A stretch of DNA of 64,000 bases, taken from positions 4,018 to 68,017 of the forward strand of contig CAZYTL010000001.1 of NCBI GenBank assembly GCA_964650355.1, read 5' to 3'. The position numbers and the translations under genes were made by a program. This document shows, piece after piece, positions 1-64,000 of this stretch. Within the stretch, counting starts at the first letter, position 1; every line of letters starts with the position of its first letter. The notes below the pieces were generated by a model. The model saw only the letters and a list, made by a program, of their open reading frames with translations. It searched no databases and was not told the origin of the DNA. The DNA is from an uncultured Gammaproteobacteria bacterium (GTDB taxonomy: Bacteria; Patescibacteriota; Microgenomatia; CAYXHB01; CAZYTL01).

Positions 1-446
1 CAACTCTTTGGAATCGGCAAATCATGAGCATAAATGAAATTAATTATTTGTCCTTGGTGATGGGATTCATGCTCCACTAGAACCATATATTTCATCAATG
101 GGGTGGTACCATCTTCAAACTTCTGGAGTAAATCAGTTTCTTCGAGTACTTTCATTAAACTTTCATCTGCCTGCTTCATATGAGCAATGATCGTCTCCTT
201 AGTAACCTGCTTTTCCTCATCCAAACTGCACGCAAATCCTTTCCACTTACCCTCAGCAATAAAAGGAAGGTTACTCTCCTGGGTACCCACCATGCACCAA
301 AACTGATAACCCAGAGTTTGAGACTCAGGAAATGGCAGCTTTTTCTCTAAATCGCCTTCCTCAATCGCTTCAAGAAAATCATAGGTCATTCCGCGAAGTT
401 GTCGCCAATGATTTTTAAGTTCCTCTGGTAATGAACCTTTTGTCAT
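1..446 (-). CDS. DinB_2/YfiT-like metal-dependent protein, partial (runs off window start)
   Basis: Minus-strand ORF starts ATG at 446-444 (MTKGSLPEELK...) and is open to position 1. It contains an ...LVEHESHHQGQIINF... His-rich motif typical of the DinB_2 four-helix family. It is absent from the ORF track because it has no stop in the window. Confidence 0.45.
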   Translation of the reverse strand, partial: MTKGSLPEELKNHWRQLRGMTYDFLEAIEEGDLEKKLPFPESQTLGYQFWCMVGTQESNLPFIAEGKWKGFACSLDEEKQVTKETIIAHMKQADESLMKVLEETDLLQKFEDGTTPLMKYMVLVEHESHHQGQIINFIYAHDLPIPKS

Positions 447-518
447 CTCAACTTATTATACCCCAATCTTTCTAATTCCTTCCTTCAGGTAAATAAATTA
501 TCAAGATAATATCGTTGT

Positions 519-1052
519 TTAAGAATCTGCGGGAGGAGGCAATAACTCTCCGCTTTCTAACAAGTTAATCACTTCACTTGCATTTTCGCCTTCCACAAAA
601 TATCCCACAATATAATCCGCCCGATCAGGTTCTTCAGTTGAGGTCACTCTATATAGAAAAAATTCCGGCTGCTCCTCTAGTCCGTACATCATTAAATCTT
701 CTTCAAACAATATCGGTTCCTGAGGATGAGTTCTATAACAGGCAATCAACAGTTCAGGATGCTCTGGATTATCTCTTATCGGACCGATTCGCCATTCAGG
801 ATCTTGAGAGTTAATATCTACTCCTAATGCATCCAAAATTAGCCCTTCATACTTCTCATAACCAACATCAGTCATCTCTGTTGTTTCATCTACCAACCCC
901 GTATTCCAAGGATGAAGATCAATCAACCCTTCACCGACCGAAATCGCTGTCCTAAACAATATATTCTGTTTCATTTCTTCCAGCTGCTCCTTTTTCAACT
1001 CTACTTCAGGATCAACTAAATATCTTTCAGGGAGCTCTTCTAAACTACCCAT
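519..1052 (-). CDS. hypothetical acidic protein
   Basis: 177-aa ORF with no recognisable motif. The overlapping plus-strand ORF 578..814 is judged spurious. Confidence 0.4.
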   Translation of the reverse strand: MGSLEELPERYLVDPEVELKKEQLEEMKQNILFRTAISVGEGLIDLHPWNTGLVDETTEMTDVGYEKYEGLILDALGVDINSQDPEWRIGPIRDNPEHPELLIACYRTHPQEPILFEEDLMMYGLEEQPEFFLYRVTSTEEPDRADYIVGYFVEGENASEVINLLESGELLPPPADS

Positions 1053-1142
1053 AATATTAAAACTCTTTATACGATCTCATTTCCAGGTCTATCTTAACAT
1101 CTTCTCCACATTACCTATTCATTGGCCCTACTTTTTTCTTCA

Positions 1143-1874
1143 TCAAGAATATTTTTTTGCCTTTACACAATGCACCACTAGGAAGCTAGGCACATGCACT
1201 TCTCTGGAATAATTGGCTTTTTGTTTGGCGGTTTTTTCGTCCAGTTGGGGCTCAACCAGCTTTTTAATTTGACAACCCTGGTCAATCACAAAATTGATGT
1301 AGCTGCTCAAAGTCCTGTGGAATGAATAGCCAAAAGTCTGTTTTACACTATATTCTTTAAAATATTCTTTGATCTCCAGACAAGGATTTTTATCCCATTC
1401 GGTATCGGGAAAGAAACACGGATGAGAAATTGAAAAGATGAATGACCCGCCTGGCTTCAGAACCCGGATGCAATTTGCCATAGCGCTCTGATAATCAGGA
1501 ATATCCATGAACACCATGTTGGCCACCACCGCATCAAATTTTCCCCTTGATTTGTATCTGGATAAATCCGCTTTTATATAATTAATCCCCAACCGCTCTT
1601 TTTCCTCCTTATCTATTGCGTACTGGATGAAGTCACCGGCCGGTTCAAGCCCGGTGACCCTTGCACTCTTTTTAGCCAATAACCGCGATAAATATCCCTG
1701 CCCGCACCCAGCATCCAGGATTTTTTTGCCTTTTACATCTCCCAGCAGGGAAAATATTGCCGGATTAAGCAGATGTTGTCTGGCAAAGTCTCCGAAGTCG
1801 CCAAAATTATCCAAAAATTCCAGTGAAGCGGTTGACCATCCCTGAATATTCTGCTTGTTGGTAATTTTTGTCAT
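1143..1874 (-). CDS. class I SAM-dependent methyltransferase
   Basis: Motif I KILDAGCGQGYLS (GxGxG SAM-binding loop), an acidic residue after beta-2 (LEPAGD), and the post-motif FDAVVANMVF. Confidence 0.75.
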   Translation of the reverse strand: MTKITNKQNIQGWSTASLEFLDNFGDFGDFARQHLLNPAIFSLLGDVKGKKILDAGCGQGYLSRLLAKKSARVTGLEPAGDFIQYAIDKEEKERLGINYIKADLSRYKSRGKFDAVVANMVFMDIPDYQSAMANCIRVLKPGGSFIFSISHPCFFPDTEWDKNPCLEIKEYFKEYSVKQTFGYSFHRTLSSYINFVIDQGCQIKKLVEPQLDEKTAKQKANYSREVHVPSFLVVHCVKAKKYS

Positions 1875-1991
1875 CGTATGTAAATTCTTGGTAACTTTAT
1901 GGAGATGTCTGTCTCTAAGTATAGGGCGATTTCAATTCTAAACTCGAACTCCTAAGTTATAATTCCGTTAATGTTCTCTTTAATGCCTTCT

Positions 1992-2231
1992 TTAGCTCAC
2001 CTCTACCAAACCCGCTTTTAAGAAAACCTCCCGGGCTTTGGCATCTTCCTCATTTACAAAATAATCGTAATGTATAAGTTTTAAAGGCCTTCTATTTGCA
2101 GTTGATCTAACTTCACCTCTAGCATGTTGCGACAATCTATTGCGAAGATTTGTAGTAAAGCCGGTATAAAAACGTTTGTCTTTTAGACTTAGCAATGTAT
2201 AAACGTAATCGTGTTTACTTTGGAACGTCAC
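1992..2231 (-). CDS. GIY-YIG domain nuclease-family small protein
   Basis: YVYTLLS...FYTGFTTNLRNRLSQH matches the GIY...YIG core with a conserved Arg and His. 79 aa, stand-alone. Confidence 0.7.
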   Translation of the reverse strand: MTFQSKHDYVYTLLSLKDKRFYTGFTTNLRNRLSQHARGEVRSTANRRPLKLIHYDYFVNEEDAKAREVFLKAGLVEVS

Positions 2232-2256
2232 ACGTCTGTATTTGATATATATAAAT

Positions 2257-2281
2257 AAAAGCCAAGTCTGAGTTGGCTTTT
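2257..2281. terminator. bidirectional rho-independent terminator-like hairpin
   Basis: aaaagccaa-gtctgag-ttggcttt forms an 8-bp stem with a 7-nt loop, followed by T-runs on both strands (tttt on plus; ttttatttatatat on minus). Confidence 0.5.
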
Positions 2282-2660
2282 CGGGGGAAATCAGACTTCC
2301 CTGCGTCGCCTTCCTCCTGGAGGAGTCAGACTCCTTGAGCTGGGGACGGTACTCAGCTCGAACCTAAGATCTCTGGTTACGTCTGAACTCGAACTCCAGC
2401 TTCAAATTCTTAAAGAACATTTGAATATCAACTCGTTTGCTTCTTGTTAACACAGTTTTATTTTACTTCTAGGCTGATGTTTCCACAAGCTTATTACTGT
2501 CGATTAGTGTCAGTTGCTAACAAGTCAATTCTGATATATTGTATAATACTTATTACCTTAATTAAAGAGATTTCTTATTTGTAGGAATTGTTCGACCTGT
2601 CCCTCGAGGATTCTCATCTCGCAAAATAAATTAAGTAGAGTTATAGTTCAAGCAACCTAT

Positions 2661-2957
2661 ATGAGTAGAAAAAAGAAGCCACAATCGAAGATGACCGTTT
2701 TCGGGACCGCTCCGGTTAGTTCCAAGGGTCAGATTGTTATCCCAGCCAAACTAAGGAAAGCCCAAAATATTCAGGAAGGAGATACGTTGATATTTACAGG
2801 AAATCCTGAAGCTGGACACTTCCACGTTCTGAGTGCTAACTCATTTAAAGGTTTTACTGAAGATTTAAACAATCTTATTTTCAATGGAAATAAAACCTTA
2901 TCTGGACAATCTAAGAACAAAGAAGCCGATTCATCTAAACAAAAATCTAAAAGCTAA
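2661..2957 (+). CDS. AbrB/MazE/SpoVT-family DNA-binding protein
   Basis: SKGQIVIPAKLRKAQNIQEGDTL is the swapped-hairpin AbrB-type motif. The true start may be the internal ATG at 2691 (MTVFG...). An extended -10 (tgtataat, about 2546-2553) lies upstream. Confidence 0.6.
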   Translation: MSRKKKPQSKMTVFGTAPVSSKGQIVIPAKLRKAQNIQEGDTLIFTGNPEAGHFHVLSANSFKGFTEDLNNLIFNGNKTLSGQSKNKEADSSKQKSKS

Positions 2958-3179
2958 GTCGATTAAAATCGTGGCTATTGCAACTGCTACACTTACCTTC
3001 ACGGCAATTGTATTTACCTTTATTTTCAATTCACTAACATCATCTTGAAGCTGGTGTAGGTGATTGTCTTTTATCTCTTTTAACTCTTTTCCAATAAACT
3101 TAAAGCCACCATCAACTCGTTCTTCGAGTTTGGCGACTCTTTCGTGTATCTCAACAGTATTTAGGTTATTGTCTGACAT
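2931..3179 (-). CDS. XhlA-like lysis-associated membrane protein
   Basis: 82 aa with an N-terminal coiled-coil (ERVAKLEERV..., ...QLQDDVSELKIKV) and a single C-terminal transmembrane helix (VAVAIATILIDLAF). Terminal gene of the lysis cassette. Confidence 0.5.
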   Translation of the reverse strand: MSDNNLNTVEIHERVAKLEERVDGGFKFIGKELKEIKDNHLHQLQDDVSELKIKVNTIAVKVSVAVAIATILIDLAFRFLFR

Positions 3180-3182
3180 ATT

Positions 3183-3446
3183 TTAGAATGGGAGTTTATC
3201 AATAACACTGTCTTTATCTTCTGATCCAAAGGTATCACGTAGTAATTTCCCTACAGCGTTAATCCCTGCAATTCCGCCGGACAACAAAAACGGCAACACT
3301 AACGTATTGAGAAATCTATCCCAACTTGTAAGTGATTCTAGTTGAGCATTTACTAGTACCAGAGAGCCTGTAAAAAGGAATGCTGAAAGAAATATGCGAC
3401 CAAATCGCCATAAGACTTTTTTCCATTCAGGGTATTCAATGTTCAT
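3183..3446 (-). CDS. holin (two transmembrane helices)
   Basis: Two hydrophobic helices (IFLSAFLFTGSLVLV; LVLPFLLSGGIAGINAV) and a charged C-terminus. The start is probably the ATG at 3446 (MNIEY...), which abuts the stop of the peptidase gene. Confidence 0.55.
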   Translation of the reverse strand: MNIEYPEWKKVLWRFGRIFLSAFLFTGSLVLVNAQLESLTSWDRFLNTLVLPFLLSGGIAGINAVGKLLRDTFGSEDKDSVIDKLPF

Positions 3447-3447
3447 A

Positions 3448-4518
3448 TTAATCACCTCCCTTTCTTTGTAATAAGGTTCCAAAATATTGAATTGCTAGTG
3501 AGAAAATTATTTGAGGTGTGGGTTGAAGTGGGAGTTTATCTTTTTGGCAGGTTTCAAACTTACCTTTATATTCTTGAGCTTCGATCAGCGCTCGCCCCTT
3601 AGCTTTGTTTGCTTCATCTAGTTCGCCTTCCAATACCCCTATGCGAGCCTGTGCCAAGGGTAGTGCATCCGAGCCGTTTTTGAGTTGTTTATTTAGAGCG
3701 TCAATTAGGGATTTATAGTACTTTTCTTTATCTAGCAGTGACTTTTCTAACCTGCTCACTTGTTCAACCCTGTTATCAATTTCAGTGTTGGCTTTGTCTA
3801 CTTCAGTCTGTTTGTCATTTAGCTTGTTAGATAGGTCAGTTTCACGACTTTTATACCCTCCGATAACACTCTTAATTCTATCAGTGGGGGTAGTGTTGGG
3901 GTCATCATTTATCTCAAGTATCTTGAGTGCTTCAGGCCACTTTGTAGCAGAAGCAACAATCTGTTCATATTTGGTACGCCACTCTGGTGTATTGGGAACC
4001 AAACAACTATCTGGGACTGAATTCTCTCCGTTTTCTTTTTTATATTTCCTAAGTTCATCGAAGAATTCTTGAGGATTGATAGCGCCAAAGTAGCCGTTGT
4101 TATAGTTATCGCTTACAAACTTGCCACTTTGTAACTGTCCTCGTTTAACAGTGAGATGAAGGTGGCTCCCTGTGCTATTTCCAGTATTATCGCTAATAGC
4201 CATCGTGTCACCTTCGTTTTTAGTCTCAAAGTGCTCGATGGATTTACAGTGACCATAAGTCAGCTTGTATGTGTTATAAAGCTGGACAATCACTTCAAAA
4301 TATAAACCAAAGCCATCATTGCCTTCATTTCCTTGAGAGTAGAACTGAGACTTCCAGGAAGAGAAAATATATCTGAATCCTTGTGGGGTATCTGGAAACT
4401 TAGTTTTGAAATCCCAGCCGTTATGTCCTTTAAGACCAAAGCGAGCATAGGATTCAGGATTACCACCAAATCCTTGTGTAAGTTCAAATGGTTCTATTGG
4501 TCGAATTATGTCAGACAT
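3448..4518 (-). CDS. endolysin, M23/LytM-family peptidase with C-terminal coiled-coil region
   Basis: HxxxD (KGHNGWDF) and HxH (GSHLHLTV) zinc motifs of M23 peptidases. The position directly upstream of the holin supports an endolysin role. Confidence 0.7.
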   Translation of the reverse strand: MSDIIRPIEPFELTQGFGGNPESYARFGLKGHNGWDFKTKFPDTPQGFRYIFSSWKSQFYSQGNEGNDGFGLYFEVIVQLYNTYKLTYGHCKSIEHFETKNEGDTMAISDNTGNSTGSHLHLTVKRGQLQSGKFVSDNYNNGYFGAINPQEFFDELRKYKKENGENSVPDSCLVPNTPEWRTKYEQIVASATKWPEALKILEINDDPNTTPTDRIKSVIGGYKSRETDLSNKLNDKQTEVDKANTEIDNRVEQVSRLEKSLLDKEKYYKSLIDALNKQLKNGSDALPLAQARIGVLEGELDEANKAKGRALIEAQEYKGKFETCQKDKLPLQPTPQIIFSLAIQYFGTLLQRKGGD

Positions 4519-4521
4519 AGG

Positions 4522-7500
4522 TTATCGGTAAATCAAACTCTTAATACTTTGATTGTCGGTGGAACCACCCCCTTGTTTCAATGGAATAAGTGTTGATTCC
4601 TGTCCATTAGTATCACTATCTTGAGGAACCCCACCGGGAAGAGTTGTTTTCAATAGTCGTTGTAAGTCAGTAGCACTAAATGTGATACTGCTTTGGAATA
4701 GTGCAGCTTCCTTGGGATCGTCATTCATTAAGATAGGAACTATCTGTGGAATTAATTTTTCTGCTTCTTCATTCCACTGAAGAGCCATTTGTTGGGCACC
4801 TTGAAGATCGCCTTCTTCTATAAGTTTCTTCATTTGAAGACGAGTAGTGTTGTAGCCGACCTCAGCGTCATACTTAATATCCCAAGCAATACGCTGTCTT
4901 TCGCCACCGTGAGTTCTATAAAACCGATCCATTGTTAGCCCCAGAACATCTGCAGGACTTAATAATTCGCGCGCCAGGCTTCCTGTAAGCCCGTAAACGG
5001 CGTGAGTAAGCTTCATTGGGCTTACTCCTAGTGCTCTTCCGATAGTAATCGCTAAATCAGGCGTACGGCTGTCGTATTGTTCTGAAGGGGCTACTTTTTC
5101 CAATCGCCTTGGAACCACTGGAAACCCTGTAAAGAAATTCGTATTAGTGGCTATTTCAAGAGGTGTGCGAATAATTGGCGGAAGAGCTCCTGAGAAGAAA
5201 GCCTGGGAAGACAATTCACCGTCACGGGTGAAAGGCACAGGAGCCAACTGGCTCATCCACTCCAACCCAAGTTTAAATAGATTCTGAGGTTCCTGCTTTC
5301 TTATATATTCAAAAGAGTACATCAATGGATTGAAGAAAATCGTACCTATGTCACCTTTGGGAATCTGAACAACTTTAGGAACTCGATTACCTTCCTCGTC
5401 CCGATCCTCACCAACAATCACAATAAAATAGGTATCTTTAGCCCATTGAGGAATATCATCCCAGAGTTCTTCGTGGTTCATGACATTATAAAAATAGGTT
5501 GCCACACCAGGAAGGACGGTCATCGCCAATGCTCGAGCTGCCGTTCGAATAGGATTATCCTTCATAACCCGTCCAACATTAAGTAGCCCCTGCCATCGGG
5601 CATTCACAAATGGGACCCACATATTAATCAGCCGAGCCTCTACACCAGCTTTCGCAAAGTCAACGGTAACATTGCGTGCCTCAAAAGCTGCTTCAAGCGG
5701 AGAAGCTCCTTTGTTCATTGCTTTTTTGTAAATTCCCAATCGAGGAGCAAGCTCAATTGATTCAGAAAAGTTAGCTATTAACTCAAAGGGGTTAATTACT
5801 GCTTTAGTTCTTTCCATCCATTTTGGTCTAAACAATTGGTCAGAAGCCACAGCAAGACCTTTAGTAGATTCGATGTAGCTACCATAACCACCCTGATTCC
5901 TCATGAAGTCGTCATATGCTTGAGATTCCCACTTAAAGGCAGCTTTCAAGCCGTCTTTAAACCCCGATAGCCAAACCGCAGGATTAAACCCATATTTGGA
6001 GACCATTGTTGCTGTTTGGTAATCCCGAACTGCGTTCGAGAGAGTAAAGGGGAAATAAAGCGTAGTTGTTCCTGCTTTGAATGCTTTGGAAGATGTCATC
6101 ACCAACTTGCCCATCAAGCCCGCAGATGCAGGAGTCATGGTGTGCATCGATTCTGAAATATCTTTAGGAATTGCCCAGCGAGTAACTTTTCCTTTTATAA
6201 ATACGCTAATGGATTCCCAACCCTGGGGTGGATTCTCATCTTTGGGAAGAAACTTAATTAAATCTTTAGTGGCATCAGGGTGAGATTGCCTAAGACTGAC
6301 CAACTTCATAGCTACTTTGTTTCTCTCAACCAAACTAACGGCCTTAGTTAAATTATCAATAATGGAGACAAACGGATCACGGATTATTTTGTCAGTGCCT
6401 TCCAGGGCGCTCACGACACCCTGTTTGCTTACAGAAAATGTTTCCGAACCAATCACCATCTTGTCAGCTTCTTCTAGAGTGGGAATAAACTCCAGAACAT
6501 GGAACGGTAACCAGTTTTTATTCTTTTCTACAACAGCATTGAAGGCTCTATTGCTAAGTATTCCTGCATCCCTCATAGGCTCAAGAATTGCTTTGACTGC
6601 CCAATTCTGTACACTATTTCCAACCTGTTCGAGCGTTCTAAATGATTTTTGTCCTACCTTATTTTTTAACTCCTCAAGTGCTTTTTCAGCAGTATCCTGA
6701 CCAACTCCGAGTGGATTTTCTATACCCCGCGCAGCCCTTTCAGAAGTTCGTTGTGCCAGCAGATATCTAGTAAAATCTGCTCGCATTTTGCGAACTGGTT
6801 GAAGAGCTTTATAAAGGTCTTTGAAATTTCCCTCAACAATTCCAAATCTTCCCGCATACATCCTTGCTCCAACGTAGGCACTGGAATCAATATCTATGGA
6901 TTTTCCTTCAAGCTTGCTGACTTTATCTTCAAACTCTTTAATCGGTGCAAAACGATCAGTGAATAATCTGGGGAAAACTTGTATGGCTTTTTTAACCTTA
7001 TCTAGTAGATTTTGAGTTGTGGAGAGTTTGCCCACCATTGCATCAATTTTTCTAAGGGCGCTGTCCTCTGGTGGTAGATCATCTGAGTCAATTGAAGTTT
7101 CCTGTGGTGGTCGTGGTGGGCTCCCTGCAGGTGGTTCTTTTAGCTCATCTGCTCTTGGACTCTCAGGTGCAATTACGCTTCCATCCTGTCGCTCTTTAAA
7201 TACAGGTGAATTTTGAACTTCACTTGGATCTTTGGCCTGCTCGGCTTGTCGTAACTCAATTTCTTCAGGCTTAGTATATTTTTCTCTGACCTCTGCTGCT
7301 TTAACCGCAACTTTTTCTTCTTTGGAGAGTTTCTCCATGAGACCTGACACTTCAGGATCTTTGGCTGTATTTGGTAATTCATTTGTAGAAGGTATTTGCT
7401 CTCTGAAGGCTTTATCGTATCCGCGCCTAAATGTTTCTAGAGCACCATCTTCATCTGAATATACGTTGAGTACTTTTACGTCTTTAGGGTTGAGAGCTAC

Positions 7501-9924
7501 TAGTAAGTCTGCTTCTCCGGCAGCTTTCAGAACAACTGAGTCATATCCAGCTTTTCTAAGTGCCTTATCAACAAGCAATCTTGCAGATTTATTCTTTAAG
7601 TAGGTGTTTATGCTTTCATCGACGTTTGTTTTTTCTAAGACTTTATGAATAAACTCTCCCCAATTATTTGAACCAAAACCCATGAACTTTTCAGGTACCT
7701 CAATAACAAATGGTTTTTTGGGTGTGAACTCTGTCTCAACAATTGCTAAGTTTGCCCCCATTCCAGTCGGATCGGCACGTTTCCCATAGAAAAGTGCTCC
7801 TGACATGGCACCCTTATTCCCAGGTTGTAAATAAACGCCCTCACCATATTTTCTGCCTCCAGAAGCACTAAATGTTTCGGCATCTGGAACTTTGAATCCT
7901 GTCTTTTGAATAATGTCTGCGATTGCTCTGGTAGTACCGTGATAAGAGATTACTGGCTTATTTGGCAATATCTTTCCAGCTTGTTTAGCCAAGGCAAGGC
8001 CATGCTCATAACCTTCTTGAATGACTTGTTTACCTGCCTCCACACTTTCGTATTTATCCTTTATCCATTGAGGTATCTTTTCAAAAACATCATCAACAAT
8101 TGATTTTATAGAAGTACCTTGGTCAGATTTCTCCAACTCGAATTCAAACTTTTCAGGATTTAATACAACAGCTTCACCACTCGTTTCCAAGATAACGTCA
8201 TAGCCTTCTTGCTTTAACTGTTTTGCTACTTCAGTGGCTTCTTTAACGTTTTTGGTTTTACCCATTGTGTTGAGCCATTTTTCAGAATCGTCTCGAAGAA
8301 CGGATATTGTGGCATCTTTTTTAGGAGTAAGTTTTACAATTTGGTCACCATATGTTCCTGCAAAGTGGTCACTGCCTGATCCTTTTTCTGTACTGGCAAA
8401 TAAGGCATATGGAGCTTCATGTCCCTCCTTTACACTCTTTGATGGGTTAAAAGTCTGGCTTTTTACCAGAGATTTAGCATCTTCTGCGCTTGTGCCGTGG
8501 TAAAGGACCGTATTTTTATCTAGAATTTTTGCTGGAGGCCTTGAGGGAGTTACTTGTATCTTATTTTCCATCGCAACCGTCACTAGGTCAGCATCCGTTA
8601 GTTCAGCAACTTGCCCCAATCTGGTTTTAGCATTTTTACCACCAAGCGCAGTTACAATTTCGCTTCTTTGGTCATCATTCAAGGTTGCTCTAATTGATAA
8701 CCCTGCAGGCATATTTCTGACCGCGCGCACTACAATCGCTCGCTTATTTGGAACATCTCTCCAGAGCTGATAGTAAAGATCTTGGAACTCTTGCCTGAAT
8801 GTTTTACCTGTATATCCGGTAGGATTACTCACTTTCGATAAAAATTCATATGCCCTGTTAGCGGTATTCCATGCTTGATTGAATTGACCCATTTCTTGTG
8901 GTGTTTGTTTGGCTTGTGCAGGAAATTGATTTGTAATATCAACAACTTTATTTTTCCAAGCTTGTTTGATTTCCTGGGCTGTTGCTTTTTCGTTAACTCC
9001 CAAGTATTCCAGTGCCTGTTTCTTAGTTATTTTCAATTGTTCGCTCGCAGCTTTTTCTATCTGACTTTCCACAGCGGACTTGTTTGGAAGATATTTTGCG
9101 ACAGCAAAGTTAAGTGAGTGCAGCCCTATCATTGCTGCTGTATTTTTGAGAGCATCTTCGTTTGAGTCACCCTTTATCAAGGAGGTTACATAAGTTGCGG
9201 GGCCAATAATCGCAGAAGATTTAACAAATGATGGTTTCATCCCTGCGATAGAGAAGGCACCACCTAAGGCAAAATCACTAACAATGTCTTTAGCTCGCTG
9301 TTGGGCTGTCTTACTTGCTTCTTCTTTTTGTAACTGCGTAAGTCCAGCGAATGTTAGGCCGTTGGAAAGAACGCTGTATGTTTTCGGAGCAACAGTGGCC
9401 ACCTTGCTCATGAGGGGAACTCCTCTTAGTGCCCCTTGTACTAATTCGCCGCCAACAAGAAATGTTCCTATCGTTCCTAAAACCTCGAATTCAACCTCAG
9501 TCATCTTCCCAGCCATTTCTTCCACATCATTGGCATATTTGATTTCGGGATCCCACCAGCCAAAGGTCAAAGCCTGAGCTAGACCATCTCCGGCACCTTT
9601 GAGAGCTCCAATTGTAGCTTTGGGTAAACGTTCCAATACATCGGTATCACGATCTCCAAGCCCAAGCGTCTGTGCTGTTGCTTCTACGTATATATTCTTG
9701 AATGGCTTATATGATCCACTCGTTGGACCAGAAATGGAGAATTCACTTTGTTCTGGCTTTAATTTCTCTAAAGGTTTGAGAATGTCATCAATCTTTTGAG
9801 TGCCGATTTTTGCTACATTACCAACAGTTTGTTTAGATTTACCAAATAAATCACCAACCGTCTGCTCAGTAGACTGAATAGATGAGGTAATGTTCTTTTT
9901 TAGATTAGTTAAAAAATTGTCCAT
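4522..9924 (-). CDS. giant 1800-aa virion protein (internal/ejection-type polyvalent protein), function unknown
   Basis: Single uninterrupted 5.4-kb ORF placed between the fibre genes and the lysis cassette. It contains two tandem ~170-aa modules, each with a YHGT(S/T) motif and ending in AVVLNPEK / LLVALNPKD. There is a Pro/Glu-rich linker (PPAGSPPRPPQETS). Confidence 0.6.
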   Translation of the reverse strand: MDNFLTNLKKNITSSIQSTEQTVGDLFGKSKQTVGNVAKIGTQKIDDILKPLEKLKPEQSEFSISGPTSGSYKPFKNIYVEATAQTLGLGDRDTDVLERLPKATIGALKGAGDGLAQALTFGWWDPEIKYANDVEEMAGKMTEVEFEVLGTIGTFLVGGELVQGALRGVPLMSKVATVAPKTYSVLSNGLTFAGLTQLQKEEASKTAQQRAKDIVSDFALGGAFSIAGMKPSFVKSSAIIGPATYVTSLIKGDSNEDALKNTAAMIGLHSLNFAVAKYLPNKSAVESQIEKAASEQLKITKKQALEYLGVNEKATAQEIKQAWKNKVVDITNQFPAQAKQTPQEMGQFNQAWNTANRAYEFLSKVSNPTGYTGKTFRQEFQDLYYQLWRDVPNKRAIVVRAVRNMPAGLSIRATLNDDQRSEIVTALGGKNAKTRLGQVAELTDADLVTVAMENKIQVTPSRPPAKILDKNTVLYHGTSAEDAKSLVKSQTFNPSKSVKEGHEAPYALFASTEKGSGSDHFAGTYGDQIVKLTPKKDATISVLRDDSEKWLNTMGKTKNVKEATEVAKQLKQEGYDVILETSGEAVVLNPEKFEFELEKSDQGTSIKSIVDDVFEKIPQWIKDKYESVEAGKQVIQEGYEHGLALAKQAGKILPNKPVISYHGTTRAIADIIQKTGFKVPDAETFSASGGRKYGEGVYLQPGNKGAMSGALFYGKRADPTGMGANLAIVETEFTPKKPFVIEVPEKFMGFGSNNWGEFIHKVLEKTNVDESINTYLKNKSARLLVDKALRKAGYDSVVLKAAGEADLLVALNPKDVKVLNVYSDEDGALETFRRGYDKAFREQIPSTNELPNTAKDPEVSGLMEKLSKEEKVAVKAAEVREKYTKPEEIELRQAEQAKDPSEVQNSPVFKERQDGSVIAPESPRADELKEPPAGSPPRPPQETSIDSDDLPPEDSALRKIDAMVGKLSTTQNLLDKVKKAIQVFPRLFTDRFAPIKEFEDKVSKLEGKSIDIDSSAYVGARMYAGRFGIVEGNFKDLYKALQPVRKMRADFTRYLLAQRTSERAARGIENPLGVGQDTAEKALEELKNKVGQKSFRTLEQVGNSVQNWAVKAILEPMRDAGILSNRAFNAVVEKNKNWLPFHVLEFIPTLEEADKMVIGSETFSVSKQGVVSALEGTDKIIRDPFVSIIDNLTKAVSLVERNKVAMKLVSLRQSHPDATKDLIKFLPKDENPPQGWESISVFIKGKVTRWAIPKDISESMHTMTPASAGLMGKLVMTSSKAFKAGTTTLYFPFTLSNAVRDYQTATMVSKYGFNPAVWLSGFKDGLKAAFKWESQAYDDFMRNQGGYGSYIESTKGLAVASDQLFRPKWMERTKAVINPFELIANFSESIELAPRLGIYKKAMNKGASPLEAAFEARNVTVDFAKAGVEARLINMWVPFVNARWQGLLNVGRVMKDNPIRTAARALAMTVLPGVATYFYNVMNHEELWDDIPQWAKDTYFIVIVGEDRDEEGNRVPKVVQIPKGDIGTIFFNPLMYSFEYIRKQEPQNLFKLGLEWMSQLAPVPFTRDGELSSQAFFSGALPPIIRTPLEIATNTNFFTGFPVVPRRLEKVAPSEQYDSRTPDLAITIGRALGVSPMKLTHAVYGLTGSLARELLSPADVLGLTMDRFYRTHGGERQRIAWDIKYDAEVGYNTTRLQMKKLIEEGDLQGAQQMALQWNEEAEKLIPQIVPILMNDDPKEAALFQSSITFSATDLQRLLKTTLPGGVPQDSDTNGQESTLIPLKQGGGSTDNQSIKSLIYR

Positions 9925-9927
9925 AAT

Positions 9928-11001
9928 TTATACTCCTGGCGTGAATAATCTCCTTAAGAATCCCATTACTCCCGGTTGGGTTTTGAGTTGCCATTCTTCA
10001 TCGATAACAGCGGAAGCGCTCTTTCCTTTATCTGTAACTACACTTGATAAATTCGTTTTCAATTGATCAGCAGTGAAGCCTTGTTTCCAGGCTGCTCGTA
10101 TCTCAGTTCTCAGGTCACCTTCATTTACAGTGGTGTTTGTTGATTCCTCTGATGGCTGCTCATATAAACTAGTTGTTCCAGAGGTTGGATCAAAAAATCC
10201 AACCACGTTCCCAAAGGCATCTTTCACTTGCTGTTTGGCATATGTGCCACTACCTGAACCGCCGGCTTTTGCGCGATTGGTCTGAGCTTCATAGAGTTTT
10301 AATTCAAACTCTTTTTCCCAACGATCTTCTTCTTTTGTTGCAGCAAGTTCTGAGGATCTGACCTGGTTGTATGTATTTATTAACCCGCCTAAAAATTGGA
10401 GATCGTAACGGAGGTTATTTAGTTTTGCTTCCTTACCCTGAGTTTCCATTGCCACTTTGCGCGTAATTTCACCAAGTCTTGCGTTGTAATCTTCGGCTTT
10501 TGCATTTCGTTCCTCGATCAGGTTGTTAATCTTTGCATTGGCGAGCCTTTGAACTTCTCCAGATTCGCCTGTAATAGTAGCGGCCGAATATCCAGGGTTT
10601 TTCCTAATTTTGCTAACTGACTCATCACGAACATTTTTTTCTTTCGCAATGTCCGTATCCAAAGAGCTGATGGTGTCTTTCAAGGTATCCAGTTTTGCTT
10701 TGCTGTATTCTTCGTCATATCGTTTTGTCTGATATCCCTCAAGCTCACCTGAAAGCTCGTTTGCTTTTTTGTAAGTATCCTGAAAATTTGTGTTGAGGGT
10801 TCCGATGTCAAAACCCAGAATTTTATTCGAGCCACTACTTAGTTCAGAAAGACCTGAGCTAAGGTTTGTAGTCGATTGTTGTTTTGTTGGTTCAGTACCT
10901 TCTGTCCAAATGTCTTTTCCGGAGGAATCTGTACCCCACCAGCGGAGAGCCTTGTTGTCATTTGGTTGCCAGTACCAACCACCGTATTGCTTATCTGCCA
11001 T
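9928..11001 (-). CDS. phage structural protein (coiled-coil rich)
   Basis: 357-aa ORF in the tail module with no enzymatic motif. Confidence 0.4.
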   Translation of the reverse strand: MADKQYGGWYWQPNDNKALRWWGTDSSGKDIWTEGTEPTKQQSTTNLSSGLSELSSGSNKILGFDIGTLNTNFQDTYKKANELSGELEGYQTKRYDEEYSKAKLDTLKDTISSLDTDIAKEKNVRDESVSKIRKNPGYSAATITGESGEVQRLANAKINNLIEERNAKAEDYNARLGEITRKVAMETQGKEAKLNNLRYDLQFLGGLINTYNQVRSSELAATKEEDRWEKEFELKLYEAQTNRAKAGGSGSGTYAKQQVKDAFGNVVGFFDPTSGTTSLYEQPSEESTNTTVNEGDLRTEIRAAWKQGFTADQLKTNLSSVVTDKGKSASAVIDEEWQLKTQPGVMGFLRRLFTPGV

Positions 11002-11234
11002 TACGAAGCACCTCCTTTCTGACCTTTAGTTACCTGATTAATTTTTCCGCTACTAAGGTCAAAGGTGTATTCGCTGTTCACATCGAGTCCGTATTTGAAA
11101 TACTTATTAACAAGCCAACGATCTTTTTGTGATTCCAAAGCCTGAACAACTAACTTGTATTGATTAATCATCTGCATTCGCGCTTGCAGTTCATCGAGAT
11201 CTGATTTGTCTAGTTTTTTAGTTTTTTTGAACAT
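11001..11234 (-). CDS. small phage protein
   Basis: 77-aa ORF whose start and stop overlap the neighbouring genes by about one codon. Confidence 0.35.
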   Translation of the reverse strand: MFKKTKKLDKSDLDELQARMQMINQYKLVVQALESQKDRWLVNKYFKYGLDVNSEYTFDLSSGKINQVTKGQKGGAS

Positions 11235-12549
11235 AAGTATTGACCTCCTCTCTGCCTGACATAGTGATAAACTTTCGCCTGTAATCAGCGATTTTTTCTT
11301 CTATGTCGGGACCGCCTCGTTTTCGTATAAGGCTTATTTGGTGTTCAAGGTATCTTTGCTTGAAAGATGCTTCGTCTTCACCGTCTTGCTTGAGTAGTGG
11401 TTCACCTTCTGGTTCAAAATCAAAGTCAAAATAGCCATCACGGACGGTATAGACGCAGAAATCAAACGCTACATTCGAAACACCACCGAGCATTTCTTTT
11501 ACCAAGAGATACTCGTTAGTCAGTTCTGAGATATACAAACCGTTACAATCGGCTCGGGGAGTCAAGTATGCAGTTACATTTCGGGGATCGCTGACCGCTA
11601 TAAAGTGGTCTGGGAAGTCAATTCGTGTCTGTCCGTTACTGAGATTTACTGTTCCTCTATAAACGAGGAGAACTTCTGCTGCCTCGATACCAGTATACAC
11701 CAATCTATGGCCCTTTTTCCGGGGGTGTGGAATGGAGAAGTTGGATGTTCCTGTTTTATTAATGTTGCCAGCAACATTTAAAGCCTCCAAACCTGAGACT
11801 AAGATATTAACTTTGTCAAAATAGCCATAACCACCATAGATGCGATCGGCACTCATTTGTCCGGCATTTACCTTACCGGCATTCAAGTCATTGACTTCTG
11901 CGTTGGTTACAGCTAAATCCTGAATCTTTGCCGTAGAAATGGCCGCATTCATGATTCTGGAGTTTCCAACCTGAAGCAAACCTATTTTGGCATTGGTGAT
12001 AGTTGCATCTGCTATCTCTGCTGCAGTCACAGCTAAGTCCTGGATTTTAGCTGTACTGATAGCAGCGTTGGCGATTCTGGAGTTACCTACCTCTAAAGCT
12101 CCAATCTTGGCGTTGGTAATGGCAGCATCAGCAATTTCAGCATTGGTCACCGCCGCATCTTGTATTTTTGCTGTTGAAATTGCGGCATTGGCTATACGTG
12201 AGTTAGTGATCTGTGCCAAGCCAATATGTGCGGTTAGGATGATAGCTTCTTCAATCTGAGCTGAAAGAGTTATGACAGAACCGGCTTTATAAACCTTTGC
12301 TGCGGTTATGGCATCGTCCTTTATTTTTTGAGTTGCTACAGCCGCATTTGCTAGTTTTTCTTCAGTTACTGAAAAATCATCCAGCTCAGTGTCGCTAACA
12401 GCTCCTGGTTTTATGTTTACGCTATCTACAGAGTTCGGAGCTAAAAGTGGAGAATCAACTCCGTTATGCCTGTGAGGCACTACCTCAGGAAAAGGTTGGT
12501 CTTGTATCTTTTTGTTTTCTAGTACTTTTTTTATTTGTTTCGTTAACAT
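11218..12549 (-). CDS. tail fibre / receptor-binding-type protein with tandem 40-aa repeats
   Basis: Three tandem copies of NSRI(A/M)NAAISTAKIQD(A/L)AVT(N/A)AEIADA(A/T)ITNAKIG, then a Gly/Tyr-rich region. Confidence 0.5.
   Translation of the reverse strand: MLTKQIKKVLENKKIQDQPFPEVVPHRHNGVDSPLLAPNSVDSVNIKPGAVSDTELDDFSVTEEKLANAAVATQKIKDDAITAAKVYKAGSVITLSAQIEEAIILTAHIGLAQITNSRIANAAISTAKIQDAAVTNAEIADAAITNAKIGALEVGNSRIANAAISTAKIQDLAVTAAEIADATITNAKIGLLQVGNSRIMNAAISTAKIQDLAVTNAEVNDLNAGKVNAGQMSADRIYGGYGYFDKVNILVSGLEALNVAGNINKTGTSNFSIPHPRKKGHRLVYTGIEAAEVLLVYRGTVNLSNGQTRIDFPDHFIAVSDPRNVTAYLTPRADCNGLYISELTNEYLLVKEMLGGVSNVAFDFCVYTVRDGYFDFDFEPEGEPLLKQDGEDEASFKQRYLEHQISLIRKRGGPDIEEKIADYRRKFITMSGREEVNTYVQKN
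11860..12204. repeat. about 3 x 120-bp tandem repeat inside the fibre gene
   Basis: Repeated nucleotide blocks (gcaatttcagc..., gcggcattggc...) correspond to the 40-aa protein repeats. Confidence 0.6.
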
Positions 12550-12553
12550 AGTT

Positions 12554-13999
12554 TTATAAAATTCCTAACGGGTCAAAATAGGTTGTTGCTGAAATGATTT
12601 CCGGAGTGTCATTACCGTTTGGATGTAAGTTCATTGCCAATTCGTACTCCTCACCTGCGCCTGGATCTTCCTCATCACCGCCAGTTTCAATCGTGAATAT
12701 TGCCTTTGACTTTCCTTCCTTATCGAAAAGTTCAGCACCATCCTGCATCGTGGCTTTTTGCCAATCTGCTTGTTGGTTAACTTTGAAAAATACTTCAATA
12801 CTGCAGTCCTGAGGTAGTGGTTTCGTGACTAGCTTGATGTGTCGAAAACCTTTTTGAGTAAATGACTCTCCGCCATCAAAAACGAGCCCTTCATATCTGG
12901 CTTCCGCTTTGTTATCAGAATCGATAATATCCACACCAAAATCCGAGCCGTTCTTCCAGGAACAGTGGAGCTTGTCTTCATACATGGTTAAAGCTCCCAA
13001 CAACACGTTTTCTAGTTGGCCGTGAGAGGGTACATACTCAAGATTTAGAGCATAGGGGTCATTTTTGTTTAATCGGCCGTATGAATAAATACCGCATTTA
13101 TCACTACCATTAACTCCAAGTAGAGGTAAGCCACCCATAATAGTCACCCCGCCTGGATTTACCCAGCCATATTCCCCGGGAAGTTTCTTGATTCGTAGTA
13201 GGCTGGAGGTATCCCAAAAATAAAGCCCGCCTCTGACTCCTGCTTGAATTAGTAAAAATTCTCCTTGCAGTAATGCATTAATACCACGCTCTGCCACCAT
13301 TCTTCGCTGGATCCATGAAGGTTGAATCTTATCCCATGTCCATAGCCATCCTTCTTCTACCTTGTCACCTTTGGTTGATCCGAAAACTACCAATTGATCT
13401 AAACCGAATAAGCATTTGTTTCTATGACCTAAAGGAAGATCAATGGCATCTAAGTTAAAGCCTCCCTCGTAGTCAACCATTGCCAGATCTTTGGAGTCAC
13501 AAATAAGTAAAACGCCCAGAGCTTCGCTCATGGTGTGCCAGCTAGGATCACCGTCAAGTGACTGCCAATCATGCTCTACATCAGTAGACCAATTGCCTGA
13601 TAGTTTAATCCTGCTGAGCTTAGTTTCTGTTGCCCAATAAAGGTAAGGAACGTAATTATCAGAACCGTCATTGTTTGTATATTCTGCGGCTCCGATAATT
13701 GCGCCATTTGAGTCTGTGTAAACCAGTTCCCAGGCTCCACTGCCGCCCTGTTTCCTGTAAATGCGGCCAGTATCTCCAAAGCCGTACAGATTGCCGTTAG
13801 AAGCGGGAACAAAGAAGAGGATGAGGTCTGTAACTACCGTGTCGCTATCTATATCTTCTTTGAGTCGTTGATTGCATTTGAGTGTGTTTTCATCGCCACG
13901 AATGTTCAGACCATAGCCAAAACGGAAAGATTCCCTAACACCTTGATAGGGGTCATCTGCAATTCCGCCTCTAAAACCCTGTATTCTATATGCATTCAT
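12554..13999 (-). CDS. phage tail/baseplate-type structural protein
   Basis: 481-aa ORF in the tail module, Gly/Trp/Asp-rich (beta-rich look), no catalytic motif. Confidence 0.4.
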   Translation of the reverse strand: MNAYRIQGFRGGIADDPYQGVRESFRFGYGLNIRGDENTLKCNQRLKEDIDSDTVVTDLILFFVPASNGNLYGFGDTGRIYRKQGGSGAWELVYTDSNGAIIGAAEYTNNDGSDNYVPYLYWATETKLSRIKLSGNWSTDVEHDWQSLDGDPSWHTMSEALGVLLICDSKDLAMVDYEGGFNLDAIDLPLGHRNKCLFGLDQLVVFGSTKGDKVEEGWLWTWDKIQPSWIQRRMVAERGINALLQGEFLLIQAGVRGGLYFWDTSSLLRIKKLPGEYGWVNPGGVTIMGGLPLLGVNGSDKCGIYSYGRLNKNDPYALNLEYVPSHGQLENVLLGALTMYEDKLHCSWKNGSDFGVDIIDSDNKAEARYEGLVFDGGESFTQKGFRHIKLVTKPLPQDCSIEVFFKVNQQADWQKATMQDGAELFDKEGKSKAIFTIETGGDEEDPGAGEEYELAMNLHPNGNDTPEIISATTYFDPLGIL

Positions 14000-14005
14000 A
14001 GTGTT

Positions 14006-14713
14006 TTATGACCATCTGATATTTTTCGCTTGACCAATGAAGACGCTTGATGGTTCTTCGTCTTCACGGTCTTTTATTTGCTGTAACAAGGCATGCGCCT
14101 CAACAACCTCTTTTTCAGCGTCTTTTTTCCGACCTGGAGCCTTCGCTAGACAGGTACCCAGGGCCAATTTAAGAACTGGCTCATCCATTTCTTCAGGAGT
14201 AATCGGTTCATCGGTTTCTTCAACCAATCGAACAGGTCGGCGTTTATAAAATAAATCGATAACTTTCCCTTCAATTTCCAGTACTGGGTCCAAAAAGTAT
14301 TGATCGCCTATGACGGCGTAGACTTTTTGCCAACGCCAGTCTGTATGACTTGATGGATGTACAACGTCGAGAGAAGGATGGAATGTGGGAGCTATTTTGT
14401 TATCAGATTTTCTGCTTAGGTACTGGTTTTCAGTTACTTTATGATGCTCCTCACCATCAACAGACAAGAAAACCATTCCACCTGGCTTATAATCGAATGG
14501 TAAAAAGTAAGATTCTTTTCCGGATCCATCCGGATTAAGTTCGGTCAGTTGAGTGGCATGTTTGCTTAAAAACTTCCACCGTGCAAAATTGCAGGCACGG
14601 ATAATCGCTTTGTTAATCCAACGATCTTTAGCGGAATTCTTCCAGAAACCGCTTACTTTTGAAGCAGTTATTCTGGCATTTAAATCTTCTCTAAATTCTT
14701 GTAATTGCATAGT
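14006..14713 (-). CDS. phage structural protein
   Basis: The ORF track extends it to 14824, overlapping the upstream gene. The internal ATG at 14713 (MQLQEFREDL...) gives a non-overlapping gene. Confidence 0.35.
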   Translation of the reverse strand, partial: TMQLQEFREDLNARITASKVSGFWKNSAKDRWINKAIIRACNFARWKFLSKHATQLTELNPDGSGKESYFLPFDYKPGGMVFLSVDGEEHHKVTENQYLSRKSDNKIAPTFHPSLDVVHPSSHTDWRWQKVYAVIGDQYFLDPVLEIEGKVIDLFYKRRPVRLVEETDEPITPEEMDEPVLKLALGTCLAKAPGRKKDAEKEVVEAHALLQQIKDREDEEPSSVFIGQAKNIRWS

Positions 14714-14720
14714 TTTTTGT

Positions 14721-16385
14721 TTACTGGAGATTTCCAGTTGCTCGATAATGTTGAACATATGGCAACAGAGCGTTCCCCGGACAATTAGTTGCCGATTCAG
14801 GTACTTCTCCGTGACCCAAAACACGTTCTTTAGGGATACTTCGCTCTTGTCGCAACTCGTCGAGAACTGTTTGTAGGGTTTCTAATTGAGCTGCCGTAGG
14901 GGTTTCGTTGTTGTGGAAGTTGCCGCACAGGACTACACCAAGGGATCGGTAGTTCATCTTGTTGCTATCGCAGTGAGCTCCTATTACGTTATCTGGACGA
15001 CCTAAGATCAGGACTCCATCGCCATCAAGAGCACCGGCAACCCATTTGTGATATCCAATATCATCCCAACCGTAGCCGATATGAGCTTTTTTTATTGTTT
15101 GAAAATAGGTGTTGTCTCTGGGAGTTGCCGAATGGTGAACAATGATAAATTCTGGATAGTTTGCCTTGTTGTAGACCTCGATGTCTTTATCGCGCGTTGT
15201 AACTCTGCGCTCACGAGTCCAGGCAATCACTAACTGAGGCGCGTATTTACCAGAATCCTGGTTGTAGTCCCAGATATATTTAGTGTTTCCATGTCCCGAA
15301 AAATAGTTTTCTAAAATAATTCCAAGCTTGCTTCCTGCCCAGCCTGGACGATCAATAATTTCCTGAATTACTCCTTTTAACTCTGGAGACTCGTAAACAC
15401 TCTCTGCTGTCCAATGATCTCCTATAAGCACTCCTGCTTCAGCGTGGCCAGTATTCCATTGGATTTCTGAGGCTGTTTTACTTCTCAGAGAAGGTCTATT
15501 TGATCCATCTGATTGAAAAACTGCAGCATCGTCTTCAGCAATACCTTTTATGAGAATGTTGGCATGACCGTTATTCTGTATTGGGCTTGTTACGAGAAGT
15601 TTGGCTGAGAGAATCTCGACACCCTGAGGTAGAGAGATCGGGCTAAAGATAAATCCTGCATCATTGGCGGATTCGTCAGGATCTAGGCTACCATCATCAC
15701 CAAATGTGGTCATATTATTTTGATAACCACTCGGATACCAGGTTGTTTTGTAGTCTTCCTCTCCATCTCTGTCGTTACCTTGAATAAACCCAACAGTTAT
15801 TTGTTCGTGTAATCCCTGAGGCAGATAGTAGATTTCCAACTCTGCTTGATAACCATCCCCTTTACTGAAGTCAAAGCAGGTTTTTGATTGGTCTGAAGGG
15901 CTACCATCGTCTTCAATAACAAATGCAATAGCGTTCCCAGGTCTCCAGTTTGTTTGGGCAACAAGTTCTTCCACGATTAAGTTCAAATTAGGTGTTTGAA
16001 CCCATTCGTGGACATTCCATTTTTTGATGATGTCCCAATCCACAGAATTAACTGTTTTATTTCTCGTTGACGGACGGTCAGAGCCATCCGACTTGAATGG
16101 AGCGGGATCTGACTCTTTTATTCCCTTTATTTTTAGATTAACTGTAAAATCGCTACCATCGCTTACAGCAGGTCTTAGTTTTAGTCTTGCAAGAAAAATT
16201 TTTGAGAACTGAGGTATATCAATCCCCCTAAATCTAAAGGCGGCTGTTTGGGTTCCTGTATAGTTTCCAAACGTTATAATCCCTGACGAATTACCATCTT
16301 TATTCCAAGTTGAAGAGCCAGCTTCCTTGCCATCGTCAGAGTTCTGTTGAACTGTTGCTGTTATCTTCAGTACTTGGTTTGTCAT
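14721..16385 (-). CDS. tail-associated peptidoglycan hydrolase (N-acetylmuramoyl-L-alanine amidase, Amidase_2/PGRP domain) with N-terminal repeated modules
   Basis: C-terminal IIVHHSAT...GYH...GAHCDSN...ATNCPG carries the Zn ligands of Amidase_2. The N-terminus has two copies of a (F)xSDGS(D/N)RPS(T/L)R(N/S)KT module, also present in ORF 16676..17692. Confidence 0.7.
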   Translation of the reverse strand: MTNQVLKITATVQQNSDDGKEAGSSTWNKDGNSSGIITFGNYTGTQTAAFRFRGIDIPQFSKIFLARLKLRPAVSDGSDFTVNLKIKGIKESDPAPFKSDGSDRPSTRNKTVNSVDWDIIKKWNVHEWVQTPNLNLIVEELVAQTNWRPGNAIAFVIEDDGSPSDQSKTCFDFSKGDGYQAELEIYYLPQGLHEQITVGFIQGNDRDGEEDYKTTWYPSGYQNNMTTFGDDGSLDPDESANDAGFIFSPISLPQGVEILSAKLLVTSPIQNNGHANILIKGIAEDDAAVFQSDGSNRPSLRSKTASEIQWNTGHAEAGVLIGDHWTAESVYESPELKGVIQEIIDRPGWAGSKLGIILENYFSGHGNTKYIWDYNQDSGKYAPQLVIAWTRERRVTTRDKDIEVYNKANYPEFIIVHHSATPRDNTYFQTIKKAHIGYGWDDIGYHKWVAGALDGDGVLILGRPDNVIGAHCDSNKMNYRSLGVVLCGNFHNNETPTAAQLETLQTVLDELRQERSIPKERVLGHGEVPESATNCPGNALLPYVQHYRATGNLQ

Positions 16386-16650
16386 AATCTTTTTTGTTGT
16401 TTTTAACAGGAACGTCTAATTTGACGTTAATTCTGGCGTTACTTTTAACTCCAACCAGCTTCATGATTCTTCTGATTGCAGCTATAGTTGAACCACCTTT
16501 GCCGATAAGAGCGCCGGCATCCTGGTTGTCTAAGCGAACGATTAACAAGACACCCATTTCATCTACCTTGCGTTCAACTGCAACACTTTCCGGTTTATTG
16601 GTTATTGCTTTGACTATTTGTTCTAGTAGAGCTATATCGCTTCCTTGCAT
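16336..16650 (-). CDS. KH-domain RNA-binding-like small protein
   Basis: GALIGKGGSTIAAIRRI is the KH GxxG loop, in a KhpA/YlqC-like 104-aa protein. Confidence 0.55.
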   Translation of the reverse strand: MQGSDIALLEQIVKAITNKPESVAVERKVDEMGVLLIVRLDNQDAGALIGKGGSTIAAIRRIMKLVGVKSNARINVKLDVPVKNNKKDYDKPSTEDNSNSSTEL

Positions 16651-16675
16651 GGTTTGTTCACCTCCTTTTCATTTG

Positions 16676-17692
16676 TTAAATAGCATTTGGTTCTATTGTT
16701 AGTAACAGTTCGGCTGCATTTGCGGCTCCACTGTTAAAGTCCCAAATGTTTTCATATTGATTTGCTGGACTGGCATCATCCTCAATTGACAAAGCCAACG
16801 CTTTCCCGTCAAATTCTGCTTGCTGGATAATTTCATTTATTACTGAAGCTATGTCAGGAGACTCATACCAAGTGTTTAGAGCCCAATCTTCTGCAATATC
16901 CCAATCCACCCCAGCAGTCGTTTTGTTTCTGGTTGAAGGTCGATCACTCCCATCACCAGCGAATGTATCGGGGCTTGCTTCTAAAATTCCTCTGATTTTC
17001 AAAGTTGGCCGTTTAGTAGAATTCACAGCCGCTTTAACTCGTAGGATGGCACTTGTTACCTTGGCGTTGTTGGGAATGAAGGCTCGAAGGAATCTTAGAC
17101 CAGCATCACAACTGCCAGTGTTATCGTTGCCAATGCTTACTTGATTGGCAGTGAAGCCATTGGGATACCAGGTTGTATCGTAGTCTTCCTCGCCATCATC
17201 GTTGTTTCCCAATATTTTAAGTTTTGAGATGATGACCTTATCAAGTTTCGGGTCTAGTTCTGAAGGCGTTGCGAAATCTGTAGGATTTGATCCAGAATCT
17301 TTTGGTAAACCATTACTATCGAAGGCTACAAGATTGTTTTCAATAGCGCCGCTGACTCCAGCATGAGCGACTGGGTCATCCATGTCGTGTTGCCCAGGCG
17401 TTGCAGAAATAACCACCCAAGCAGAACCGTTATAAGTGTAAATTTTGTTTTCATCTTCTACCCAGCAGGCAAAGCCTTCGTTTGGAGTAGTGAAGATCCA
17501 AGTAGAGCCATTAAATTGTGCTATATCGTTGTCATGACCAGCCCATACTCCAGTGGCAGATCCGCCGATTAGATATCTGTCTCCTACTGATTCACCCCCT
17601 GGTGGAGCAGTAAGATCTTTATCGATTACAGAATCCTGCCAGTCAAGCATTTTCAGATCCGTAGCTGATTTTGCACTATTAAATTTGGCCAT
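16676..17692 (-). CDS. tail fibre/spike-like protein sharing a module with the amidase protein
   Basis: GEEDYDTTWYPNGF and GDGSDRPSTRNKTTAGVDWDI are paralogous to segments of ORF 14721..16385. Confidence 0.45.
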   Translation of the reverse strand: MAKFNSAKSATDLKMLDWQDSVIDKDLTAPPGGESVGDRYLIGGSATGVWAGHDNDIAQFNGSTWIFTTPNEGFACWVEDENKIYTYNGSAWVVISATPGQHDMDDPVAHAGVSGAIENNLVAFDSNGLPKDSGSNPTDFATPSELDPKLDKVIISKLKILGNNDDGEEDYDTTWYPNGFTANQVSIGNDNTGSCDAGLRFLRAFIPNNAKVTSAILRVKAAVNSTKRPTLKIRGILEASPDTFAGDGSDRPSTRNKTTAGVDWDIAEDWALNTWYESPDIASVINEIIQQAEFDGKALALSIEDDASPANQYENIWDFNSGAANAAELLLTIEPNAI

Positions 17693-17698
17693 ATGTAT

Positions 17699-17995
17699 TT
17701 ATTTTTCGGTTATTATCTCTACGACTTGTCCTGCTACTGACGAGCTGACCACTATCTGAGTTGTGTTTTTAATGCGCAAGGATAGGCTGTCACCAGGGTT
17801 ATCAATAATAAATGGTCCGTTTTTGCTATCATCATCATCGTGGGCAACATTTATTTCACCCGTATTGCCCGTCTTGCTTTTGATAACCACCTCACAACCT
17901 TCTCCGACTTTTATGTCAGGTAATGAGTACCATTCATCCTGATTTGTCAGAGTCACTTGGGCAGTAGTAAAAGTAGGTCTACTATTGCTGGACAT
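17699..17995 (-). CDS. small phage structural protein
   Basis: 98-aa ORF in the head-tail module. Confidence 0.35.
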   Translation of the reverse strand: MSSNSRPTFTTAQVTLTNQDEWYSLPDIKVGEGCEVVIKSKTGNTGEINVAHDDDDSKNGPFIIDNPGDSLSLRIKNTTQIVVSSSVAGQVVEIITEK

Positions 17996-18000
17996 AAGTT

Positions 18001-18642
18001 TTAAAACTTCGGCTGTTCAGCCGTACTCCTAACTCCGGTTACAGTCTTTTGGGCATCTGCGCCCTCAGCTGAACCTTTCATTTCAACCTCTTTCTGCTGA
18101 AGAGCTTTCTCTCTGGCAGCCAACTCTTTTTCTCGTTCTTCTAGAGTTCTGAACTTTTCTTGATAGAGTTGATCAACACTCTTACCACCTTTAAGATCAG
18201 CAGTATCGACTTTTCTGAATACATTGCCAAAATTTGGATGATTATCCAGATATTCAACTTCTTCTTGATTGCTAGTCTTGTAAACACCCTCATGGAATTG
18301 AATATATTTCCCTCTGATGATTAGAACTTTGCCACCAACTTCCTTAAGGTAGGAAGGATTCATGACTAGCTTTAATTCAAGGTAGCGGGAGATATAGACA
18401 ACCTCTTTAGGAGTTTCAGCTTTTTGGCTTGTTTGCTTTGTTTCAGGCTGTTGGACCGGAGCATTATCAGAGCCAAGTTCATCATCTTGAGGCGGTTTAT
18501 TTCCAGCAGATTTTTTTGCCTCTTTAATGCGAGCAATAAGCTCAGGTTTTTTGCCGTCTTTCGAGATACCAAGTTGCTTAGCTTCACTCCACAACTCAGC
18601 CATACTCATATCTTCTAGTTGTTTTTCGGTTGTTTCTGTCAT
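18001..18642 (-). CDS. phage protein with Rho-N/SAP-like N-terminal domain
   Basis: MAELWSEAKQLGISKDGKKPELIARIKEA matches the Rho termination factor N-terminal / SAP-like helix-hairpin. It sits immediately downstream of the capsid gene. Confidence 0.45.
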   Translation of the reverse strand: MTETTEKQLEDMSMAELWSEAKQLGISKDGKKPELIARIKEAKKSAGNKPPQDDELGSDNAPVQQPETKQTSQKAETPKEVVYISRYLELKLVMNPSYLKEVGGKVLIIRGKYIQFHEGVYKTSNQEEVEYLDNHPNFGNVFRKVDTADLKGGKSVDQLYQEKFRTLEEREKELAAREKALQQKEVEMKGSAEGADAQKTVTGVRSTAEQPKF

Positions 18643-18811
18643 AATTTTTTCACCTCACTTTCTTTTTTGTCTGATTAATATGGCTCCAGACTTGAGTGAA
18701 GGGGTGATAACGCCCACCCCTTCTTAGGCGACTACACTGAGTAAGAAAGTGTGTAGTGACTTCCAGTTTTTAGTTTGTTCATTCATAAGTTTTTTCAGTA
18801 ATAAGTGTGCT

Positions 18812-19978
18812 TTAGAGCGAGCCGACACTCATGATTGCGTGACGCTTCTCTTGCTCCATTTGCAGACCACATTCTGTTAGGTATTCATCAACCTGACTGT
18901 CTTCACCAGGGTTTTGACGGTTAGTCAAAAGCTTAGTGTCACGATTGGTCAGGTAGCGGTATGTCAAAGCCTCCATATCTAGACCAACGGCATAGTTACC
19001 GTAAGTCGTTCCAATTAAGAGTGGATGCTTGATGATGTGCAGAGTTCCATGCGGAGAGTCGTAAGTTACGATCCTTAATCCATAGGCTTTAGTAGGGTTA
19101 ACTACCTGGAGTTTCCCTTTAGCCCAACCATTAATCATTGAAACAACTGCTGCGGATGCAAACAGATATTTCTCAGTATTTCCGTGAGCGAAGAGACTCT
19201 CTAGCCATGAATCAAATTCTGATTCTGTGTCAACATTGGCGGTTGCATAGGTTGCGATTCTTCCAAGAATACCGTTAGTAAATCTTTTCGGATGCGTACC
19301 AGAAGTAATGACTCCTTTTTTACCAAACATAAAAGTACGCTCGATATCGACATAGTGTTCGATACCTTTTTTGCGCCTTTGGTAATCAAAGTCATTTTCT
19401 TTAACCCAGCCTTGAGTATTTCTAGCAGTTTCAGTAATACCCACTGGAGTTCGGAAGATCTGACAGTAGTTTGATACTTCGGCAATCGTAGTCGATTTGA
19501 TATCGCGCAAGCCCGCACCTTCTTCATTGGCGTTACCAATGAGCCAAACGTCTCCAACTGCAGAAGCAGCGGATCCAGTTGCCCCACCTAACTCAGCACC
19601 TACTGTTACAGTATTTGCGTCAACTATTGCTGTCACTTGGAAGACCCATTTTTGAGCAGCGACTAAAATTATGTCGCCAACTTGTAAGTATTGGGATTGT
19701 CCAGTGATAGTTAAGTTACCTCCGTCAGGATCAATCGTGCTGGAACCCGTCAATTGACGTTTTCCAAACTCATCTTCAAACCATTTGAATTCTGGATCTG
19801 AAGACTCTCTTTTTTTCAGAGCTTCACCTTCGCCGGTTGCCGGATCTTTTCCTGCGTTCGTCAGAATCGCTAAGAGAGGATATCTGTTGACATCCAATAG
19901 CGATACAACATCCGCCACGTCATATTTGCGTGTTGCACCTACATTACCTGTACCTCTAATTCCTGTTGCTGATGGCAT
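18812..19978 (-). CDS. major capsid protein (likely HK97-fold)
   Basis: 388 aa, immediately downstream of an acidic scaffold-like gene. Size and composition fit a major capsid protein. The call rests on position, without motif support. Confidence 0.5.
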   Translation of the reverse strand: MPSATGIRGTGNVGATRKYDVADVVSLLDVNRYPLLAILTNAGKDPATGEGEALKKRESSDPEFKWFEDEFGKRQLTGSSTIDPDGGNLTITGQSQYLQVGDIILVAAQKWVFQVTAIVDANTVTVGAELGGATGSAASAVGDVWLIGNANEEGAGLRDIKSTTIAEVSNYCQIFRTPVGITETARNTQGWVKENDFDYQRRKKGIEHYVDIERTFMFGKKGVITSGTHPKRFTNGILGRIATYATANVDTESEFDSWLESLFAHGNTEKYLFASAAVVSMINGWAKGKLQVVNPTKAYGLRIVTYDSPHGTLHIIKHPLLIGTTYGNYAVGLDMEALTYRYLTNRDTKLLTNRQNPGEDSQVDEYLTECGLQMEQEKRHAIMSVGSL

Positions 19979-20014
19979 ATTATTTTTTCACCTCCTTTCT
20001 TATTAATTAGGGGA

Positions 20015-20851
20015 TTAGATTCCTAATCCTCCTAAGGGGCTTTTTGACCCGCTTCCGGCGAGAGCTTTCTGGATGCGTTTTGTTTCGGCATCCGAGCTAT
20101 CGGGTTGAGTCGGAGCGCCCGCTCCACTCTCAACTTGAGCTTTTGCCTTTTTCAGACGGCTCTTTTCTTGATCTGATAATTCTTCAGATTCACCCTCATC
20201 GTTGTTCTCGGACTCATCACCTTTGTGCTTACCGAGAAAAGCATCGACCTGCATACAAGCTTCTTTTAGTGAAACTGTAGTGCCTTTGGCGTTAGCAGCA
20301 TCGATAATTGTTTGGACCATTTTTCGATAATCTGGTTCGTGGAGAGGATGATCTTTCTTGGCTTCTTCAATTTCTTTCTGTACTGCAGTACGCACTTTCT
20401 CCTGGACTTCGATTGTCCGCTTCACACCTTCATCAATACGGGCAAGTACCCATTTAGCAAAATCAGAAGGAGTCATTTTTTGCAGTTCTTCTGCACTAGG
20501 GAGATTTAGTTCTTCATTGCCATCCATTCCTTCTTTGTTATCCTTTTCCTGGGTTTCGTCATCTTCTGGCTTTTGGTTTTTCTCAAGAGCCTCATACTCT
20601 TTAATAATTTCTTCACGGCTTTTACCGTGCCAGCGATCCTGGTTTTTGGCATCTTTCTTTTTGTCTTTAGATTTATTTTTGTCTTCCATAGATTCATCTT
20701 TTTTGTCTGATTTAGATTTATCATTTGATTTGTCTACTTCCGGCTTTTCACCACCGTTAGCTCCGTCATCAGAGGGTTCTTCCTCATCAGAAGCATCAAG
20801 AAGGGCATTTAATTCTTCCTGTTCTTTTTGTTTCATTTGTTCTTCGTCCAT
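20015..20851 (-). CDS. scaffolding protein
   Basis: Highly charged low-complexity 278-aa protein (K/E/D runs) directly upstream of the capsid gene. Confidence 0.5.
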   Translation of the reverse strand: MDEEQMKQKEQEELNALLDASDEEEPSDDGANGGEKPEVDKSNDKSKSDKKDESMEDKNKSKDKKKDAKNQDRWHGKSREEIIKEYEALEKNQKPEDDETQEKDNKEGMDGNEELNLPSAEELQKMTPSDFAKWVLARIDEGVKRTIEVQEKVRTAVQKEIEEAKKDHPLHEPDYRKMVQTIIDAANAKGTTVSLKEACMQVDAFLGKHKGDESENNDEGESEELSDQEKSRLKKAKAQVESGAGAPTQPDSSDAETKRIQKALAGSGSKSPLGGLGI

Positions 20852-20855
20852 AGGT

Positions 20856-21110
20856 TTATTCCTTTCTTAAGCTCTGAGCGGTTTCATCGCGCTCTTTAAT
20901 AACGCCGTCAACCATGCTCAAAACTTTTTTGTAGGCCTTGATCAGCTGTTTATGTTCAAGGTCTTCTTCTACTGGGCAATCCAATAGATCTTTTGTTTCG
21001 ATCTCGACTTCTTTATCGATTAAGCCTTTGATTATTTGCCAACCTTCTGTTTGGGTCATTTCCCAGACAGCTCGTCCTCTTTCTAGTTTTTCGTCTAGTT
21101 CGTTAGTCAT
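20856..21110 (-). CDS. small phage protein
   Basis: 84-aa ORF tightly packed upstream of the scaffold gene. Confidence 0.3.
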   Translation of the reverse strand: MTNELDEKLERGRAVWEMTQTEGWQIIKGLIDKEVEIETKDLLDCPVEEDLEHKQLIKAYKKVLSMVDGVIKERDETAQSLRKE

Positions 21111-21112
21111 TT

Positions 21113-21496
21113 TTATAGGTTTGGATTGGCTGGAGGAGATTCTTCCTCTGGCTGCTCCTGGTCTTCTAATCCCATGCTTTTCTTTTGAGTACCCAAACCG
21201 CCAAGTGGTCTTACTTCGTTTTCTCTCATATCCTGTAGAGTAGCGATCAAACTATCGAGTACCTCAAGGAATGTTGATTGCCCTTCGAAGTATGTATTTC
21301 TAGCTACAGTGAACAAGGAATCAACCTTGTCCCAAGTCTGAGCCTCACCTTGTGTGTTGGCTTGGTTTGGCTCCTGAGTTGGTTTATCACCCTTTTCCTC
21401 AGGCATTGGTTTTTTATTTTGGTTAGTTTGTTCGTTTTCCATAATTACTCCTTTAAGTGAAAGGGAATGGTCTTTGAGCATTCCACAGTAAGGCAC
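21113..21496 (-). CDS. acidic phage protein
   Basis: 127-aa ORF rich in E/Q/P. Confidence 0.3.
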   Translation of the reverse strand: MPYCGMLKDHSLSLKGVIMENEQTNQNKKPMPEEKGDKPTQEPNQANTQGEAQTWDKVDSLFTVARNTYFEGQSTFLEVLDSLIATLQDMRENEVRPLGGLGTQKKSMGLEDQEQPEEESPPANPNL

Positions 21497-21851
21497 CTAT
21501 ATAAATTTCTGCAGACGGGGAAGAACCACCATCAATTGTCACAACTGCTCGAAGATATCTTTTCTTGCGATCAATCTGCATTTTGTAACCGGTATCTGCT
21601 TCAACGGTTACTTCTTCGCCACCAACTGCTACTGTCGCTCCACTTGAGAAGTCTGAAACATCAGATTCCTCAATTTTTACTTTTATTGATGTCTGGTCAC
21701 CAAGATCGCCAATAGCAATGTCGATGAGTCCAGAGTCATAAGCTGGTCTATTACTTAGATACGTATCAACACCAGTTGCTTCAGTTGTTTCTGTGATGAC
21801 TCCAATAGGAAGAAGAGTCGCAGTATGAATGTTTTGATTGAGTGTTTTCAT
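21453..21851 (-). CDS. phage head-associated protein (hypothetical)
   Basis: 132-aa ORF that overlaps the next gene by 44 nt. Confidence 0.3.
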   Translation of the reverse strand: MKTLNQNIHTATLLPIGVITETTEATGVDTYLSNRPAYDSGLIDIAIGDLGDQTSIKVKIEESDVSDFSSGATVAVGGEEVTVEADTGYKMQIDRKKRYLRAVVTIDGGSSPSAEIYIGALLWNAQRPFPFT

Positions 21852-22043
21852 ATTTTGTCCAGATATATTTTTCTAAGACCAAGCAAAAAGGGCTGCAACT
21901 TCTAAACACACGCTCATTTTGCGTATATTCAGAAGCCACAGCCCCGATTGTTTCGTTAGGCTTTACTTCCTAATGAATCCAGTCTAGTGAAGGAAAATCA
22001 AAACAGCAATAAACTTTCTGTTAGTTTATGGTGATTTAGAAAA

Positions 22044-22412
22044 TTATTTTTTAGAAGACATTTTGCGGCGCATATATAAACGCCTTTCACTGCTTGGGGA
22101 TATCATCTGAACAAAAGGGAGGCTACTTGAGTGATTCAAAAAATGATTAAGGGCGTTTCTGGCTATTTCCACATCTTTCCAATAACTGATACTCACCCAA
22201 TTCTTCCCAGATTTGAGAATTTCACATCTGATAAATCCATCTTGCTTTCTGAAGAAAGCGTATTGAGCCTTTTTAACAGCCTTTAACAAAGCTTCATCAG
22301 TGATACCTTCTATAGGGCTGAATTCGTAAAACTCTATAGCCATGTTTTTATTCATTTCAAGGCTAATTGTAGCATAAATGCTAGTTATCGTCTGTAGAGT
22401 TATTGTCTGCAA
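22044..22412 (-). CDS. hypothetical small protein
   Basis: 122-aa ORF with a vague ABM/Dabb-like alpha+beta look. Not assignable. Confidence 0.3.
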   Translation of the reverse strand: MQTITLQTITSIYATISLEMNKNMAIEFYEFSPIEGITDEALLKAVKKAQYAFFRKQDGFIRCEILKSGKNWVSISYWKDVEIARNALNHFLNHSSSLPFVQMISPSSERRLYMRRKMSSKK

Positions 22413-22439
22413 AAACCTACCCTTTTAGTCAAGGGTAGT

Positions 22440-22655
22440 ATGCCAAAATATAATGTTAGAAAAAAATTCGGTAAAAGACTGAGGTTCCTTAGAAAGGAGG
22501 CTCAATTGTCCCAAGAGGAGTTGGGTTTTAAAGCCAACATTCACAGGACATATATTGGTTCGGTTGAGAGGGGAGAACAAAATGTTTCCCTGGACAATAT
22601 TTACAGACTGGCCAAAGCTCTTAAAGTCGAAATGAAAGAACTATTCGCATTTTAA
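22440..22655 (+). CDS. XRE-family (Cro/C1-type) HTH transcriptional regulator
   Basis: LRFLRKEAQLSQEELGFKANIHRTYIGSVERGEQNVSLDNIYRLAKAL is a canonical XRE helix-turn-helix. It is convergent with the retroelement RT, and its stop lies 4 nt from the RT stop. Confidence 0.75.
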   Translation: MPKYNVRKKFGKRLRFLRKEAQLSQEELGFKANIHRTYIGSVERGEQNVSLDNIYRLAKALKVEMKELFAF

Positions 22656-22658
22656 TTA

Positions 22659-23696
22659 CTAATTAGTCTGAAAATAGTGGGCGTGGTTTTTTATTTCTTG
22701 AGACAGCTTATAACCATTGCAATGAGATAAATGCCCCAAATAAGACTGTAGTGCTTGTTCCAATGCTTCTGGTGGCAAGATTCCATCTTTTATTTTTTGA
22801 GAGGTTTCTGCTAACTTTCTGAAAATTCTTTTCTTTGTTTTTGTTCTAGGTAGAATGTACTTGGGGAAAATTACATAACCCAGAAAATCAACACCAAGAT
22901 AATAATCTACAATATGTATCTTGTTTGGATGTAGAGAAAGCTTTAGTTCTGTGGCAAGAAAACTCTCCAGTTCTAAGAGTATTTTTTCTAAATATTCACG
23001 ATTATCAGACAATACTGCAAAATCATCCGCATATCGTATGTAATGTTTTACCCTCAGCTTGTGCTTCACAAGCTGATCCAGCGGATCCATGTAAATATTG
23101 GCGAAAAGCTGTGACGTTAGATTCCCAATAGGCATACCACTATTTTGATTTGGAGACTTAAAGCTTGTGATTATCTCTGTTAAGAGGTTAACAAAATCAT
23201 CGTCTTTTATCTTTGTTCTCAGAAGTTTAATCAATATCTGGTGGTCAACATTGGCAAAAAACTTCTTGATATCACATTTTAGTACCAGTAGTTTTGAGGT
23301 ATTGTTTTTACTGGCTTTTCTGGACATTTTTATGAAAGCCTGAACAGCCTTATGGGTTCCTTTTCCTTTTCGGCAGGAGTAGGAGTGAGGGTAAAAAGTC
23401 GGATCAAAAAGTTCTTCCAGCACTTTGCTGGTAAGGTGGTGAACCACTCTATCTTTTACACAGGCCTTGTGAATATGACGAACCTTAGGATCTCTAACAT
23501 AAAACTCCTGATAGCTACCATGACGATAGGTTTTTTCCTCCAGCTCTTTGTGCAAACTAAATATATTATCTTCTAAATTTCGCCCGAATAACTGAACGTC
23601 AGCTTTGCTTTTCTTTCCTTTGATAAATTCTTCCCATGCCTGGAATAAATTCTCAAGTGTTATAATCTCAGTGTAATTACTATGCCAGATTCTCAT
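22659..23696 (-). CDS. diversity-generating retroelement (DGR) reverse transcriptase
   Basis: RT motifs are present: motif 2 SYSCRKGKGTHKA, motif 3 LKCDIKKFF, motif 4 MPIGNLTSQLFANIYM, YADD, and thumb FLGY. Motif 4 reads IGxxxSQ as in DGR RTs rather than QG as in group II introns. At 345 aa it lacks X/En domains. Avd and a TR/VR pair lie alongside. Confidence 0.85.
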   Translation of the reverse strand: MRIWHSNYTEIITLENLFQAWEEFIKGKKSKADVQLFGRNLEDNIFSLHKELEEKTYRHGSYQEFYVRDPKVRHIHKACVKDRVVHHLTSKVLEELFDPTFYPHSYSCRKGKGTHKAVQAFIKMSRKASKNNTSKLLVLKCDIKKFFANVDHQILIKLLRTKIKDDDFVNLLTEIITSFKSPNQNSGMPIGNLTSQLFANIYMDPLDQLVKHKLRVKHYIRYADDFAVLSDNREYLEKILLELESFLATELKLSLHPNKIHIVDYYLGVDFLGYVIFPKYILPRTKTKKRIFRKLAETSQKIKDGILPPEALEQALQSYLGHLSHCNGYKLSQEIKNHAHYFQTN

Positions 23697-24068
23697 AAAA
23701 GTTTTGAACCGGGCAGGCTTAATTTAGACATACCGGTTTTTCAGAAAACATACGAGCTCTACAAATTCTTTTACCAACTTGTAGCTCATTTTCCTAAAAA
23801 AGACCGGTATGCTATCGGGCAGAAAATCGAAAATGGGATACTAGGTTTAATTGAGGATATTATCACCGCAAGCCAACTATCGAAGTCTGAAAAAGTGCCT
23901 ACTTTGCAGAACGCTAGTATAAAGCTTGATGTGCTTAAAGTTCTCATACGATGTTGTAAAGATTTAAAGATTATTGATAACAAAAATTACCTCCTACTTG
24001 AGTCAATGCTACAGGAAATAGGTAGGATGCTTGGTGGCTGGATTAAAGCATCTACCTATAACTCCTGA
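23682..24068 (+). CDS. avd: Avd (accessory variability determinant), four-helix-bundle protein
   Basis: 128 aa. FPKKDRYAIGQKIENGILGLIEDIITA and the C-terminal EIGRMLGGWIKA closely resemble the TIGR02436 four-helix-bundle / Bordetella phage Avd pattern (EVGRILGSWIAR). It is encoded divergently from the RT, and the two 5' ends overlap by 15 nt. Confidence 0.75.
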   Translation: MPDSHKSFEPGRLNLDIPVFQKTYELYKFFYQLVAHFPKKDRYAIGQKIENGILGLIEDIITASQLSKSEKVPTLQNASIKLDVLKVLIRCCKDLKIIDNKNYLLLESMLQEIGRMLGGWIKASTYNS

Positions 24069-24108
24069 TTTGATTTGGGGCAGTTTGTTTGTGCAGTCAG
24101 AGATAAGA

Positions 24109-24240
24109 CTACAGTGACACGGAAACCAACGTTGTCATTCGAGTTCGCCGGATGATTCCAATTGGCGTTGGCGGCACCACCATTGTCGGAGTTGCCAACA
24201 ATGACACGGTTAGACTCGCCGTCATCACGTTTCGCATTGC
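24109..24240 (-). repeat. DGR template repeat (TR)
   Basis: About 130-bp near-copy of the target gene's 3' end. On the coding (minus) strand it is adenine-rich (encodes NRVIVGNSDNGGAANANWNHPANSNDNVGFRVTVVL). The ORF 24056..24310 spanning it is regarded as non-coding template. Confidence 0.8.
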
Positions 24241-24611
24241 TTACTTTCTTTCCTGAAAGGGTATTAAACCTTTCATTATTACCACTGGCTTCTTTAACGT
24301 ACAGTTTCAAGCTTTTACTTCTTTACCAAGATTGTCCTTAATTTCTTAAGAACTCTCTCCTGTATTTTATTTGGCTCAGGTTACCCCAAGGCCTTCAAGA
24401 GTAAGCAAGTAGTTTTATCTCTCCTTAGTCAGCACTCTCCTTATAGCCGTAACCACAAGGACTCTGGCCTAGCTCTATAGAAGAGCGACTTTGTGAAATA
24501 CAGGCTTACCCGTATTTTCATTAACAAAATCTAACTTGAAGTATAAAGAAGGAGAGCGTAAAAAATCAAGGGTAAATGCTATTTATAGACTTCATATTGA
24601 AGATTGGTAAT

Positions 24612-24642
24612 TTTTCAAAAAAAGCGACCCGCTTCGCGGGTC
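24612..24642 (-). terminator. GC-rich hairpin / rho-independent terminator just 3' of the VR
   Basis: gacccgc-ttc-gcgggtc forms a 7-bp GC stem. On the minus strand it is followed by gcttttttttgaaaa. It lies about 50 nt beyond the target gene stop. Confidence 0.6.
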
Positions 24643-24688
24643 AAGGGACCAAGAATCAAGAAACCAAAAGAACCAATAATTTAAGAGA

Positions 24689-26632
24689 TCAAGTTCCAAG
24701 AACTACAGTGACACGGAAACCAACGTCGTCAGACGAGTACGCCGGAGGAGCCCAAAAGGCGTAGGCGGCACCACCACAGTCGGAGTCGCCAACAACGACA
24801 CGGCGAGACCCGCCGTCACCACGCGCTTCAGTATTAGTCCACTCGTATGTGTTGGTAGAACCCCAACCCTCACGATTTGCCAATAAATTCCATTCAACAG
24901 CTTCAAGCATCCTTACATCGGCTGATGATGGTAAACCAATTTCACTAAGAAGTTCACGTTTATTGTTTTCAATAGCTCTGTGTGCATCGTCCCAGGAAAC
25001 ATTAAAACGGTCATCAATCCCTAGTCCTTCACTTACTGGCGTTCTATCATAGTGTTCACCATAAGAAGGTTTTTGCATGGTTTCTACAGCCACCCATGTA
25101 CCTGGTAATTGAGGAAGCTCCATTCTGCCATCTTTTGCTAATCCCCAGAACCATTCTTCAAGGTTTCTTCCAACTCTATGATCTTCTCTTTCCTCGCTGG
25201 ACAAAGTTTCATATCTACGCCAGTTCGGATAACGACGTTGGATTTCATCCAAGAACCTCTCCTGGCCGTTTCTCTGGAGTTCATCCAAAATGCCAATATC
25301 AAGTTTAGGGATATATCTTAACTCAAATCCGAGACGTTCAAGATTTCTTTGAACCTCAGGAGTAACTTCTGCAGGTAGTGGTGGAACTTCTACATTTGTA
25401 CCTAAAGCTTCATTCCAAGCATCTTGCTCCTGAGATACTTCAACCGTTTCCCTTTGTCTCTCGGGAACAGCAGTCGAGCTTCGATCAAAACCACGTCTAG
25501 GAGAAACATTTTGAGGTGCAACATATTCTACGTGGCGAATCAATTCTTCAAGCTTTTGTTTGTCAACATCAGAATCAAGTTTATTTGAATAGTAATAACG
25601 GAGAGCAGCTTGAAAAGTTTCGTTGATATCACCACTATAAAACCTGAGAATAAAATCTCTAACCCTTCTGGGTTCCATACGGTCGTCATACGTAAAGGGT
25701 TGAGGTTGATCGGCAGCTATTCTTCTACCCTTAACCAGCTCTTTTGCAGCCTTATGAAATTCTTTGTATTTTCCTAAAATTGAATCTATCCCTGGAATTT
25801 CCTGTAGCTGCTCTGGTTGAAGAGCGTAGTCTTGAGAAACCAAGAAATCTTCCGGCGAGACACCTTCTTCCTGAGGAGCTAAGGTGAATAGAGCATCAGT
25901 TGAATAAGAAAATGTATCATCAGGTAACTCAGAAGGAGCTTTGAGATATACCCAACGCCTTAACTGTGCAGGATCTAGTGGTTCACGACCAAAATATCCT
26001 TTCCCGGGGGGATTCATAAGAGCAACTACTTTGGTAGTTTCTTTACTAACAGGAATCGACTCTGATGCATCTTCCGATAAAACAACTGACTCTCCACGAT
26101 TAATTGCATCTAAGACTTCGTGAAGTCTGATTACAATATTTGGAGCAGCTGAATTAAATTCATCCAAAATAATTACCTTGACCTTACCGTCTTCTTGCCT
26201 CAAACCAGAAGTAACTTTTCCGTCAGCGAATATATACTCAGGATCATCTGCACTTCTTTTGTCCGGATTGGGGATATATCTGCCCATTAGATCCTCAACA
26301 TCGGTTGCTCCGTTTAAATTAGCGTAATGTACTTCCCAACCCAAATCTGCCGCCATTTTTCTAACAGTAGTAGTTTTTCCTATGCTGGTTCCACCCTCGA
26401 TTAATATCGGATCTCCCTGTAGCCAGCTGACGGCTATATCCTTTTGCAGACCAAGTGAAAATTTATCATTAATATAGTCAGCGTATTGTTCACGGCTAGG
26501 TACAAAATGCCCCCCATCATTTTCAGCTTTGGGTAAGCGGACACCTAAGTAGGCGACAGTGTCATGACTCTCCTCAACAGGATATTCTGGTGGTGGCGTA
26601 AATTGGTGTCTTTCCATAGATTCGTCTGGCAT
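24689..26632 (-). CDS. DGR target protein: MoxR-like AAA+ ATPase with C-terminal C-type-lectin/FGE-like variable domain
   Basis: Walker A ILIEGGTSIGKTTTV, Walker B KVIILDEFN, sensor-1 VVALMNP, and RR Arg finger. The C-terminal ...SRRVVVGDSDCGGAAYAFWAPPAYSSDDVGFRVTVVLGT has the CLec-type VR signature ending GFRV. Confidence 0.75.
   Translation of the reverse strand: MPDESMERHQFTPPPEYPVEESHDTVAYLGVRLPKAENDGGHFVPSREQYADYINDKFSLGLQKDIAVSWLQGDPILIEGGTSIGKTTTVRKMAADLGWEVHYANLNGATDVEDLMGRYIPNPDKRSADDPEYIFADGKVTSGLRQEDGKVKVIILDEFNSAAPNIVIRLHEVLDAINRGESVVLSEDASESIPVSKETTKVVALMNPPGKGYFGREPLDPAQLRRWVYLKAPSELPDDTFSYSTDALFTLAPQEEGVSPEDFLVSQDYALQPEQLQEIPGIDSILGKYKEFHKAAKELVKGRRIAADQPQPFTYDDRMEPRRVRDFILRFYSGDINETFQAALRYYYSNKLDSDVDKQKLEELIRHVEYVAPQNVSPRRGFDRSSTAVPERQRETVEVSQEQDAWNEALGTNVEVPPLPAEVTPEVQRNLERLGFELRYIPKLDIGILDELQRNGQERFLDEIQRRYPNWRRYETLSSEEREDHRVGRNLEEWFWGLAKDGRMELPQLPGTWVAVETMQKPSYGEHYDRTPVSEGLGIDDRFNVSWDDAHRAIENNKRELLSEIGLPSSADVRMLEAVEWNLLANREGWGSTNTYEWTNTEARGDGGSRRVVVGDSDCGGAAYAFWAPPAYSSDDVGFRVTVVLGT
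24703..24834 (-). repeat. DGR variable repeat (VR) at 3' end of target gene
   Basis: Aligns base-for-base with the TR. Every mismatch (about two dozen) falls where the TR coding strand has A (plus-strand T), for example TR AAC codons becoming S/R/D/C/Y/F/P codons. An identical 3' block (cgttggtttccgtgtcactgtag) acts as an IMH-like end. Confidence 0.8.
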
Positions 26633-26640
26633 AGTTTTTC

Positions 26641-27048
26641 TTAGCTTTGATATGTAATACCTGCTATTTCAAGAATCCTAAAACCTGATTCTTGGGTTTT
26701 CTTAAGAGCAGCTTTAGTTAATACATAAATAATTGTAACGCCTTTATAAATTGGTGTTACCATCTGAGATTTCAGATTGAACTTATCATAAATCTCAACC
26801 TGGCCTGTGGGGTACTGTACCGCAAAATCATATAGGTCTTTAGGCAAAACATCTTTAATCACCACAAAAGACTTAGAAGCTTTTTCAACTTGTTTAAATA
26901 AATCTGATGTATCAACTGCTTGTCTGAACTCGCCTTCACTCAATTTTTTTATAAAATCCTCAAGCTCATTTTCGTCCTTGGCGATCATGAGTGAAACCTC
27001 TTTTTGTGAATTGGCGAATTTTAGAAAATCTTTTATCGTATTTGTCAT
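26641..27048 (-). CDS. hypothetical protein between the AAA+ and vWA genes
   Basis: 135-aa ORF packed tightly between the two genes. Confidence 0.35.
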   Translation of the reverse strand: MTNTIKDFLKFANSQKEVSLMIAKDENELEDFIKKLSEGEFRQAVDTSDLFKQVEKASKSFVVIKDVLPKDLYDFAVQYPTGQVEIYDKFNLKSQMVTPIYKGVTIIYVLTKAALKKTQESGFRILEIAGITYQS

Positions 27049-27065
27049 ATATTATTCATAGTATA

Positions 27066-29162
27066 CTAAAAAGTGTCGTAATTGGCGACCACTTCTCTGA
27101 TAACGTCTGCTAATTTATCGGACATTTCCCTCACTCCTATATTTGCCACACTATTTGGATAATATCTGCCTACGTGATCTGTGCCGGGACCAATGCCTAA
27201 CCCTATCAATTTCTGATCTGTATTTTGCATTATTTGATCAACTGTTTTACCTAGCTCGAATTCCGGTCCGGAATGAGCGCTTGATTCTTCAGGAAGACCA
27301 TCAGAAAGAACAAACAGGAATTTTTCTGCTGATTTTTGACGGGCCAAACGTTCCGATGCTTGTTGAACAGCCCAACCGTCATCATTGTAAGCTGCAGCAG
27401 AGCTGTCTACCTCCTGGAGCATACCTCCCATATGTTCCCTAACTTCACGACCCATATCGTGTCCGAAAGGTTGATATTCATATAACCTATCATTAAAACC
27501 CAAAACCTCCGTGTTGATTGAAAGCCTATTAAGAACTTCTGCTAAGACAATTGCAGCTCTAAAAGTTTCCCTTATTTTTTGACCTCTCATTGAACCGGAT
27601 AAATCAACCAACAGACTAATTGCATAATCTTTCTCCTGAGGAATTTCCCGTTTCTGCCAGGCTCTACTTTCAACAGGTGAAATACCTAATGCTTTTTCCT
27701 GCATTCTTCGTTTAATGTCGATACGTTTTCCTGACTTAAAACCTGTCTGCCACTTCTGAGCTCGTCTGGCTACAAAAATTTCTCTCAAATCCGCTTCTAG
27801 AGTGTCAATAAGCGGGAGAACATCCCTTCGGTATTCTTCATAGATATTTTCATCTCCGCGCAAAGCTTTTTCAATTAAATCCTTAAATCGCTTCTGATCC
27901 GGAGTTTGCTCTGGTTTCGTTTTCCCTTCCTGTTCATCGTCTGAGGCTGAATCCCTATCTCGTTTTGTTCCTTCTACGGCTTCTCCACGCTGAGCCTGCT
28001 TTTCCGGATTGTCTGAAAGTTTGCCTTCGAATTCTTCATTAACTTCTCGCTCAAACCCCTGTAATGCTTGCTGTGCTTTCTCTGCCAGCTCACGTTTGAC
28101 ATCTTCAGGCAAAGAGTCAATATAGTCTTTTATTTTTTGTTTTAATCCCTCAGACAAAGAGTCAAGATCAATAGCTCTGGGTTGCCCGCTACCTTCCTGC
28201 TCAGCTTGGTTGCCTTGCTGAGCATTTTCAATAGCTTCTTCAAGCTCTTTTTGTTCTTCTTCTGTTAGTGAATCTGCCAACTCCTGAGGGAGTCCTTGTT
28301 GTCCTTCTCCTTCGCCACCTCCCTGCATATCCTCCATAAATTCCTGCATTTCCTGATCTTGCATATCCTGTTCAACCAACTTCTGAAATTCCGGCCATAC
28401 CTCATCCCGATTAATTTCATAGCTGACATTAGCGTACCTTCTGATTAAGTCTTCACTTTCATCTGCTTCGTGTTTTGAAGGGTATCGTAGCCAGGAATCT
28501 CTGGCACTTTCTAGCGTTTGACTAACCACCGCTTTTACTTCTTCCGGCAAATCTTCACTCAGTGCCCCAAATTCTTTTCCCTGAGTTTCTCCATACCACT
28601 GGCGTATATACTCAAAACCTGCTTGCATGAATCGAGGAGTATACCCCAGCTGGTCGTGAGCTTTTTCTTTAGCCTTGCCTTCAAAATCCAGATCTTCCTG
28701 ATATGCAATATCCATCTGATCACGAAAGCGGGGGTAAGCTTCTGCCACAAAATTATTTGTTCGAGGATCTTCAATGGCATTCATCATAAAAGAGAACCCT
28801 GGTTGTCTCCAGGTTTCTGTGGGAATGTCCTCAGTTCGAGATACACGCCTGTGACCGCCCTCATGAGAAATAACAAAACGTAAGTAGTCCATATCCTTCT
28901 GAAGCAGGTCTTGGGGGTCGATGCGGATTTTATTTTGTCCAAAATCCCAATGCCAGCCGGCACCTGGTTGGTTAAGCTCGACAGGTATCTGAAAATCTTT
29001 ACCTATAAAATAGGCCAATGAAGAAAGAATTTGTTGCCTATGCTGAATTTCCTGCTGTTGGTCAGGAGAAAAATGTCCGAGTATCTCGGTTTGATTATCT
29101 TTACGTAGAGCGTGTAGGGTTGTCTGTGATTCTCGTTCCATAAAATCAGTTTTTTGTTCCAT
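27066..29162 (-). CDS. vWA-domain protein with N-terminal HExxH zincin-like motif (partner of the MoxR-like ATPase)
   Basis: C-terminal MIDAS DLSGSM (DxSxS) plus FVLSDG and a downstream Thr/Asp pattern of vWA domains. N-terminal FVISHEGGHRR is an HExxH motif. Long acidic coiled-coil linker. Confidence 0.7.
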   Translation of the reverse strand: MEQKTDFMERESQTTLHALRKDNQTEILGHFSPDQQQEIQHRQQILSSLAYFIGKDFQIPVELNQPGAGWHWDFGQNKIRIDPQDLLQKDMDYLRFVISHEGGHRRVSRTEDIPTETWRQPGFSFMMNAIEDPRTNNFVAEAYPRFRDQMDIAYQEDLDFEGKAKEKAHDQLGYTPRFMQAGFEYIRQWYGETQGKEFGALSEDLPEEVKAVVSQTLESARDSWLRYPSKHEADESEDLIRRYANVSYEINRDEVWPEFQKLVEQDMQDQEMQEFMEDMQGGGEGEGQQGLPQELADSLTEEEQKELEEAIENAQQGNQAEQEGSGQPRAIDLDSLSEGLKQKIKDYIDSLPEDVKRELAEKAQQALQGFEREVNEEFEGKLSDNPEKQAQRGEAVEGTKRDRDSASDDEQEGKTKPEQTPDQKRFKDLIEKALRGDENIYEEYRRDVLPLIDTLEADLREIFVARRAQKWQTGFKSGKRIDIKRRMQEKALGISPVESRAWQKREIPQEKDYAISLLVDLSGSMRGQKIRETFRAAIVLAEVLNRLSINTEVLGFNDRLYEYQPFGHDMGREVREHMGGMLQEVDSSAAAYNDDGWAVQQASERLARQKSAEKFLFVLSDGLPEESSAHSGPEFELGKTVDQIMQNTDQKLIGLGIGPGTDHVGRYYPNSVANIGVREMSDKLADVIREVVANYDTF

Positions 29163-29200
29163 AGATCTCTTAAATTATATAAAAAATCTGTGAAAAAGTC

Positions 29201-30763
29201 TTACAGAAACTGAGAGGTATCAGCATACATATTCATAATTGGTTTTTTGCTTGCCTTGTGCTTTTTCTCCTCCTCAACATTTACAAAATTAATCAAATAA
29301 ATAATTGCTGCCTTGGTGAGGCACATAAGATTAATTGTCTCTTGGAAGAGAGTATCAGAATCAATGTTGTGCTTATCTGTTTCATCATCAACGCTTGTTA
29401 TTAATGAATCGAAGACTATTAGTCGTCTGTGGGTAAGTGCATTTCTGATTTGTTTTATCTTTTGATATCTATTGAGTTTGAAATCCCGGTATATGTCATA
29501 TAAAGCATAAAGGCTTAAATTATCAGAATTGAGTATTTCTTTCCTGATAACTTCTTTATGTTCCCAGACTGAGGCTGTGGAAAAGTAGATATTATTTTCC
29601 TTAAGCCTCAGATCGTAATAGTCGTTAATAAATACAGCAATTTTGTCCAATATATTGAAAGCATCCTTAAATGCCGATTTTAATAGACCTACATAAAGAT
29701 TGAATTGTGAGTAGTCCAGGGCGTATACATAGCTGGTTCTCTTGCTAATACTGTCGAAAGTCTTTTGTTTGTATTGAGATTGAACCAGATTGAGCCTGGC
29801 TACTGCGTAATCTTCTTTAATTTGATTGAGTTGTTTGGCGAAATTATAGAATGTGTCGTTGTCGTCAATTTTTGTGATCAGCCTGATAAATACTGGGTCC
29901 TCAATTGCGGCTTCACAAAAATCATCATGGATATGGAAATTGAGAAATAGCTTTTCCCTGCTGCAGAAATCTAAGTAATACTGTTCGAATTTAGTCAACC
30001 CTTTTGTTTTATATTTGGGATGCTTGATACTTTTCTTAAGTAATGATTTATCTTGAAAAAGAGATTCGATGTAATCAAGTTCGCGCTCGAAAGCTTTTTT
30101 AGCATCAGTACCTCCAACTTGTACCAGCTTCGGATCGTCTAAAACTGATTTGATATCTTGGTAAGCGGTTACATATATTGAAGCCCGATATTTGTCAGAG
30201 ATATCAGCAAATGCCCGAAGTGCTTTGGCTCTGTTTGCTACTGCCATTGGGAAGTTTTTGTTCAAGTCGAGCGCTTCGTTGTAGGCAGTTATGGCTTCAA
30301 TCCCTCGACCTAATGTGTCTAAACAGTTGCCTAGATTAACTAACACTTGTGTCTTTAGGTTTGGGTCATCAAATTCATTATTTGTCGCTTGAATTAAATG
30401 TTGTTTGGCTTGTAATAGATTTGTACTTTGCGGTATTGTGCGATCTACAGCGCCACCCATTCTTTCTGTAAGCTGATATAAACTTGTATACCCATTTGCC
30501 AGACAATAGTGAAGGTAAGCCTTCGTCTTGCCATTCTTTGTTTGTATTAGTGTGGATTCACCAAAATCAATACCTTCTCTTATGATATTTTCGTCCCTGA
30601 GATCGTTTCCTATATCAACTAAAAAGCCAGGTTTATAAAATATCAGTCTCTTGTCATCAGGGTTTTCCTTTTCGAATTCAGTTAATTTTTCAAGTGCCTT
30701 TTTTGCTTCTCCTGAATTGATAAGTAGTGAGATTGTTTGGAATGAGAGAGTCTTTTTATCCAT
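29201..30763 (-). CDS. TPR-repeat protein with C-terminal HEPN-like (Rx4H) domain, Abi/defence-like
   Basis: The N-terminal half reads as TPR-like helical repeats (AITAYNEALDLNKNFPMAVANRAKAL...). The C-terminal region contains IRNALTHRR (R-x4-H HEPN catalytic motif). Confidence 0.5.
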   Translation of the reverse strand: MDKKTLSFQTISLLINSGEAKKALEKLTEFEKENPDDKRLIFYKPGFLVDIGNDLRDENIIREGIDFGESTLIQTKNGKTKAYLHYCLANGYTSLYQLTERMGGAVDRTIPQSTNLLQAKQHLIQATNNEFDDPNLKTQVLVNLGNCLDTLGRGIEAITAYNEALDLNKNFPMAVANRAKALRAFADISDKYRASIYVTAYQDIKSVLDDPKLVQVGGTDAKKAFERELDYIESLFQDKSLLKKSIKHPKYKTKGLTKFEQYYLDFCSREKLFLNFHIHDDFCEAAIEDPVFIRLITKIDDNDTFYNFAKQLNQIKEDYAVARLNLVQSQYKQKTFDSISKRTSYVYALDYSQFNLYVGLLKSAFKDAFNILDKIAVFINDYYDLRLKENNIYFSTASVWEHKEVIRKEILNSDNLSLYALYDIYRDFKLNRYQKIKQIRNALTHRRLIVFDSLITSVDDETDKHNIDSDTLFQETINLMCLTKAAIIYLINFVNVEEEKKHKASKKPIMNMYADTSQFL

Positions 30764-30764
30764 G

Positions 30765-31016
30765 TTATTTATTCAGGCTTTTATAGCAATCATTTGTAAA
30801 CTTAGTTTCATCATCGATTAGCTTCTTCCAAGAGTCAGAGCCAAAATCGGTTATCCCCAACTCTTTTTTACCAATTTCAAGATAAGCCCCACCAAGTTCT
30901 GCACAGTTGGTGGGTTTGGAGCCAATGCCAATTTTGTAGCCAACAAACAGACAAATAACTGAAAATACAAAGGCCAGTAATATTATCACTGGGAGTTTTA
31001 CTTTTCTTACCTTCAT
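30765..31016 (-). CDS. small single-pass membrane protein coupled to the TPR-HEPN gene
   Basis: N-terminal transmembrane helix (LPVIILLAFVFSVICLFVGY). The stop lies 1 nt from the start of the downstream gene. Confidence 0.4.
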   Translation of the reverse strand: MKVRKVKLPVIILLAFVFSVICLFVGYKIGIGSKPTNCAELGGAYLEIGKKELGITDFGSDSWKKLIDDETKFTNDCYKSLNK

Positions 31017-31059
31017 AACTCAATTATATTCACTCAAGGTGAGAAATCAAAGACAATCG

Positions 31060-32967
31060 CTAGTTAGTAAGCATCTTTCCTAGTCCAGGAATTTTTCCGA
31101 TTAGTTGTCGAATTTTGTTCTTATTCGCTACTAGTGGCTCATTGGTCGTTTCTTTCTGTAAAGTGCCGTTAGAAGGCGACACAGGGGCTACAACTTCTGC
31201 CTCTGTTGATGTTTCATCTGATTTTTCCTGTTTTTCCGTTATTTCCGGACCAAGTAGAATATCGACATACTGGTCAAGGTCTAACTCTTCCAAAATCATC
31301 TTTTGCAAAGCTCGCTTACGAATCAGCCACTGCTTTATACCAATTGGGTCACTTGGGTCCGGCTTGTCCTGGGCAATGAATTTGTCATATAGCAACAATA
31401 TCTGGTTGAGTCTTGCTTGTTTGTCAGGCGGAATTACTGGCTCAACTTCGACAATTGCATCTACGCTAACTTTTTTATCTTCAGATTTAAATTCCTTAAA
31501 ATCAACATTATTTCCTACTATCCTGTAGAGCTTATCCTCGCTGAGGAACTCTCTATTTAACTGGATGAGGATATTAGCCACAGTAGTTAAAGCGTTTGAA
31601 ATATTTTGAGCATTTATGCTTAACCGTAGGTTGCTTTGACCAAGGAGCATTGCAACTTTCCCTAGTGGTTCGCTGGACGACTTTGGTAGCCCCTGCAAAT
31701 ATTCACCTAGCGCCAGAGTCCTCGATATCTCATCTCGCAGCATCTTATCTTCGTTGAGCCCCATCAAACTTATTTCTGGAGGTCGCTCAATAACCACATC
31801 ATCCATTTTTCTGAGCTCCCAAACAGCTCCAGGAGAGAAAATAATGTCATTCTTGGTGATGCCGGTATCTTTACGGATCTTAACTACTGGATCTAGCATC
31901 AGAATTACATCATCCATGCGTTGGTTACGCAGGTCAGCAATCTCCATAATGGTACTTTCAACAGGCTCAACATGACCGGTTGCCCAGAATTCCCAGAGAA
32001 GAGACATATCTGGCAAATCAACAAAGATGTGTCCATTGTTGATATCCAAGTATGGGTTCTCGTCATCCCTAATTACCACTTCACCATTGGCAATAACTAC
32101 CAGTTCATCTTCCTCATAGTCCCAACATTCCCATAACTCCAGTTGCTTCTCTTGATCACTTTTTACAGGCAGGACTTTTTGTTCACCGGTGTCGGCTTTC
32201 TTAAGATCGCCATCAATCTGAGACATTTTTTTGGTGTTTATTTCATATCGTTCTTTTTTCCAATCCTCAACATTCTTGGGGTTACAAAATTCAAGATTCT
32301 TGTATATATGGTTTTCTCCACGGTTTTCTTCTTCTTTTGTAATTTTTTCCTTAGTTTTAACTATCCTGTGGATTAGCCAAGGGCACCCATCCTGCAGATC
32401 CTCTGTTTCTGGTGCCGGCAGGAAGTCCCACAAGTCGCATAGAATCATGGTTGGATCGTCATATAAGACTTTGAATGTTTCATCCGATTTTTTCCTGCTT
32501 TGAACTTTCCAGGCTAATTTAACAATTCCGTTTCCATACAATACTGATGACTCAATCCAGTGGGGAAGCTTTTTGGCTAGTTCAATAATGTCAAAGTCAT
32601 AGTTGACCAAGTCATCCCAAGAAGATAATGCTCTTGACTCTACATCTCTCTTGTCTCTGGGAATGACTCGTGTTTTGCGTTTAGCAGTCGCTAGTCTAGA
32701 TACAACCGTCTTGACGATTTCAAATGCTATTGGGGGCATGAGGCGAGTGTTGTAGGCGTAGTTTTGTTTGTGCTGATAAGCCCGGTAGAGCTTATACATC
32801 CTCAGCCACTTAGCTTGGTATGGATCACGAAACTCTTTTGCCCGCTTAAATCGAGCTTTCCATTTTTTGAGGAGTTTTTCATCACGTTCCGTAGGTTCGT
32901 ATCTTTTTCCTGGTGAAATTTTTGTTTCTTTGACTTTAGGGTTTGGCATAGTAATTTTGGCCAACAA
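31060..32967 (-). CDS. portal (head-tail connector) protein
   Basis: 635 aa, upstream of the head module. The N-terminal RAKEFRDPYQAKWLRMYKLYRAYQ region is interpreted as portal-like, and the C-terminus is acidic. The assignment rests on size and position and is not backed by a motif. Confidence 0.45.
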   Translation of the reverse strand: MLAKITMPNPKVKETKISPGKRYEPTERDEKLLKKWKARFKRAKEFRDPYQAKWLRMYKLYRAYQHKQNYAYNTRLMPPIAFEIVKTVVSRLATAKRKTRVIPRDKRDVESRALSSWDDLVNYDFDIIELAKKLPHWIESSVLYGNGIVKLAWKVQSRKKSDETFKVLYDDPTMILCDLWDFLPAPETEDLQDGCPWLIHRIVKTKEKITKEEENRGENHIYKNLEFCNPKNVEDWKKERYEINTKKMSQIDGDLKKADTGEQKVLPVKSDQEKQLELWECWDYEEDELVVIANGEVVIRDDENPYLDINNGHIFVDLPDMSLLWEFWATGHVEPVESTIMEIADLRNQRMDDVILMLDPVVKIRKDTGITKNDIIFSPGAVWELRKMDDVVIERPPEISLMGLNEDKMLRDEISRTLALGEYLQGLPKSSSEPLGKVAMLLGQSNLRLSINAQNISNALTTVANILIQLNREFLSEDKLYRIVGNNVDFKEFKSEDKKVSVDAIVEVEPVIPPDKQARLNQILLLYDKFIAQDKPDPSDPIGIKQWLIRKRALQKMILEELDLDQYVDILLGPEITEKQEKSDETSTEAEVVAPVSPSNGTLQKETTNEPLVANKNKIRQLIGKIPGLGKMLTN

Positions 32968-32970
32968 AAA

Positions 32971-33019
32971 GGGGCTTGGGTTTTCCTACTTTCTTAAAAA
33001 ATAGAGAAACCTAAGCCCC
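32971..33019 (-). terminator. long stem-loop (13-bp stem) followed by T-run on the minus strand
   Basis: ggggcttgggttt...aaacctaagcccc. On the minus strand it is followed by tttttgttgg. It lies at the boundary between the portal gene and the defence cassette. Confidence 0.45.
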
Positions 33020-33035
33020 GATAGATTCGTTAGGC

Positions 33036-33060
33036 GGATTTATTTATGCCTTCAGAGTAC
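33036..33060 (+). repeat. left copy of about 24-bp imperfect direct repeat flanking the RM/SIR2-HerA cassette
   Basis: ggatttatttatgccttcagagtac compared with ggatttacttatgccttcagggttc at 44147..44170. Confidence 0.55.
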
Positions 33061-33173
33061 CGATTTACCAGTCAAATGGCTAGTTGTTTAATGTCACTAT
33101 GTGTAATTACCTAGTTGAAGCTATAAAAAGCTGTTGAAATAAATCGAATTTTTTTATATCCTATTGGTATATA

Positions 33174-33386
33174 TTGTTAAGTAAATTTATCAACAGTAAT
33201 ACTATGGAAGAACTTCTAACGATAGGCGAAGCCGCTCAGATTTTGAAGGTTCATCCCAACACTTTACGTTTGTGGGATAAAAACGGCATCTTGAAAGCTG
33301 TGAGAATTGGTGTGAAAAAAACTCGCAGATACAGAAAAGAGGATATCGAGAAGTTTATTAAAGAAGGTAAAAATAATAAGGAATAA
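33174..33386 (+). CDS. excisionase/MerR-like HTH DNA-binding protein
   Basis: LTIGEAAQILKVHPNTLRLWDKNGILKAVRIG is the MerR/excisionase-family HTH. The likely start is the ATG at 33204 (MEELLTIGEA...). It is a paralogue of ORF 48019..48213. Confidence 0.6.
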   Translation: MLSKFINSNTMEELLTIGEAAQILKVHPNTLRLWDKNGILKAVRIGVKKTRRYRKEDIEKFIKEGKNNKE

Positions 33387-33391
33387 AAACT

Positions 33392-35614
33392 ATGACTCAA
33401 GCTCAAAAACAGCAACTAGAAAAACAACTTTGGGCAGTTGCCAATGTTCTTCGAGGCAAGATGAATGCTGACGAATACAAGAACTATATCTTGGGGTTTA
33501 TTTTTTACAAATATCTTTCAGAAAAACTTGCTCGATACATAGATGAGAAACTATTATCCAACGAGAAGTTTGATTTTTCCGAAATTGATGAATCTAGCAA
33601 AGATGGTCAAAAAATCATTGATGCTGTCAAGAAAGCCTGTATTGATCACTTAGGATTTTTCCTTAAACCTAAGGACCTTTTCTCTTATCTCGTAAAGAAA
33701 GGTAATGGAGAAATTAAGAGTCAAAGCACCTTTATCCTAGAAAACCTTAAAGACGTTCTTAACTCCATTGAACAAACTTCTATGGGAACAGCTAGTGAAG
33801 ATGATTTCAAAGGACTTTTTGACGACGTGGACTTAACTTCATCCAAATTAGGTAAATCGGAAAACAAGAAAAATCAAGTAATTGTGGAAGTATTGACACT
33901 ACTTGGCGCTATTGATTTTAAGCTAGAAGATTCTAAAAGTGATTTACTTGGTGATGCTTATGAATACTTGATCGGAGAATTCGCAGCCGGAGCGGGTAAA
34001 AAAGGTGGAGAGTTCTACACTCCAGCCCAAGTTTCTAGATTGCTTTCTAAGATAGTGATTCGCGGCAAGAAAAAAATTAAATCTGTTTACGATCCTACTT
34101 GTGGATCAGGCTCTCTTCTACTTCGCATAGGCGAGTATGTAGATGTAAAGGCTTATTATGGGCAAGAACTAAACCCTACAACCTACAACTTAGCTCGAAT
34201 GAACATGATCTTGCATGGAGTCCACTTTGATGATTTCAGTATTCGCCAAGGAGATACATTAACCGACGACATGCACTTAGATTTAAAGGCAGAAGCAGTT
34301 GTTGCTAATCCTCCCTTCTCAGCTGACTGGAAGGGTGATAAAGACCCAGCTTTGGTGCACGATGAGAGATATTCTCAATACGGAAGATTGGCTCCAAAAA
34401 GCAAAGCAGATTATGCTTTTGTTACGCACATGCTACATCATTTATCTGATAACGGAATAATGGCTGTGGTTTTACCTCATGGTGCGCTATTCAGGAGTGG
34501 AGCTGAAGAACAGATTCGTAAATATATAATCGAAAAACAGAATTACCTTGATGCGGTAATAGGTTTGCCACCAAATATTTTTTATGGAACAAAGAAACCT
34601 TTTGCAATATTAGTATTTAAAAAATGTAGAAGCGAAGATCAAGACATATTTTTTATTGATGGTTCAAACGAGTATGTTGTTGGAGAAAAAAAGAACCTGA
34701 TGACAGATCAAAACATTAATAAAATATTTAACATATATGAAAATCGCCAAGAAATCGATGAATTTTCTTATAGAGCAAAATTATCTGAGGTAAAGAAAAA
34801 TAATTTTGACCTTTATATTTCTCGATATGTAAAAATAATTGAAAAAGAACAAGAAATCTCAATCGCTGAGGTTGCAAAAAAACTGTATAGACTTCAAGAG
34901 CTAGAACAACCCCATCAAGAAAGAGTTAAAAAATATTGCGATAAATTAGGATGTCCGCCTCCAATTGGATCTAATACTCAACTTCTTACCGATTATAAGC
35001 GTGGTTTAATTCAGAAGCTTTTTTCAAGAGAAATTAGGTTTAGAGATAAAAAACAGAAAGATTTTCCAGATTGGACAATCTATAAACTCGAGAATGTTTT
35101 ACACGAACATGGAAAAAAAAGTACCGGAAAAGAAAAAGTGTACTCTGTTTCTGTGCATAAAGGTTTGGTTGACCAGATTGAACATCTTGGAAGAAGTTAT
35201 GCAGCTAAATCAACAAGCCACTACAATTTAGTAAAACCAGGAGATGTTGTATACACAAAAAGTCCAACTGGTGATTTCCCTCTAGGAATTATAAAACAAA
35301 GCAAAATTAGTAAGACAGTCATAGTCTCTCCGCTTTACGGAGTATTTACCCCCAAAACATTTGATTTGGGATTTATTCTAGATGCCTATTTTGAATCAAC
35401 TGCCAATACGAACAACTACCTATCACCCATTGTTCATAAAGGTGCAAAAAACACCATTGCAATTACTAACAGCACTTTTTTGTCTGGCGAACTATCACTG
35501 CCTGTTTCTGAAGAAGAAATACAAATAGTTGCAGACTTTATAAGGTCTATTGACCAGATAATTCTCTTAAAGAGCGGATCTTTTTCGCAAAATGTCAAAA
35601 GTCACGAAGTTTAA
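33392..35614 (+). CDS. hsdM: Type I restriction-modification HsdM methyltransferase fused to a single-TRD HsdS specificity module
   Basis: HsdM motifs: SAM-binding VYDPTCGSGSLLL and catalytic VVANPPFS (NPPF). The C-terminal ~250 aa has HsdS features: conserved boundary DFPDWTIYKLENV, one target-recognition domain, and the terminal LPVSEEEIQIVADFIRSIDQII repeat. Confidence 0.75.
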   Translation: MTQAQKQQLEKQLWAVANVLRGKMNADEYKNYILGFIFYKYLSEKLARYIDEKLLSNEKFDFSEIDESSKDGQKIIDAVKKACIDHLGFFLKPKDLFSYLVKKGNGEIKSQSTFILENLKDVLNSIEQTSMGTASEDDFKGLFDDVDLTSSKLGKSENKKNQVIVEVLTLLGAIDFKLEDSKSDLLGDAYEYLIGEFAAGAGKKGGEFYTPAQVSRLLSKIVIRGKKKIKSVYDPTCGSGSLLLRIGEYVDVKAYYGQELNPTTYNLARMNMILHGVHFDDFSIRQGDTLTDDMHLDLKAEAVVANPPFSADWKGDKDPALVHDERYSQYGRLAPKSKADYAFVTHMLHHLSDNGIMAVVLPHGALFRSGAEEQIRKYIIEKQNYLDAVIGLPPNIFYGTKKPFAILVFKKCRSEDQDIFFIDGSNEYVVGEKKNLMTDQNINKIFNIYENRQEIDEFSYRAKLSEVKKNNFDLYISRYVKIIEKEQEISIAEVAKKLYRLQELEQPHQERVKKYCDKLGCPPPIGSNTQLLTDYKRGLIQKLFSREIRFRDKKQKDFPDWTIYKLENVLHEHGKKSTGKEKVYSVSVHKGLVDQIEHLGRSYAAKSTSHYNLVKPGDVVYTKSPTGDFPLGIIKQSKISKTVIVSPLYGVFTPKTFDLGFILDAYFESTANTNNYLSPIVHKGAKNTIAITNSTFLSGELSLPVSEEEIQIVADFIRSIDQIILLKSGSFSQNVKSHEV

Positions 35615-35620
35615 ATACAT

Positions 35621-38416
35621 ATGGCACAATCAGAACTACAACTAGAAAACGAATTAATATCTCAACTTAATACATTAGGTTTTGATATTGTTTCTATTCC
35701 CAACGTTGATTCGCTTCATCAGAATTTACAATCTCAACTTGAAAAATTCAATCAAACTAAATTCTCTGATCTTGAATTCTCTCGAATTTTAAACTACTTA
35801 ACTAAGAGTGATCGTTTTCAAAAAGCAAAAACTTTGCGAGATAGATTTGCCCTAAAGCGCGATGATGAAAGCACTTTGTGGGTACGCTTTTTCAACATGG
35901 ATAAGTGGTGTAAGAACGAATATCAAGTTACACATCAGGTTACCCAAGCCGGAAGATATGAGAATCGTTACGACGTAACTTTGCTTATTAACGGTTTGCC
36001 ATTGGTTCAGATTGAACTCAAACGTCGTGGTGTTGAAATGAAAGAAGCGTTTAATCAAATTCAACGCTATCATCGTCATTCTTTCACAGGGACCCTGTTT
36101 GAATATATTCAAGTATTTGTAATTTCTAATGGCGTTAACACTAAATACTTTTCGAATAATCCTAGACAATCATTTGAACAAACATTTTTTTGGACAGATG
36201 TAAACAATAAAAAAATAACTCAACTTAATGAGTTTGCTGATGTGTTTTTAGAAAAATGCTCTTTGTCAGCAATGATCGCTGAATATATTGTTCTTCATGA
36301 ATCACTTAAGATTCCAATGATCTTACGTCCCTATCAGTATTTTGCAGTTAAAGCTATTGAACAACGAGTAAAAGAATCAGATAAAAATGGTTACATTTGG
36401 CACACCACTGGATCTGGAAAAACTTTAACCTCATATAAGGCGAGCCAGATTCTCTCTCAGCTACCGGAAATTAAGAAGGTTTTATTCGTTGTTGATCGAA
36501 AAGATTTAGACATTCAGACCACCAAAGAATTTAATTACTTCTCTGATGGCTCAGTAGATGGTACCGATAACACACGAAATTTAGTTGCTCAACTTAAAGA
36601 TCCAAATCGAAAACTCATAGTTACTACCATTCAAAAACTAGATAGGGCTGTTTCGAGAGAATCATATATTCATCAATTTGAAGCTCTCCAAAATGAAAAA
36701 CTGGTCATTATTTTTGATGAATGTCACCGAAGTCAATTTGGATTAACACATTCAAGAATTAAAGGTGCTTTAAAAAATGCTCAGTTGTTTGGTTTCACTG
36801 GTACGCCAATCTTTGCAGACAACAATGTCGGTGGTGTAACTACCAAAGATGTGTTTGGCGAGTGTCTGCACAAGTACATTATCACTCATGCCATTGATGA
36901 TAATAATGTGCTCGGTTTTGCAGTTGAGTATGTTGGTAAATATAAGAAAAAAGATCAAGATACTTTGGACGCAGATATTTTTGCTGAAACTTTAGTAGAA
37001 GGTATTAATACCAAAGAAGTTCTTGAAAGCGATGAGCGTCTAGAAAAAATTACTGAGTACATTCTTCAAGATTGGAAACGAAAAACTAAAAAAGGTAAAT
37101 TCAACGCAATTTTTGCCACAAGCAATATTAGTGTTTTGAAAAGATACTACAAGTTGTTTGCTGACCAAAAACCTGACGATTTCAAAGTAGCGACAATATT
37201 TACTTATCAAGCCAATGAAGATGATAGCTCCGACATGCTTGACGTTGATATTTTTGCTGGTGAAGGTACTACCGGTAACCAACATTCTAGAGATTTCTTA
37301 GAGTCATGCATAAAAGATTACAACACTCTCTATGGAACAAATTATTCAACTGACCGCTTCTACGACTATTATCGAGATTTACAAAAACGAATTAAAGAAA
37401 AGCAAGTTGATTTAGTTATTGTGGTGAACATGTTCCTAACAGGTTTTGATAGTCCGAGACTCAATACCTTGTTCGTAGATAAAAACCTAAGATATCACGG
37501 TCTAATCCAAGCGTACTCACGTACTAACCGTCTACTTAATTCAGACAAACCACATGGGAATATTGTTTCCTTTAGGAATCTAAAACTAGCCACTGATAAA
37601 GCATTAGCATTGTTTGGTGATGAGAACGCTAAAGAAGTTGTTTTCAAAAAACCGTATGAGATTCAGAAAAAAGAATTTGAACAAAAATTATCAGAAGTAA
37701 AGAAAAAGGTTCCTACTGTAGATTCAGTTGATGATTTGCAGGGAGAAGAAGAAAAGGCTTCATTTGTTAAAAGCTTTAGAGATCTTTTGAGAATTAAATC
37801 CTCTCTAGAAACTTTTGCTGAATTTTCATTTGATGACTTAGGTATATCTGAGCAAGAATTTTATGATTACCAAAGCAAATATCTCGACATTCATGAAGAG
37901 CGCAAAAAACACGATCCTGAAAAGGAATCTATATTAGATCAAATCGACTTTGAGCTTGAACTTACAGTAAGAGATGTTGTTGATTTTGACTATATTATTC
38001 AACTTATTGCTGGGTTGAAAGACATTAGCTCAGATGCTGTTAGAGAAAAGAAGACTGAAGAAATCTTGAAGCTATTTGACCGTGATGTAAAACTTCGCAA
38101 GAAGAAAGAGCTAATCAAGAAATTTATTGAAGAAAATCTTCCCAAGGTTGGTAAAGATGGAAACGTCGAAGAAGCCTTTGAGAAATTCTGGTCAAGTGAA
38201 AGATCTACTGCTTTAAAAGATGTGGCTCAGACTGAAAATATTCCTCTAGAAAAATTTGAACAAGTTATTGGTGAGTACTTGTATACCCAAAAACTTCCAC
38301 ATAGTCAGGACATTATTGATCTACTCCCAGAAGCTCCCAAGATCTTAGAGCGTCAAGGAATCATCGATAGGATTAAAAATGCAATTGAAAATATAGTGGA
38401 TATTTTTGAATGGTAA
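35621..38416 (+). CDS. hsdR: Type I restriction enzyme HsdR (endonuclease/helicase subunit)
   Basis: N-terminal PD-(D/E)xK (DVTLLINGLPLVQIELK), helicase motif I HTTGSGKT, and motif II IIFDECHRS (DECH box). Confidence 0.8.
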   Translation: MAQSELQLENELISQLNTLGFDIVSIPNVDSLHQNLQSQLEKFNQTKFSDLEFSRILNYLTKSDRFQKAKTLRDRFALKRDDESTLWVRFFNMDKWCKNEYQVTHQVTQAGRYENRYDVTLLINGLPLVQIELKRRGVEMKEAFNQIQRYHRHSFTGTLFEYIQVFVISNGVNTKYFSNNPRQSFEQTFFWTDVNNKKITQLNEFADVFLEKCSLSAMIAEYIVLHESLKIPMILRPYQYFAVKAIEQRVKESDKNGYIWHTTGSGKTLTSYKASQILSQLPEIKKVLFVVDRKDLDIQTTKEFNYFSDGSVDGTDNTRNLVAQLKDPNRKLIVTTIQKLDRAVSRESYIHQFEALQNEKLVIIFDECHRSQFGLTHSRIKGALKNAQLFGFTGTPIFADNNVGGVTTKDVFGECLHKYIITHAIDDNNVLGFAVEYVGKYKKKDQDTLDADIFAETLVEGINTKEVLESDERLEKITEYILQDWKRKTKKGKFNAIFATSNISVLKRYYKLFADQKPDDFKVATIFTYQANEDDSSDMLDVDIFAGEGTTGNQHSRDFLESCIKDYNTLYGTNYSTDRFYDYYRDLQKRIKEKQVDLVIVVNMFLTGFDSPRLNTLFVDKNLRYHGLIQAYSRTNRLLNSDKPHGNIVSFRNLKLATDKALALFGDENAKEVVFKKPYEIQKKEFEQKLSEVKKKVPTVDSVDDLQGEEEKASFVKSFRDLLRIKSSLETFAEFSFDDLGISEQEFYDYQSKYLDIHEERKKHDPEKESILDQIDFELELTVRDVVDFDYIIQLIAGLKDISSDAVREKKTEEILKLFDRDVKLRKKKELIKKFIEENLPKVGKDGNVEEAFEKFWSSERSTALKDVAQTENIPLEKFEQVIGEYLYTQKLPHSQDIIDLLPEAPKILERQGIIDRIKNAIENIVDIFEW

Positions 38417-39602
38417 GAAAAATTTTATGAAAATTATAGACGATAAATCATTAGAAGAACTTAAAAATATAGTTCAAGATTGTAATGTAAACTTTTTACT
38501 TGGTTCAGGCATGTCCATGCCCTATCTTTCTACTCTTGGGAAAATTGAACAATTTTTAACAGAACTTGCACAAAAAAAAGAAAAAGGAGAAGTAACAAAC
38601 GAACAAGAAAAGATTATTAGAGTATCTTTGTATAAAAAATTTTTTGATGGCGCAATAGTAAAGAATTTAGATGTTCTAAAAGAAAGTGTTGATGCTAAGA
38701 AGGTATTGGATAACTACGAGAATTTTTTAGTAATTCTTAATTCTATTTTACTTAATAGAAAAAGCAGCATCCTAAATAAACAATTAAATATCTTTACAAC
38801 AAATGTAGATATTTTTTTAGAAAAATCACTGGAAAATACAAACGTAGAATATAACGATGGGTTTAGTGGAAGATTTTCTCCGAAATTTAATTTAACCAAT
38901 TTTAAAAAGTCGTTTTATAAAACTAGTCTTCATTATGACAATGTTTCAGAGCTACCAGTGTTTAATTTAATGAAAATTCACGGCTCACTGACTTGGGATA
39001 AAAGAGAGAAAGAAGATATTTTGTTCTCATCCAAACTAAATATTGTCGATAAAATTAAATCTAAAACAATAACTGGAAATACACTTATTGATATTGATGA
39101 TGAAGAAACAATAGATGAACTTATTACCAAAGCCAATACTAAGACCCCAGATTCGTCAGTAGATGAATTTATAGTTGAATACGAAAAGCTTGCGATTGTA
39201 AATCCGACAAAAGAAAAATTCAGAGAAACTGTTTTAAACAGAAATTATTATGAATTACTCAGGATTTATTCAAATGAACTTGAAAAAGAAAACACAATTC
39301 TTATTGTTGCTGGATTTTCATTCGCTGATGAACATATTCGAGATGTAACAATAAGAGCCGCCAATTCAAATCCAACTTTAAAAATCTATATACTTTCCCA
39401 TTCAAGTGATGCCGACGAAGGATCATTAATAGTCAAAGATAAGTCGATAAACGGCAATGTTGAGATTGTTGTACCACCGCAAAAGCAAGATGATCCTGAA
39501 CAAGAACCAGTAGATGAGTTCAAATATAACTTAAAAAACATAAATGAAAAAATCTTTACAGAATTACTTAAAAAGATTGGTGAGAGAAAAGAAGATAAAT
39601 AA
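38406..39602 (+). CDS. SIR2-family (NAD-dependent deacetylase-fold) defence protein
   Basis: FLLGSGMS (GxGxS Rossmann loop of SIR2), TTNVD (TTNYD-like) and KIHGS (HG catalytic His). The start overlaps the hsdR stop. An alternative start is at 38427. Confidence 0.7.
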   Translation: MNGKKNFMKIIDDKSLEELKNIVQDCNVNFLLGSGMSMPYLSTLGKIEQFLTELAQKKEKGEVTNEQEKIIRVSLYKKFFDGAIVKNLDVLKESVDAKKVLDNYENFLVILNSILLNRKSSILNKQLNIFTTNVDIFLEKSLENTNVEYNDGFSGRFSPKFNLTNFKKSFYKTSLHYDNVSELPVFNLMKIHGSLTWDKREKEDILFSSKLNIVDKIKSKTITGNTLIDIDDEETIDELITKANTKTPDSSVDEFIVEYEKLAIVNPTKEKFRETVLNRNYYELLRIYSNELEKENTILIVAGFSFADEHIRDVTIRAANSNPTLKIYILSHSSDADEGSLIVKDKSINGNVEIVVPPQKQDDPEQEPVDEFKYNLKNINEKIFTELLKKIGERKEDK

Positions 39603-39611
39603 TCCTAAAAC

Positions 39612-41471
39612 ATGAATAGCAAGCAAATACTCAAAGATTCTATATTCAAAGTTGGTAAGGTCATATCAGTTGATGGGCGAATTGTTAGAATAAAGGTTGA
39701 TAAAACAAAGAACTCTTCGAACTTACTATATAATGGCAAGTTGCTTAAAAATATTTCTGTAGGTGGGTATGTAAAAATAATCAAAGGTTTCACAAAGATA
39801 ATTGGCAAGGTCGATGGAGAATATATTAATGAAGAAAAAACCTTTTCAAATAAGGAATATGCAAGCGGAAAAGAAAAAATCAGCCGCGTGCTTAATGTTA
39901 GTTTGTTAGGTTTTTTTGGGGATAAAGGTTTTGAGAGAGGCATAAAAGAATTGCCTTTAATAGACAATGAGTGTTTTTTGCTTGAAAATGAAGAGTTTGG
40001 TTCAGTTCACCATTTTGTTAAAAAAGATGATGAGCCAATAACCGTAGGAAGTCTTTCTTTAGAAAAAGGTCAAGAAATCAAAGTTGGAGTTAATAGTTTG
40101 TTTGCGAGCCATATAGGAATTTTTGGGAATACTGGTAGCGGAAAATCATATACGTTAGCAAAAATTTATAGGGAATTATTTAAAAAGTATGAAGGGAGAG
40201 AAAATTTTCGGAACAATGGTATGTTTCTCTTGTTTGATTTTAATGGAGAATATGCAGATGAGAAGTGCATAATCGAAGGAAAAAAAATTTACAACCTAAC
40301 CACCAAAAAGACACTTAATACAATTAATAATGACGATAAATTTCCATTAAATGAGAATGACTTAATTGATTTGGAGCTTATTTCTATTCTTGCTAACGCA
40401 ACAGAAAAAACTCAGAGACCATTCTTATCCAGATCGTTAGACTTTTATAAAAAAATAAATGATGCCGATGACTCTCTTGAGTTTTTCAAAAATGTTTTAA
40501 AAAAACGGACAAAAGAAGTTCTAAGGATGGCAGATAAAGATAAAGCGCACGTTCTTATCGATTATTTAATTAATATTTTAGAAAAACCAGAAGAAAACTT
40601 AAACGAAGATCTTTTCGCCGCTATCGAATGGAACAATACAAATCATCACTTCATGCCTAGAAATGGCCAAAGCAGAGAATTAACGGATAGCGAAATTGAA
40701 GGAACAATTTTATATACATCCGCTAATAGCTATCAATTTCCCCAAAATATACTTACAAAAGTCATTCATTTTCTATACTTACAAGTAATTTTTGATATTT
40801 ACAACGACAAGGCTCAAAACGAACATATTGCCCCGGCCATTAATAAATTGAAGAGTAAACAAAAAGATATAGAGAAAGTTTTGAATACTAGCAGTACAAC
40901 CAACGACTTCTTTGTAGATAGCAATTTTGTGGTATTGAATCTTAAAGACGTTAATATCGAAATGAGAAAGACATTGCCTCTACTACTATCCAAAAAGGCT
41001 TATTCAGAACATAAACACAAACATAGACGAGATGAGAAGAAGTATTTAAATATTATTATTGATGAGGCTCACAATATATTATCCAAAGAATCTTTTAGAG
41101 AGGCTGAGAGCTGGAAAGATTATCGACTGGAAACATTTGAAGAGATAATTAAAGAGGGGCGTAAGTTTGGGGTCTTTCTAACAATAGCGAGTCAGCGACC
41201 CCATGATATATCCGCGACTATTATTTCCCAGCTGCACAATTATTTCCTACATAGATTGATAAATAATCACGACATTGTGGCTGTAGAAAGAACTATTGCT
41301 TATCTTGATAAATTGTCTGTTGAGTATTTATCTATTTTACCTACTGGTACATGTGTATTAGCAGGTTTGCTTGCACAGGTTCCTGTAGTTATTGATATTG
41401 GCAAAATAGAACCCAAAGAGCACGAACCTAACAATAAAACTATCAACTTAATAGAAAGTTGGAGTGACTGA
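39612..41471 (+). CDS. herA: HerA-like hexameric ATPase/helicase
   Basis: Walker A GIFGNTGSGKSYT, Walker B LNIIIDEAHN, FLTIASQRP, and an N-terminal HAS-barrel-like region. It sits immediately after the SIR2 gene. Confidence 0.75.
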   Translation: MNSKQILKDSIFKVGKVISVDGRIVRIKVDKTKNSSNLLYNGKLLKNISVGGYVKIIKGFTKIIGKVDGEYINEEKTFSNKEYASGKEKISRVLNVSLLGFFGDKGFERGIKELPLIDNECFLLENEEFGSVHHFVKKDDEPITVGSLSLEKGQEIKVGVNSLFASHIGIFGNTGSGKSYTLAKIYRELFKKYEGRENFRNNGMFLLFDFNGEYADEKCIIEGKKIYNLTTKKTLNTINNDDKFPLNENDLIDLELISILANATEKTQRPFLSRSLDFYKKINDADDSLEFFKNVLKKRTKEVLRMADKDKAHVLIDYLINILEKPEENLNEDLFAAIEWNNTNHHFMPRNGQSRELTDSEIEGTILYTSANSYQFPQNILTKVIHFLYLQVIFDIYNDKAQNEHIAPAINKLKSKQKDIEKVLNTSSTTNDFFVDSNFVVLNLKDVNIEMRKTLPLLLSKKAYSEHKHKHRRDEKKYLNIIIDEAHNILSKESFREAESWKDYRLETFEEIIKEGRKFGVFLTIASQRPHDISATIISQLHNYFLHRLINNHDIVAVERTIAYLDKLSVEYLSILPTGTCVLAGLLAQVPVVIDIGKIEPKEHEPNNKTINLIESWSD

Positions 41472-42985
41472 TGAATATGACATTATCTAAATCCGACTAC
41501 ATGCTTTTTCTTCGTCACCCAGCTTGGCTGTGGTTGAAGAAGTTCAACAAAAATAAACTTCCCCCGATTGATGAGGATACGCAGGCTTTATTTGACGCTG
41601 GTCATGAATTTGAAAGTTACACAGAAAAGCTGTTTCCTGATGCCATCCGTTTAGGTTTTAACAATTTCGATGAGTATCTTTCACTACCCAATAAAACCCT
41701 TCAAGAGATTAATAGTGGCACTCAAACTATTTTTCAAGGTCGATTAGAGATAGATGGTTTAACTTGTATTTTTGACGTTTTGCAAAAAGTTGGGGAGAAG
41801 GAATTTGACTTAATTGAAATAAAAGCCACTACCAGAGCTAAGCCAGAACACGAATACGATCTAGCATTTCAACTGTTAGTTTTGGAGAGGTCTGGTTACT
41901 CGGTTAGAAATATTTCTGTTGTTCATGCCAATAAAGAGTATGAGAGAAATGGGGATATAGATCCAAAACTTCTTTGTGACCAAACTAATATCACTGAAAA
42001 AGTAAAAGCTCTGAGAGAAGTAACTGAGCAACAGGTATCTGCAGCTCAGACGATGCTGGGCGAAAAAACAATTCCTGACATTTCTCCTCGGTACGTGAAC
42101 AAAGTTAACATTCCTGGCGTTTCTCAATGGTTCCAAGAATGGCTGGATATCTACAAGATACTGAAACCAAATAATGATCCCTACAATATTTACGAGCTTA
42201 GTTACCCTAGTGCTGAACAAATAGCTAGTTTAGAGGACGAGGGCATAACAAGGATAGCTGATGTGCCTGATGAGTTAGTTTTAAGACCAAAACAATTTGC
42301 TCAAGTAAAAACCACCAGAGAAGATAGGCCAATTTTAGATAAAGAAAAGATCAGAGAATTTTTAGATTCTTTTCAGTACCCACTTTACTTTTTTGATTAT
42401 GAAACGATGTCCTCAGTAGTCCCCGTGTTTGATCGCATGAGCCCTTATAAAGACTATCCATTTCAGTACTCCTTGCACGTTCTTCGATCCCCAGATGCTG
42501 AAGTCGAGCATCATGAATATCTGCATTCGGAGAATTCAAATCCGATGCCAAGACTTCTTAGTCAGCTCACACAAGATATTGGCAATGAAGGCACTGTTCT
42601 CACTTGGAATATGAGTTATGAAAAAGGATGCAATGACCGCATGGTCGCACTATACCCAGAATATTCAGAGTTTTTGGCAGAACTTAACGAGAGAATAAAT
42701 GATCTAATGATTCCATTCTCTGAGATGTGGTATTTCCATAAGGATTTCTTTGGTAGTGCATCAGTTAAAAAAGTAATGCCTGTATTGGCTCCTGAGTTAA
42801 GTTACAAGGAGCTCAATGTTGGCAATGGACTCCTTGCTAGGAGAATGTGGACCCAAACTATTTTAGAAGACAAACACCAAGATCAACGAGATAAAATTAT
42901 GGAGGATTTGAGCAAATATTGCACTCTAGATACATTTGCTATGGTTCGAATTTTGGAGGTATTGAGGGAAATTATTAATGAATAA
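41471..42985 (+). CDS. predicted two-domain nuclease (PD-(D/E)xK-like N-terminus + DEDD/RNase H-like C-terminus; DUF2779-like)
   Basis: N-terminal IFDVL...DLIEIKAT (D...ExK). C-terminal YFFDYETMS (Exo I FDxET) and YCTLD (Exo III YxxxD). Its ATG overlaps the HerA stop (tgaTGAatATGa), which implies translational coupling. Confidence 0.5.
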   Translation: MNMTLSKSDYMLFLRHPAWLWLKKFNKNKLPPIDEDTQALFDAGHEFESYTEKLFPDAIRLGFNNFDEYLSLPNKTLQEINSGTQTIFQGRLEIDGLTCIFDVLQKVGEKEFDLIEIKATTRAKPEHEYDLAFQLLVLERSGYSVRNISVVHANKEYERNGDIDPKLLCDQTNITEKVKALREVTEQQVSAAQTMLGEKTIPDISPRYVNKVNIPGVSQWFQEWLDIYKILKPNNDPYNIYELSYPSAEQIASLEDEGITRIADVPDELVLRPKQFAQVKTTREDRPILDKEKIREFLDSFQYPLYFFDYETMSSVVPVFDRMSPYKDYPFQYSLHVLRSPDAEVEHHEYLHSENSNPMPRLLSQLTQDIGNEGTVLTWNMSYEKGCNDRMVALYPEYSEFLAELNERINDLMIPFSEMWYFHKDFFGSASVKKVMPVLAPELSYKELNVGNGLLARRMWTQTILEDKHQDQRDKIMEDLSKYCTLDTFAMVRILEVLREIINE

Positions 42986-43021
42986 CTGTAATAAGTCATG
43001 ATTGAACTTAAAATAAAATAA

Positions 43022-44113
43022 ATGAAAAATGTTTCATCAATTGTCAGATTTTGCATTCTACTAGCCTTATTATTTGGTTTGATCTATACAAACAAGCAAC
43101 TCGGTGAGACTAATGCACGACTGGAGAAAGTTGAGATCAAGCTTGGCGGTGCAGAAAAAATTGATTGCAACGAAAAGGATTCCATTGAAAAAGTTCGTCA
43201 ATCTGTCGTTAGAATCATCGGGGGAGAAGCTGAAGGATCTGGTTTTGCTATTAAATCAGGTGGAGTAATTCTCACAAATTTCCATGTTATCGAGTTTGAA
43301 CCCACGCCGAAGGTTGTCTTACCAGATAATTCATTCGAAACAGCAGAAGTGCTTATGGCTGATAAAAATGCAGATCTCGCCATAATAAAGATCAATAAAG
43401 AATTGCCTGTTATTTCTTGGGGTGAGCCATCAGAACTTGATCCGGCAGAAGAATTACTTGCCATAGGCTTTCCGTTAGGTGGTCAGCTTAGCGGTGAAGC
43501 ATCGGTTAACAAAGGCTCCCTTTCTGGGCGAAGAAGGTCGAAAGATGTCGGTATCGAGTACTTACAAACTGATACTACTTTGAATCCTGGAGTAAGCGGT
43601 GGGCCTATGATTAATATTTGTGGCGAGGTAGTTGGTATAAACACAGCTGGTCTATCTGGATTAGGCCTTGGTATATCTTCCGACTCAATTAAGCAAAAAT
43701 GGCTTGAAATGGCCACGGCAGAGGATCCATTGGCTGATGTTCAGAAGATTGACTTTAAACCCGAGGAAAGCTCGTTAGAGGCGGTCAGAGCGTTCTATAA
43801 CTACCTCAAGGCTCGCAAACTAGAGAAAGCATTTGATTTGCTGTCAGATAATTTTAAGAAAGGTTATGATTTTGACTACTGGAAACAGGGGTATGAACCC
43901 CTTCTAGACACCAGTGTTATTAAAATCGAGGATGACCCAGAAATAGAAAATAGGGTAATTATCAAGCTGTCAACTAAGGACTTCGTTGATGAGGAAATTG
44001 TTTATAAGTACTTCGAGGGCTATTGGGACGTTAAAGATGTTGATGGTCGCTGGTTGCTTTGGGACCCTGAAATAAAAGAGGTAGATCCAGATTTTCTCTG
44101 GTTCTATGAATAG
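43022..44113 (+). CDS. membrane-anchored/secreted trypsin-like serine protease (S1 family)
   Basis: N-terminal transmembrane/signal helix. Catalytic triad context: TNFHV (His), DLAII (Asp), GVSGGP (Ser). Confidence 0.65.
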   Translation: MKNVSSIVRFCILLALLFGLIYTNKQLGETNARLEKVEIKLGGAEKIDCNEKDSIEKVRQSVVRIIGGEAEGSGFAIKSGGVILTNFHVIEFEPTPKVVLPDNSFETAEVLMADKNADLAIIKINKELPVISWGEPSELDPAEELLAIGFPLGGQLSGEASVNKGSLSGRRRSKDVGIEYLQTDTTLNPGVSGGPMINICGEVVGINTAGLSGLGLGISSDSIKQKWLEMATAEDPLADVQKIDFKPEESSLEAVRAFYNYLKARKLEKAFDLLSDNFKKGYDFDYWKQGYEPLLDTSVIKIEDDPEIENRVIIKLSTKDFVDEEIVYKYFEGYWDVKDVDGRWLLWDPEIKEVDPDFLWFYE

Positions 44114-44146
44114 ATATCATGAAAATTAAACACGAGACGATATTGG

Positions 44147-44170
44147 GGATTTACTTATGCCTTCAGGGTT
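44147..44170 (+). repeat. right copy of about 24-bp imperfect direct repeat
   Basis: ggatttacttatgccttcagggtt, with 21 of 24 positions identical to 33036..33060. Confidence 0.55.
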
Positions 44171-44185
44171 CTAGTTGAGTTAAAT

Positions 44186-46564
44186 CTAAAACATTCTTCG
44201 ACTTTGTGTCTTGATTTTGGCCTTCCAAACTTCAAAAATAAATTTATTAACATCTTCTTCGTTTACTAAGCGTACGATGATTTCATTGGATCTTCCCAGC
44301 ATTGGTACTCTGTTGTATCTATCCCTAATGGCCTCTACTAAGCCATAAACTTCCATCATTAGTTGTTTTTCTGTAGGAGATGACAACTTGACTCCGTCAG
44401 GAACATCAGAAAACCATTTATTGGCATAAGCTTTCTCAAATGGTTTGATGAACTCTTTCAGATAGTTAACAATTCCCATTTTATCTTGCTTAAGTGCCAA
44501 TATCCCAATAAAACATGCTCTCTCCATGATTCTGGGTTCTGTAAATCCATAACTATCTCCGGTTTCTTTTGTGAGCATTTTACTTGCAAAATTATTGATT
44601 ATTTTGATTGCGTCCCTGGCGACTTGGTCTTGGTTTTTCTGCAAAGCTCTAATACCAATTTTTGCTGCTGCCTCGACAAGAGAGTCAAGTGATTGATCTT
44701 TCCTAATTTTTTCTACATCGTGAGTAAACCACTCAGTCTGGAAGATGTACCAACCTACTTGTTTTAATAATTCTTCCTTATCTTGTTGCCACTTCTCATC
44801 TTCTGTTAAATCTAAAAGAAGGCATCCGATATCTGCAATTAAGTTTCCAAAAGTGTTCACCAACAAATGGTTGGGGTTTTTCATTTTTTCTGATAGATAG
44901 CGTAGCGTAGAGCGAAGTTCTTCAACAACCACAAAGAAGATTCCTTTCCATTCTTTGCGGTCATCTTCCTTTTTTGCACTATTAGCAGCTTTTGCAATTT
45001 GAAAGATCAAAGATGACGTATTTTCAAATGGGTTGGATAGGTTGGTTTGCATTACGAAGCTGCTGTCTAGAGCTCCCGCCATCATGGAGAGGTAAGCATA
45101 ATAAATTATTTGTCTAAGATGTTCCCACAAAGAACCCAATTCCATCTCTAGGTTGAAGTATTTAGAAGTTATAAGTTGAGTTAATATCGAGTTGTAAGTA
45201 TTAATGACCTCACCTAACACAACATTGTATTTATTTCCCAAAGCACTGAAGGCAATTTTATCGAGCATCCCGTAAATTGAGATGAACTCATAGTGGAGAT
45301 TTTGCTTTATTGCAATAGGAGCTATCTGACCGTAAGCGACTGCACCTTGAAATAAGGCTTCTTGATATTTAAATTTGATCGCGCTTTGAAGTAGTTGATC
45401 GAGGTAACCTCGACACTGTTCCATTATTGGACTTTCTACCTTTCTTTTGGTTAGGTAGTTAATTTGACTAGCAGATTGAGATAATTGGACAAAAATGTTA
45501 ATTACTTGGGTTATTCCCTGGTTATCATTTTCTCGCATATAGTTTTCACCAACGGCAACCAGCCTCTCTAGAGGCGGAGTCAAGAAAGCTCTTGAATCAC
45601 TAGTTGTTGCAAGCACAAATCCTGCAGGTAACACGAAAGAAGAATCTTTTCTAACTTCAAAATATTTTTGCAAAATACTTGTTATTACTTGTAATACTTG
45701 AAGTGCAGAGCTCCTTTCGTTTGTAGACACAAGTCGATCATGGTAATCGAAAAGATAATTTAGCCTGCTATTAATGTAAGCAAATTCTGGCTGCATGTAC
45801 TGAAAAGATGTCGCCAGAGCTTCTTGTTTAGTTACCTTTTTATCTAGCTTTGGTTGTTTCATTAAGACATCAGCTATTTCTTGAGCTCGCTTGTAAATAG
45901 ATTCAATTTTATGAAGAGCTTGCTCTGAAGCGATTTTCAAAACATTGTTAGGGTTCAGCCTAGTCCTAACTCTCTGATAGAGGATAAATGTTAGGTAGAA
46001 AACAAAACCTACTAAAATTAAGGAGAGCTGAAGCGAGGCTGTCGATAGCCCTAATCCAAAATTCCCAAAGAGCAGAGAAAAGGAAAAGACAACCAAGGCA
46101 CAGGCACTAATTAAGAAGAAAATTAAATCATGGACATTATCTTTCGCGGCAGTTTCATAAAACCCTACTGGTATTCTCTCAGCAGCGTTTCCCATAAGCA
46201 AAATGCTCAAAGAAAAAATTATTGCCAAGATTCCACCAATCATAGCTGCTACTGCAGTAAAAAAGGTCAGAGCATCACTTCTGTCAAAGATTGAAATATA
46301 AGGGCCAAGAAAATAAACCAAACAAAGGAGAAGAACAAAATATAACAATCCGCCAAGCAAGTTCCTTTTCGACTTTAAGTAAAGAGACAATCTGTAGCGA
46401 ATAAAATTTAGGATCCTAAGCTTAATCAAGTAGAAATAGAAAACTGCTGTTTTCTTGAGAGATCTCAGCTGACTCAACAACTTTTTCTTGTTTTGAAAAA
46501 ATAATCTACAGACTTTTTTTGAGCCTTTCAAAAATGATTGTTTAGAGGATTTCTTTTTTGCCAT
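44186..46564 (-). CDS. large multi-pass membrane protein with long cytoplasmic domain (candidate defence effector)
   Basis: 792 aa. The N-terminal basic leader is followed by about 4-5 hydrophobic helices, then about 600 aa of soluble domain with no known motif. It is the last gene of an HTH-led operon. Confidence 0.45.
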   Translation of the reverse strand: MAKKKSSKQSFLKGSKKVCRLFFQNKKKLLSQLRSLKKTAVFYFYLIKLRILNFIRYRLSLYLKSKRNLLGGLLYFVLLLCLVYFLGPYISIFDRSDALTFFTAVAAMIGGILAIIFSLSILLMGNAAERIPVGFYETAAKDNVHDLIFFLISACALVVFSFSLLFGNFGLGLSTASLQLSLILVGFVFYLTFILYQRVRTRLNPNNVLKIASEQALHKIESIYKRAQEIADVLMKQPKLDKKVTKQEALATSFQYMQPEFAYINSRLNYLFDYHDRLVSTNERSSALQVLQVITSILQKYFEVRKDSSFVLPAGFVLATTSDSRAFLTPPLERLVAVGENYMRENDNQGITQVINIFVQLSQSASQINYLTKRKVESPIMEQCRGYLDQLLQSAIKFKYQEALFQGAVAYGQIAPIAIKQNLHYEFISIYGMLDKIAFSALGNKYNVVLGEVINTYNSILTQLITSKYFNLEMELGSLWEHLRQIIYYAYLSMMAGALDSSFVMQTNLSNPFENTSSLIFQIAKAANSAKKEDDRKEWKGIFFVVVEELRSTLRYLSEKMKNPNHLLVNTFGNLIADIGCLLLDLTEDEKWQQDKEELLKQVGWYIFQTEWFTHDVEKIRKDQSLDSLVEAAAKIGIRALQKNQDQVARDAIKIINNFASKMLTKETGDSYGFTEPRIMERACFIGILALKQDKMGIVNYLKEFIKPFEKAYANKWFSDVPDGVKLSSPTEKQLMMEVYGLVEAIRDRYNRVPMLGRSNEIIVRLVNEEDVNKFIFEVWKAKIKTQSRRMF

Positions 46565-46570
46565 ATATTG

Positions 46571-47284
46571 CTATTCCAACCAACCAAAATCTTTGTTTAA
46601 ATATTTTTTATCGATTTGGTTGTTTATCTCTTTTCTAACTTTTTCTTTGGATCCGGTTCTTTTTAGTTCCAAAACATTCGGAACTTTGTTTTGTTTATAA
46701 AGAAAAGCAATTTCTCCAACGTTTATATACCCGATTTGGATATCTAGATTCAATACTGTTAAAGAAACGATTGTATCTGGGGTCGTTTGTATGATTTGAA
46801 GAGCCCATACAGCGAATTTTATTTGATGTTTGATCAAAAACTGGTTTACTTCTTGGTAATTAGGTTCTATACCATCTTCAACTTTCACTAGGAGCACGTA
46901 TTGCTCACCGTACTTCGTATATTTTGAGTTAATTTTGTCAGATGACAGAAGTTGTTGTAGTAATGTTTGCCCATTTTTAGCATCGTATCGAGTTAGTTCT
47001 ATTGTCGAAATATCAAAATCTCCCAGACGCTCTTTTGATTCTTGTCCGATGTAACCATCAGGAGGATCTTGTTTAGACACTTGGACAAGGGGCAACTCGT
47101 GCGTTTTTTTGTTCAATGCGTAAATAGCTAAGGCGGTGAGGGAAAGATCGTATGACTCTATTAATTTTTTATATTTTCGCTCTTTCTTTAGTTGTTCTAT
47201 TCCTTTATTTTGAACCAATTCAACACAACACTGATGAATAAAGGCAGGACAGAACCAGATCTTGTTAGGGTGTTTCCATGCCAT
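46571..47284 (-). CDS. hypothetical protein (operon partner)
   Basis: 237-aa ORF spaced 3-6 nt from its neighbours. Confidence 0.4.
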   Translation of the reverse strand: MAWKHPNKIWFCPAFIHQCCVELVQNKGIEQLKKERKYKKLIESYDLSLTALAIYALNKKTHELPLVQVSKQDPPDGYIGQESKERLGDFDISTIELTRYDAKNGQTLLQQLLSSDKINSKYTKYGEQYVLLVKVEDGIEPNYQEVNQFLIKHQIKFAVWALQIIQTTPDTIVSLTVLNLDIQIGYINVGEIAFLYKQNKVPNVLELKRTGSKEKVRKEINNQIDKKYLNKDFGWLE

Positions 47285-47287
47285 AAA

Positions 47288-48022
47288 TTATTTCTTTATA
47301 TAATTTTGTTTATACTTTTTTTGAATTTCTTTTAGACGATACGGCTCGAATCTAGAAAGGTAATCAATAACTAAGGCTACGTGATGCTTAGCATTATTTT
47401 CTACATGGTGATACATCCAAGTTTCGTCATTCAATTTGCCAGAAATTGTGTTGAGTATTTTCTCTATTGTTTTAAATAACTCTTTAACTTCAGCAGCACT
47501 AATACTAGGCAATTTTGGTTTTCTAACGTCGTCGTGAACAAGCCACTTGTCTCGATAGGTTTTCGCTTTTTTGATAGCTTTGTTTTGTTTTTCAAGCATT
47601 TTTCTTATTAAAGCTAGATCTGAATATTGCAAACCTTTGTACCTCTCTGTTAGTTCTTTTAAGAGTTGACGATCTTGATTGTATTCAGTGAAAGCATCAA
47701 TTGTTAAGTGTTTTAGTTTGCTCTCCGTGAAGTTAACAATTTTGTTGATATGCAGTGACTGATCTGATACATCTAGGAGCTTTCCCAATTCAAGGAAAAA
47801 GTAAGTGCGGAGCGCTTCCTGAGTAGGAACAAAAAAATTCCTATATTTATCCATGGTTTTTACATTTGCTTTTGCGCGTGATGGTCCAACAACGTTTGGA
47901 GCTGCAGCTTCCTTCATTCCTTCGTAAGCGTAAAAAGCAGATAGGGCGTGGAAATATCTACTTTGCAACTTCTTGATGTAGGACATTAGGGTTTTGAATT
48001 CTGTATTTTTTGGTTTGGTCAT
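47288..48022 (-). CDS. hypothetical alpha-helical protein with Rx5H (HEPN-like) motif
   Basis: 244 aa. YRDKWLVHDD gives R-x5-H in an all-alpha context, resembling HEPN/AbiU2-type proteins. Confidence 0.4.
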   Translation of the reverse strand: MTKPKNTEFKTLMSYIKKLQSRYFHALSAFYAYEGMKEAAAPNVVGPSRAKANVKTMDKYRNFFVPTQEALRTYFFLELGKLLDVSDQSLHINKIVNFTESKLKHLTIDAFTEYNQDRQLLKELTERYKGLQYSDLALIRKMLEKQNKAIKKAKTYRDKWLVHDDVRKPKLPSISAAEVKELFKTIEKILNTISGKLNDETWMYHHVENNAKHHVALVIDYLSRFEPYRLKEIQKKYKQNYIKK

Positions 48023-48213
48023 GTATTTTTCGTTTTGATAAATTGATCGATAGATTTTGGATCATATCTTCTATCCCCGCGCTCGTTTACTTTAATTGCT
48101 TTTAGTTTTCCGCTCTTATCCCATCGCCTAAGGGTCTCGACATGAACATTCAAAACTTCCGCCGCTTGGCGAATATTTAGTAGTTTCGGTAATGCAATGT
48201 TTTTCTTCGACAT
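48019..48213 (-). CDS. excisionase/MerR-like HTH DNA-binding protein (paralogue of 33174..33386)
   Basis: LLNIRQAAEVLNVHVETLRRWDKSGKLKAIKV. It overlaps the start of the downstream gene by 4 nt. Confidence 0.6.
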   Translation of the reverse strand: MSKKNIALPKLLNIRQAAEVLNVHVETLRRWDKSGKLKAIKVNERGDRRYDPKSIDQFIKTKNT

Positions 48214-48269
48214 AACTCAACTTAATTATACAAAAATATAGCCTAAGTTGATATACTTGTAATACAACC

Positions 48270-49922
48270 ATGAGTGCAAAAAAAACTAACAATCATGTAC
48301 CATCGCATAGTGACAACGACTTTACAGATAAAGAGTCAGTAAGTCTTATTGAAAATATTTTAGCTCGCCATAAACGAGTCATGCCGAAGCTGTATTCGAG
48401 CGACAAATGGCCAAATATTGATGGCCATATTGAAGTCCAAGACGCTGGCCATACGTTGGTAGGTCGCTCATTTGTGCAGGCCAAAACCCTCCCAGGCGAT
48501 CATAATTTGAAATTTGCTTGCCCGGTCTCGTTCTTTTCAAGTTGTGAGATAGACCCGTGTTTTTTGTTTGGTGTTGATAATCAAAATGGGAGGGTTTATT
48601 GGCTTTACTTCGATGCTAACGTTATAAAGGAAATTGATTTTGATGGGAACACCTCAACAAAAACAATTGAATTTAATGAATCACAATACTTCGATAAGGA
48701 TAAGACTGATTATATTGAGGAGTGGAAAAAAATCATCAGAGATAACCAACAAAAATTTAAGCAGTATAACGAGCTAAAAGAGTCGTACGAGCTTATTCTC
48801 AGTAGTTCCAATAGAGCCATGGGGAAAACTGATAAAAACTTTTCTAAAATTCATTTGTTTCTTGATGAACTAAATAGAGGACTTGATCATCAATTTCAGA
48901 TAGTAAAAGATATTTTTTACCCAAAAACTTGGAAAATAGGGCTTGCGTACTATAACTATGAAGACACAAAGGTTGCCTACATTTCGTTTCCAATCCCAAT
49001 CGATCAGAATGATGTTCAAATAAAAGAGGTTGATGATGATCTACGAGATAAATTGAAGCAGCAAGGCCTTGGGTTTACTGGACACTTTGCTGAAAACCCT
49101 ATTGAGGTTAGGCCAAGAGAATATGCGAAAGAAATTATAGGTTCAAAAGTGACATCTATCTTGGAGAGGCAACTTCTAAACCACAGAGGGCATGAGTTGT
49201 TGGCTCAAGAAACTGTATTCAACTTCATTAATAGTTACCACGACCACTTAGATTTACCTAAAAAAGACTCTTACCCTCTCGAAGAAGTAAAAAGCAGCAA
49301 AGAATTGATGCGGATGAAAAACACTTCCTTATTATCTATAAACGCAAAACACATCAATCTAAGCATTTTTTGGGAACTCTTAAATTTCTTGGAATCAAAA
49401 CAACTTCCAATCAGCAGAGTGTATAAGGCAAAAGATTTTTCAAGAATTCCCAATGGTGGTTGGGTTTGGAATGTTTTCTCAAAACCGGATACAGAACATA
49501 ACCTAAATATTGTCTTTGATAATCTTTCTTCTGCTTACGAACAGATCATCCTCAATAACTTCCCTTTGCTTAAAAAGGATTTTTCTCTCTTTCAGGAAGC
49601 AAACAAAATTCTCGTCCGCTATAAACTTAAAGAAAAATATACAGATTTCGGATCGGGACCAACTTACGAAATGTTCTATCTCAAAGCGGACAACAATGCT
49701 ACACAAAAATCAATTGAAGTAATAGAAGATAGTGAAGCAAACACCCTTAATAAGTTATTTTATTCTGGTGGTCCATATAAATATGAATATAAAGGTGGTC
49801 GATACACCTTACTTTCGGCACAGCATAGCGTTTTAGATTTTATCTACGATGACACTCCGCTATTTAGCTTAGTGTACGAAATACTAGTTCGAAGAGTTAA
49901 TCAATATTTTGAAAAATCATGA
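48270..49922 (+). CDS. hypothetical 550-aa protein, possible N-terminal PD-(D/E)xK-like motif
   Basis: WPNIDGHIEVQD...FVQAKT is a possible D...E.Q...QAK arrangement, which is weak. The remainder has no recognisable domain. Confidence 0.35.
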   Translation: MSAKKTNNHVPSHSDNDFTDKESVSLIENILARHKRVMPKLYSSDKWPNIDGHIEVQDAGHTLVGRSFVQAKTLPGDHNLKFACPVSFFSSCEIDPCFLFGVDNQNGRVYWLYFDANVIKEIDFDGNTSTKTIEFNESQYFDKDKTDYIEEWKKIIRDNQQKFKQYNELKESYELILSSSNRAMGKTDKNFSKIHLFLDELNRGLDHQFQIVKDIFYPKTWKIGLAYYNYEDTKVAYISFPIPIDQNDVQIKEVDDDLRDKLKQQGLGFTGHFAENPIEVRPREYAKEIIGSKVTSILERQLLNHRGHELLAQETVFNFINSYHDHLDLPKKDSYPLEEVKSSKELMRMKNTSLLSINAKHINLSIFWELLNFLESKQLPISRVYKAKDFSRIPNGGWVWNVFSKPDTEHNLNIVFDNLSSAYEQIILNNFPLLKKDFSLFQEANKILVRYKLKEKYTDFGSGPTYEMFYLKADNNATQKSIEVIEDSEANTLNKLFYSGGPYKYEYKGGRYTLLSAQHSVLDFIYDDTPLFSLVYEILVRRVNQYFEKS

Positions 49923-49937
49923 ATAAAACCAGGCAAT

Positions 49938-50501
49938 TTATTCAAAGCTCACACTCGATAATATTTGATCAGTAATTGCCTTATTTTCCTCTGTTGGAGG
50001 ATATGTGGAGAATGACATAAGTTTGTCATCCTTGACTATGATTGTTTGGTATCTGCCCTTAGGACCTGTAACTAGCCCCTCAATGCCCCTGTAGCCGCCC
50101 ACAACGGCTTCCTTGATCGATTCCTTGGACATATCCTTCTTGGCTTGCTCTAGCCCTTCCACAGCCATATTTTTGTTTGGCTGGTAAACCGTATAAAGCT
50201 GATATGTAGGCTTATCCTCTGAACCTGATTCGATATAAAAATTTACGGCGTGTTCAGTAGCCGGATCTTGCCTGAAATTCATATCTTCGGGAACAACTAC
50301 ATAAAGGCTCATTGTTCCGATAAACTTTTCACCCTCTTTGAGCTTTCTGCCAGGAGTCGCTTCCGGCAAAGGAGATGGCTTTACATTTTCCAGAACTATT
50401 GGTGAAGAAGGGACTTTCGTTGAATCTTTACGTGAGTAAATGTAGACCCCACATATAAGGATAACTATTATTGCGATAACTGTAGTTGCACGTATTTTCA
50501 T
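49938..50501 (-). CDS. membrane-anchored/secreted protein
   Basis: N-terminal transmembrane/signal helix (TTVIAIIVILICGVYIY). Confidence 0.4.
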   Translation of the reverse strand: MKIRATTVIAIIVILICGVYIYSRKDSTKVPSSPIVLENVKPSPLPEATPGRKLKEGEKFIGTMSLYVVVPEDMNFRQDPATEHAVNFYIESGSEDKPTYQLYTVYQPNKNMAVEGLEQAKKDMSKESIKEAVVGGYRGIEGLVTGPKGRYQTIIVKDDKLMSFSTYPPTEENKAITDQILSSVSFE

Positions 50502-50503
50502 AA

Positions 50504-51046
50504 TTATTCACTCGGTCGGACTTGTGGTTCGCCCATATAAGGACCGCCAGGCATAAACATATAACCATAATCCGTTTTTACTTCCTGAGGATAGTTAAGG
50601 AGAATCCTGGCTACTTCCCAGGTGGTCATTTTAGTTCCCAAGCCATAAACTCCCCTGTCGATAGTATTTCTTCCAACTTTTATTGCGTTTTCTTCACCAA
50701 GGTTAGTGTCTTCCGAGTTCTCCAGGGCGTATCTTAAAGCCTGCTCATCCCTAACAAATCCATAGTAGTGTAGGTTGCTTACGAGAGCATCCAGTGTCAT
50801 ATTTTCGGTTACATAGAAGCTGGCACCCAATTCTTCTGCATCCTGGGCTTCTTCCGGAGTCATACGAAGTCTCTCAATGAAGTAATCTGCTACCGTTTTG
50901 CCGTCCCAGGTACTTTTATCGACAGCCTGGAATTTTGATTGATCTATTTTGGGCCGGAACATTTGAAAGGAGACTGTTGCTACAATGAGTATTGCCAGTC
51001 CGTATAGTAAGTAATATTTTATTGATTTTTGCCTTGAGTTTTTCAT
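50504..51046 (-). CDS. membrane-anchored protein
   Basis: The ORF track starts it at 51094. The internal ATG at 51046 (MKNSRQKSIKYYLLYGLAILIVA...) gives a typical signal-anchor. Confidence 0.4.
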   Translation of the reverse strand: MKNSRQKSIKYYLLYGLAILIVATVSFQMFRPKIDQSKFQAVDKSTWDGKTVADYFIERLRMTPEEAQDAEELGASFYVTENMTLDALVSNLHYYGFVRDEQALRYALENSEDTNLGEENAIKVGRNTIDRGVYGLGTKMTTWEVARILLNYPQEVKTDYGYMFMPGGPYMGEPQVRPSE

Positions 51047-51182
51047 ATTTACCTGCTTTTCCAACATTATCTCCAGGAAGATAAGGAAAGTCAAATTATT
51101 CTTACTTTACTTACATATTGCCTATAGGAACAGGAAATCTAGCCCCTTTCAGAGCTAGAATTTCCTTGCCTCATCCTTCAGA

Positions 51183-51803
51183 TTAAGGATTGTGGCTACC
51201 TGGACAATAGGCGCTTGATGAGTTTGCTTCATGACAAATTTCGGTATCATCGAAACCAATTTGTCTAGTAGTGCCCTCACAGGTTACGTCAGTCAACCAA
51301 GTGTTCATAATCTGATAGTAGTTGCTTGTTGTAGGCAACGAAATCCATCGATTATAGTAAGCATTTTGATTGATCGTGAAGCTGTAACCGCTTCCGCCGT
51401 TGTAGGTAATCTGATATGGGGCTGCCGTTGTCGTGGCATAGTTACTTGGAACAAAAGTGTACCAGTAGCTCCACTGGGCAATATTACCCATATTCCATCT
51501 CGCATAGTTGCTCAGAGAACAACCTGAGTAGGTCTTCCACATACTGTAGGGAGCCCCGTTGTATGGGGACTGATTTGAGCATTGACCATTCTCACACCAG
51601 TTGTTTGGGTTATGGCACCAGCCATAATCTCCATGCTCCCACCAGTATTGGCCTGGCCCATACCTGTCAAAGTATGCACCGCCAGAACAGACGATCGTTC
51701 TCTCGTTATATGCCGAGACCTGCGGGGTAACTCCAAAGAGAGCAATACCAGCTACCATTGCCAAGCTTAGAAACAATTTTGATAGAACATTTAGTTTTTT
51801 CAT
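51183..51803 (-). CDS. secreted Cys/Trp/Tyr/Asn-rich protein (toxin/bacteriocin/lectin-like)
   Basis: Signal peptide (LFLSLAMVAGIALFGVTPQVSA). The mature part has about 10 Cys and many W/Y/N. Confidence 0.45.
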   Translation of the reverse strand: MKKLNVLSKLFLSLAMVAGIALFGVTPQVSAYNERTIVCSGGAYFDRYGPGQYWWEHGDYGWCHNPNNWCENGQCSNQSPYNGAPYSMWKTYSGCSLSNYARWNMGNIAQWSYWYTFVPSNYATTTAAPYQITYNGGSGYSFTINQNAYYNRWISLPTTSNYYQIMNTWLTDVTCEGTTRQIGFDDTEICHEANSSSAYCPGSHNP

Positions 51804-52582
51804 AGATTGTCAAAAAAGCCTGCGTTGGTATAGCCAATCAATTGCCCACCTTGGGTAAATGCTACCTGCAAGGACTTACCATCTTCTCCGTGCCAGGTAA
51901 AGAAATACGTACCGACTTTTTGACCTCTTTCGAGTTCAAGTTTGTCGAGATCGACACCGAGATCCTGATCGGAAATTACATCCTTAGCCATTTGCTCTAA
52001 CTGAGCAGCGTCATAGCGAGGAGTCATATCCATGAACTCTTTTGGCTCGCCAACTTCTTTTGGACGAATGTAAGCGTCAAGAACTTTTCCAGTGGCAACA
52101 TCAACCTGATACGCATAATCTTGTGAGAAGTAGACCTCAACTCCATCTTTTTTGAAATTCTGGATACCGCCAATCTTGCGGGAATATTGCACTTCCTGCT
52201 TTGGCTGATCCTGAACTTTGTAGAGAAAACGATCATTCCAGTTGTTGATAGCGTTAATCGTTACTGCTCTCTCAGCTTCTGGACGCGCTTCCAGGCCTCT
52301 GATTTCGTTAGAGACATCTTCATGAAGTTTCTTCATCTGCACAGCTGTCTCACCGGCGTAAACTCTTTCACCAAATTCGTTAGTTGTAAATTCACCGTTC
52401 TGTTGAGCATCAGCTATAGCATCCTGAAGTTTTTTGGTCAGTGCTTCTACCTTCGCCTGTACAGGGTCCTGCTGTGCTCCGACTGGTGTCGTCTTTGATG
52501 CAACCACACCAACGAGGGCAAAGACCGCTAATAGGGGAAGAATTGCGAGATACTTTTTGGAAAGTTGATTATGTACCTTCAT
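51800..52582 (-). CDS. secreted protein, paralogous C-terminal domain to the anti-sigma factor
   Basis: Signal peptide. The C-terminal FFTWHGEDGKSLQVAFTQGGQLIGYTN parallels FFTWKGERK...TLTQGGQLVNFTN of ORF 52891..53910. Confidence 0.45.
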   Translation of the reverse strand: MKVHNQLSKKYLAILPLLAVFALVGVVASKTTPVGAQQDPVQAKVEALTKKLQDAIADAQQNGEFTTNEFGERVYAGETAVQMKKLHEDVSNEIRGLEARPEAERAVTINAINNWNDRFLYKVQDQPKQEVQYSRKIGGIQNFKKDGVEVYFSQDYAYQVDVATGKVLDAYIRPKEVGEPKEFMDMTPRYDAAQLEQMAKDVISDQDLGVDLDKLELERGQKVGTYFFTWHGEDGKSLQVAFTQGGQLIGYTNAGFFDNL

Positions 52583-52890
52583 AGCTTTTTATTTTTTTCA
52601 CCTCCTTTCTACCAGCTTTATTTATAAAAAAACCCAGACTACGCTGTTAATCTGAGTTTGCTGAGGAAAAGGAATTGAAAAGCTCTTTTGTGGAGTCTGA
52701 GTGAAGCTAAATTGAGTATGTAGAGTAAGTATATTCTTACTATTCTTACTTTTCATACATCAATAATTACAAATAGTTTTGAGAATGTCAAGCCCTGTTT
52801 ATTAGTGGTGATTTCTGTATCTCTAAAGCTATAAAAATTTCGAAGACGAGAGGAAATACCAGATGGCCTTGTTCAGAAGAGAAGAGTGAA

Positions 52891-53910
52891 TTAATCACCG
52901 AGTTCGTTCGTAAAGTTGACGAGTTGCCCACCCTGAGTTAAAGTAACTGTCAGTTGAGGAGTATAGTATTCTTTTTTCACCGTTATGCACGGTAATCCCT
53001 CCTCAAAGCTATCAGCATCCTCATTTTTTATATCCGCCCGGCAGGTAGTATAAGGATGATCAAGTTTTCGCTGTTTTCGCTCTCCCTTCCAGGTGAAGAA
53101 AAAGTTTAGGTCCTGGTCGTTTTCACCCTTACTACCGGTCTCAAGTGAGAGCTTAGTTAGATCTATTTTACCGATTGCTTTCTGATGATCCTGAATGAAC
53201 TCTCTAACTAAGATTTCAGCTTCAGCCAGGTTGTAACGAGGTGTGTAATCATATTCTTTTTGGGGACTAAACCAATGAGAACCATCTTTATTTTTACCCC
53301 AGTTGCCTTCTTTGGGAGACATTTCAACTACAAGATTTGTTTCTGTATCGATAATAAACCGGTCAAAATCCACGAGATAACTTTCAACTCTTATATGTTC
53401 TTCATCGTTGTCATTGGGATTTCTAATGCACTCATAAGTGACGTTAGCATCCGGCCTGTCGAGAAACTCTCTGACAGCCGCCACAGACTTCTCTTGTTCC
53501 TCAGCCGGTCTCGCGCTTACTGAACACCATTCTTGTTGAGCCTGTTTGTATTTCTGGCTATTTTTATCCCTGTAGTCAGGATCATTTGTAAGTAGTGATG
53601 TAAGCTCCTCTTGTAATTGATTTCTAAGACTTATGAGTGCATCAATAATTGATCCCTTGGCTGAAACGGGAGACTTTGTACTCAAAAAACCAACAAATAA
53701 GATTACCAAAGCTATGGATGCGAAAGCCAAAGGCAATCGAAATGACCAAAATGGATTTGGGGGAGGAGAGAATGTTTTGTTCAGATTTTCTTCAAGTTGC
53801 TTTTCTTCCCTAATTCTTTCGAGAATCTGTCTTTCCAAAACACTAATGTGCTTGAACTCTTTTTTACTCTCTTTGAGAAAATATGATCTAATAATGTTTT
53901 TTAGTTTCAT
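52891..53910 (-). CDS. anti-sigma factor-like single-pass membrane protein
   Basis: Cytoplasmic N-terminus, one transmembrane helix (LAFASIALVILFVGFL), and an extracytoplasmic domain. Its start overlaps the stop of the ECF sigma gene by 4 nt. Confidence 0.5.
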   Translation of the reverse strand: MKLKNIIRSYFLKESKKEFKHISVLERQILERIREEKQLEENLNKTFSPPPNPFWSFRLPLAFASIALVILFVGFLSTKSPVSAKGSIIDALISLRNQLQEELTSLLTNDPDYRDKNSQKYKQAQQEWCSVSARPAEEQEKSVAAVREFLDRPDANVTYECIRNPNDNDEEHIRVESYLVDFDRFIIDTETNLVVEMSPKEGNWGKNKDGSHWFSPQKEYDYTPRYNLAEAEILVREFIQDHQKAIGKIDLTKLSLETGSKGENDQDLNFFFTWKGERKQRKLDHPYTTCRADIKNEDADSFEEGLPCITVKKEYYTPQLTVTLTQGGQLVNFTNELGD

Positions 53911-54407
53911 ATCAGTGATTCTTTCAATTTGACGACTGCTCTATAAAAACGCATTTTCACTGCTGGCTCTTTAGAGTCGAGAGCGGTGGCAATATCGCAA
54001 AACTGCATCTCCTCATTAACCCTAAGCCTGATTATTTCCTGTTCAACCGGCTTTAGTTTTTTGAGTGCTGCCGTAACTTTTTTAATATCTTCCTCTTGAG
54101 TAATTTTGGCCTCTAGTAAGACTTCCACATCGCTGTCATCAAATAGTTGAATATTGTTTTGCTCAATTGAAAGATGATGCTTATTTGCTCTAAACATATC
54201 TGTAATTACATGTCTGCAGATGGTAAGTAACCAGCTCTTGAGCTGTCCTTCACTTTTAAATTTGAAATTGTCGTATGCTTTCATAGCTTTTAAAAATGTT
54301 TCCTGGACAGCGTCATCAACGTCGTCCTGTTGGGACAAGGACTTTTTAGCAAAAAAATATACTAATCTTATGTAGTCCCGGACTACATCTTCAAAAGGTG
54401 GTTTCAT
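53907..54407 (-). CDS. ECF-type sigma-70 family sigma factor
   Basis: Region 2 (AVQETFLKAMKAYDNF) and a region-4 HTH (EEMQFCDIATALDSKEPAVKMRFYRAV). Confidence 0.65.
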   Translation of the reverse strand: MKPPFEDVVRDYIRLVYFFAKKSLSQQDDVDDAVQETFLKAMKAYDNFKFKSEGQLKSWLLTICRHVITDMFRANKHHLSIEQNNIQLFDDSDVEVLLEAKITQEEDIKKVTAALKKLKPVEQEIIRLRVNEEMQFCDIATALDSKEPAVKMRFYRAVVKLKESLI

Positions 54408-54656
54408 CGTATTTAAGTGTCCCGTCCCACCCTTCTATATAAGTAAACGGATGAGTTAGGAAAAGTAACATTTTTACTTCTTACGCAATTATATATAAAT
54501 TCTATGGAAGAGGTTGGAGCTATCGCTCTTTTGGTGGGGCTAAGTTAATCTTTTTCATCAATTCCTTGATTTCGTTGACTAATGTTTGGGCTTTGTCTAG
54601 TTTTCTGAGAATGATGTATTTGGTTTTTTGTTCTTCATCATTGTCTATTTTCTGTG

Positions 54657-54839
54657 TCATGTTTCTGTCACCTCCCATCGTTTCTTATACTTGCGGTAGT
54701 TTGTCATTATTTCTAAGATTTTCTCTCTTGAGAGACCGGATAGCTTTACTACATTCCTGAGGTCAAACATATTGGTTTTTCCTGAGCTTTGCACTTTTAA
54801 ATAGGCCTGAAAATCATCTTTTGTTATCTTAATAGCCAT
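54657..54839 (-). CDS. small hypothetical protein
   Basis: 60-aa ORF between the sigma and terminase blocks. Confidence 0.25.
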   Translation of the reverse strand: MAIKITKDDFQAYLKVQSSGKTNMFDLRNVVKLSGLSREKILEIMTNYRKYKKRWEVTET

Positions 54840-55002
54840 AGGATTCCTTTAACTGCTAACAGAGCGATGACAATGATGTAAATTGTGCCGAAGAAGTAAG
54901 CGAGGCATTTTTCTAACTTGGGATTGGCGTAATTTTCTGGACGTTTCATAGCGATTCAACAAGCAATTATCATCAAACACCTCAAGAAGTCAAATTTTCT
55001 TA

Positions 55003-55224
55003 TCAAAGCTCAACAGCACTTTGTTTCTTGGACATTTCACCGGCACTACCTCCATTTTCAGGCATGATTCTTCGTTGTTCGGTCACTTCTTTTCTGAAAG
55101 GTTTCCCATTTTGAATAAAAACTTCAACTCTCCCAAATTTCACCTGACGTATATCTTCAATTATTTTCCTTTCAGCTTTGCTGAGAATTATTTGATTGGT
55201 AGTTTGTTTATTTGTTTGGCTCAT
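55003..55224 (-). CDS. small hypothetical protein
   Basis: 73-aa ORF that overlaps the stop of the large terminase gene. Confidence 0.25.
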   Translation of the reverse strand: MSQTNKQTTNQIILSKAERKIIEDIRQVKFGRVEVFIQNGKPFRKEVTEQRRIMPENGGSAGEMSKKQSAVEL

Positions 55225-56764
55225 ATTTCATTCTCTTTTTTAGGGCGATGTGCCAATAGATAAGGGATAGCCAAAAATCATTTGGACCTGTGTTAGCCCA
55301 TTCTCTTTTTGGTTGCCCAAGTTTGTCAGTAACAGTTCTGGCATACATCGTTTGAGCGTGTTTTATTAACTCTTTGAATGCTGGGTGGTCAGGAGATACC
55401 GCAAATTTTATATTGCCCTGGCGAAGCGAGGAAATGGTTTCATCCATTATTCTGGTTCTGGAAGAGAGGACTTTTACTTCATCTTCAAAGGCCACGTCCT
55501 TACCTTCTTTTTCATCAAAAAATCTAACTACCTCAAGCATTTTTGGGTCATCCTTAAACCAGCTCAGATATACTCTGTATGGAAATTCTTTCGCCAGAGC
55601 AAAGGCTTCTTGGGTATAAGGTTGGCCATCAATGACAATTACTCTTACATCGAAGAATTTTATTAAATCACTGGTTTGTTTCCATCTATCAATCCCCTCA
55701 TGATCTTGGAGTACACCAATCCAGAAAATACCTCGCCTGTTTCCTATCATGACATGGTTGCCTTTACCGGATCCCATGCCTGTATCAATACCCATTACGT
55801 TGAAATCTTCCGAAGCGTTAACTTTCGAGTCTGTTAAGTTACGAACAAATAAACTTGAGGGTATTTTCTGCTCACTTGATAAATAAGGAAGTCCTAAAAC
55901 AAAGTTGTAGAAGTAGGTGTCATCATCAGCATCTTTTTTCTCCTTGATTAAATCTGCAGCACTTTTCCAGGGACAATGCATTTGGCTAATCCAGTATCCT
56001 GAGATTTGTCTTCCCGGATATCTGGCTTCCCAGCTACCCAGATCGTTTATTTGTCTTGGAGTAATCAGTTTCTGGCACTTTTGGCATACATAGATTCCAC
56101 GATTTTCATCTACATTATTATCCCACTCCATGTGTTGTCTGAAGTCACAGTGTGGGCAATTAAATCGCCAGTGCTTTTGATCTGACTCTTCAAATATTTT
56201 GTCTACGCCAAAGTCTGGAGTAGTGGGGGTAGAGAAAAAATGCTGGCTTCTTATCTTTGAGTAACCCATACGAGAGGTGTAATCTCTCACCACTTCTGGT
56301 TTTGATTTATCCAGCTCATCGTGGATATTACGATCCGAAGTAAGCATTATGGCTTCCTTCTCGGTAAACGTGCCTTTGAAAAACAAAAAGGATTTGCCTA
56401 TTTGTTTCTGCTCAATAGAGTCAACGTCTTTTGAACCAACACCTTCTAAAATACATGGATTGACTTTAATCAGCCTATTTACCTTGCTTTTGACGAATTC
56501 GCTGACATCATCAACTGTGGGGAGAGTGTATATCTGGTTAATTCCCCAGAATCTAGCCGCATGAAAGGCTCGTAGGATCTCCATTGTGCTGGCGCCTACC
56601 TGAGAACCTTTTCTAATCACCTGGACTGGTGAACGATCCGAATAGACATCCAGCATGAAGCTATGGTCCTCAAACTCAATAGGATTACCGTTTTCATTTT
56701 TTATTTCGTTCTCGGTTATCCAATAAAGTATGCTATTTTTTTGATGTTCTTCGTTTTTTGTCAT
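55208..56764 (-). CDS. terminase large subunit (GpA-like)
   Basis: Deviant P-loop IRKGSQVGAST (compare lambda gpA KSARVGYS). CxxC...CxxC cluster (CPHC...CQKC). C-terminal nuclease acidic residues (MGIDTGMGSG, VIVIDGQPY). Confidence 0.6.
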   Translation of the reverse strand: MTKNEEHQKNSILYWITENEIKNENGNPIEFEDHSFMLDVYSDRSPVQVIRKGSQVGASTMEILRAFHAARFWGINQIYTLPTVDDVSEFVKSKVNRLIKVNPCILEGVGSKDVDSIEQKQIGKSFLFFKGTFTEKEAIMLTSDRNIHDELDKSKPEVVRDYTSRMGYSKIRSQHFFSTPTTPDFGVDKIFEESDQKHWRFNCPHCDFRQHMEWDNNVDENRGIYVCQKCQKLITPRQINDLGSWEARYPGRQISGYWISQMHCPWKSAADLIKEKKDADDDTYFYNFVLGLPYLSSEQKIPSSLFVRNLTDSKVNASEDFNVMGIDTGMGSGKGNHVMIGNRRGIFWIGVLQDHEGIDRWKQTSDLIKFFDVRVIVIDGQPYTQEAFALAKEFPYRVYLSWFKDDPKMLEVVRFFDEKEGKDVAFEDEVKVLSSRTRIMDETISSLRQGNIKFAVSPDHPAFKELIKHAQTMYARTVTDKLGQPKREWANTGPNDFWLSLIYWHIALKKRMKYEPNK

Positions 56765-57335
56765 AGTAGTTTTTTATTGCCTGGTCGATCTCTTTTCCTA
56801 GCTCGTCTTCTTCAGGTGTGGGAGGATTCTGATCTTCTTCATTGATGGTATGAGCCACTTCGGATTTACCTGTAGATAGTCCAAGCTCTGTCCTAAACAT
56901 CTCCCACAATGCTTTAACATCACTAGTCGAGACATTTTCCCCTTTACGAAGTTGTTTAATTTTCAGATCAAGTGTGCGTTTAAAGGCTTCTGCCACTTTA
57001 TGTTTTCGGTTTGTAGCTATTCGTTTGGTTTCTTTTCTTAGTGCAATTAAATCTTCCTCTAGCTTTAAGTCGGTTCGTTTTACCCACTGATATTTTTTGG
57101 ACCATTTGGCAATACTTCTTCTGCTTACTGGGATACCTAATCGGTTTTTTAAATTGCTCAATTCCGGTGAACTTTCAGTGAACCCTTGGTGAACCCCTTT
57201 CCAGGCGTTTAGTAGTTTATCGATTGTTCCAAAATCACAGTAAAGTAGCCAAGCAACGTACTGCCTTTCAGTTTCTCCTGGCAACTTGGTGGTCGCCAAT
57301 TTAATTGTGGTTTTTCTTTTTTTCTTAGTTGCCAT
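56733..57335 (-). CDS. terminase small subunit
   Basis: 200-aa basic protein with an N-terminal HTH-like region, immediately upstream of and overlapping the large subunit. Confidence 0.4.
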   Translation of the reverse strand: MATKKKRKTTIKLATTKLPGETERQYVAWLLYCDFGTIDKLLNAWKGVHQGFTESSPELSNLKNRLGIPVSRRSIAKWSKKYQWVKRTDLKLEEDLIALRKETKRIATNRKHKVAEAFKRTLDLKIKQLRKGENVSTSDVKALWEMFRTELGLSTGKSEVAHTINEEDQNPPTPEEDELGKEIDQAIKNYYDKKRRTSKK

Positions 57336-57337
57336 AT

Positions 57338-58597
57338 TTAATTCAGTTTGAGACGTTGAGTTCTCTTGCGAATCAGGTCACAAAACTTTTCATCTCGCTC
57401 CATCAGGTAGGCAGTTCGACCTACTTTATGTGCAGCCATAAGAGTACTTCCTGAGCCTCCGAATAAATCGAGGACTATTTGTCCGCGCCTACTACCGCCT
57501 TTAATTGCCTTCATAATCAGCCATTCAGGTTTTTCTGTTGGATGGACCATTTCAGTTACTGCTTTTCTTGGCATATTCCAGACATCACTTTCATTTGTCT
57601 CTCCGGTAAAAACGTGCTTTTCTCCTTGCTTCCATCCGTAAATAATTCCCTCAGCTTTGGTTTTACCTTTACCTTTTTTACCTTTCATAATCTGTTCATA
57701 TTGTTTCTTGTAGTCGCTCCAGCCAACTGCAAAAGAGGGTTTAACCCAAACAATGGCACTACTAAATACAAACCCAGAGTTAAGCATTTGGTAGTAAAAC
57801 AACGGATAGGAAGTGTAGCCAGTGCAGACATAAATAATTCCTCCAGGCTTAAGAGATTCGTGCATGGTTGTGAAAAAACCATAGGTGAATTTTTTGAAGT
57901 CTTCTTCGTTTTGGTCATCGCCAAGAATAATTCCTTTTTCAGTATGGAATTTGCCCTGTTTTTCTTTGCTAGTATGAGCAACGTTATAAGGGGGATCTGT
58001 GAACACCATGTCTGCAGATTTATCGCCCATTAGTTTTTTTACGTCCTCTAAGTTCGTAGAATCGCCACACATGAGCCGATGAGGACCAACTTGGTATACC
58101 TCCCCATATTTTGAAATGGGGTCTGTTATTTGTTTGATTTCTTCCTCTGTATCCCAAGGTTTTTCTTCTTCTTGTTCCAGAAGCATGGTTGTATCTAAAA
58201 GATTGCTTACTTCTACTTCGTTAAAACCTGTAATAGAAATATCAAAGTCTGATTGAGTGAGGTCTGTTATTATTTGGGCGAGTTTTTCTTCATCCCATTG
58301 ATCTTCAATCTTATTAAGAGCAAGGTTTAGTGCCTTTTCCTTTTGTAGTGGAATATCAACGGAACTGAAGGGAATCTCTGTCCAACCTAACTCTGTTGCC
58401 GCACGTACTCTTTTTTCGCCACCCACGATGACATTTTCTCTGCCTTTGCGAGTATTAATAACAATAGGCAAGGGACACCCGAACTCCTGAAGTGAGCGCT
58501 TTAATTGTTCAATAACACTCCTGGTTACTTTACGAGGATTGTATTCCGCAAATCTGAGTGAACTTATAGCTATGGTTGGGTATGTTTTTTCAGTCAT
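57338..58597 (-). CDS. ParB-like nuclease domain fused to DNA N6-adenine/N4-cytosine methyltransferase
   Basis: N-terminal ParB motif VIVGGEKRVRAA. Methyltransferase motif IV VFTDPPY. C-terminal motif I LDLFGGSGSTLMAA. Confidence 0.7.
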   Translation of the reverse strand: MTEKTYPTIAISSLRFAEYNPRKVTRSVIEQLKRSLQEFGCPLPIVINTRKGRENVIVGGEKRVRAATELGWTEIPFSSVDIPLQKEKALNLALNKIEDQWDEEKLAQIITDLTQSDFDISITGFNEVEVSNLLDTTMLLEQEEEKPWDTEEEIKQITDPISKYGEVYQVGPHRLMCGDSTNLEDVKKLMGDKSADMVFTDPPYNVAHTSKEKQGKFHTEKGIILGDDQNEEDFKKFTYGFFTTMHESLKPGGIIYVCTGYTSYPLFYYQMLNSGFVFSSAIVWVKPSFAVGWSDYKKQYEQIMKGKKGKGKTKAEGIIYGWKQGEKHVFTGETNESDVWNMPRKAVTEMVHPTEKPEWLIMKAIKGGSRRGQIVLDLFGGSGSTLMAAHKVGRTAYLMERDEKFCDLIRKRTQRLKLN

Positions 58598-58766
58598 AGT
58601 TGTTTTAATCTTTTTTTAATAAATACCTTAAGCTCTAGAAATAGACGTACATAAATTGGCATTTTTAAACCGTCTGCTGGCATTAAGGGAATCATTCGTT
58701 TCTGTGTTTCATTTTGTAGTTTTCTTGAGATGTATCCCTCTTTTAATAACGGGTATATAAAATTTT

Positions 58767-58997
58767 TCATTTCTTAGTTTTAAAACTTTCTCCCTCTAAT
58801 GCTTCAAGAAGTAAACCTAGCCAAGTACGTTTACCGATTTCATCAATTAATTTTTCATTGAGGTCAATCCACTGCTTTTTTGTAAGCATTTGCGCATCAA
58901 GCCAACTAGCGGTAAACATTTTGTATATCCTAATCACAAATATAGGGTTTACCTGAGCAAGCCTAACATCTTTGTTAGCAATCTTAATTTTTGTCAT
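58767..58997 (-). CDS. small hypothetical protein
   Basis: 76-aa ORF. Confidence 0.25.
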   Translation of the reverse strand: MTKIKIANKDVRLAQVNPIFVIRIYKMFTASWLDAQMLTKKQWIDLNEKLIDEIGKRTWLGLLLEALEGESFKTKK

Positions 58998-58999
58998 GG

Positions 59000-59311
59000 T
59001 TAACTTACTTTCATTTTTTTGATAATACCTAACACTTTCTTGCGTTTTTCGATGTCTTCAGAGTACTTGGCTAAAATATCCTTCTTGGTTAAGTTTTCTT
59101 CTCTTGCACCAAGGGGAGATCTTTTGACTACTGTCTCAATAACTTTGTCATCTGGAACATCGTCTAAGGTCGCAATTGCAATCTCCATGCGGATAATCTC
59201 CTCATGAACTGTGTTATATATTTCTTCTAGTAATTCTGTTTTTGTTTTAATCATATTTTTAGTACTCAACTTGAGATTCATTTTTCTTGAAAGTTTTCTC
59301 ATTCCATTCAA
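59000..59311 (-). CDS. small hypothetical protein
   Basis: 103-aa ORF. Confidence 0.25.
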   Translation of the reverse strand: MNGMRKLSRKMNLKLSTKNMIKTKTELLEEIYNTVHEEIIRMEIAIATLDDVPDDKVIETVVKRSPLGAREENLTKKDILAKYSEDIEKRKKVLGIIKKMKVS

Positions 59312-59428
59312 GTATTTTGTTTGTTTTTAAATCGAGGACCATATAGACCTTATTACCATCTTGGTCATTTTTAGTACCTTCAAAATGATATTTAGGATTT
59401 TTGGAAACTGATCCTTTTTGTCCTGGCT

Positions 59429-60526
59429 TCATAAGTAATTCACCTCCTTTATGAGTAATTTTGCTAATTCAGTTATTACAGTCGTTGTTACCGCATTCCC
59501 TAGGCACTTGTATCTTTGAGTGTCACTTAATTCCTCAGTCCAGCCATCTGGAAAACCTTGCAAGCGCTCGCATTCAGTAGGTGTTAGTCGTCTGATTTTT
59601 AAGCCGTCAAATACTCCATGCCTATCCTGACTAGTCAGAGTAAAGGCTGGCTCTCCATGAGTTTTGAAACGACGACCGTTTTGACGCTTCTTTTTTCTGT
59701 CTGGAGTTAAGACTGGTATGGCGTAGAGACCTGTTTTCCCACCAAGCCCACCAGCATTGCCAGCAAGGGTCGAAGCAATACCATCAGCCGCATATACTCG
59801 TTGGCCTTGACTAAAGTTTCTGCTATGTTGTTTTTTGTCTTTGATCCACATATCTCTTTTTCCTGTAATACCTCCTATGTAGTGGAGGTAGGTTTCTCCT
59901 GAATTTCGCAGGGACCCATAACGGGCATCAATCGTGCTCGAAACCCTCGTCCCGATTCTTTGTTTTGTTGGCTTCTTCTTATTAAGAACTGCGTAGCTTT
60001 CTCCGATAGGAAATACTTTGGGTCTACTGTTTTCTCTAAGATGTCCAACAATGAAGACTCTCTCCCTGTTTTGGGGAACTCCGAAATTTTTGCTGTTAAG
60101 AACTTGCCATTGATGCTCGTACCCCAGGTCGGTGAGAACCCCAAGTATTGTCTGGAAAGTTTTTCCTTTGTCATGACTAAGTAGCCCCTTAACATTTTCA
60201 AGGAGAAAATATCGGGGTCTTTTGTCTCGGAGAATCCGAGCGATTTCAAAAAAGAGAGTCCCTCTGGTGTCTTCAAACCCCAATCTTTTTCCGGCGATGC
60301 TAAACGATTGACAAGGGAAACCAGCACAGAGAAGGTCGTGGTCTGGTATTTCTGCTGTGTCGACAGACCTGATGTCTCTTGAATCACACTCCTGATAGTG
60401 TTTTTTGTAGACTTGGTTTGCATATTTGTCCCATTCATTTGAGTATTTGCATTTAAACTTTGGACTGGCTTTTTCAAGTCCATATCTAAATCCTCCTATT
60501 CCAGCGAATAAATCTATAAACTTCAT
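59429..60526 (-). CDS. DNA (cytosine-5)-methyltransferase
   Basis: Motif I FAGIGGF, motif IV GFPCQSFS, motif VI LLENVKGL, and motif VIII VPQNRERVF. Confidence 0.85.
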   Translation of the reverse strand: MKFIDLFAGIGGFRYGLEKASPKFKCKYSNEWDKYANQVYKKHYQECDSRDIRSVDTAEIPDHDLLCAGFPCQSFSIAGKRLGFEDTRGTLFFEIARILRDKRPRYFLLENVKGLLSHDKGKTFQTILGVLTDLGYEHQWQVLNSKNFGVPQNRERVFIVGHLRENSRPKVFPIGESYAVLNKKKPTKQRIGTRVSSTIDARYGSLRNSGETYLHYIGGITGKRDMWIKDKKQHSRNFSQGQRVYAADGIASTLAGNAGGLGGKTGLYAIPVLTPDRKKKRQNGRRFKTHGEPAFTLTSQDRHGVFDGLKIRRLTPTECERLQGFPDGWTEELSDTQRYKCLGNAVTTTVITELAKLLIKEVNYL

Positions 60527-61257
60527 AATTCATGTTGTGCGTTTGCTAAGGCTTTTTGATTTGCCTTGATTAGTATTTCGACTACTTCTTTTGTTATGCC
60601 CGAGGACGTTTCTGAATGACTTTTAAGTGCTAATGTATTCACCCCTAGCTCTCGAATTGATTTATCCGAGGGAGTTAGTGTTGCCAGTTCCTTAATTGAT
60701 AAAACCAGCTCTCGTTCCTGAAGGTCGGTCTTGGTGCTATCGACTGTTTCAATCCAATGTTCTGTATTGCAGCCTGAACTAGATGGGCAATAAACTCTCG
60801 CCAGATCAGTCACCTCACCACTTTGTTGATATTGCTTGTAGTAACTCAGTGTGGTAATTCCGTTTGCAACATCCTGACAGGAATCATATAAACTGGTGTA
60901 TTCCGTTCGACAGCTACCCCAGCCAAAGGGATTTCCACCACAAGCTTTTTTCCCAAAGGTGCTTTCTATTCGACTAATGCCTATAAGAATATAAGGGTCA
61001 GCATGATTGTCATCTGCGCAACTCACTAGAGTTTCGCTACTAAGCGGACTGTCAACCTCAGTTAACAGTTCTTTAACTGCCTTTAAGCGAAAGTCTTTTA
61101 CATACGAACTTGTATCCGGAGTTAGTGTTTGAAGTGGTGTAGATTCAGGAATAGGAGAAATGAGCTCCTGTTCTTTATGTCCGAAAGGAATCCCCATGGC
61201 CATGCTCCCTAAGAACATTGCAGTGACCATTAGTGGTATTAATATTATTTTTCTCAT
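60523..61257 (-). CDS. secreted Cys-rich hypothetical protein
   Basis: Signal peptide (ILIPLMVTAMFLGSMAMG) and about 8 Cys. A weak ESTFG segment falls short of a lytic-transglycosylase call. Confidence 0.35.
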   Translation of the reverse strand: MRKIILIPLMVTAMFLGSMAMGIPFGHKEQELISPIPESTPLQTLTPDTSSYVKDFRLKAVKELLTEVDSPLSSETLVSCADDNHADPYILIGISRIESTFGKKACGGNPFGWGSCRTEYTSLYDSCQDVANGITTLSYYKQYQQSGEVTDLARVYCPSSSGCNTEHWIETVDSTKTDLQERELVLSIKELATLTPSDKSIRELGVNTLALKSHSETSSGITKEVVEILIKANQKALANAQHEL

Positions 61258-61991
61258 ATAGCTTCATTGGCACACCGCCAGTAGAACAATTTCTCAATAT
61301 CTCGAACTCCTACCGCATCCTTGCAGTAAGACAGTGCTACAGCCAGACGACCTTGTTGGTTTTTAGTAAATGCTCGCTTAATGTGTTTGGCGAATTCTTG
61401 ACTTGGACTACCGTTTAACCCGAGCTGACTCCAAAGCCTAATAGCTTCTACTTGCCATTCATGCTTAATCTGACTATTAATTTGATCTGGAAGTTGGTAT
61501 TGATTAAGAACATCCCCAATAGCCGCCACACCGTTTCCATTTATTAAATTTTTTTGACGAACACTATCGTTGTTTATTTCTTTGTCTATATCTTTGTTTG
61601 CTCTCATTTTGATACTTAGATTTGTCTCACTTTGAGATTCTTGGGATCTCACTTTGAGACTGTTAGTCTCATATTGAGACTCAGTTTTAATCATCACTGA
61701 GTCGAACCAATTACTGGTTGCCTTGAGTAGAGCTGGCTGATCTGGATGCTTCTCAAGGAGATCTATGCTTAATCCTTTTTTGATAGCTCGAAATACAGTT
61801 GCTCGACCTAAATCAAGATAGCCAGCTAGCGTTTCCTTCCTGGCATAGCACCATCCCATTTGGGCATTCTTAGGATTGCTGGCAAGGTTATGGATTAGGT
61901 CGAACACGCAATACTCGTTGATTGTCAGACCAAGCCGCACTCTGGCCTCGTGATTTATAATCGTGTAGTTGATGCGGACTACTTTGTTCAT
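61254..61991 (-). CDS. replication initiator-like protein (N-terminal HTH) containing internal iterons
   Basis: The N-terminus has a winged-helix look (GYLDLGRATVFRAIKKGL). Three to four 13-bp palindromic repeats lie within the coding sequence, as in lambda O-type origins. Confidence 0.4.
   Translation of the reverse strand: MNKVVRINYTIINHEARVRLGLTINEYCVFDLIHNLASNPKNAQMGWCYARKETLAGYLDLGRATVFRAIKKGLSIDLLEKHPDQPALLKATSNWFDSVMIKTESQYETNSLKVRSQESQSETNLSIKMRANKDIDKEINNDSVRQKNLINGNGVAAIGDVLNQYQLPDQINSQIKHEWQVEAIRLWSQLGLNGSPSQEFAKHIKRAFTKNQQGRLAVALSYCKDAVGVRDIEKLFYWRCANEAI
61600..61685. repeat. iteron-like repeats (candidate origin of replication)
   Basis: TCTCAcTTTGAGA at 61625, 61647 and 61667 (with one variant TCTCAtaTTGAGA), plus a degenerate copy (ctctcattttgat) at about 61602. 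Each unit is itself an inverted repeat. Confidence 0.55.
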
Positions 61992-62036
61992 CTTGGTATT
62001 TGGTTAGACCTTTATTCATAGGCGTTACAATCGTGA

Positions 62037-62336
62037 CTAGCTGTTATTGTTTTCAGAAACACTTTCATGTCCTACGGATTCGCGCTCGATGTACCATTTG
62101 CTTGCTGGAATATCTAAGTAATCTCCAATCTTTTTTACTGTTGAAGGTCTTGGGTCACCGCCGGCAACTAAAACACGCCTAACTGTTTGGGGGGAGAGCT
62201 CAACATCTATTGCCAATTGAAACCTAGAGAGTCCTTTAGTAAGCCTTATTTCATCAAAGAGCTCACTGTTAACTCTCTTGTCTTTATTGATGTAGATTGT
62301 TTTTTCCTGGGCAGTTTTTGTCATCTTTAATACCAA
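62037..62336 (-). CDS. Cro-like XRE-family HTH regulator
   Basis: RLTKGLSRFQLAIDVELSPQTVRRV is an XRE-type HTH. It is divergent from the CI-like gene. Confidence 0.6.
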   Translation of the reverse strand: MVLKMTKTAQEKTIYINKDKRVNSELFDEIRLTKGLSRFQLAIDVELSPQTVRRVLVAGGDPRPSTVKKIGDYLDIPASKWYIERESVGHESVSENNNS

Positions 62337-62480
62337 AGTACAGACTGTTGTAATTTAGCTCAATAAACTTTATGATGATTTATGTTCATTTATGTAAACT
62401 AATGTCATTATAGTAAGAAATCTCTTACATTTCATACAGTATTTGCTACAATAAAAATTAGCTATAAAAAATTAATCATC

Positions 62481-62939
62481 ATGAAAAGAGACCAAAATCC
62501 TAAAACCAAATTTCAGGGACCCGATGATTTTGACTCTGTGGGGCAATATCTTAGTAGTTTGCGTGAGGCCAAAGACTTTACAATGAGTGCGGTTGTTGAG
62601 GAGGTCAAAAGTCTTATAGATTCCGGCAAACTGGATAAGCAATCGGCTGTTTCCCGAGGTTATCTTTCTAGTCTTGAATCTGACAAATACTTACATCCTT
62701 CACCTTTTAAATTGAAAGCATTGGCTCATGTCTACAAAATTCCGTATGAACTGCTACTAAACAAAGCAGGCTATTGGGATAAGACGAACAAAAATATCAA
62801 AGAAGATGCAACGTTCACTCTGATGTTAAAAGAAGTCCAGGATATGACACCTGGCGAAAGAGAATCTGTTCTGGAATACATTGAATTTGTTAAGTCCAGA
62901 AGGAATCAAAAATATGACAAAAGCCCAAAGAAGGGCTAG
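62481..62939 (+). CDS. CI-like repressor (XRE-family HTH; ImmR-type)
   Basis: SVGQYLSSLREAKDFTMSAV...SRGYLSSLE is an XRE-type HTH. It is followed by, and overlaps, the ImmA-like protease gene. Confidence 0.6.
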   Translation: MKRDQNPKTKFQGPDDFDSVGQYLSSLREAKDFTMSAVVEEVKSLIDSGKLDKQSAVSRGYLSSLESDKYLHPSPFKLKALAHVYKIPYELLLNKAGYWDKTNKNIKEDATFTLMLKEVQDMTPGERESVLEYIEFVKSRRNQKYDKSPKKG

Positions 62940-63366
62940 GCAAATTTTACGAAAGTATAATTTGTCTACTGCCCCGATAAACTTACAGAAAATAGTTGAT
63001 GGAGAAAACTTAGTTCTTGATGAGTGGGACTTTCATGGTAGGGTCAAGGAAGTTTACCTGGGTGACAGTATAGGAATTGATAACAGTGTCGACCATAAAA
63101 AACAGCGTGAGTTAATAGCTCACGCATTAGGTCATCATTTCCTTCACACAGGGAATCATCTTTACTTTGAAAGTAATGACCAGTTCACCACCTTCAAACA
63201 GGAGCATGAAGCTCAGTGTTTTGCTGCAGAATTGCTCATGCCCAGAGAGATGCTCGTTTGCCGGAAGAACCTGCCGATTAAGGAAGTTGCCGATTACTTT
63301 AATGTCCCAATTGATTTTACGGGGTTTGGCATGAATGTTGTTTTAAAGGGGGGTCTATGTCACTAG
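62914..63366 (+). CDS. immA: ImmA/IrrE-family metallopeptidase (anti-repressor protease)
   Basis: HExxH zinc motif (HALGHHFLH) and the downstream AQCFAAELLMP typical of ImmA/IrrE. The start is chosen at the ATG at 62914, whereas the ORF track starts at 62881. Confidence 0.65.
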   Translation: MTKAQRRARQILRKYNLSTAPINLQKIVDGENLVLDEWDFHGRVKEVYLGDSIGIDNSVDHKKQRELIAHALGHHFLHTGNHLYFESNDQFTTFKQEHEAQCFAAELLMPREMLVCRKNLPIKEVADYFNVPIDFTGFGMNVVLKGGLCH

Positions 63367-63992
63367 CAATGCTTATTTTCATGGACGAGTCTGGAGATAC
63401 TGGATTTAAGTTAAAAACTGCCTCCAGCCGATTTTTTGTTCTCACCATAGTCATCTTTGATAATTTAGAATCAGCGGAAAAAGCGAACGAAGCTATTAAA
63501 GAATTGCACACTGAATTAAGTTTCTCAAACCAAAAAGAGTTTAAATTCAGTACCGGAACCTCAAATAAATTTAAGGTGGCTTTTCTACAAAAACTTTCCC
63601 GCCAGGACTTTCGATACCGATCGATAGTAATTGACAAAACAAAACTTGCACAAATGAACCCTAAAAATCCGGAGGATAGTTTATATATGCTGGTAACTGA
63701 CCAGCTATTTTTGAGGGCACAGGATAGAATCAAAAACGCTTCTTTATTTATCGATCAAACCGCTCAGTCGAAAAAATTTATACAAAAATTTAACACCTAT
63801 CTGAAACGTAAACTTAATACTGACATAAGGAAAGTTATAGGAGAAGTTAGACACAAAGACTCAAAGCGCAATAACTTACTCCAACTGGCAGATATGGTGT
63901 GTGGAGCAATTTACCGTAAGTACAACAAAAAGGATGACAAATTCTATAAACTGATTAAAAAGAGGGAAGAAGATTTATGGAAGCCTTACTAA
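63357..63992 (+). CDS. DUF3800-family protein
   Basis: N-terminal IFMDESGDTGF (the DESG motif characteristic of DUF3800), 211 aa. Confidence 0.5.
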   Translation: MSLAMLIFMDESGDTGFKLKTASSRFFVLTIVIFDNLESAEKANEAIKELHTELSFSNQKEFKFSTGTSNKFKVAFLQKLSRQDFRYRSIVIDKTKLAQMNPKNPEDSLYMLVTDQLFLRAQDRIKNASLFIDQTAQSKKFIQKFNTYLKRKLNTDIRKVIGEVRHKDSKRNNLLQLADMVCGAIYRKYNKKDDKFYKLIKKREEDLWKPY

Positions 63993-64000
63993 CCTAAAAA

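Follow-up and report, generated by a model that had tools for sequence, protein, structure and literature searches.

A probable polyvalent protein of a SU10-like phage of Microgenomates, with two diverged modules related to ADP-ribosyltransferases

The window (the whole stretch of 64,000 nucleotides analysed here) contains a gene for a protein of 1800 amino acids, which is read in a single frame from its ATG, in line with the 5.4-kb ORF reported in the preliminary description of this DNA (Table 1). The protein consists of conserved terminal regions, which enclose two modules of the ADP-ribosyltransferase (ART) superfamily type, and is flanked by an M23-like peptidase and by a conserved gene of 357 codons.

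Table 1. Features of the 1800-aa protein gene and its neighbours (nucleotide positions refer to the window, residue numbers to the 1800-aa protein)
Feature	Position (nt)	Strand	Basis or remark
Downstream neighbour, M23-like peptidase, 356 aa	3448..4518	(-)	Peptidase_M23 E 4.6e-5 (sub-threshold); PHROG metallo-endopeptidase/endolysin
Complete gene of the probable polyvalent protein, 1800 aa	4522..9924	(-)	ORF list and translation; ATG start, single frame
Conserved C-terminal carrier module, aa ~961-1700	4825..7044	(-)	Pfam LPD38, PHROG 9854, tblastn
LPD38, aa 1486-1659	4948-5469	(-)	Pfam E 1.3e-24, gathering score exceeded
Acidic, proline-rich linker, aa 822-960	7045..7461	(-)	Composition
ART-like module 2, aa 653-821	7462..7968	(-)	Independent profile 55.0 bits; Pfam ART-PolyVal, sub-threshold
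Module 2, Asn812	7489-7491		Asp site of the family
Module 2, Tyr713 and Glu804
Module 2, Tyr698	7831-7833
Module 2, His662	7939-7941
Linker plus N-terminal extension (probably helical) of module 2, aa 598-652	7969..8133	(-)	Alignment with P0002/P0003
ART-like module 1, aa 465-597	8134..8532	(-)	Independent profile 38.9 bits
Module 1, Asn589	8158-8160		Asp site of the family
Module 1, Glu584	8173-8175
Module 1, Glu503, Phe509 and Tyr525
Module 1, His476	8497-8499
Conserved N-terminal region, aa 1-460, no assigned function	8545..9924	(-)	85-90% identity to P0002/P0003
J-domain-like stretch, weak, aa 306-364	8833-9009	(-)	DnaJ E 0.003, sub-threshold; HPD motif absent
Upstream neighbour, 357 aa, conserved	9928..11001	(-)	Same position in L001, L002, L003

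The gene stands at the end of a same-strand virion module of the SU10 type, which comprises capsid, portal, adaptor, tail fibres, an amidase and the M23-like peptidase. The order of genes is portal, capsid, adaptor and fibres, followed by the 1800-aa gene and the peptidase. In SU10 itself (an Escherichia phage, Kuravirus) the ejection proteins gp20-24 are encoded after the tail genes and leave the particles on genome release (PMC9509320). The 1800-aa gene has the same genomic place (after adaptor, nozzle and fibre genes), a likeness of synteny only, and its earlier placement at the position of an internal or ejection protein is thereby supported. The M23-like neighbour keeps its position in L001 and L002 and is probably a virion-associated cell-wall hydrolase. 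The upstream neighbour, for which no family match was found in Pfam, PHROG or NCBIfam, may be a virion or ejection protein that is packaged along with the 1800-aa protein. One relative of the 1800-aa protein is located in an integrase-bearing prophage on a 1.1-Mb Daviesbacteria contig.

Besides a protein that is identical (P0001), MAGs and prophages of Microgenomates contain about 35 homologues with 50-84% identity. Both ends are conserved in these homologues, while the middle varies and holds 0, 1 or 2 ART modules, a nucleotidyltransferase, or BRX-like or uncharacterised modules. The N-terminal region (aa 1-460) is found in every Microgenomates homologue. The C-terminal module matches PHROG 9854 (E 7e-63) and was likewise recovered by tblastn in 153 phage records, where it is fused to other effector domains; one of its homologues is annotated as 'virion structural protein'. 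Among the intervening parts, the segment aa 598-652 is co-inherited with module 2 in P0002-P0004, and the linker aa 822-960 (23% D+E and 11.5% P, including PPRPPQE) is less conserved, with 60-65% identity to P0002/P0003. No PDB relatives of the N-terminal and C-terminal regions were found, NCBIfam added nothing, and a megablast comparison with phages gave zero matches. A membrane-inserting N-terminus was considered and dropped, as the protein has a single weak hydrophobic segment (aa 144-166).

The YHGTS and YHGTT motifs and the AVVLNPEK and LLVALNPKD ends, by which two tandem repeats of ~170 aa had been recognised, were all located in the translation, the motifs starting at aa 475 and 661 and the ends at aa 585 and 807. 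The protein has 13 His residues, and its composition leads to an expectation of 0.0016 YHGT motifs; none of 20000 shuffles contained two or more. In self-comparison the two modules align over their full length with 28% identity (pairwise blastp E 8e-6), which upholds the homologous tandem pair. The sizes are, however, to be corrected to about 133 aa and 169 aa. A profile built independently from related modules of other proteins, with the 1800-aa protein and its close relatives left out, recognised exactly two domains (aa 470-594 and 655-821). Scored singly, module 1 reached 38.9 bits and module 2 reached 55.0 bits, compared to best scores of 9.9 and 6.2 among 500 shuffles. Modules 1 and 2 belong to different subfamilies of one domain and not the product of a recent tandem duplication.

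These numbers bear on the reading of the YHGT repeat as a chance or low-complexity artefact in an ordinary structural or tape-measure-like protein without effector domains. Whole-protein scans of Pfam and PHROG returned nothing beyond LPD38 and families without an assigned function, which could speak for such a reading, as could a word-indexed search restricted to the module region, which returned no matches even though the database contains the identical protein (a limit of the tool). A phmmer comparison of the modules with the PDB gave only noise (e.g., MTH1 and a decarboxylase). The chance reading is nevertheless refuted by the shuffles, by the independent profile (39-55 bits versus 10 for the best shuffle), by 49 relatives recovered in an exhaustive search and by a profile-profile comparison (hhalign E 6e-19, see below), and we regard it as extremely improbable.

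The H-G-[ST] pattern had been compared to ARTs of the H-Y-E class and to Tpt1-like folds. The closest Pfam family is ART-PolyVal (PF18760), the H-Y-D (Tox-ART-HYD2) clade of ADP-ribosyltransferases in phage polyvalent proteins (Iyer et al. 2017, PMC5512222). Library searches found this family for module 2 below threshold and not for module 1: module 2 aligns to profile positions 6-131 of 140 with 19.7-20.3 bits (E 0.001-0.0016), compared to a gathering cut-off of 31.2 bits, and module 1 gave no ART-PolyVal match at E up to 10. The PARP family (PF00644) matched module 2 with 11.5 bits (E 0.21), short of its cut-off of 26.7 bits. Among the aligned sister modules, ART-PolyVal was matched by 9 of 13 (best 4e-8) and PARP by 7 of 13 (best 2.5e-6). 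The module-1 subfamily aligned to ART-PolyVal-type modules with an hhalign probability of 99.1% (E 6e-19), neither side containing sequence of the window, and a word-indexed search with alignment A1 returned two proteins only, both of which carry PF18760. Weak PDB profile matches are mostly to the ART superfamily for alignment A1 (Tpt1, PARP1, PARP10, diphtheria and cholix toxins), and for alignment A2 Tpt1 and PARP10 stand on top, besides a few unrelated weak ones. Because of the matches of the sister modules, the independent profile, the hhalign result, the search returns confined to PF18760 and the dominance of ARTs among the PDB matches, both modules are, as far as sequence comparison can tell, diverged ART-superfamily domains related to the ART-PolyVal clade, and the suggested resemblance to H-Y-E ARTs has a counterpart in homology at the profile level. 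Structure models had low confidence, with pLDDT values of 35 (single-sequence AlphaFold, aa 455-830) and 53.

With the H-Y-E ARTs (PARP1, PARP10, diphtheria and cholix toxins) the modules share a series of motifs, namely hydrophobic-H-G-[ST], G-x-G-h-Y-h, another aromatic position some 10-11 residues on, and E-x-h-h-h-[D/N]. The profile matches place His476 and His662 on the catalytic His and GxGxY on GKGIYFA of PARP1; these matches are weak and cover only the N-terminal half of the domain (E 0.01-0.8), and the equivalence of the acidic residues is putative.

The best PDB profile matches of both alignments are Tpt1 RNA 2'-phosphotransferases (E 0.007-0.01). The Tpt1 family has a conserved catalytic tetrad Arg-His-Arg-Arg, which is absent here because no Arg is invariant or nearly so among 40 relatives of module 1 (each falls short of 90% conservation). 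Tpt1-like chemistry was rejected on this ground, and the earlier comparison with Tpt1 is not supported. The same matches might favour the wider alternative that the modules are active NAD+-using enzymes other than protein ADP-ribosyltransferases, with activities such as DarT-like ADP-ribosylation of nucleic acids, NAD+ hydrolysis or Tpt1/KptA-like RNA 2'-phosphotransfer, and the ART superfamily does include enzymes acting on nucleic acids and small molecules (PMC5512222; PMC9503650). We consider this alternative quite unlikely, as the Tpt1 matches span only ~30 residues (the YHGT strand and the next helix) and the nearest Pfam families, ART-PolyVal and PARP, modify proteins.

The exhaustive search, in a library clustered at 50% identity, recovered nearly all of its 49 relatives via module 1, and these are mostly giant uncharacterised phage-like proteins. 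A set of five residues (H, G, E, Y, E), which includes His476, Glu503, Tyr525 and Glu584, does not vary among 40 representatives (at most 50% identical), and only 3 of the 40 match Pfam ART-PolyVal at E < 0.01. Judging from these alignments, the module-1 subfamily is a widespread ART-related group which is barely captured by Pfam.

The strand-1 His (His476, His662) is invariant across all aligned modules, and the aromatic residue of strand 2 and a second Tyr about 10-16 residues on are conserved. Module 2 retains the strand-2 Tyr of ART-PolyVal (Tyr698 within GEGVYL), while the corresponding column has Phe509 in module 1, where GxG before strand 2 is absent; 27 of the 40 relatives have F in this column and 12 have Y. 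The strand-5 Asp, which defines the H-Y-D type, is absent from both modules and replaced by Asn589 and Asn812. Among the 40 representatives of the module-1 subfamily, 31 have N at this site, 5 have S, 3 have D and a single one has K, as counted from the alignment; a regex tabulation, unreliable for module-1-type sequences, was used for ART-PolyVal-type rows only. Glu584 sits five residues upstream of Asn589 (E-A-V-V-L-N-P, compare E-Y-I-V-Y-D in PARP1) and is a plausible substitute for the Asp of the family as the catalytic acid of module 1. Several ART-PolyVal-type domains (P0046, the second module of P0048, and P0096) likewise combine Asn at this site with Glu exactly five positions upstream, which suggests that the acid was relocated rather than lost. 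The acid of module 2 is uncertain because of a three-residue insertion at that point, the candidates being Glu804 and Asp806.

The replacement of Asp by Asn in both modules, the missing GxG and the Phe in place of the family Tyr in module 1, and the sub-threshold Pfam scores could also be interpreted as signs of catalytically dead ART-like pseudoenzymes or of structural spacers in an ejected protein. Such pseudoenzymes might bind NAD+, ADP-ribose or an ADP-ribosylated target, and act, for example, as decoy, sensor or inhibitor of a host NAD+-based defence. We consider this unlikely, as the invariance of His476, Glu503, Tyr525 and Glu584 in 40 representatives is a pattern expected of an active site rather than of a scaffold, and the Asn with Glu at -5 in the three proteins named above argues for a relocated acid. 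Both modules are moreover under strong purifying selection: dN/dS against the L005 orthologue (96% identical, dS unsaturated) is 0.063 in module 1, and module 2 has 0.022 in this comparison and 0.02-0.07 over all comparisons. A tentative and rather unlikely possibility is that module 1 represents a widespread, unannotated clade of ART-superfamily enzymes, in which the acid moved from Asp to a Glu at -5. The clade would then have an invariant H-E-Y-E set, in which Glu503, ahead of strand 2, is the novel invariant residue. Its chemistry or class of targets could then differ from those of the known ARTs of polyvalent proteins, and phages of CPR bacteria would deploy it.

The reading that we favour, and consider fairly probable, is that of a polyvalent protein of a temperate SU10-like phage, whose chassis would deliver two ART-superfamily modules that ADP-ribosylate the host. 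The source would be a short-tailed phage that is either integrated into a Microgenomates (CPR) genome or associated with one. The chassis would consist of the N-terminal region (aa 1-460) together with the LPD38-containing C-terminal module (aa ~961-1700), and is predicted to build the protein into the virion and later to expel it through the tail together with the DNA. The stretch between the chassis ends is a slot for swappable cassettes, occupied here by the two diverged ART-superfamily domains. These probably enter the host with the phage DNA; there, at an early stage of infection, they would most likely use bound NAD+ to ADP-ribosylate host macromolecules, similar to T4 Alt.

Polyvalent proteins of the phage type were predicted computationally as a class (Iyer, Burroughs, Anand, de Souza, Aravind 2017, J Bacteriol, PMC5512222), so the 1800-aa protein is a new example and not a new kind of system. 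It combines LPD38 (PF18857), a domain specific to phage polyvalent proteins (PMC5512222), with two ART-like modules and a conserved N-terminal region; its gene lies among late virion genes, a relative is found in a prophage, and the complement of domains is shuffled among relatives. The very large size, tandem ART modules (one to 12 copies are known per polyvalent protein; PMC5512222) and variable domains, and likewise the predicted packaging into particles and co-injection with the DNA, are shared with polyvalent proteins that carry ART-PolyVal. By contrast, the modules here are sub-threshold, with Asn in place of the Asp, module 1 is part of a sister subfamily in which H/E/Y/E are invariant, and the host lineage is Microgenomates (CPR). 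A further difference lies in the zincin-like metallopeptidase, which is the usual, frequent though not obligatory, processing domain of polyvalent proteins (PMC5512222): no peptidase family, zincins included, was found within the 1800-aa protein in Pfam at E up to 1. In the literature we found no biochemically tested member of ART-PolyVal or LPD38. The functional model is T4 Alt, an ART carried in the virion and injected with the DNA, which modifies host RNA polymerase and other proteins (PMC5512222). Alt differs in being a single-domain protein of the R-S-E (Alt/VIP2) clade in a myovirus head, whereas the modules here represent the H-Y-[D/E] type and lie within a protein of 1800 aa from a short-tailed phage.

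If the favoured reading holds, SU10-like temperate phages of Microgenomates use the polyvalent-protein strategy, and the hypervariable slot with its ART-like, nucleotidyltransferase and other modules provides a list of candidate host-manipulating effectors. Microgenomates and other CPR bacteria are, to our knowledge, uncultivated, and the phage takeover of their cells is almost uncharted. The comparison also exposes an ART-related subfamily with different invariant residues, which current Pfam models miss and which is open to in vitro biochemistry without the host. In other respects the 1800-aa protein is an expected instance of the class predicted in 2017.

Homologues of the C-terminal module of ~700 aa, with 23-29% identity (E down to 9e-46), are found in large LPD38 proteins of the cultured short-tailed Bacillus phages Page, Pony and PK1, Pelagibacter phage HTVC010P, Vibrio phage VvAW1 and Escherichia phage PTXU04 (gp25). 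The N-terminal and central parts of these proteins are unrelated to the 1800-aa protein; the C-terminal module of such phages is joined to RelA/SpoT, DNA methylase or DarB-like domains, and the annotations of the proteins are DNA methylase, RelA/SpoT, DarB-like or hypothetical. In PTXU04 the C-terminal module is encoded in the last large gene of the late operon.

The gene is one uninterrupted frame of 1800 codons, and its product is most likely a polyvalent virion protein with two predicted NAD+-dependent ADP-ribosyltransferase (ART)-superfamily effectors that act on the host early in infection. The two tandem YHGT-motif modules of the preliminary description are borne out. YHGTS and AVVLNPEK start at residues 475 and 585, YHGTT and LLVALNPKD at 661 and 807; the protein contains only 13 His, and two YHGT tetrapeptides have a composition expectation of 0.0016 (0 of 20000 shuffles). 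Residues ~465-597 (module 1) and ~653-821 (module 2) align end to end with 28% identity (pairwise E 8e-6). An independent profile, made from related modules of other proteins with the window modules and their close relatives P0002-P0004 excluded, recognises exactly two domains, at aa 470-594 and 655-821, and scores 38.9 bits for module 1 and 55.0 bits for module 2, each taken alone (500 shuffles: top scores 9.9 and 6.2). The sizes need correction, as the repeats described as ~170 aa each measure ~133 and ~169 aa.

A whole-protein search returned an identical protein and about 35 homologues of 50-84% identity, all of which have aa 1-460 and ~930-1800 in common and differ in the middle. Among homologues P0002-P0035 this central slot (approximately window aa 460-930) is empty in P0009 and P0011. 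In the others it holds a single short ART-like module (P0005-P0008, P0013), a longer one that Pfam recognises as ART-PolyVal (P0024, P0025, P0027, P0031), two ART-like modules (P0027, like the window protein), a minimal Pol-beta nucleotidyltransferase (P0004; NTP_transf_2, E 1.8e-5), a BRX-like module of ~95 aa (plant BRX domain match, E 5e-6) or one of several modules without any family match. The last include a ~120-aa 'PTWKHSKMLWNTMRNQYG' module and a ~180-aa 'VRYSTEK...GGTWY...GYDALIL' module that P0067 and P0076, two unrelated proteins, also carry. A variable middle between conserved ends matches the cassette exchange reported for polyvalent proteins. The conserved C-terminal region carries LPD38 (Pfam, aa 1486-1659, E 1.3e-24, above threshold) and PHROG 9854 (aa 971-1648, E 7e-63). 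This module of ~700 aa is present in 153 phage records (tblastn), most of them from short-tailed phages that infect Vibrio, Bacillus, Pelagibacter and other hosts; there it is fused to regions annotated as RelA/SpoT, DNA methylase or DarB-like antirestriction. The gp25 protein of Escherichia phage PTXU04 (2197 aa), encoded by the final large gene in the late operon, also contains it. A weak J-domain-like stretch (aa 306-364; DnaJ E 0.003, below threshold) is kept in all homologues, but QFPAQ replaces HPD, so that it probably does not work as an Hsp70 co-chaperone motif.

The proposed relationship to ART folds is supported by profile searches. Taken by itself, module 2 hits Pfam ART-PolyVal (PF18760) along nearly the whole profile (positions 6-131 of 140), but its 19.7-20.3 bits (E 0.001-0.0016) fall short of the threshold of 31.2; PARP gives a trace signal. 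In an alignment of 13 related modules, nine match ART-PolyVal (best 4e-8) and seven PARP (best 2.5e-6). A search with the profile of this alignment returned only two proteins, both with PF18760, and missed the identical protein P0001. Likewise, a word-indexed search queried with the module region (402 aa) gave no match although full-length P0001 was in the database, so that negatives of that search with sub-sequences are uninformative. Against PDB sequences the alignment profile gave weak matches (E 0.007-0.8), mostly to ART-superfamily enzymes (Tpt1, PARP1, PARP10, diphtheria toxin, cholix toxin, tankyrase); these place the YHGT His on the catalytic His and GxGxY on GKGIYFA of PARP1. The Tpt1-like activity raised as an alternative for the modules is unlikely, because no Arg residues are conserved.

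When aa 455-830 were searched exhaustively against 1.8 billion representatives, 49 matches were obtained, nearly all of them to module 1 at 32-52% identity; they lie in large proteins (median length ~1000 aa), and 18 of the 49 have two or three motifs of the HG[TSV] type (or YH[TH]TS). Module 1 is thus a member of a widespread subfamily, neither an orphan nor a decayed copy. Three of 40 subfamily members match ART-PolyVal in Pfam at E < 0.01. Profile-profile comparison with ART-PolyVal-type modules, the window being excluded from the subfamily side and the window and close relatives from the other, gave a probability of 99.1% (E 6e-19, 121 columns), which establishes, at the sequence-profile level, the homology of both modules to ART-PolyVal.

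In the polyvalent-protein ART clade a His lies in strand 1, a Tyr in strand 2 and an Asp in strand 5 (Iyer et al., PMC5512222). The strand-1 His is invariant in our alignments (His476, His662); the strand-2 aromatic is Tyr698 within GEGVYL in module 2 and Phe509 in module 1, where 27 of 40 relatives have F and 12 have Y. Downstream follows a second aromatic, Tyr525 (invariant) in module 1 and Tyr713 in module 2, an arrangement reminiscent of Y-X10-Y in diphtheria-toxin-type ARTs. At the Asp column most sister modules read [VI]-F-D-P, and the window modules have Asn589 and Asn812. This replacement favours the main rival reading, that the Asp-to-Asn change leaves one or both modules non-catalytic binders. 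Within the module-1 subfamily (n=40), however, the column contains N 31, S 5, D 3 and K 1 and is thus free of catalytic-type constraint, while His476, Gly477, Glu503, Tyr525 and Glu584 are invariant; this H/E/Y/E set speaks against the binder reading, with more force in the case of module 1 than in that of module 2. Glu584, five residues before Asn589 (E-A-V-V-L-N-P), is the putative catalytic acid of module 1. The same E-x-h-h-h-[N/D] spacing is seen in P0046, P0096 and the second module of P0048, all ART-PolyVal-type domains with Asn at the site, as well as in some Asp-bearing ones (P0047, second module of P0076), and we take it to resemble PARP1 E988-Y-I-V-Y-D993. The G-E-A motif is present in module 2 as well, but with three extra residues ahead of the strand (G-E-A-D-L-L-V-A-L-N-P); the acid of this module is therefore uncertain, with Glu804 and Asp806 as candidates.

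A GTDB genome scan found a 96%-identical orthologue carrying both modules, against which dS is unsaturated (0.23-0.9). Module 1 differs by 27 synonymous and 8 non-synonymous changes (dN/dS 0.063; three of the eight at the N-terminal edge), and module 2 by 23 and 2 (dN/dS 0.022). The values are comparable with those of the conserved flanking regions (0.015-0.026), which argues, from sequence comparison, that selection keeps both modules as folded, functional domains. For module 2, comparison with P0002 and P0003, which are less closely related, yields dN/dS 0.05-0.07, albeit at saturated dS. The orthologue's locus is an identical 6.4-kb sequence in two MAGs, labelled Pseudomonadales (isolate HK-STAS-PATE-16) and Candidatus Woesebacteria (HKST-UBA22); the former is probably a Patescibacteria genome whose label stems from a mistake in taxonomy or binning.

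Features of the window around the gene of the 1800-aa protein, which lies on the minus strand
Feature	Positions	Strand	Remarks
98-aa ORF	2661-2957	+	just past the small genes after the M23-like peptidase
M23-like peptidase	3448-4518	-	directly downstream of 1800-aa gene
1800-aa protein	4522-9924	-
J-domain-like stretch	8833-9009		within 1800-aa gene
Tail-fibre protein	11218-12549	-
Gene with SU10_adaptor counterpart	14006-14824		annotation in orthologous locus L002
Amidase_2-containing protein	14721-16385	-
53-nt direct repeat	15727-15779, 17157-17209		81% identity
Tail-fibre protein	16676-17692	-
SU10-type major capsid protein	18812-19978	-	PF17236, E 1.6e-44
Reverse transcriptase	22659-23696	-	RVT_1; low-GC patch
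AAA_5 MoxR-like ATPase	24689-26632	-
VWA/CobT_C protein	27066-29162	-
TPR + HEPN_LA2681 protein	29201-30763	-
SU10-type portal	31060-32967	-
HsdM (type I restriction-modification)	33392-35614	+
HsdR (type I restriction-modification)	35621-38416	+
HerA-like ATPase	39612-41471	+

The products of phage SU10 genes gp20-24, encoded after the tail genes, are in virions and gone upon genome release, hence ejection proteins (PMC9509320). The 1800-aa gene occupies the same place after the tail genes, so that the suggested position of an internal or ejection protein agrees with synteny. Relative P0028 has the same neighbours on a 1.1-Mb Candidatus Daviesbacteria contig, with a phage integrase ~2 kb downstream and ordinary cellular genes beyond, which marks the element as a temperate phage of CPR bacteria from the Microgenomates group; the source names of homologues agree (Microgenomates, Woesebacteria, Daviesbacteria). 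The conserved ends would serve incorporation into an SU10-like particle and exit via the tail, and the central slot would hold two NAD+-dependent effector modules of different ART subfamilies. These would most likely act on macromolecules of the host as infection begins, a role that has its analogue in T4 Alt and was predicted for this class of proteins (PMC5512222, PMC9503650). Homology, architecture, synteny, cassette exchange and selection are demonstrated by the sequence comparisons, whereas packaging, ejection, NAD+ use and targets are inferences.

Tandem ART domains, in 1 to 12 copies, were already described in phage polyvalent proteins in 2017 (PMC5512222), and the window protein is another example. 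The novelty is modest and lies in the CPR host lineage, in the clear organisation of conserved ends and exchangeable cassettes within this phage family, and in a module-1 subfamily missed by Pfam with a shifted set of invariant residues.

The four genes interposed between the portal and capsid genes (22659-30763) look like a defence or accessory island within the virion module; DGR-type template/variable repeats were not found in window 10000-24500. The restriction-modification and HerA-like genes (33392-41471) adjoin the portal gene in the opposite direction and have a markedly low GC (0.30-0.35). The 98-aa ORF lies in the same place as a MazE_antitoxin gene in two loci with the same neighbour order (L001, L002), a correspondence by synteny only. 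The 53-nt repeat is common to the amidase-containing and DUF2793 tail-fibre genes and may encode a common N-terminal anchor motif.

Follow-up and report, generated by a model that had tools for sequence, protein, structure and literature searches.

A Patescibacteria-type diversity-generating retroelement, very probably diversifying a cytoplasmic MoxR-like AAA+ ATPase, carried as optional cargo in an SU10-like (pro)phage

The 64,000-nt stretch of DNA analysed here, referred to as the window, very probably contains a complete diversity-generating retroelement (DGR) of the Patescibacteria (CPR) type that diversifies a cytoplasmic MoxR-like AAA+ ATPase. The DGR is genuine and apparently active, its activity being read from related loci and samples, and the cassette to which it belongs is optional hot-spot cargo in an SU10-like (pro)phage.

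The element is built around two repeats on the minus strand. The template repeat (TR, 24108..24232) spans 125 nt, 30 of them adenines, and contains nine AAY codons when read in the frame of the target gene, while the variable repeat (VR, 24702..24826) encodes target residues 603-644 and is the sole copy found when the 64-kb window was searched for a second VR. TR and VR align without gaps over 125 bp at an offset of +594, with the minus strand as sense, and tabulation of the mismatches per TR base assigns 21 of 21 to adenines rather than spreading them over the four bases (hypergeometric P = 4e-17). In total, 21 of the 30 TR adenines are changed in the VR (to G in 10 cases, to T in 6 and to C in 5). 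The nine Asn codons of the TR consequently read R, D, C, Y, F, A, Y, S and D in the VR, with additional changes at target residues K603, D605, E608 and I613, and the TR as a whole can encode about 5e16 peptides. At their 3' ends both repeats share an identical final stretch of 25 nt (24108..24132 in the TR), beyond which the flanks diverge at once; hence, the classical IMH/IMH* asymmetry is not seen.

A sequence-only reading of the same DNA had already called this a complete DGR with a TR/VR pair bearing the signature of adenine-directed mutagenic homing, the TR being copied at the 3' end of the gene at 24689..26632. This is confirmed by the mismatch pattern and by the presence of repeat, adenine bias, RT motif and Avd-like gene, though several particulars had to be adjusted. 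The repeat pair had been placed at 24109..24240 and 24703..24834, which located it properly but misjudged its exact ends. All of the roughly two dozen mismatches had been assigned to TR adenines, which holds inside the 125 bp; with the earlier boundaries, only 22 of 26 mismatches do so, because the outer 8 nt, which contribute the four non-A differences, fall outside the true repeat. Moreover, the proposed replacements of TR Asn by S, R, D, C, Y, F, P or A stand with the exception of P, since the proline derives from a His codon (CAT to CCT), and the invariant 3' end measures 25 nt instead of about 23 nt.

The reverse transcriptase (RT) gene (22659..23696, minus strand) encodes a protein of 345 aa (Pfam RVT_1, 4.7e-29), the sequence of which bears PIGNLTSQLFANIY in addition to the catalytic YADD and fits the DGR motif-4 signature [I/L]GxxxSQ and YxDD; the short RT with a DGR-type IGNLTSQ in motif 4 (PIGNLTSQ) that had been reported initially is indeed there. 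Its closest relative in the PDB is 8ub7_A, a chain confirmed to be Brt of Bordetella phage BPP-1 (155 bits, E 2.8e-44), whereas group II intron and retron RTs match at about 68 bits (1e-17). The RT is assigned to the DGR clade by its motifs and by this best match rather than by a tree. An RT of another class (group II intron, retron, DRT/UG or Abi RT), accompanied by a repeat that is an ordinary duplication or gene-conversion tract, is exceedingly improbable. Admittedly, the top NCBIfam match is a group II intron RT model, but its score of 161.7 bits lies far under the cutoff of 300, NCBIfam having given no DGR RT family. DRT/UG models of PADLOC match the protein as well, as does the generic PADLOC RT model (178.7 bits, E 3.6e-53), and phage relatives in GenBank are often annotated 'retron-type'. 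These matches are opposed by the wide margin with which Brt is the nearest solved structure, by the lack of a maturase/X domain, intron RNA or msr/msd, by the exclusive placement of mismatches at adenines and by the presence of the DGR-specific partner Avd.

The latter is encoded at 23682..24068 on the plus strand (128 aa, C-terminus ...EIGRMLGGWIKASTYNS; Pfam bAvd, 8.3e-24) and scores 98 bits on the NCBIfam model NF033474 (DivGenRetAVD), which has an equivalog cutoff of 80, so that the four-helix-bundle Avd-like gene suspected beside the RT proved real. The avd and RT genes are arranged head-to-head with their starts overlapping by 15 nt, avd lying on the strand opposite to RT, TR and target. 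This inversion was absent from the sequence-only reading and recurs in about 35 related loci.

The DNA between TR and VR holds further conserved elements on the minus strand. Directly 5' of the TR, RNAalifold on 8 loci predicts a structured leader RNA of about 300 nt with 8 helices (24237..24534), in which helix 6 is formed by 24408..24397 and 24248..24237, the latter strand lying 4 nt before the TR. Across the 8 loci, 97.6% of the cells are paired, compared with 44-52% in slid controls, and compensatory changes occur in 28 pairs versus 2-8 in controls, a value reached by 0 of 500 shuffles. Rfam RT-7 has a 5' hairpin that one hairpin of the leader (24469..24431) resembles, at 26 bits and far under the gathering score of 116.8. 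Upstream of leader, TR and RT lies a promoter-like site (24540..24569; TTGATT, 18 nt, TATACT), both hexamers of which are invariant in 7 related loci; this call, like that of the terminator below, is a match to the sigma-70 consensus, which may not be the consensus of these organisms. On the VR side, 59 nt downstream from the end of the VR, lies a GC-rich hairpin conserved in related loci (24625..24643; GACCCGC-GAA-GCGGGTC followed by a T run), which looks like the terminator of the target gene and is possibly a DGR target-site hairpin. The gap between VR end and hairpin is filled by 6-8 YTTGR motifs at a spacing of 7-9 nt (24640..24701), an array that starts directly after the VR and shares sequence with the final three codons and stop of the target gene. 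Such motifs reach a density of 3.6 per 70 nt in 33 CPR DGR loci against a background of 0.54, and array and hairpin together may mark the VR for retrohoming.

From these elements the following course can be proposed, in which transcript limits, priming and integration are steps that we infer. Transcription would probably start at the conserved promoter-like site near 24540, and the transcript would run through the structured leader of about 300 nt, the 125-nt TR and the RT gene. Subsequently, the RT together with Avd would copy the TR RNA into cDNA, misincorporating opposite adenines, and the cDNA would replace the VR at the 3' end of the gene at 24689..26632.

Signs that such homing has taken place come from related loci and samples. 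Among 14 proteins from other samples that are 89-100% identical to the target, each with a different VR, entropy amounts to 1.04 bit in the VR versus 0.083 elsewhere, and the variation is concentrated at residues 605-636, which correspond to the A-containing codons of the TR; the comparison was made between samples and at protein level, not with reads within one sample. Furthermore, two sister loci (L002 and L005) have TR/VR pairs of their own with A-only differences, and at 7 of the 8 sites that distinguish their TRs each VR has the base of its own TR. Non-A changes of the TR have been transferred into the cognate VRs. It might be argued that the repeat pair merely records past homing and that the element is inactive in this genome, given that a single assembled sequence cannot show current activity and that the TR and VR 3' ends are identical. 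Nevertheless, such a fossil is unlikely: RT and Avd are intact and conserved, as are target, leader RNA and promoter-like site, the VRs reproduce non-A substitutions that the TRs acquired after the window, L002 and L005 had split, the near-identical proteins differ in their VRs, and the Logan assembly of SRR14802573 is interrupted precisely at the TR, which a repeat would be expected to cause.

The target gene (24689..26632, minus strand) encodes 647 aa. A MoxR-type AAA+ module occupies residues 76-226 (Pfam AAA_5, nt 25955..26407) and is followed by a helical linker and, at the C-terminus, by a domain of the C-type-lectin/FGE-like kind (residues ~406-647, nt 24692..25417). Foldseek matches of the AAA fold are CbbQ and NorQ, and a search of the 647-aa protein for a signal peptide or TM segment returned none. 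The VR sits at the 3' end of the ORF, inside the predicted C-type-lectin fold and at the end of that domain, where the pLDDT of a domain-only model of 242 residues drops to 57-69 over model residues ~181-230 (protein ~586-635), that is, over most of the VR. The diversified protein is not a tail fibre but a MoxR-like AAA+ ATPase of the cytoplasm that carries a lectin-fold tip. The sequence-only reading had not recognised the nature of this protein.

The target shares one operon with two further proteins. A 135-aa protein (p135; 26641..27048, minus strand), whose fold is without assignment and which gave no match in Pfam, NCBIfam or PADLOC, is always flanked by the VWA and AAA genes and occupies the identical position across more than 60 loci. 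The second partner, of 698 aa (27066..29162, minus strand; Pfam CobT_C, 3.3e-17, and VWA), combines an N-terminal HExxH metallopeptidase-like region with a C-terminal VWA domain; its HEGGH (residues 100-104) and its DxSxS MIDAS motif (residues 520-524, DLSGS) occur unchanged in 19 homologues, which are 61-89% identical. One JGI annotation of a homologue reads 'CobT/SprT-family Zn metalloprotease'. At the other end of the cassette, a Cro/C1-type HTH gene (22440..22655, plus strand, 71 aa; Pfam HTH_3, 1e-14) is convergent with the RT gene, is kept beside it in a sub-clade (L002-5, L013, L016-18, L073) and may regulate the cassette. A TPR + HEPN (LA2681-like) gene (29201..30763, minus strand; Pfam HEPN_LA2681, 1.8e-31) separates the portal gene from the cassette; it occurs only with phage-borne copies of the cassette as well as in one cassette-less phage, and belongs to the phage hot spot as a neighbour, not to the core cassette. 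PADLOC defence models gave no convincing match to the target, p135, VWA or HEPN proteins, the match between target and mad8 being marginal (E 4.6e-4, 17.8 bits).

About 60 Patescibacteria loci share the cassette of VWA, p135, AAA-CLec, TR, inverted Avd and RT, with A-biased TR/VR pairs in about 30 of them, and about 35 have the order target, TR, avd (reverse), RT in common. Homologous loci are labelled Patescibacteria, Gottesmanbacteria, Levyibacteriota, Shapirobacteria, Saccharibacteria and others; a few MAG labels of Gammaproteobacteria among them look like mis-binning. In the window, the cassette is inserted in a structural module between the portal gene (31060..32967) and the scaffold/major head genes, a prophage setting that the sequence-only reading had missed. 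This location, together with the fact that tail fibres are the target of most phage DGRs and that a jumbo-phage MoxR + metallopeptidase-vWA pair has been proposed to act in virion assembly (PMC7824862), could speak for a tropism-switching DGR, with a receptor-binding or virion protein as the target and the MoxR/VWA pair as a virion-assembly chaperone, a role proposed for jumbo phages and the Acidianus two-tailed virus. However, this is quite improbable. In sister IMG/VR phages with portals 57-72% identical (L083, L085-87) the portal directly joins the scaffold and the junction is empty, while it holds HEPN only in L077 and a different DGR in L080. The cassette also resides in a core chromosomal site without phage genes, within the mre/dcw region (mreBC/PBP2 ... 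mraZ/ftsI), and a DGR-less copy lies beside dnaN/hisS. Moreover, the target is an AAA+ enzyme devoid of a secretion signal, and the tail-fibre genes are found elsewhere, at 11218..17692.

With the diversified protein taken as a cytoplasmic ATPase, a role in accessory conflict or sensing rather than virion adsorption is conceivable, if somewhat short of an even chance: six variable lectin tips on a hexameric ATPase would select a protein ligand, which the VWA/metallopeptidase partner would help to remodel or cleave. A more far-reaching and doubtful version envisages a prophage-borne, programmable cytoplasmic recognition machine, in which the six DGR-diversified tips of the MoxR hexamer would act like an antibody repertoire and, together with HExxH-VWA and p135, capture, remodel or cleave proteins of competing phages, of the host or of an episymbiont partner. 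Such a machine would be exchanged between Patescibacteria chromosomes and phages, its retrohoming being guided by the 5' leader that clamps the TR and by the YTTGR array and hairpin that mark the VR. If true, the leader clamping the TR start and the array with its hairpin would constitute guides not described for model DGRs.

Comparison with known systems sets the locus apart from the DGR of BPP-1 (mtd-avd-TR-brt), which targets a tail-fibre tip instead of an ATPase. In addition, avd is inverted here and located between TR and RT, the structured RNA is found on the 5' side of the TR and not in the 3' spacer, 59 nt instead of about 4 nt separate the hairpin from the VR, and an IMH/IMH* mismatch is not observed. 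In cyanobacteria and gammaproteobacteria, the VMAP ternary conflict systems (Kaur et al. 2020, PMC7159879; PNAS 2024, PMC10907252) likewise unite a MoxR-class AAA+ protein, a vWA protein and a DGR-diversified FGE/lectin fold in one locus, with all components cytoplasmic and a peptidase and other conflict genes nearby. Their variable domain, however, is fused to the vWA component rather than to the MoxR-like ATPase, their third partner is the large VMAP protein instead of a 135-aa protein without VMAP domains, and their vWA component does not carry the HExxH region present here. Membership was considered on account of the MoxR AAA+ and vWA operon and was rejected, as a search of the locus for a VMAP-like protein (VMAP-C domain) found none and the lectin is not on the vWA protein.

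Jumbo phages of group 2.2, too, encode a MoxR AAA+ protein with a vWA protein whose N-terminal region is metallopeptidase-like, a pair proposed for virion assembly (Iyer et al. 2021), whereas the present cassette is optional cargo that is also chromosomal in non-phage contexts. Neither this pair nor CbbQ/CbbO and NorQ/NorD, in which the AAA folds of CbbQ and NorQ match that of the target, possesses a lectin domain or a DGR. By contrast, the DGRs of CPR and DPANN share with the present one the AAA ATPase target with a C-terminal variable domain, the A-biased TR/VR pairs, and avd, TR and RT with an unusual orientation of avd. An AAA ATPase with a C-type lectin is the commonest CPR DGR target according to Paul et al. 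2017, as cited in PMC10907252, and Wu et al. 2018 (PMC5758913) delineate a 'CPR set' with B3 architecture and UVR4/Midasin-AAA targets. Since the cassette matches this commonest target, the DGR belongs to a well-described CPR type, which the sequence-only reading had not noted, with Patescibacteria/DPANN hosts judging from the labels of homologues, and the VWA and p135 partners have possibly been described already by Paul et al. 2017. The CPR clade is called almost entirely cellular in PMC8144416, while the present copy is demonstrably inside an SU10-like (pro)phage. Modestly new are the status as optional phage cargo, the covarying leader RNA and the YTTGR array with its hairpin, the latter two of which are possibly covered by Paul et al. 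2017.

The template repeat (TR, 24108..24232) and the variable repeat (VR, 24702..24826), both read on the minus strand, comprise 125 bp each in an ungapped comparison and differ at 21 positions, all of which are adenines in the TR (21/21; hypergeometric P = 4e-17 over the 125 bp). The TR holds 30 adenines, and the substitutions lead to G in ten cases, to T in six and to C in five. As a consequence, nine AAY codons of the TR, read in the frame of the target gene, appear as R, D, C, Y, F, A, Y, S and D in the VR, and the coding capacity of the TR amounts to about 5e16 peptides. The final 25 nt are the same in both copies, and the window contains no further copy of the repeat. The confinement of mismatches to adenine and the invariant 3' stretch, estimated at about 23 nt, had both been anticipated by the sequence-only reading. 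Its limits of the repeat hold in part: the repeat itself is real, whereas the 8 nt added on its 5' side, which carry four non-adenine mismatches, lie outside it.

The reverse transcriptase (RT, 22659..23696, minus strand, 345 aa) carries PIGNLTSQLFANIY and YADD. Its closest solved structure, matched over residues 9-330 with 155 bits (E 2.8e-44), is chain 8ub7_A, which corresponds to Brt of Bordetella phage BPP-1 (100% identity, tblastn), as compared to about 68 bits for structures of group II and retron-type RTs. A search of NCBIfam did not return any DGR RT family; the top match there was a group II intron RT with 161.7 bits, and since this is far beneath the cutoff of 300, classification as a group II RT was rejected. 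The adjacent accessory gene avd (23682..24068, plus strand, 128 aa) is arranged head-to-head with the RT gene, with an overlap of 15 nt, and its product passes the NCBIfam DGR Avd equivalog (98 bits, cutoff 80) as well as Pfam bAvd. Hence, the initial proposal of a diversity-generating retroelement (DGR) with an RT of DGR type and an Avd-like neighbor was right, and it rests on the repeat signature, the Brt-like RT and an Avd above cutoff. Convergent with the RT gene lies a 71-aa Cro/C1-type HTH gene (22440..22655, plus strand), which occurs beside the RT in related cassettes with 66-94% identity, including non-phage cassettes, and may encode a regulator. A nucleotide search of GenBank phages with 22400..29200 gave a sole match of 113 bp within the RT.

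Activity of the element is supported indirectly, by two comparisons. The targets of two related loci, L002 and L005, are 90% and 82% identical to that of the window, and each locus features its own TR/VR pair with mismatches at adenine only. The three TRs differ from each other at 8 positions, and at 7 of these the cognate VR carries the base of its own TR; therefore, information has flowed from TR to VR since the lineages split. Moreover, 14 proteins from different samples, 89-100% identical to the window target, are near-invariant outside residues 605-636, in a comparison that is between samples rather than at read level. The columns with at least four different residues include 605, 606, 610, 613, 616, 618, 619, 624, 626, 628, 632, 634 and 636, which correspond to adenine-containing TR codons and show a mean entropy of 1.04 bit, versus 0.083 bit elsewhere. 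The protein identical to the window target is P0246. In addition, an identical target gene is present at locus L001 (Logan SRR14802573_12565), a short-read contig that ends 2 nt inside the TR, so that the assembler break falls exactly at the TR/VR repeat.

The target, a protein of 647 aa, matches Pfam AAA_5 over residues 76-226, and its Walker motifs A (GKT) and B (DE) are invariant among homologues. An AlphaFold model based on 50 homologues (mean pLDDT 84.9) finds its nearest PDB folds in the MoxR-class activases CbbQ and NorQ, including NorQ-NorD VWA complexes, and by this model the ATPase is assigned to the MoxR/CbbQ/NorQ class. The C-terminal module, which bears the variable tip, matches structures of the FGE family (pFGE, 7.4; OvoA, EgtB, SenA and PvdO), the variable proteins Mtd (6.4) and TaqVP (5.7), and dozens of C-type lectins; Foldseek recovered the same families weakly. 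This lectin module occupies the C-terminal position throughout (266 representatives at 50% identity). It also exists in stand-alone form (about 270-300 aa) and in tandem, as in the 910-aa homologue P0098, and such proteins are probably the second targets of loci with two VRs (L027, L032, L033, L035, L040, L047, L050-52, L060, L066 and L067). Upstream of the target and in the same orientation reside p135 (135 aa), for which no family could be detected, and a protein of 698 aa that includes a CobT-like VWA domain; across 19 homologues of the latter with 61-89% identity, the MIDAS motif DxSxS and an N-terminal HEGGH (HExxH) are invariant. Both partners invariably accompany the ATPase. No TM-like segment or signal-like N-terminus is found in the target, p135 or the VWA protein, and the target protein is predicted to be cytoplasmic. 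PADLOC matched no model for the VWA, p135 or HEPN proteins; its mad8 assignment for the target was marginal (E 4.6e-4) and unconvincing.

The target protein has more than 400 homologues, and a scan with one genome per species yielded 62 loci, nearly all of which are labeled as Patescibacteria lineages (candidate phyla radiation, CPR). Most loci with sufficient flanking sequence share the gene order VWA, p135 and AAA, followed by avd on the opposite strand and then RT. About 30 loci feature TR/VR pairs, some with two VRs, in which at least 80% and mostly at least 90% of mismatches fall on adenine. The genomic surroundings are diverse: one copy is located between mreB/mreC/PBP2/greA/aspS and mraZ/rsmH/ftsI, one lies near Prim-Pol and terminase genes, and another near a serine recombinase. 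Furthermore, a trio of VWA, p138 and AAA-lectin genes devoid of a DGR (L006-L008, P0100; 49% identical) adjoins dnaN, hisS and HSP20, so that the trio has a non-diversified form as well, as a module of cells; the exact P0100 protein is recorded in 173 blocks of the collection, with 23 contigs examined. A LOOT RNA (Rfam, 74 bits) was observed at 14188..14313 of L032, near the DGR of this Berkelbacteria locus.

The interval of about 470 nt between VR and TR is strikingly conserved for non-coding DNA and comprises two elements. Directly 3' of the VR (24625..24701, minus strand), a YTTGR motif recurs every 7-9 nt, followed by a GC-rich hairpin (loop GAA) and a run of T. This array, which is enriched 6.6-fold above background in 33 CPR DGR loci, may together with the hairpin constitute a target-recognition element, or may simply be the terminator region. 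The second element (24237..24569, minus strand) begins beyond the hairpin with an invariant promoter-like pair, TTGATT/TATACT, and continues into a leader of about 300 nt that abuts the TR upstream. Eight helices of the leader are paired in 97.6% of cells, compared to 44-52% with slid partners, and 28 pairs display compensatory changes versus 2-8 in controls; none of 500 shuffles reached these values. One helix, formed by 24408..24397 with 24248..24237, ends 4 nt short of the TR. At the gathering threshold, Rfam assigned an RT-motif RNA to none of 8 related loci, and its matches in the window, RT-7 and RT-14, are both sub-threshold; one leader hairpin resembles the 5' hairpin of RT-7 with a score far under that threshold. 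Since a covariance model built on the core of the leader, when run on 66 sources, recovered no loci other than the 8 used for its training, and a wider alignment (A8) was too divergent for use, the leader RNA is claimed for this sub-clade rather than for the wider CPR. Both the leader RNA and the VR-flanking array may bear on priming and targeting of the cDNA.

The window as a whole represents the genome of an SU10-like tailed phage, encoding a terminase (55208..56764), a portal (31060..32967), a major head protein (18812..19978) as well as tail-fibre and lysis genes (3448..17692). Proteins identical to those of the window are found on a 295-kb NCBI contig, and relatives in IMG/VR measure 54-62 kb. 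Another relative is embedded at 0.97-0.99 Mb within a 1.37-Mb contig, which identifies the element as a prophage; neither an att site nor an integrase was identified, and the window contains no tRNA or tmRNA. Comparison of the portal-scaffold junction among 16 phages with related portals revealed four forms. In L083 and L085-87 the junction is empty, the portal being followed by scaffold and major head genes within about 3-4 kb; L077 harbors the HEPN gene alone; L076, L078 and L084 possess a cassette of the window type; and L080 (IMG/VR UViG_3300001594_001562), whose portal is 85% identical, carries a different DGR (14448..17566). The latter follows the order avd-TR-RT-target, with an RT of 32% identity, 10/10 mismatches at adenine and a 421-aa target with a weak Fib_succ_major match. 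It follows that the cassette represents optional cargo at a hot spot whose other occupants are defence-type genes or another DGR, and the cassette-free phages together with HEPN-only L077 show that the virion can do without the DGR/AAA/VWA block. A second island, spanning roughly 22 kb from terminase to portal, contains further defence-type genes (33392..48022): HsdM (740 aa) and HsdR of a type I R-M system with no obvious separate HsdS, a SIR2-HerA pair (PADLOC, 222 and 607 bits), a DUF2779 protein, a trypsin-like protease, an AbiU2 HEPN gene and an uncharacterized protein of 792 aa. At the window edge lies a DUF3800 gene (63357..63992), a family associated with RNA motifs.

Beyond the DGR itself, function can be inferred from this arrangement: the combination of a MoxR-class ATPase with VWA/HExxH and small partners, a predicted cytoplasmic location and residence as dispensable hot-spot cargo favors a role in conflict or sensing over one in adsorption. 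The commonest target of CPR DGRs is an AAA ATPase that bears a variable lectin tip, and the locus in the window constrains its function. Likewise, the leader RNA and the motif array offer concrete handles on cDNA priming and targeting in this class of DGR and could improve DGR finders.

With regard to known systems, the element is a DGR of an already described kind. DGRs of CPR and DPANN whose targets combine an AAA ATPase with a C-type lectin are attributed to Paul et al. 2017 (as cited in PMC10907252). Wu et al. 2018 (PMC5758913) assigned 90% of CPR DGRs to a special 'B3' architecture, obtained Midasin/AAA matches for one VR class whose fold they were unable to assign, and stated that essentially no information exists on an association of CPR DGRs with phages. 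The points of note are the setting as phage cargo, the MoxR/VWA/HExxH partnership around a variable lectin tip, and the two conserved flanking elements. Kaur et al. 2020 (PMC7159879) described ternary MoxR-vWA systems, in which the DGR-diversified domain resides on the vWA protein and VMAP is the third component; in contrast, the present cassette features neither a vWA-fused variable domain nor a VMAP partner. A pair of MoxR and a metallopeptidase-vWA protein was reported from jumbo phages (Iyer et al. 2021; PMC7824862). Finally, Roux et al. 2021 (PMC8144416) found the CPR clade to be almost entirely cellular, and the present locus shows that some, at least, of these 'cellular' CPR DGRs are phage-borne.

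Follow-up and report, generated by a model that had tools for sequence, protein, structure and literature searches.

A Patescibacteria-type DGR with a midasin-like AAA+ ATPase as its target, located in the head module of a phage

What does a DGR diversify when it lies among the head genes of a phage, and is its target part of the virion? The question is raised by the window, the whole 64,000-nucleotide stretch of DNA analyzed here, in which a complete DGR (RT, Avd, TR, and VR) was confirmed at 22659-29162 on the minus strand. The cassette comprises the following features.

22659-23696, minus strand: DGR reverse transcriptase (RT), 345 aa (RVT_1, 4.7e-29; PADLOC RT, 3.6e-53)
23682-24068, plus strand: Avd accessory protein, 128 aa (NF033474, 3.4e-28; bAvd, 8.3e-24)
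24108-24229, minus strand: TR, 122 nt, with 27 adenines and nine AAY codons
24625-24643, minus strand: GC-rich hairpin GACCCGC-GAAG-GCGGGTC, then a T-run, ~45 nt beyond the target stop codon
24689-26632, minus strand: DGR target ATPase, 647 aa, ending ...GFRVTVVLGT (ORF and AAA_5 match)
24702-24823, minus strand: VR, coding for the last ~40 residues of the target
26159-26164, minus strand: Walker B of the target
26372-26395, minus strand: Walker A of the target
26641-27048, minus strand: 135-aa protein (p135), between the VWA and ATPase genes
27066-29162, minus strand: VWA partner protein, 698 aa (CobT_C/VWA, E 3.3e-17)

TR and VR were 85% identical, and all 18 mismatches in the 122-nt core fell at TR adenines, of which the core holds 27; no second VR was found within the window. 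Among 58 homologues, VR codons with a TR-adenine template at position 1 or 2 displayed a mean entropy of 2.68 bits, compared to 0.67 bits for the remaining VR codons. Within the 90%-identity cluster holding the window's target, the backbone was 96.7% identical and the last 48 residues just 69%. As read from these sequences, RT and Avd copy TR and write adenine-mutagenized copies into the last ~40 codons of the target, and this diversification appears to be ongoing, judging from the C-terminal divergence within the cluster and the entropy at adenine-templated codons. Avd is encoded on the strand opposite to RT, as in the other CPR (Patescibacteria) loci, ~40 of which have this orientation. The hairpin lies where a DGR inverted repeat would follow the IMH and is also intrinsic-terminator-like; the example of the Bordetella phage DGR (PMC5758913, Figure 1 legend) suggests that it may have a role in target recognition.

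An earlier note on this DNA had described the diversified domain as the CLec/FGE-like tail of a cytoplasmic MoxR/AAA_5-type ATPase with all of its motifs present, and this description was borne out. The Pfam AAA_5 match spans aa 76-226 (nt 25955-26407; E 4.2e-13) and exceeds the curated cut-off. Across 75 homologues, G81, T82, G85, K86, and T87 of Walker A and D157 and E158 of Walker B were invariant, as were N207 at the sensor-1 position and R225/R226 at the Arg-finger position. In sequence, the module was closest to the AAA modules of midasin (9e-32, compared to 2e-3 for CobS and 3e-3 for NorQ). By these residues and matches, the target is shown to be an ATPase of MoxR/midasin type with intact catalytic motifs. 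Its helical lid reaches ~aa 374 and is followed by a disordered linker (aa 375-396, nt 25445-25510) and a C-terminal module of ~250 residues (aa 397-647, nt 24692-25444). A confident structural model supports a CLec/FGE fold at the end of this module, the C-type-lectin/FGE fold being that of all well-studied DGR targets. Of the profile matches put forward earlier, those to AAA_5 and CobT_C/VWA were obtained, whereas Pfam gave no match to FGE-sulfatase, nor to DUF1566, even allowing E up to 10. The C-terminal module is modular, because free-standing copies of ~330 aa, each with its own VR, were found in many loci. Maximum Kyte-Doolittle hydropathy (19-residue) was 0.87-1.20 for the target and partner proteins and their N-termini are hydrophilic; both the target and its partners look soluble and cytoplasmic.

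The neighboring gene encodes, as previously proposed, a MIDAS VWA protein with an N-terminal HExxH motif. The N-terminal helical domain carries HEGGH (aa 100-104, nt 28851-28865) and NAIEDPR (E131), with the HEGGH...E arrangement conserved. An acidic coiled-coil linker (roughly aa 260-440) leads to a C-terminal midasin-type MIDAS/VWA domain with DLSGS at aa 520-524 (nt 27591-27605), whose nearest structures are the MIDAS domains of MDN1/Rea1 (midasin) and NorD. Both DLSGS and HEGGH are kept throughout the partner family. Results of fold searches with this protein were dominated by its VWA domain. Neither Pfam nor a profile search against PDB sequences linked the HExxH domain to a peptidase family; the case for peptidase activity therefore rests on the conserved motif and a strand-then-helix topology, by which the domain may cleave a ligand.

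The 135-aa reading frame between these genes proved to be a real, conserved gene. p135 gave no match in Pfam, PHROG, NCBIfam, or PADLOC, and homologues of 133-171 aa occupy the equivalent position in 62 of the 66 loci surveyed (numbered L001 onward); in L024, p135 is duplicated along with the ATPase. The order VWA-p135-AAA is retained in essentially all 62 species-level CPR loci, the flanks being otherwise unrelated. Together, these data show that the ATPase, the MIDAS/VWA protein, and p135 form a fixed three-gene unit. A survey of this unit with and without the DGR, suggested earlier, found RT or Avd in 45/66 loci; in L015-L017, L053, and L055, the triad stands without adjacent RT/Avd, and the C-termini are apparently fixed.

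The surroundings of the cassette in the window are those of a phage.

18812-21851, minus strand: head module downstream of the block, including small head proteins (phrog_1328, 8.1e-36; phrog_5707)
18812-19978, minus strand: major capsid protein (phrog_1328; L004 homologue labeled SU10_MCP)
20015-20851, minus strand: scaffold-like acidic protein, 278 aa (labeled from position and acidic/lysine-rich composition only)
22044-22655: ABM-like gene (122 aa, minus strand) and HTH_3 gene (71 aa, plus strand), between RT and the head genes
29201-30763, minus strand: TPR and HEPN_LA2681 protein, 520 aa (HEPN_LA2681, 1.8e-31; RNALTH at aa 440)
30765-31016, minus strand: protein of 83 aa, a single transmembrane helix at its N-terminus; gene flanked by those for the portal and HEPN proteins (Kyte-Doolittle hydropathy, 19-residue, 2.92)
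31060-32967, minus strand: phage portal protein, bordering the inserted block on its upstream side (SU10_portal, 3.6e-10; phrog_332, phrog_1216)

Portal and head genes thus flank the unit as the earlier note had it, the name "scaffold" being a matter of position and composition. The 83-aa gene is conserved among phage relatives, in which the ABM-like gene also comes after RT. The TPR-HEPN protein is a candidate RNase effector by its motif and profile match; its gene accompanies the triad solely in the closest relatives (L001-L008, L068-L070) and is missing from more distant loci, so HEPN cannot be the general effector of the family. The phage further encodes type I RM, SIR2-HerA, and AbiU2, and triad neighbors in other loci include Fic, AbiEii, restriction-modification genes, helicase-PLD, and large serine recombinases. 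PADLOC returned no known defense system.

Carriage by a phage is the exception. The triad was found in 62 species-level CPR genomes, with host names such as Gottesman-, Shapiro-, Levyi-, and Saccharibacteria, compared to 3 close relatives in 2.9 million IMG/VR contigs. Phage carriage is confined to one SU10-like lineage, in which the block keeps its position in every member found (L004, L012, L068-L070), and one more distant phage (L021), where it is placed differently with respect to the portal. The majority of copies are in CPR chromosomes without recognizable phage genes nearby, as in L001, flanked by EF-P, RecQ, and MgsA. The description as prophage cargo holds for the present phage lineage, but the natural home of the unit is the CPR chromosome or small islands.

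With moderate confidence, we read the locus as a standard CPR-type DGR that an SU10-like CPR phage has captured along with the TPR-HEPN gene, at a site between portal and head genes, and that works as a programmable conflict machine. By analogy with midasin, CbbQO, NorQD, and CobST, the ATPase ring would cooperate with the VWA protein as substrate adaptor, and contacts among AAA, VWA, and p135 are likewise proposed by analogy. Every ring subunit would bear one copy of the same reprogrammable lectin-fold site, so that a ligand inside the cell, probably a protein from an invader or competitor, could be captured multivalently. ATP hydrolysis would then remodel or extract the captured ligand, which the partner's conserved HExxH...E domain may cut, and in the present lineage only, the adjacent HEPN RNase may be a downstream effector. 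The DGR would let the population keep altering what the machine recognizes. We infer a programmable binder-remodeler in genetic conflict, to which the defense-gene neighbors speak by guilt by association; in the phage, it is most likely a conflict module (exclusion or counter-defense) and not a virion part.

A role in the particle, either as a head-assembly chaperone pair or as packaged or ejected proteins with a host-adapting variable lectin domain, appears quite improbable. The triad does sit inside the head module on the strand of the structural genes, at a position conserved across its lineage, and the distant phage carries it too; MoxR-vWA pairs have been cited for archaeal virus tail assembly (PMC7159879), a proposed precedent, and receptor-binding proteins are what classical phage DGRs diversify. 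Yet such a role is odd for a soluble ATPase, the cassette is bounded by terminator-like hairpins, and the scarcity of viral copies, the location of most copies in CPR chromosomes, and the altered position in L021 all argue against it. In another account, possible but unlikely, the triad serves the CPR cell in regulation or in interaction with its host (episymbiosis), and the phage merely carries it as a passenger or lysogenic-conversion set; its broad and vertical spread over CPR phyla speaks for this. Triads that persist without adjacent RT/Avd and with apparently fixed C-termini fit a housekeeping-like remodeler, and attachment, defense, or regulation has been suggested in the literature, and earlier authors proposed that CPR DGR targets act in attachment or in interaction with the host (PMC10221324, PMC10907252). 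Proteins without signal peptide or membrane segment are, however, unlikely to touch the surface of a host cell directly, and flanks that vary from genome to genome, with frequent recombinase, toxin, and RM genes, give the triad the look of a mobile island rather than that of a core gene.

The earlier note had matched the architecture to NTP-dependent conflict systems. Membership in the VMAP-type MoxR-vWA ternary systems (Kaur et al. 2020), where a sensor triggers MoxR-driven release of effector domains from the vWA protein, would account for a MoxR-clade ATPase, a vWA protein, a third gene, and a DGR-diversified FGS/CLec domain, and in cyanobacteria and gammaproteobacteria such systems frequently come with a DGR (PMC7159879, PMC10907252). 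That match did not hold, and we regard membership as very improbable: published systems carry the hypervariable FGS/CLec domain as a fusion to the vWA component, on the C-terminal side of other effector domains, and have the VMAP protein as third partner (PMC7159879), whereas here the CLec domain is on the ATPase and the third partner is the unrelated p135. Neither p135 nor the HEPN protein has a Pfam VMAP match, PADLOC gave none, the ATPase and VWA are nearer midasin, CobS/T, and NorQ/D than classical MoxR, and CPR DGR RTs mostly form a clade apart from conflict-system DGRs (PMC10907252). Database labels would instead make the pair an auxiliary metabolic CobS/CobT cobaltochelatase of the phage (phrog_249 "porphyrin biosynthesis," 1.2e-10; phrog_17276 "CobT," 1.5e-17; JGI "cobalamin biosynthesis protein CobT"; Pfam CobT_C), which is hardly credible. 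NCBIfam equivalogs scored far under their cut-offs (CobS, 15.3 versus 558.55 bits; CobT, 32.4 versus 759.05 bits), no Pfam CobN match was found in the scanned window ORFs (most ORFs of at least 100 aa), and the ATPase is much nearer midasin than CobS; on these grounds the identity was rejected. A chelatase also has no place for a hypervariable lectin tail or HExxH domain.

Set among known systems, the programmable conflict machine proposed here has a target type that is already known in CPR bacteria and is not new. The earlier note had presented it as unusual, but a passage in PMC10907252 citing Paul et al. 2017 names the AAA ATPase-CLec fusion as the architecture most often seen among DGR targets of CPR bacteria, and "Midasin" AAA matches are among the CPR UVR4 targets of Wu et al. 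2018 (PMC5758913). These DGRs, including the B3 cassette of PMC5758913, share the organism lineage and the midasin-like AAA with C-terminal VR; the present copy differs by its place in the head module of a phage and by its TPR-HEPN gene. According to Wu et al., next to nothing was known of links between CPR DGRs and phages; they also left the fold of UVR4 targets open, whereas for the target here the model described above supports CLec/FGE. Our analysis adds the VWA-p135-AAA order across CPR loci, the frequency of RT/Avd, and phage carriage with TPR-HEPN.

Like midasin (Rea1/Mdn1), its closest relative in sequence, the target has an AAA_5 module and is encoded beside a MIDAS protein, and like CobT, the partner has an acidic linker ahead of its VWA domain, which together imply an ATP-driven remodeler with a MIDAS adaptor. 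Unlike midasin, NorQ-NorD, CbbQ-CbbO, CobS-CobT, and RavA-ViaA, each chain here has a single ATPase module and a hypervariable lectin-fold tail; further departures from midasin and MoxR-type AAA+/VWA pairs are the additional HExxH domain of the VWA protein, the obligatory third protein of 135 aa, and the lack of a nearby gene for any known client (ribosome, Rubisco, NOR, CobN). With VMAP/iSTAND systems (Kaur et al. 2020, PMC7159879; Dore et al. 2024, PMC10907252), the locus shares its three kinds of component, a DGR-diversified lectin-fold domain inside the cell, and candidate peptidase or nuclease effectors nearby, but not the VMAP, Trypco, or EAD adaptor domains, and it belongs to ultra-small unicellular bacteria and their phage, whereas those systems are found in multicellular bacteria. 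Treponema denticola TvpA and Bordetella phage Mtd, to which the target has no detectable sequence similarity, likewise have a CLec/FGE fold with VR at the extreme C-terminus, and their DGRs share the AAY-rich TR and the GC hairpin after VR; in contrast to TvpA, a lipoprotein of the cell surface, and Mtd, which forms the tip of a tail fiber, the target here is a soluble ATPase.

Pfam, PHROG and NCBIfam searches supplied the family assignments in the window. From the portal gene to the capsid gene, the ORFs and repeats follow one another as listed here.

Genes and repeats between portal and capsid, in coordinates of the window
31060-32967, minus strand: portal, SU10 type
30765-31016, minus strand: 83-aa membrane protein with a single strong transmembrane helix near its N-terminus; its neighbors are the portal gene and the HEPN gene
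29201-30763, minus strand: TPR-HEPN protein (HEPN_LA2681) with an RNALTH motif
27066-29162, minus strand: 698-aa VWA protein (CobT_C/VWA)
26641-27048, minus strand: 135-aa protein (p135)
24689-26632, minus strand: 647-aa ATPase (AAA_5)
24108-24229, minus strand: template repeat (TR), non-coding
23682-24068, plus strand: accessory protein Avd (NF033474)
22659-23696, minus strand: reverse transcriptase, RT (RVT_1)
22440-22655, plus strand: small HTH gene
22044-22412, minus strand: ABM-like gene
From 21453-21851 to 18812-19978 (capsid gene), minus strand: head genes, with a major head protein match

An earlier note had described, at 24689-29162, an AAA+ ATPase as the target of a diversity-generating retroelement (DGR) and a VWA protein as the ATPase's neighbor. 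The ORF positions, domain matches, the mismatch pattern between TR and variable repeat (VR) and a hairpin beyond the target gene together confirm that observation in place. The RT next to the repeats matches RVT_1 at 4.7e-29; about 40 related loci have an RT homologue after the target gene, and the RTs of related loci from Patescibacteria (CPR, ultra-small bacteria) are 35-87% identical to that of the window. Avd matches NF033474 at 3.4e-28, exceeding the 80-bit cut-off. TR and VR (24702-24823) share 85% identity, and within the 122-nt core, where TR holds 27 adenines and nine AAY codons, all 18 mismatches fall at TR adenines. The VR forms the 3' end of the target ORF and lies in a C-type-lectin-fold (CLec) module, and 3' of the target's stop codon, the usual place of a DGR inverted repeat, stands a GC hairpin whose loop is GAAG, together with a T-run. 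No further TR copy was present in the window, and no second VR was found in the tail genes of the phage.

Diversification was read from comparison of homologues. Across 58 homologues, mean entropy was 2.68 bits at codons with a TR adenine in position 1 or 2 versus 0.67 bits elsewhere, and it is precisely in the VR that the C-termini of the ATPase homologues vary. Among the 13 full-length members of the window protein's 90%-identity cluster, the backbone is 96.7% identical, compared with 69% for the last 48 residues. Together, these comparisons indicate that the DGR, which is of the CPR type, is active.

The AAA_5 core of the target (aa 76-226) has midasin AAA modules as its nearest sequences (9e-32), with CobS and NorQ distant, and its fold is nearest to members of the MoxR clade. 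Degenerate ATPase motifs, which the earlier note had named as grounds for abandoning its claim, were looked for in an alignment of 75 homologues; Walker A, Walker B, N207 (sensor-1 position) and R225/R226 (Arg-finger position) are invariant there. An AlphaFold model from the same alignment (mean pLDDT 85) comprises the ATPase with its lid and a confidently modelled C-terminal module (aa 397-647), joined by a linker (aa 375-396) that is disordered. The lectin fold of this module was recognized by fold search alone and missed by sequence profiles, with no FGE-sulfatase or DUF1566 match in four C-terminal modules searched against Pfam at E values up to 10. No hydrophobic segment or signal-like N-terminus was found in the ATPase, the VWA protein or p135. 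These data demonstrate that a soluble ATPase of the MoxR/midasin type bears a lectin-fold VR, the combination of a midasin-like N-terminal AAA domain and a C-terminal VR that marks the AAA-ATPase-CLec targets of CPR, here in a member of the Patescibacteria.

In the 698-aa partner, the VWA domain forms the C-terminus, preceded by an acidic helical linker (28% D/E); the CLec module is instead on the ATPase. An HEGGH motif occupies aa 100-104, with NAIEDPR 27 residues further on, and H100, E101, H104, R106, N128, E131, D132 and R134 are invariant among 40 diverse sequences. In the structural model, a small sheet (strands in 61-81) is followed by the motif-bearing helix (91-107). Assignment of this N-terminal domain to the zincin metallopeptidases is plausible and is put no higher because every sequence method, Pfam and PDB profile searches included, returned no peptidase family for it. 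Fold searches were dominated by the VWA domain, and one JGI record labels a homologue "SprT family Zn-dependent metalloprotease." For p135, no family was found in Pfam, PHROG, NCBIfam or PADLOC.

More than 400 homologues of the ATPase were recovered, nearly all of those with named sources coming from Patescibacteria metagenome-assembled genomes (MAGs), where the contig is in some cases 0.5-1.4 Mb long; a second class of homologues carries a different VR-bearing C-terminus. When each species was represented by a single genome, scanning yielded 62 loci across many CPR phyla, and essentially all of them keep the order VWA-p135-AAA (the triad) between unrelated flanks. A MIDAS/VWA partner and a small protein thus accompany the ATPase in essentially all CPR loci surveyed. 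An RT and/or Avd homologue was detected in 45 of 66 loci, directly downstream of the target in all but three, and Avd, where a locus has it, almost always runs on the opposite strand. Eight loci (L006, L015, L016, L017, L028, L034, L053 and L055), each covered for 8-10 kb to either side, carry the triad with neither RT nor Avd, and therefore the triad, not the DGR, is the constant. Such triads may descend from diversified ones that lost their DGR, or a DGR elsewhere may serve them in trans. The C-terminus looks fixed in L015-L017, and P0100, a protein resembling that of L017, occurs on 132 contigs.

Many CPR loci also encode a second, free-standing copy of the C-terminal module, about 330 aa long and with its own VR-like end (L029-L031, L036-L038, L042, L047, L049, L050, L054, L056, L057, L063 and L066). 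One DGR probably serves two targets in these loci, one with the ATPase and one without. The C-terminal-module family as a whole forms 277 clusters at 50% identity. Several cassette loci carry MAG labels from elsewhere (Gammaproteobacteria, Pseudomonadales, Anaerolineaceae, Bdellovibrionales, Geobacteraceae or Micrarchaeota); mis-binning of CPR or phage contigs, rather than a true presence beyond CPR, probably accounts for them.

The triad lies beside phage structural genes only in the lineage of the window's phage (L004, L005, L007, L008, L012 and the IMG/VR viral contigs L068-L070, with the same gene order throughout) and in a distant phage, L021, where it is upstream of a restriction system and portal. 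A close relative, L001, is a chromosomal cassette ordered HEPN-VWA-p136-AAA-Avd-RT that adjoins a serine recombinase amid housekeeping genes. The triad was captured by a phage lineage along with the HEPN gene. Among cultured phages (tblastn, 50,697 GenBank phage records), the sole match was to Haloarcula virus HHTV-2, whose AAA core is 30% identical, and no tRNA or integration-site clues were found in the window. Co-inheritance of the TPR-HEPN_LA2681 protein with the triad was seen in the closest relatives only, among them a chromosomal island that adjoins a large serine recombinase (in L001, the HEPN gene is at 6175-7431). The HEPN and VWA genes of L004 are separated by an inserted gene for a 1418-aa P-loop/HEAT protein. 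The 83-aa membrane protein is kept among phage relatives. The two-ORF appearance of the L012 target (10001-12105) is an artefact, since a run of N at an assembly gap splits the gene.

Elsewhere in the window, a block of defence genes (33174-49922) lies between the terminase (55208-56764) and the portal, and two junctions of the phage's packaging/head module are therefore occupied by cargo. The block contains a MerR-type HTH gene, a type I restriction-modification set (HsdM with a specificity-like tail, 33392-35614; HsdR, 35621-38416), SIR2 (38406-39602) with HerA (39612-41471), a DUF2779 protein, a trypsin-like protease and an AbiU2 HEPN protein (47288-48022). The tail region encodes a protein of 1800 aa (4522-9924) in which an LPD38 domain ("large polyvalent protein") was recognized; an M23-like peptidase gene (3448-4518) adjoins it, and an Amidase_2 protein (14721-16385) is several genes off on the other side. 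The phage also encodes a sigma-70-family factor (53907-54407), an N6/N4 DNA methylase with a ParB-N domain (57338-58597) and a C5 cytosine methylase (59429-60526).

Several known systems pair a MoxR-type ATPase with a VWA protein. A cobaltochelatase is rejected on the NCBIfam equivalogs, on which the ATPase reached 15.3 bits against a cut-off of 558.55 for CobS and the VWA protein 32.4 against 759.05 for CobT; CobN had no Pfam match among the window ORFs scanned, which were most of those of 100 aa or more. The VMAP ternary system is likewise rejected, as its third component, VMAP, is absent: p135 and the HEPN protein gave no VMAP-family Pfam match and nothing in PADLOC. Its VWA component would also carry a C-terminal effector or FGS domain, and here the VWA domain is itself terminal. 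Among the known defence systems in PADLOC, the ATPase gave a weak match to mad8 (4.6e-4), with nothing for the VWA protein, p135 or the HEPN protein.

By analogy with midasin, NorQD, CbbQO and CobST, the ATPase would form a ring and use the VWA protein as an adaptor, with DGR-programmable tips choosing the client; the HExxH domain might cleave that client, and signaling to the HEPN protein is possible. Such a unit would act in conflict between mobile elements and cells. The identity part of this reading we hold to be nearly certain. The conflict function is offered tentatively, at somewhat under an even chance, and identity and conflict function together, the best explanation overall, stand about evenly between right and wrong. 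The rivals weighed against it were membership of the VMAP systems, a role in the virion, a regulator of the cell that the phage carries as a passenger, and a cobaltochelatase. A fuller reading, which we consider rather unlikely, is that CPR DGRs had the triad as their ancestral client: a hexameric ATPase with six identical retroelement-rewritten lectin-fold tips, a zincin-bearing MIDAS adaptor and a small coupling protein would form a reprogrammable midasin-like machine for extraction or proteolysis. It would serve as an anticipatory intracellular immune receptor, stolen by at least two phage lineages, and the phages, one with a HEPN RNase, would turn it on rival elements or host defences.

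Synteny of the triad makes of a hypervariable protein with no assigned role a concrete three-protein machine open to expression and testing. The phage-borne copies indicate that mobile elements also benefit from the unit, and as compact and complete operons they suit heterologous work. Should the conflict reading be true, DGR-diversified intracellular sensing reaches beyond multicellular bacteria.

In the MoxR-vWA-VMAP systems of Kaur et al. (PMC7159879), it is the vWA protein that bears the DGR-diversified FGS domain as a fusion, and the anatomy of the window unit differs from theirs. The target architecture is shared with the AAA-ATPase-CLec DGR targets of CPR (Paul 2017, as cited by later authors; Wu 2018, target group UVR4). 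The earlier note had singled out a cytoplasmic AAA+ ATPase as the target of a DGR; the features are real and most motifs had been read correctly, but such a target is an already described CPR standard. Wu et al. (PMC5758913) reported that UVR4 targets of CPR match the AAA domain of "Midasin", did not settle the fold and stated that essentially no information existed on phage association of CPR DGRs, and Dore et al. (PMC10907252) suggested that the ATPase of AAA-CLec targets may transduce signals. The present analysis contributes the fixed three-gene unit, the midasin-type MIDAS partner with its conserved HExxH, the fold-level support for the lectin module and the documented carriage by phage.
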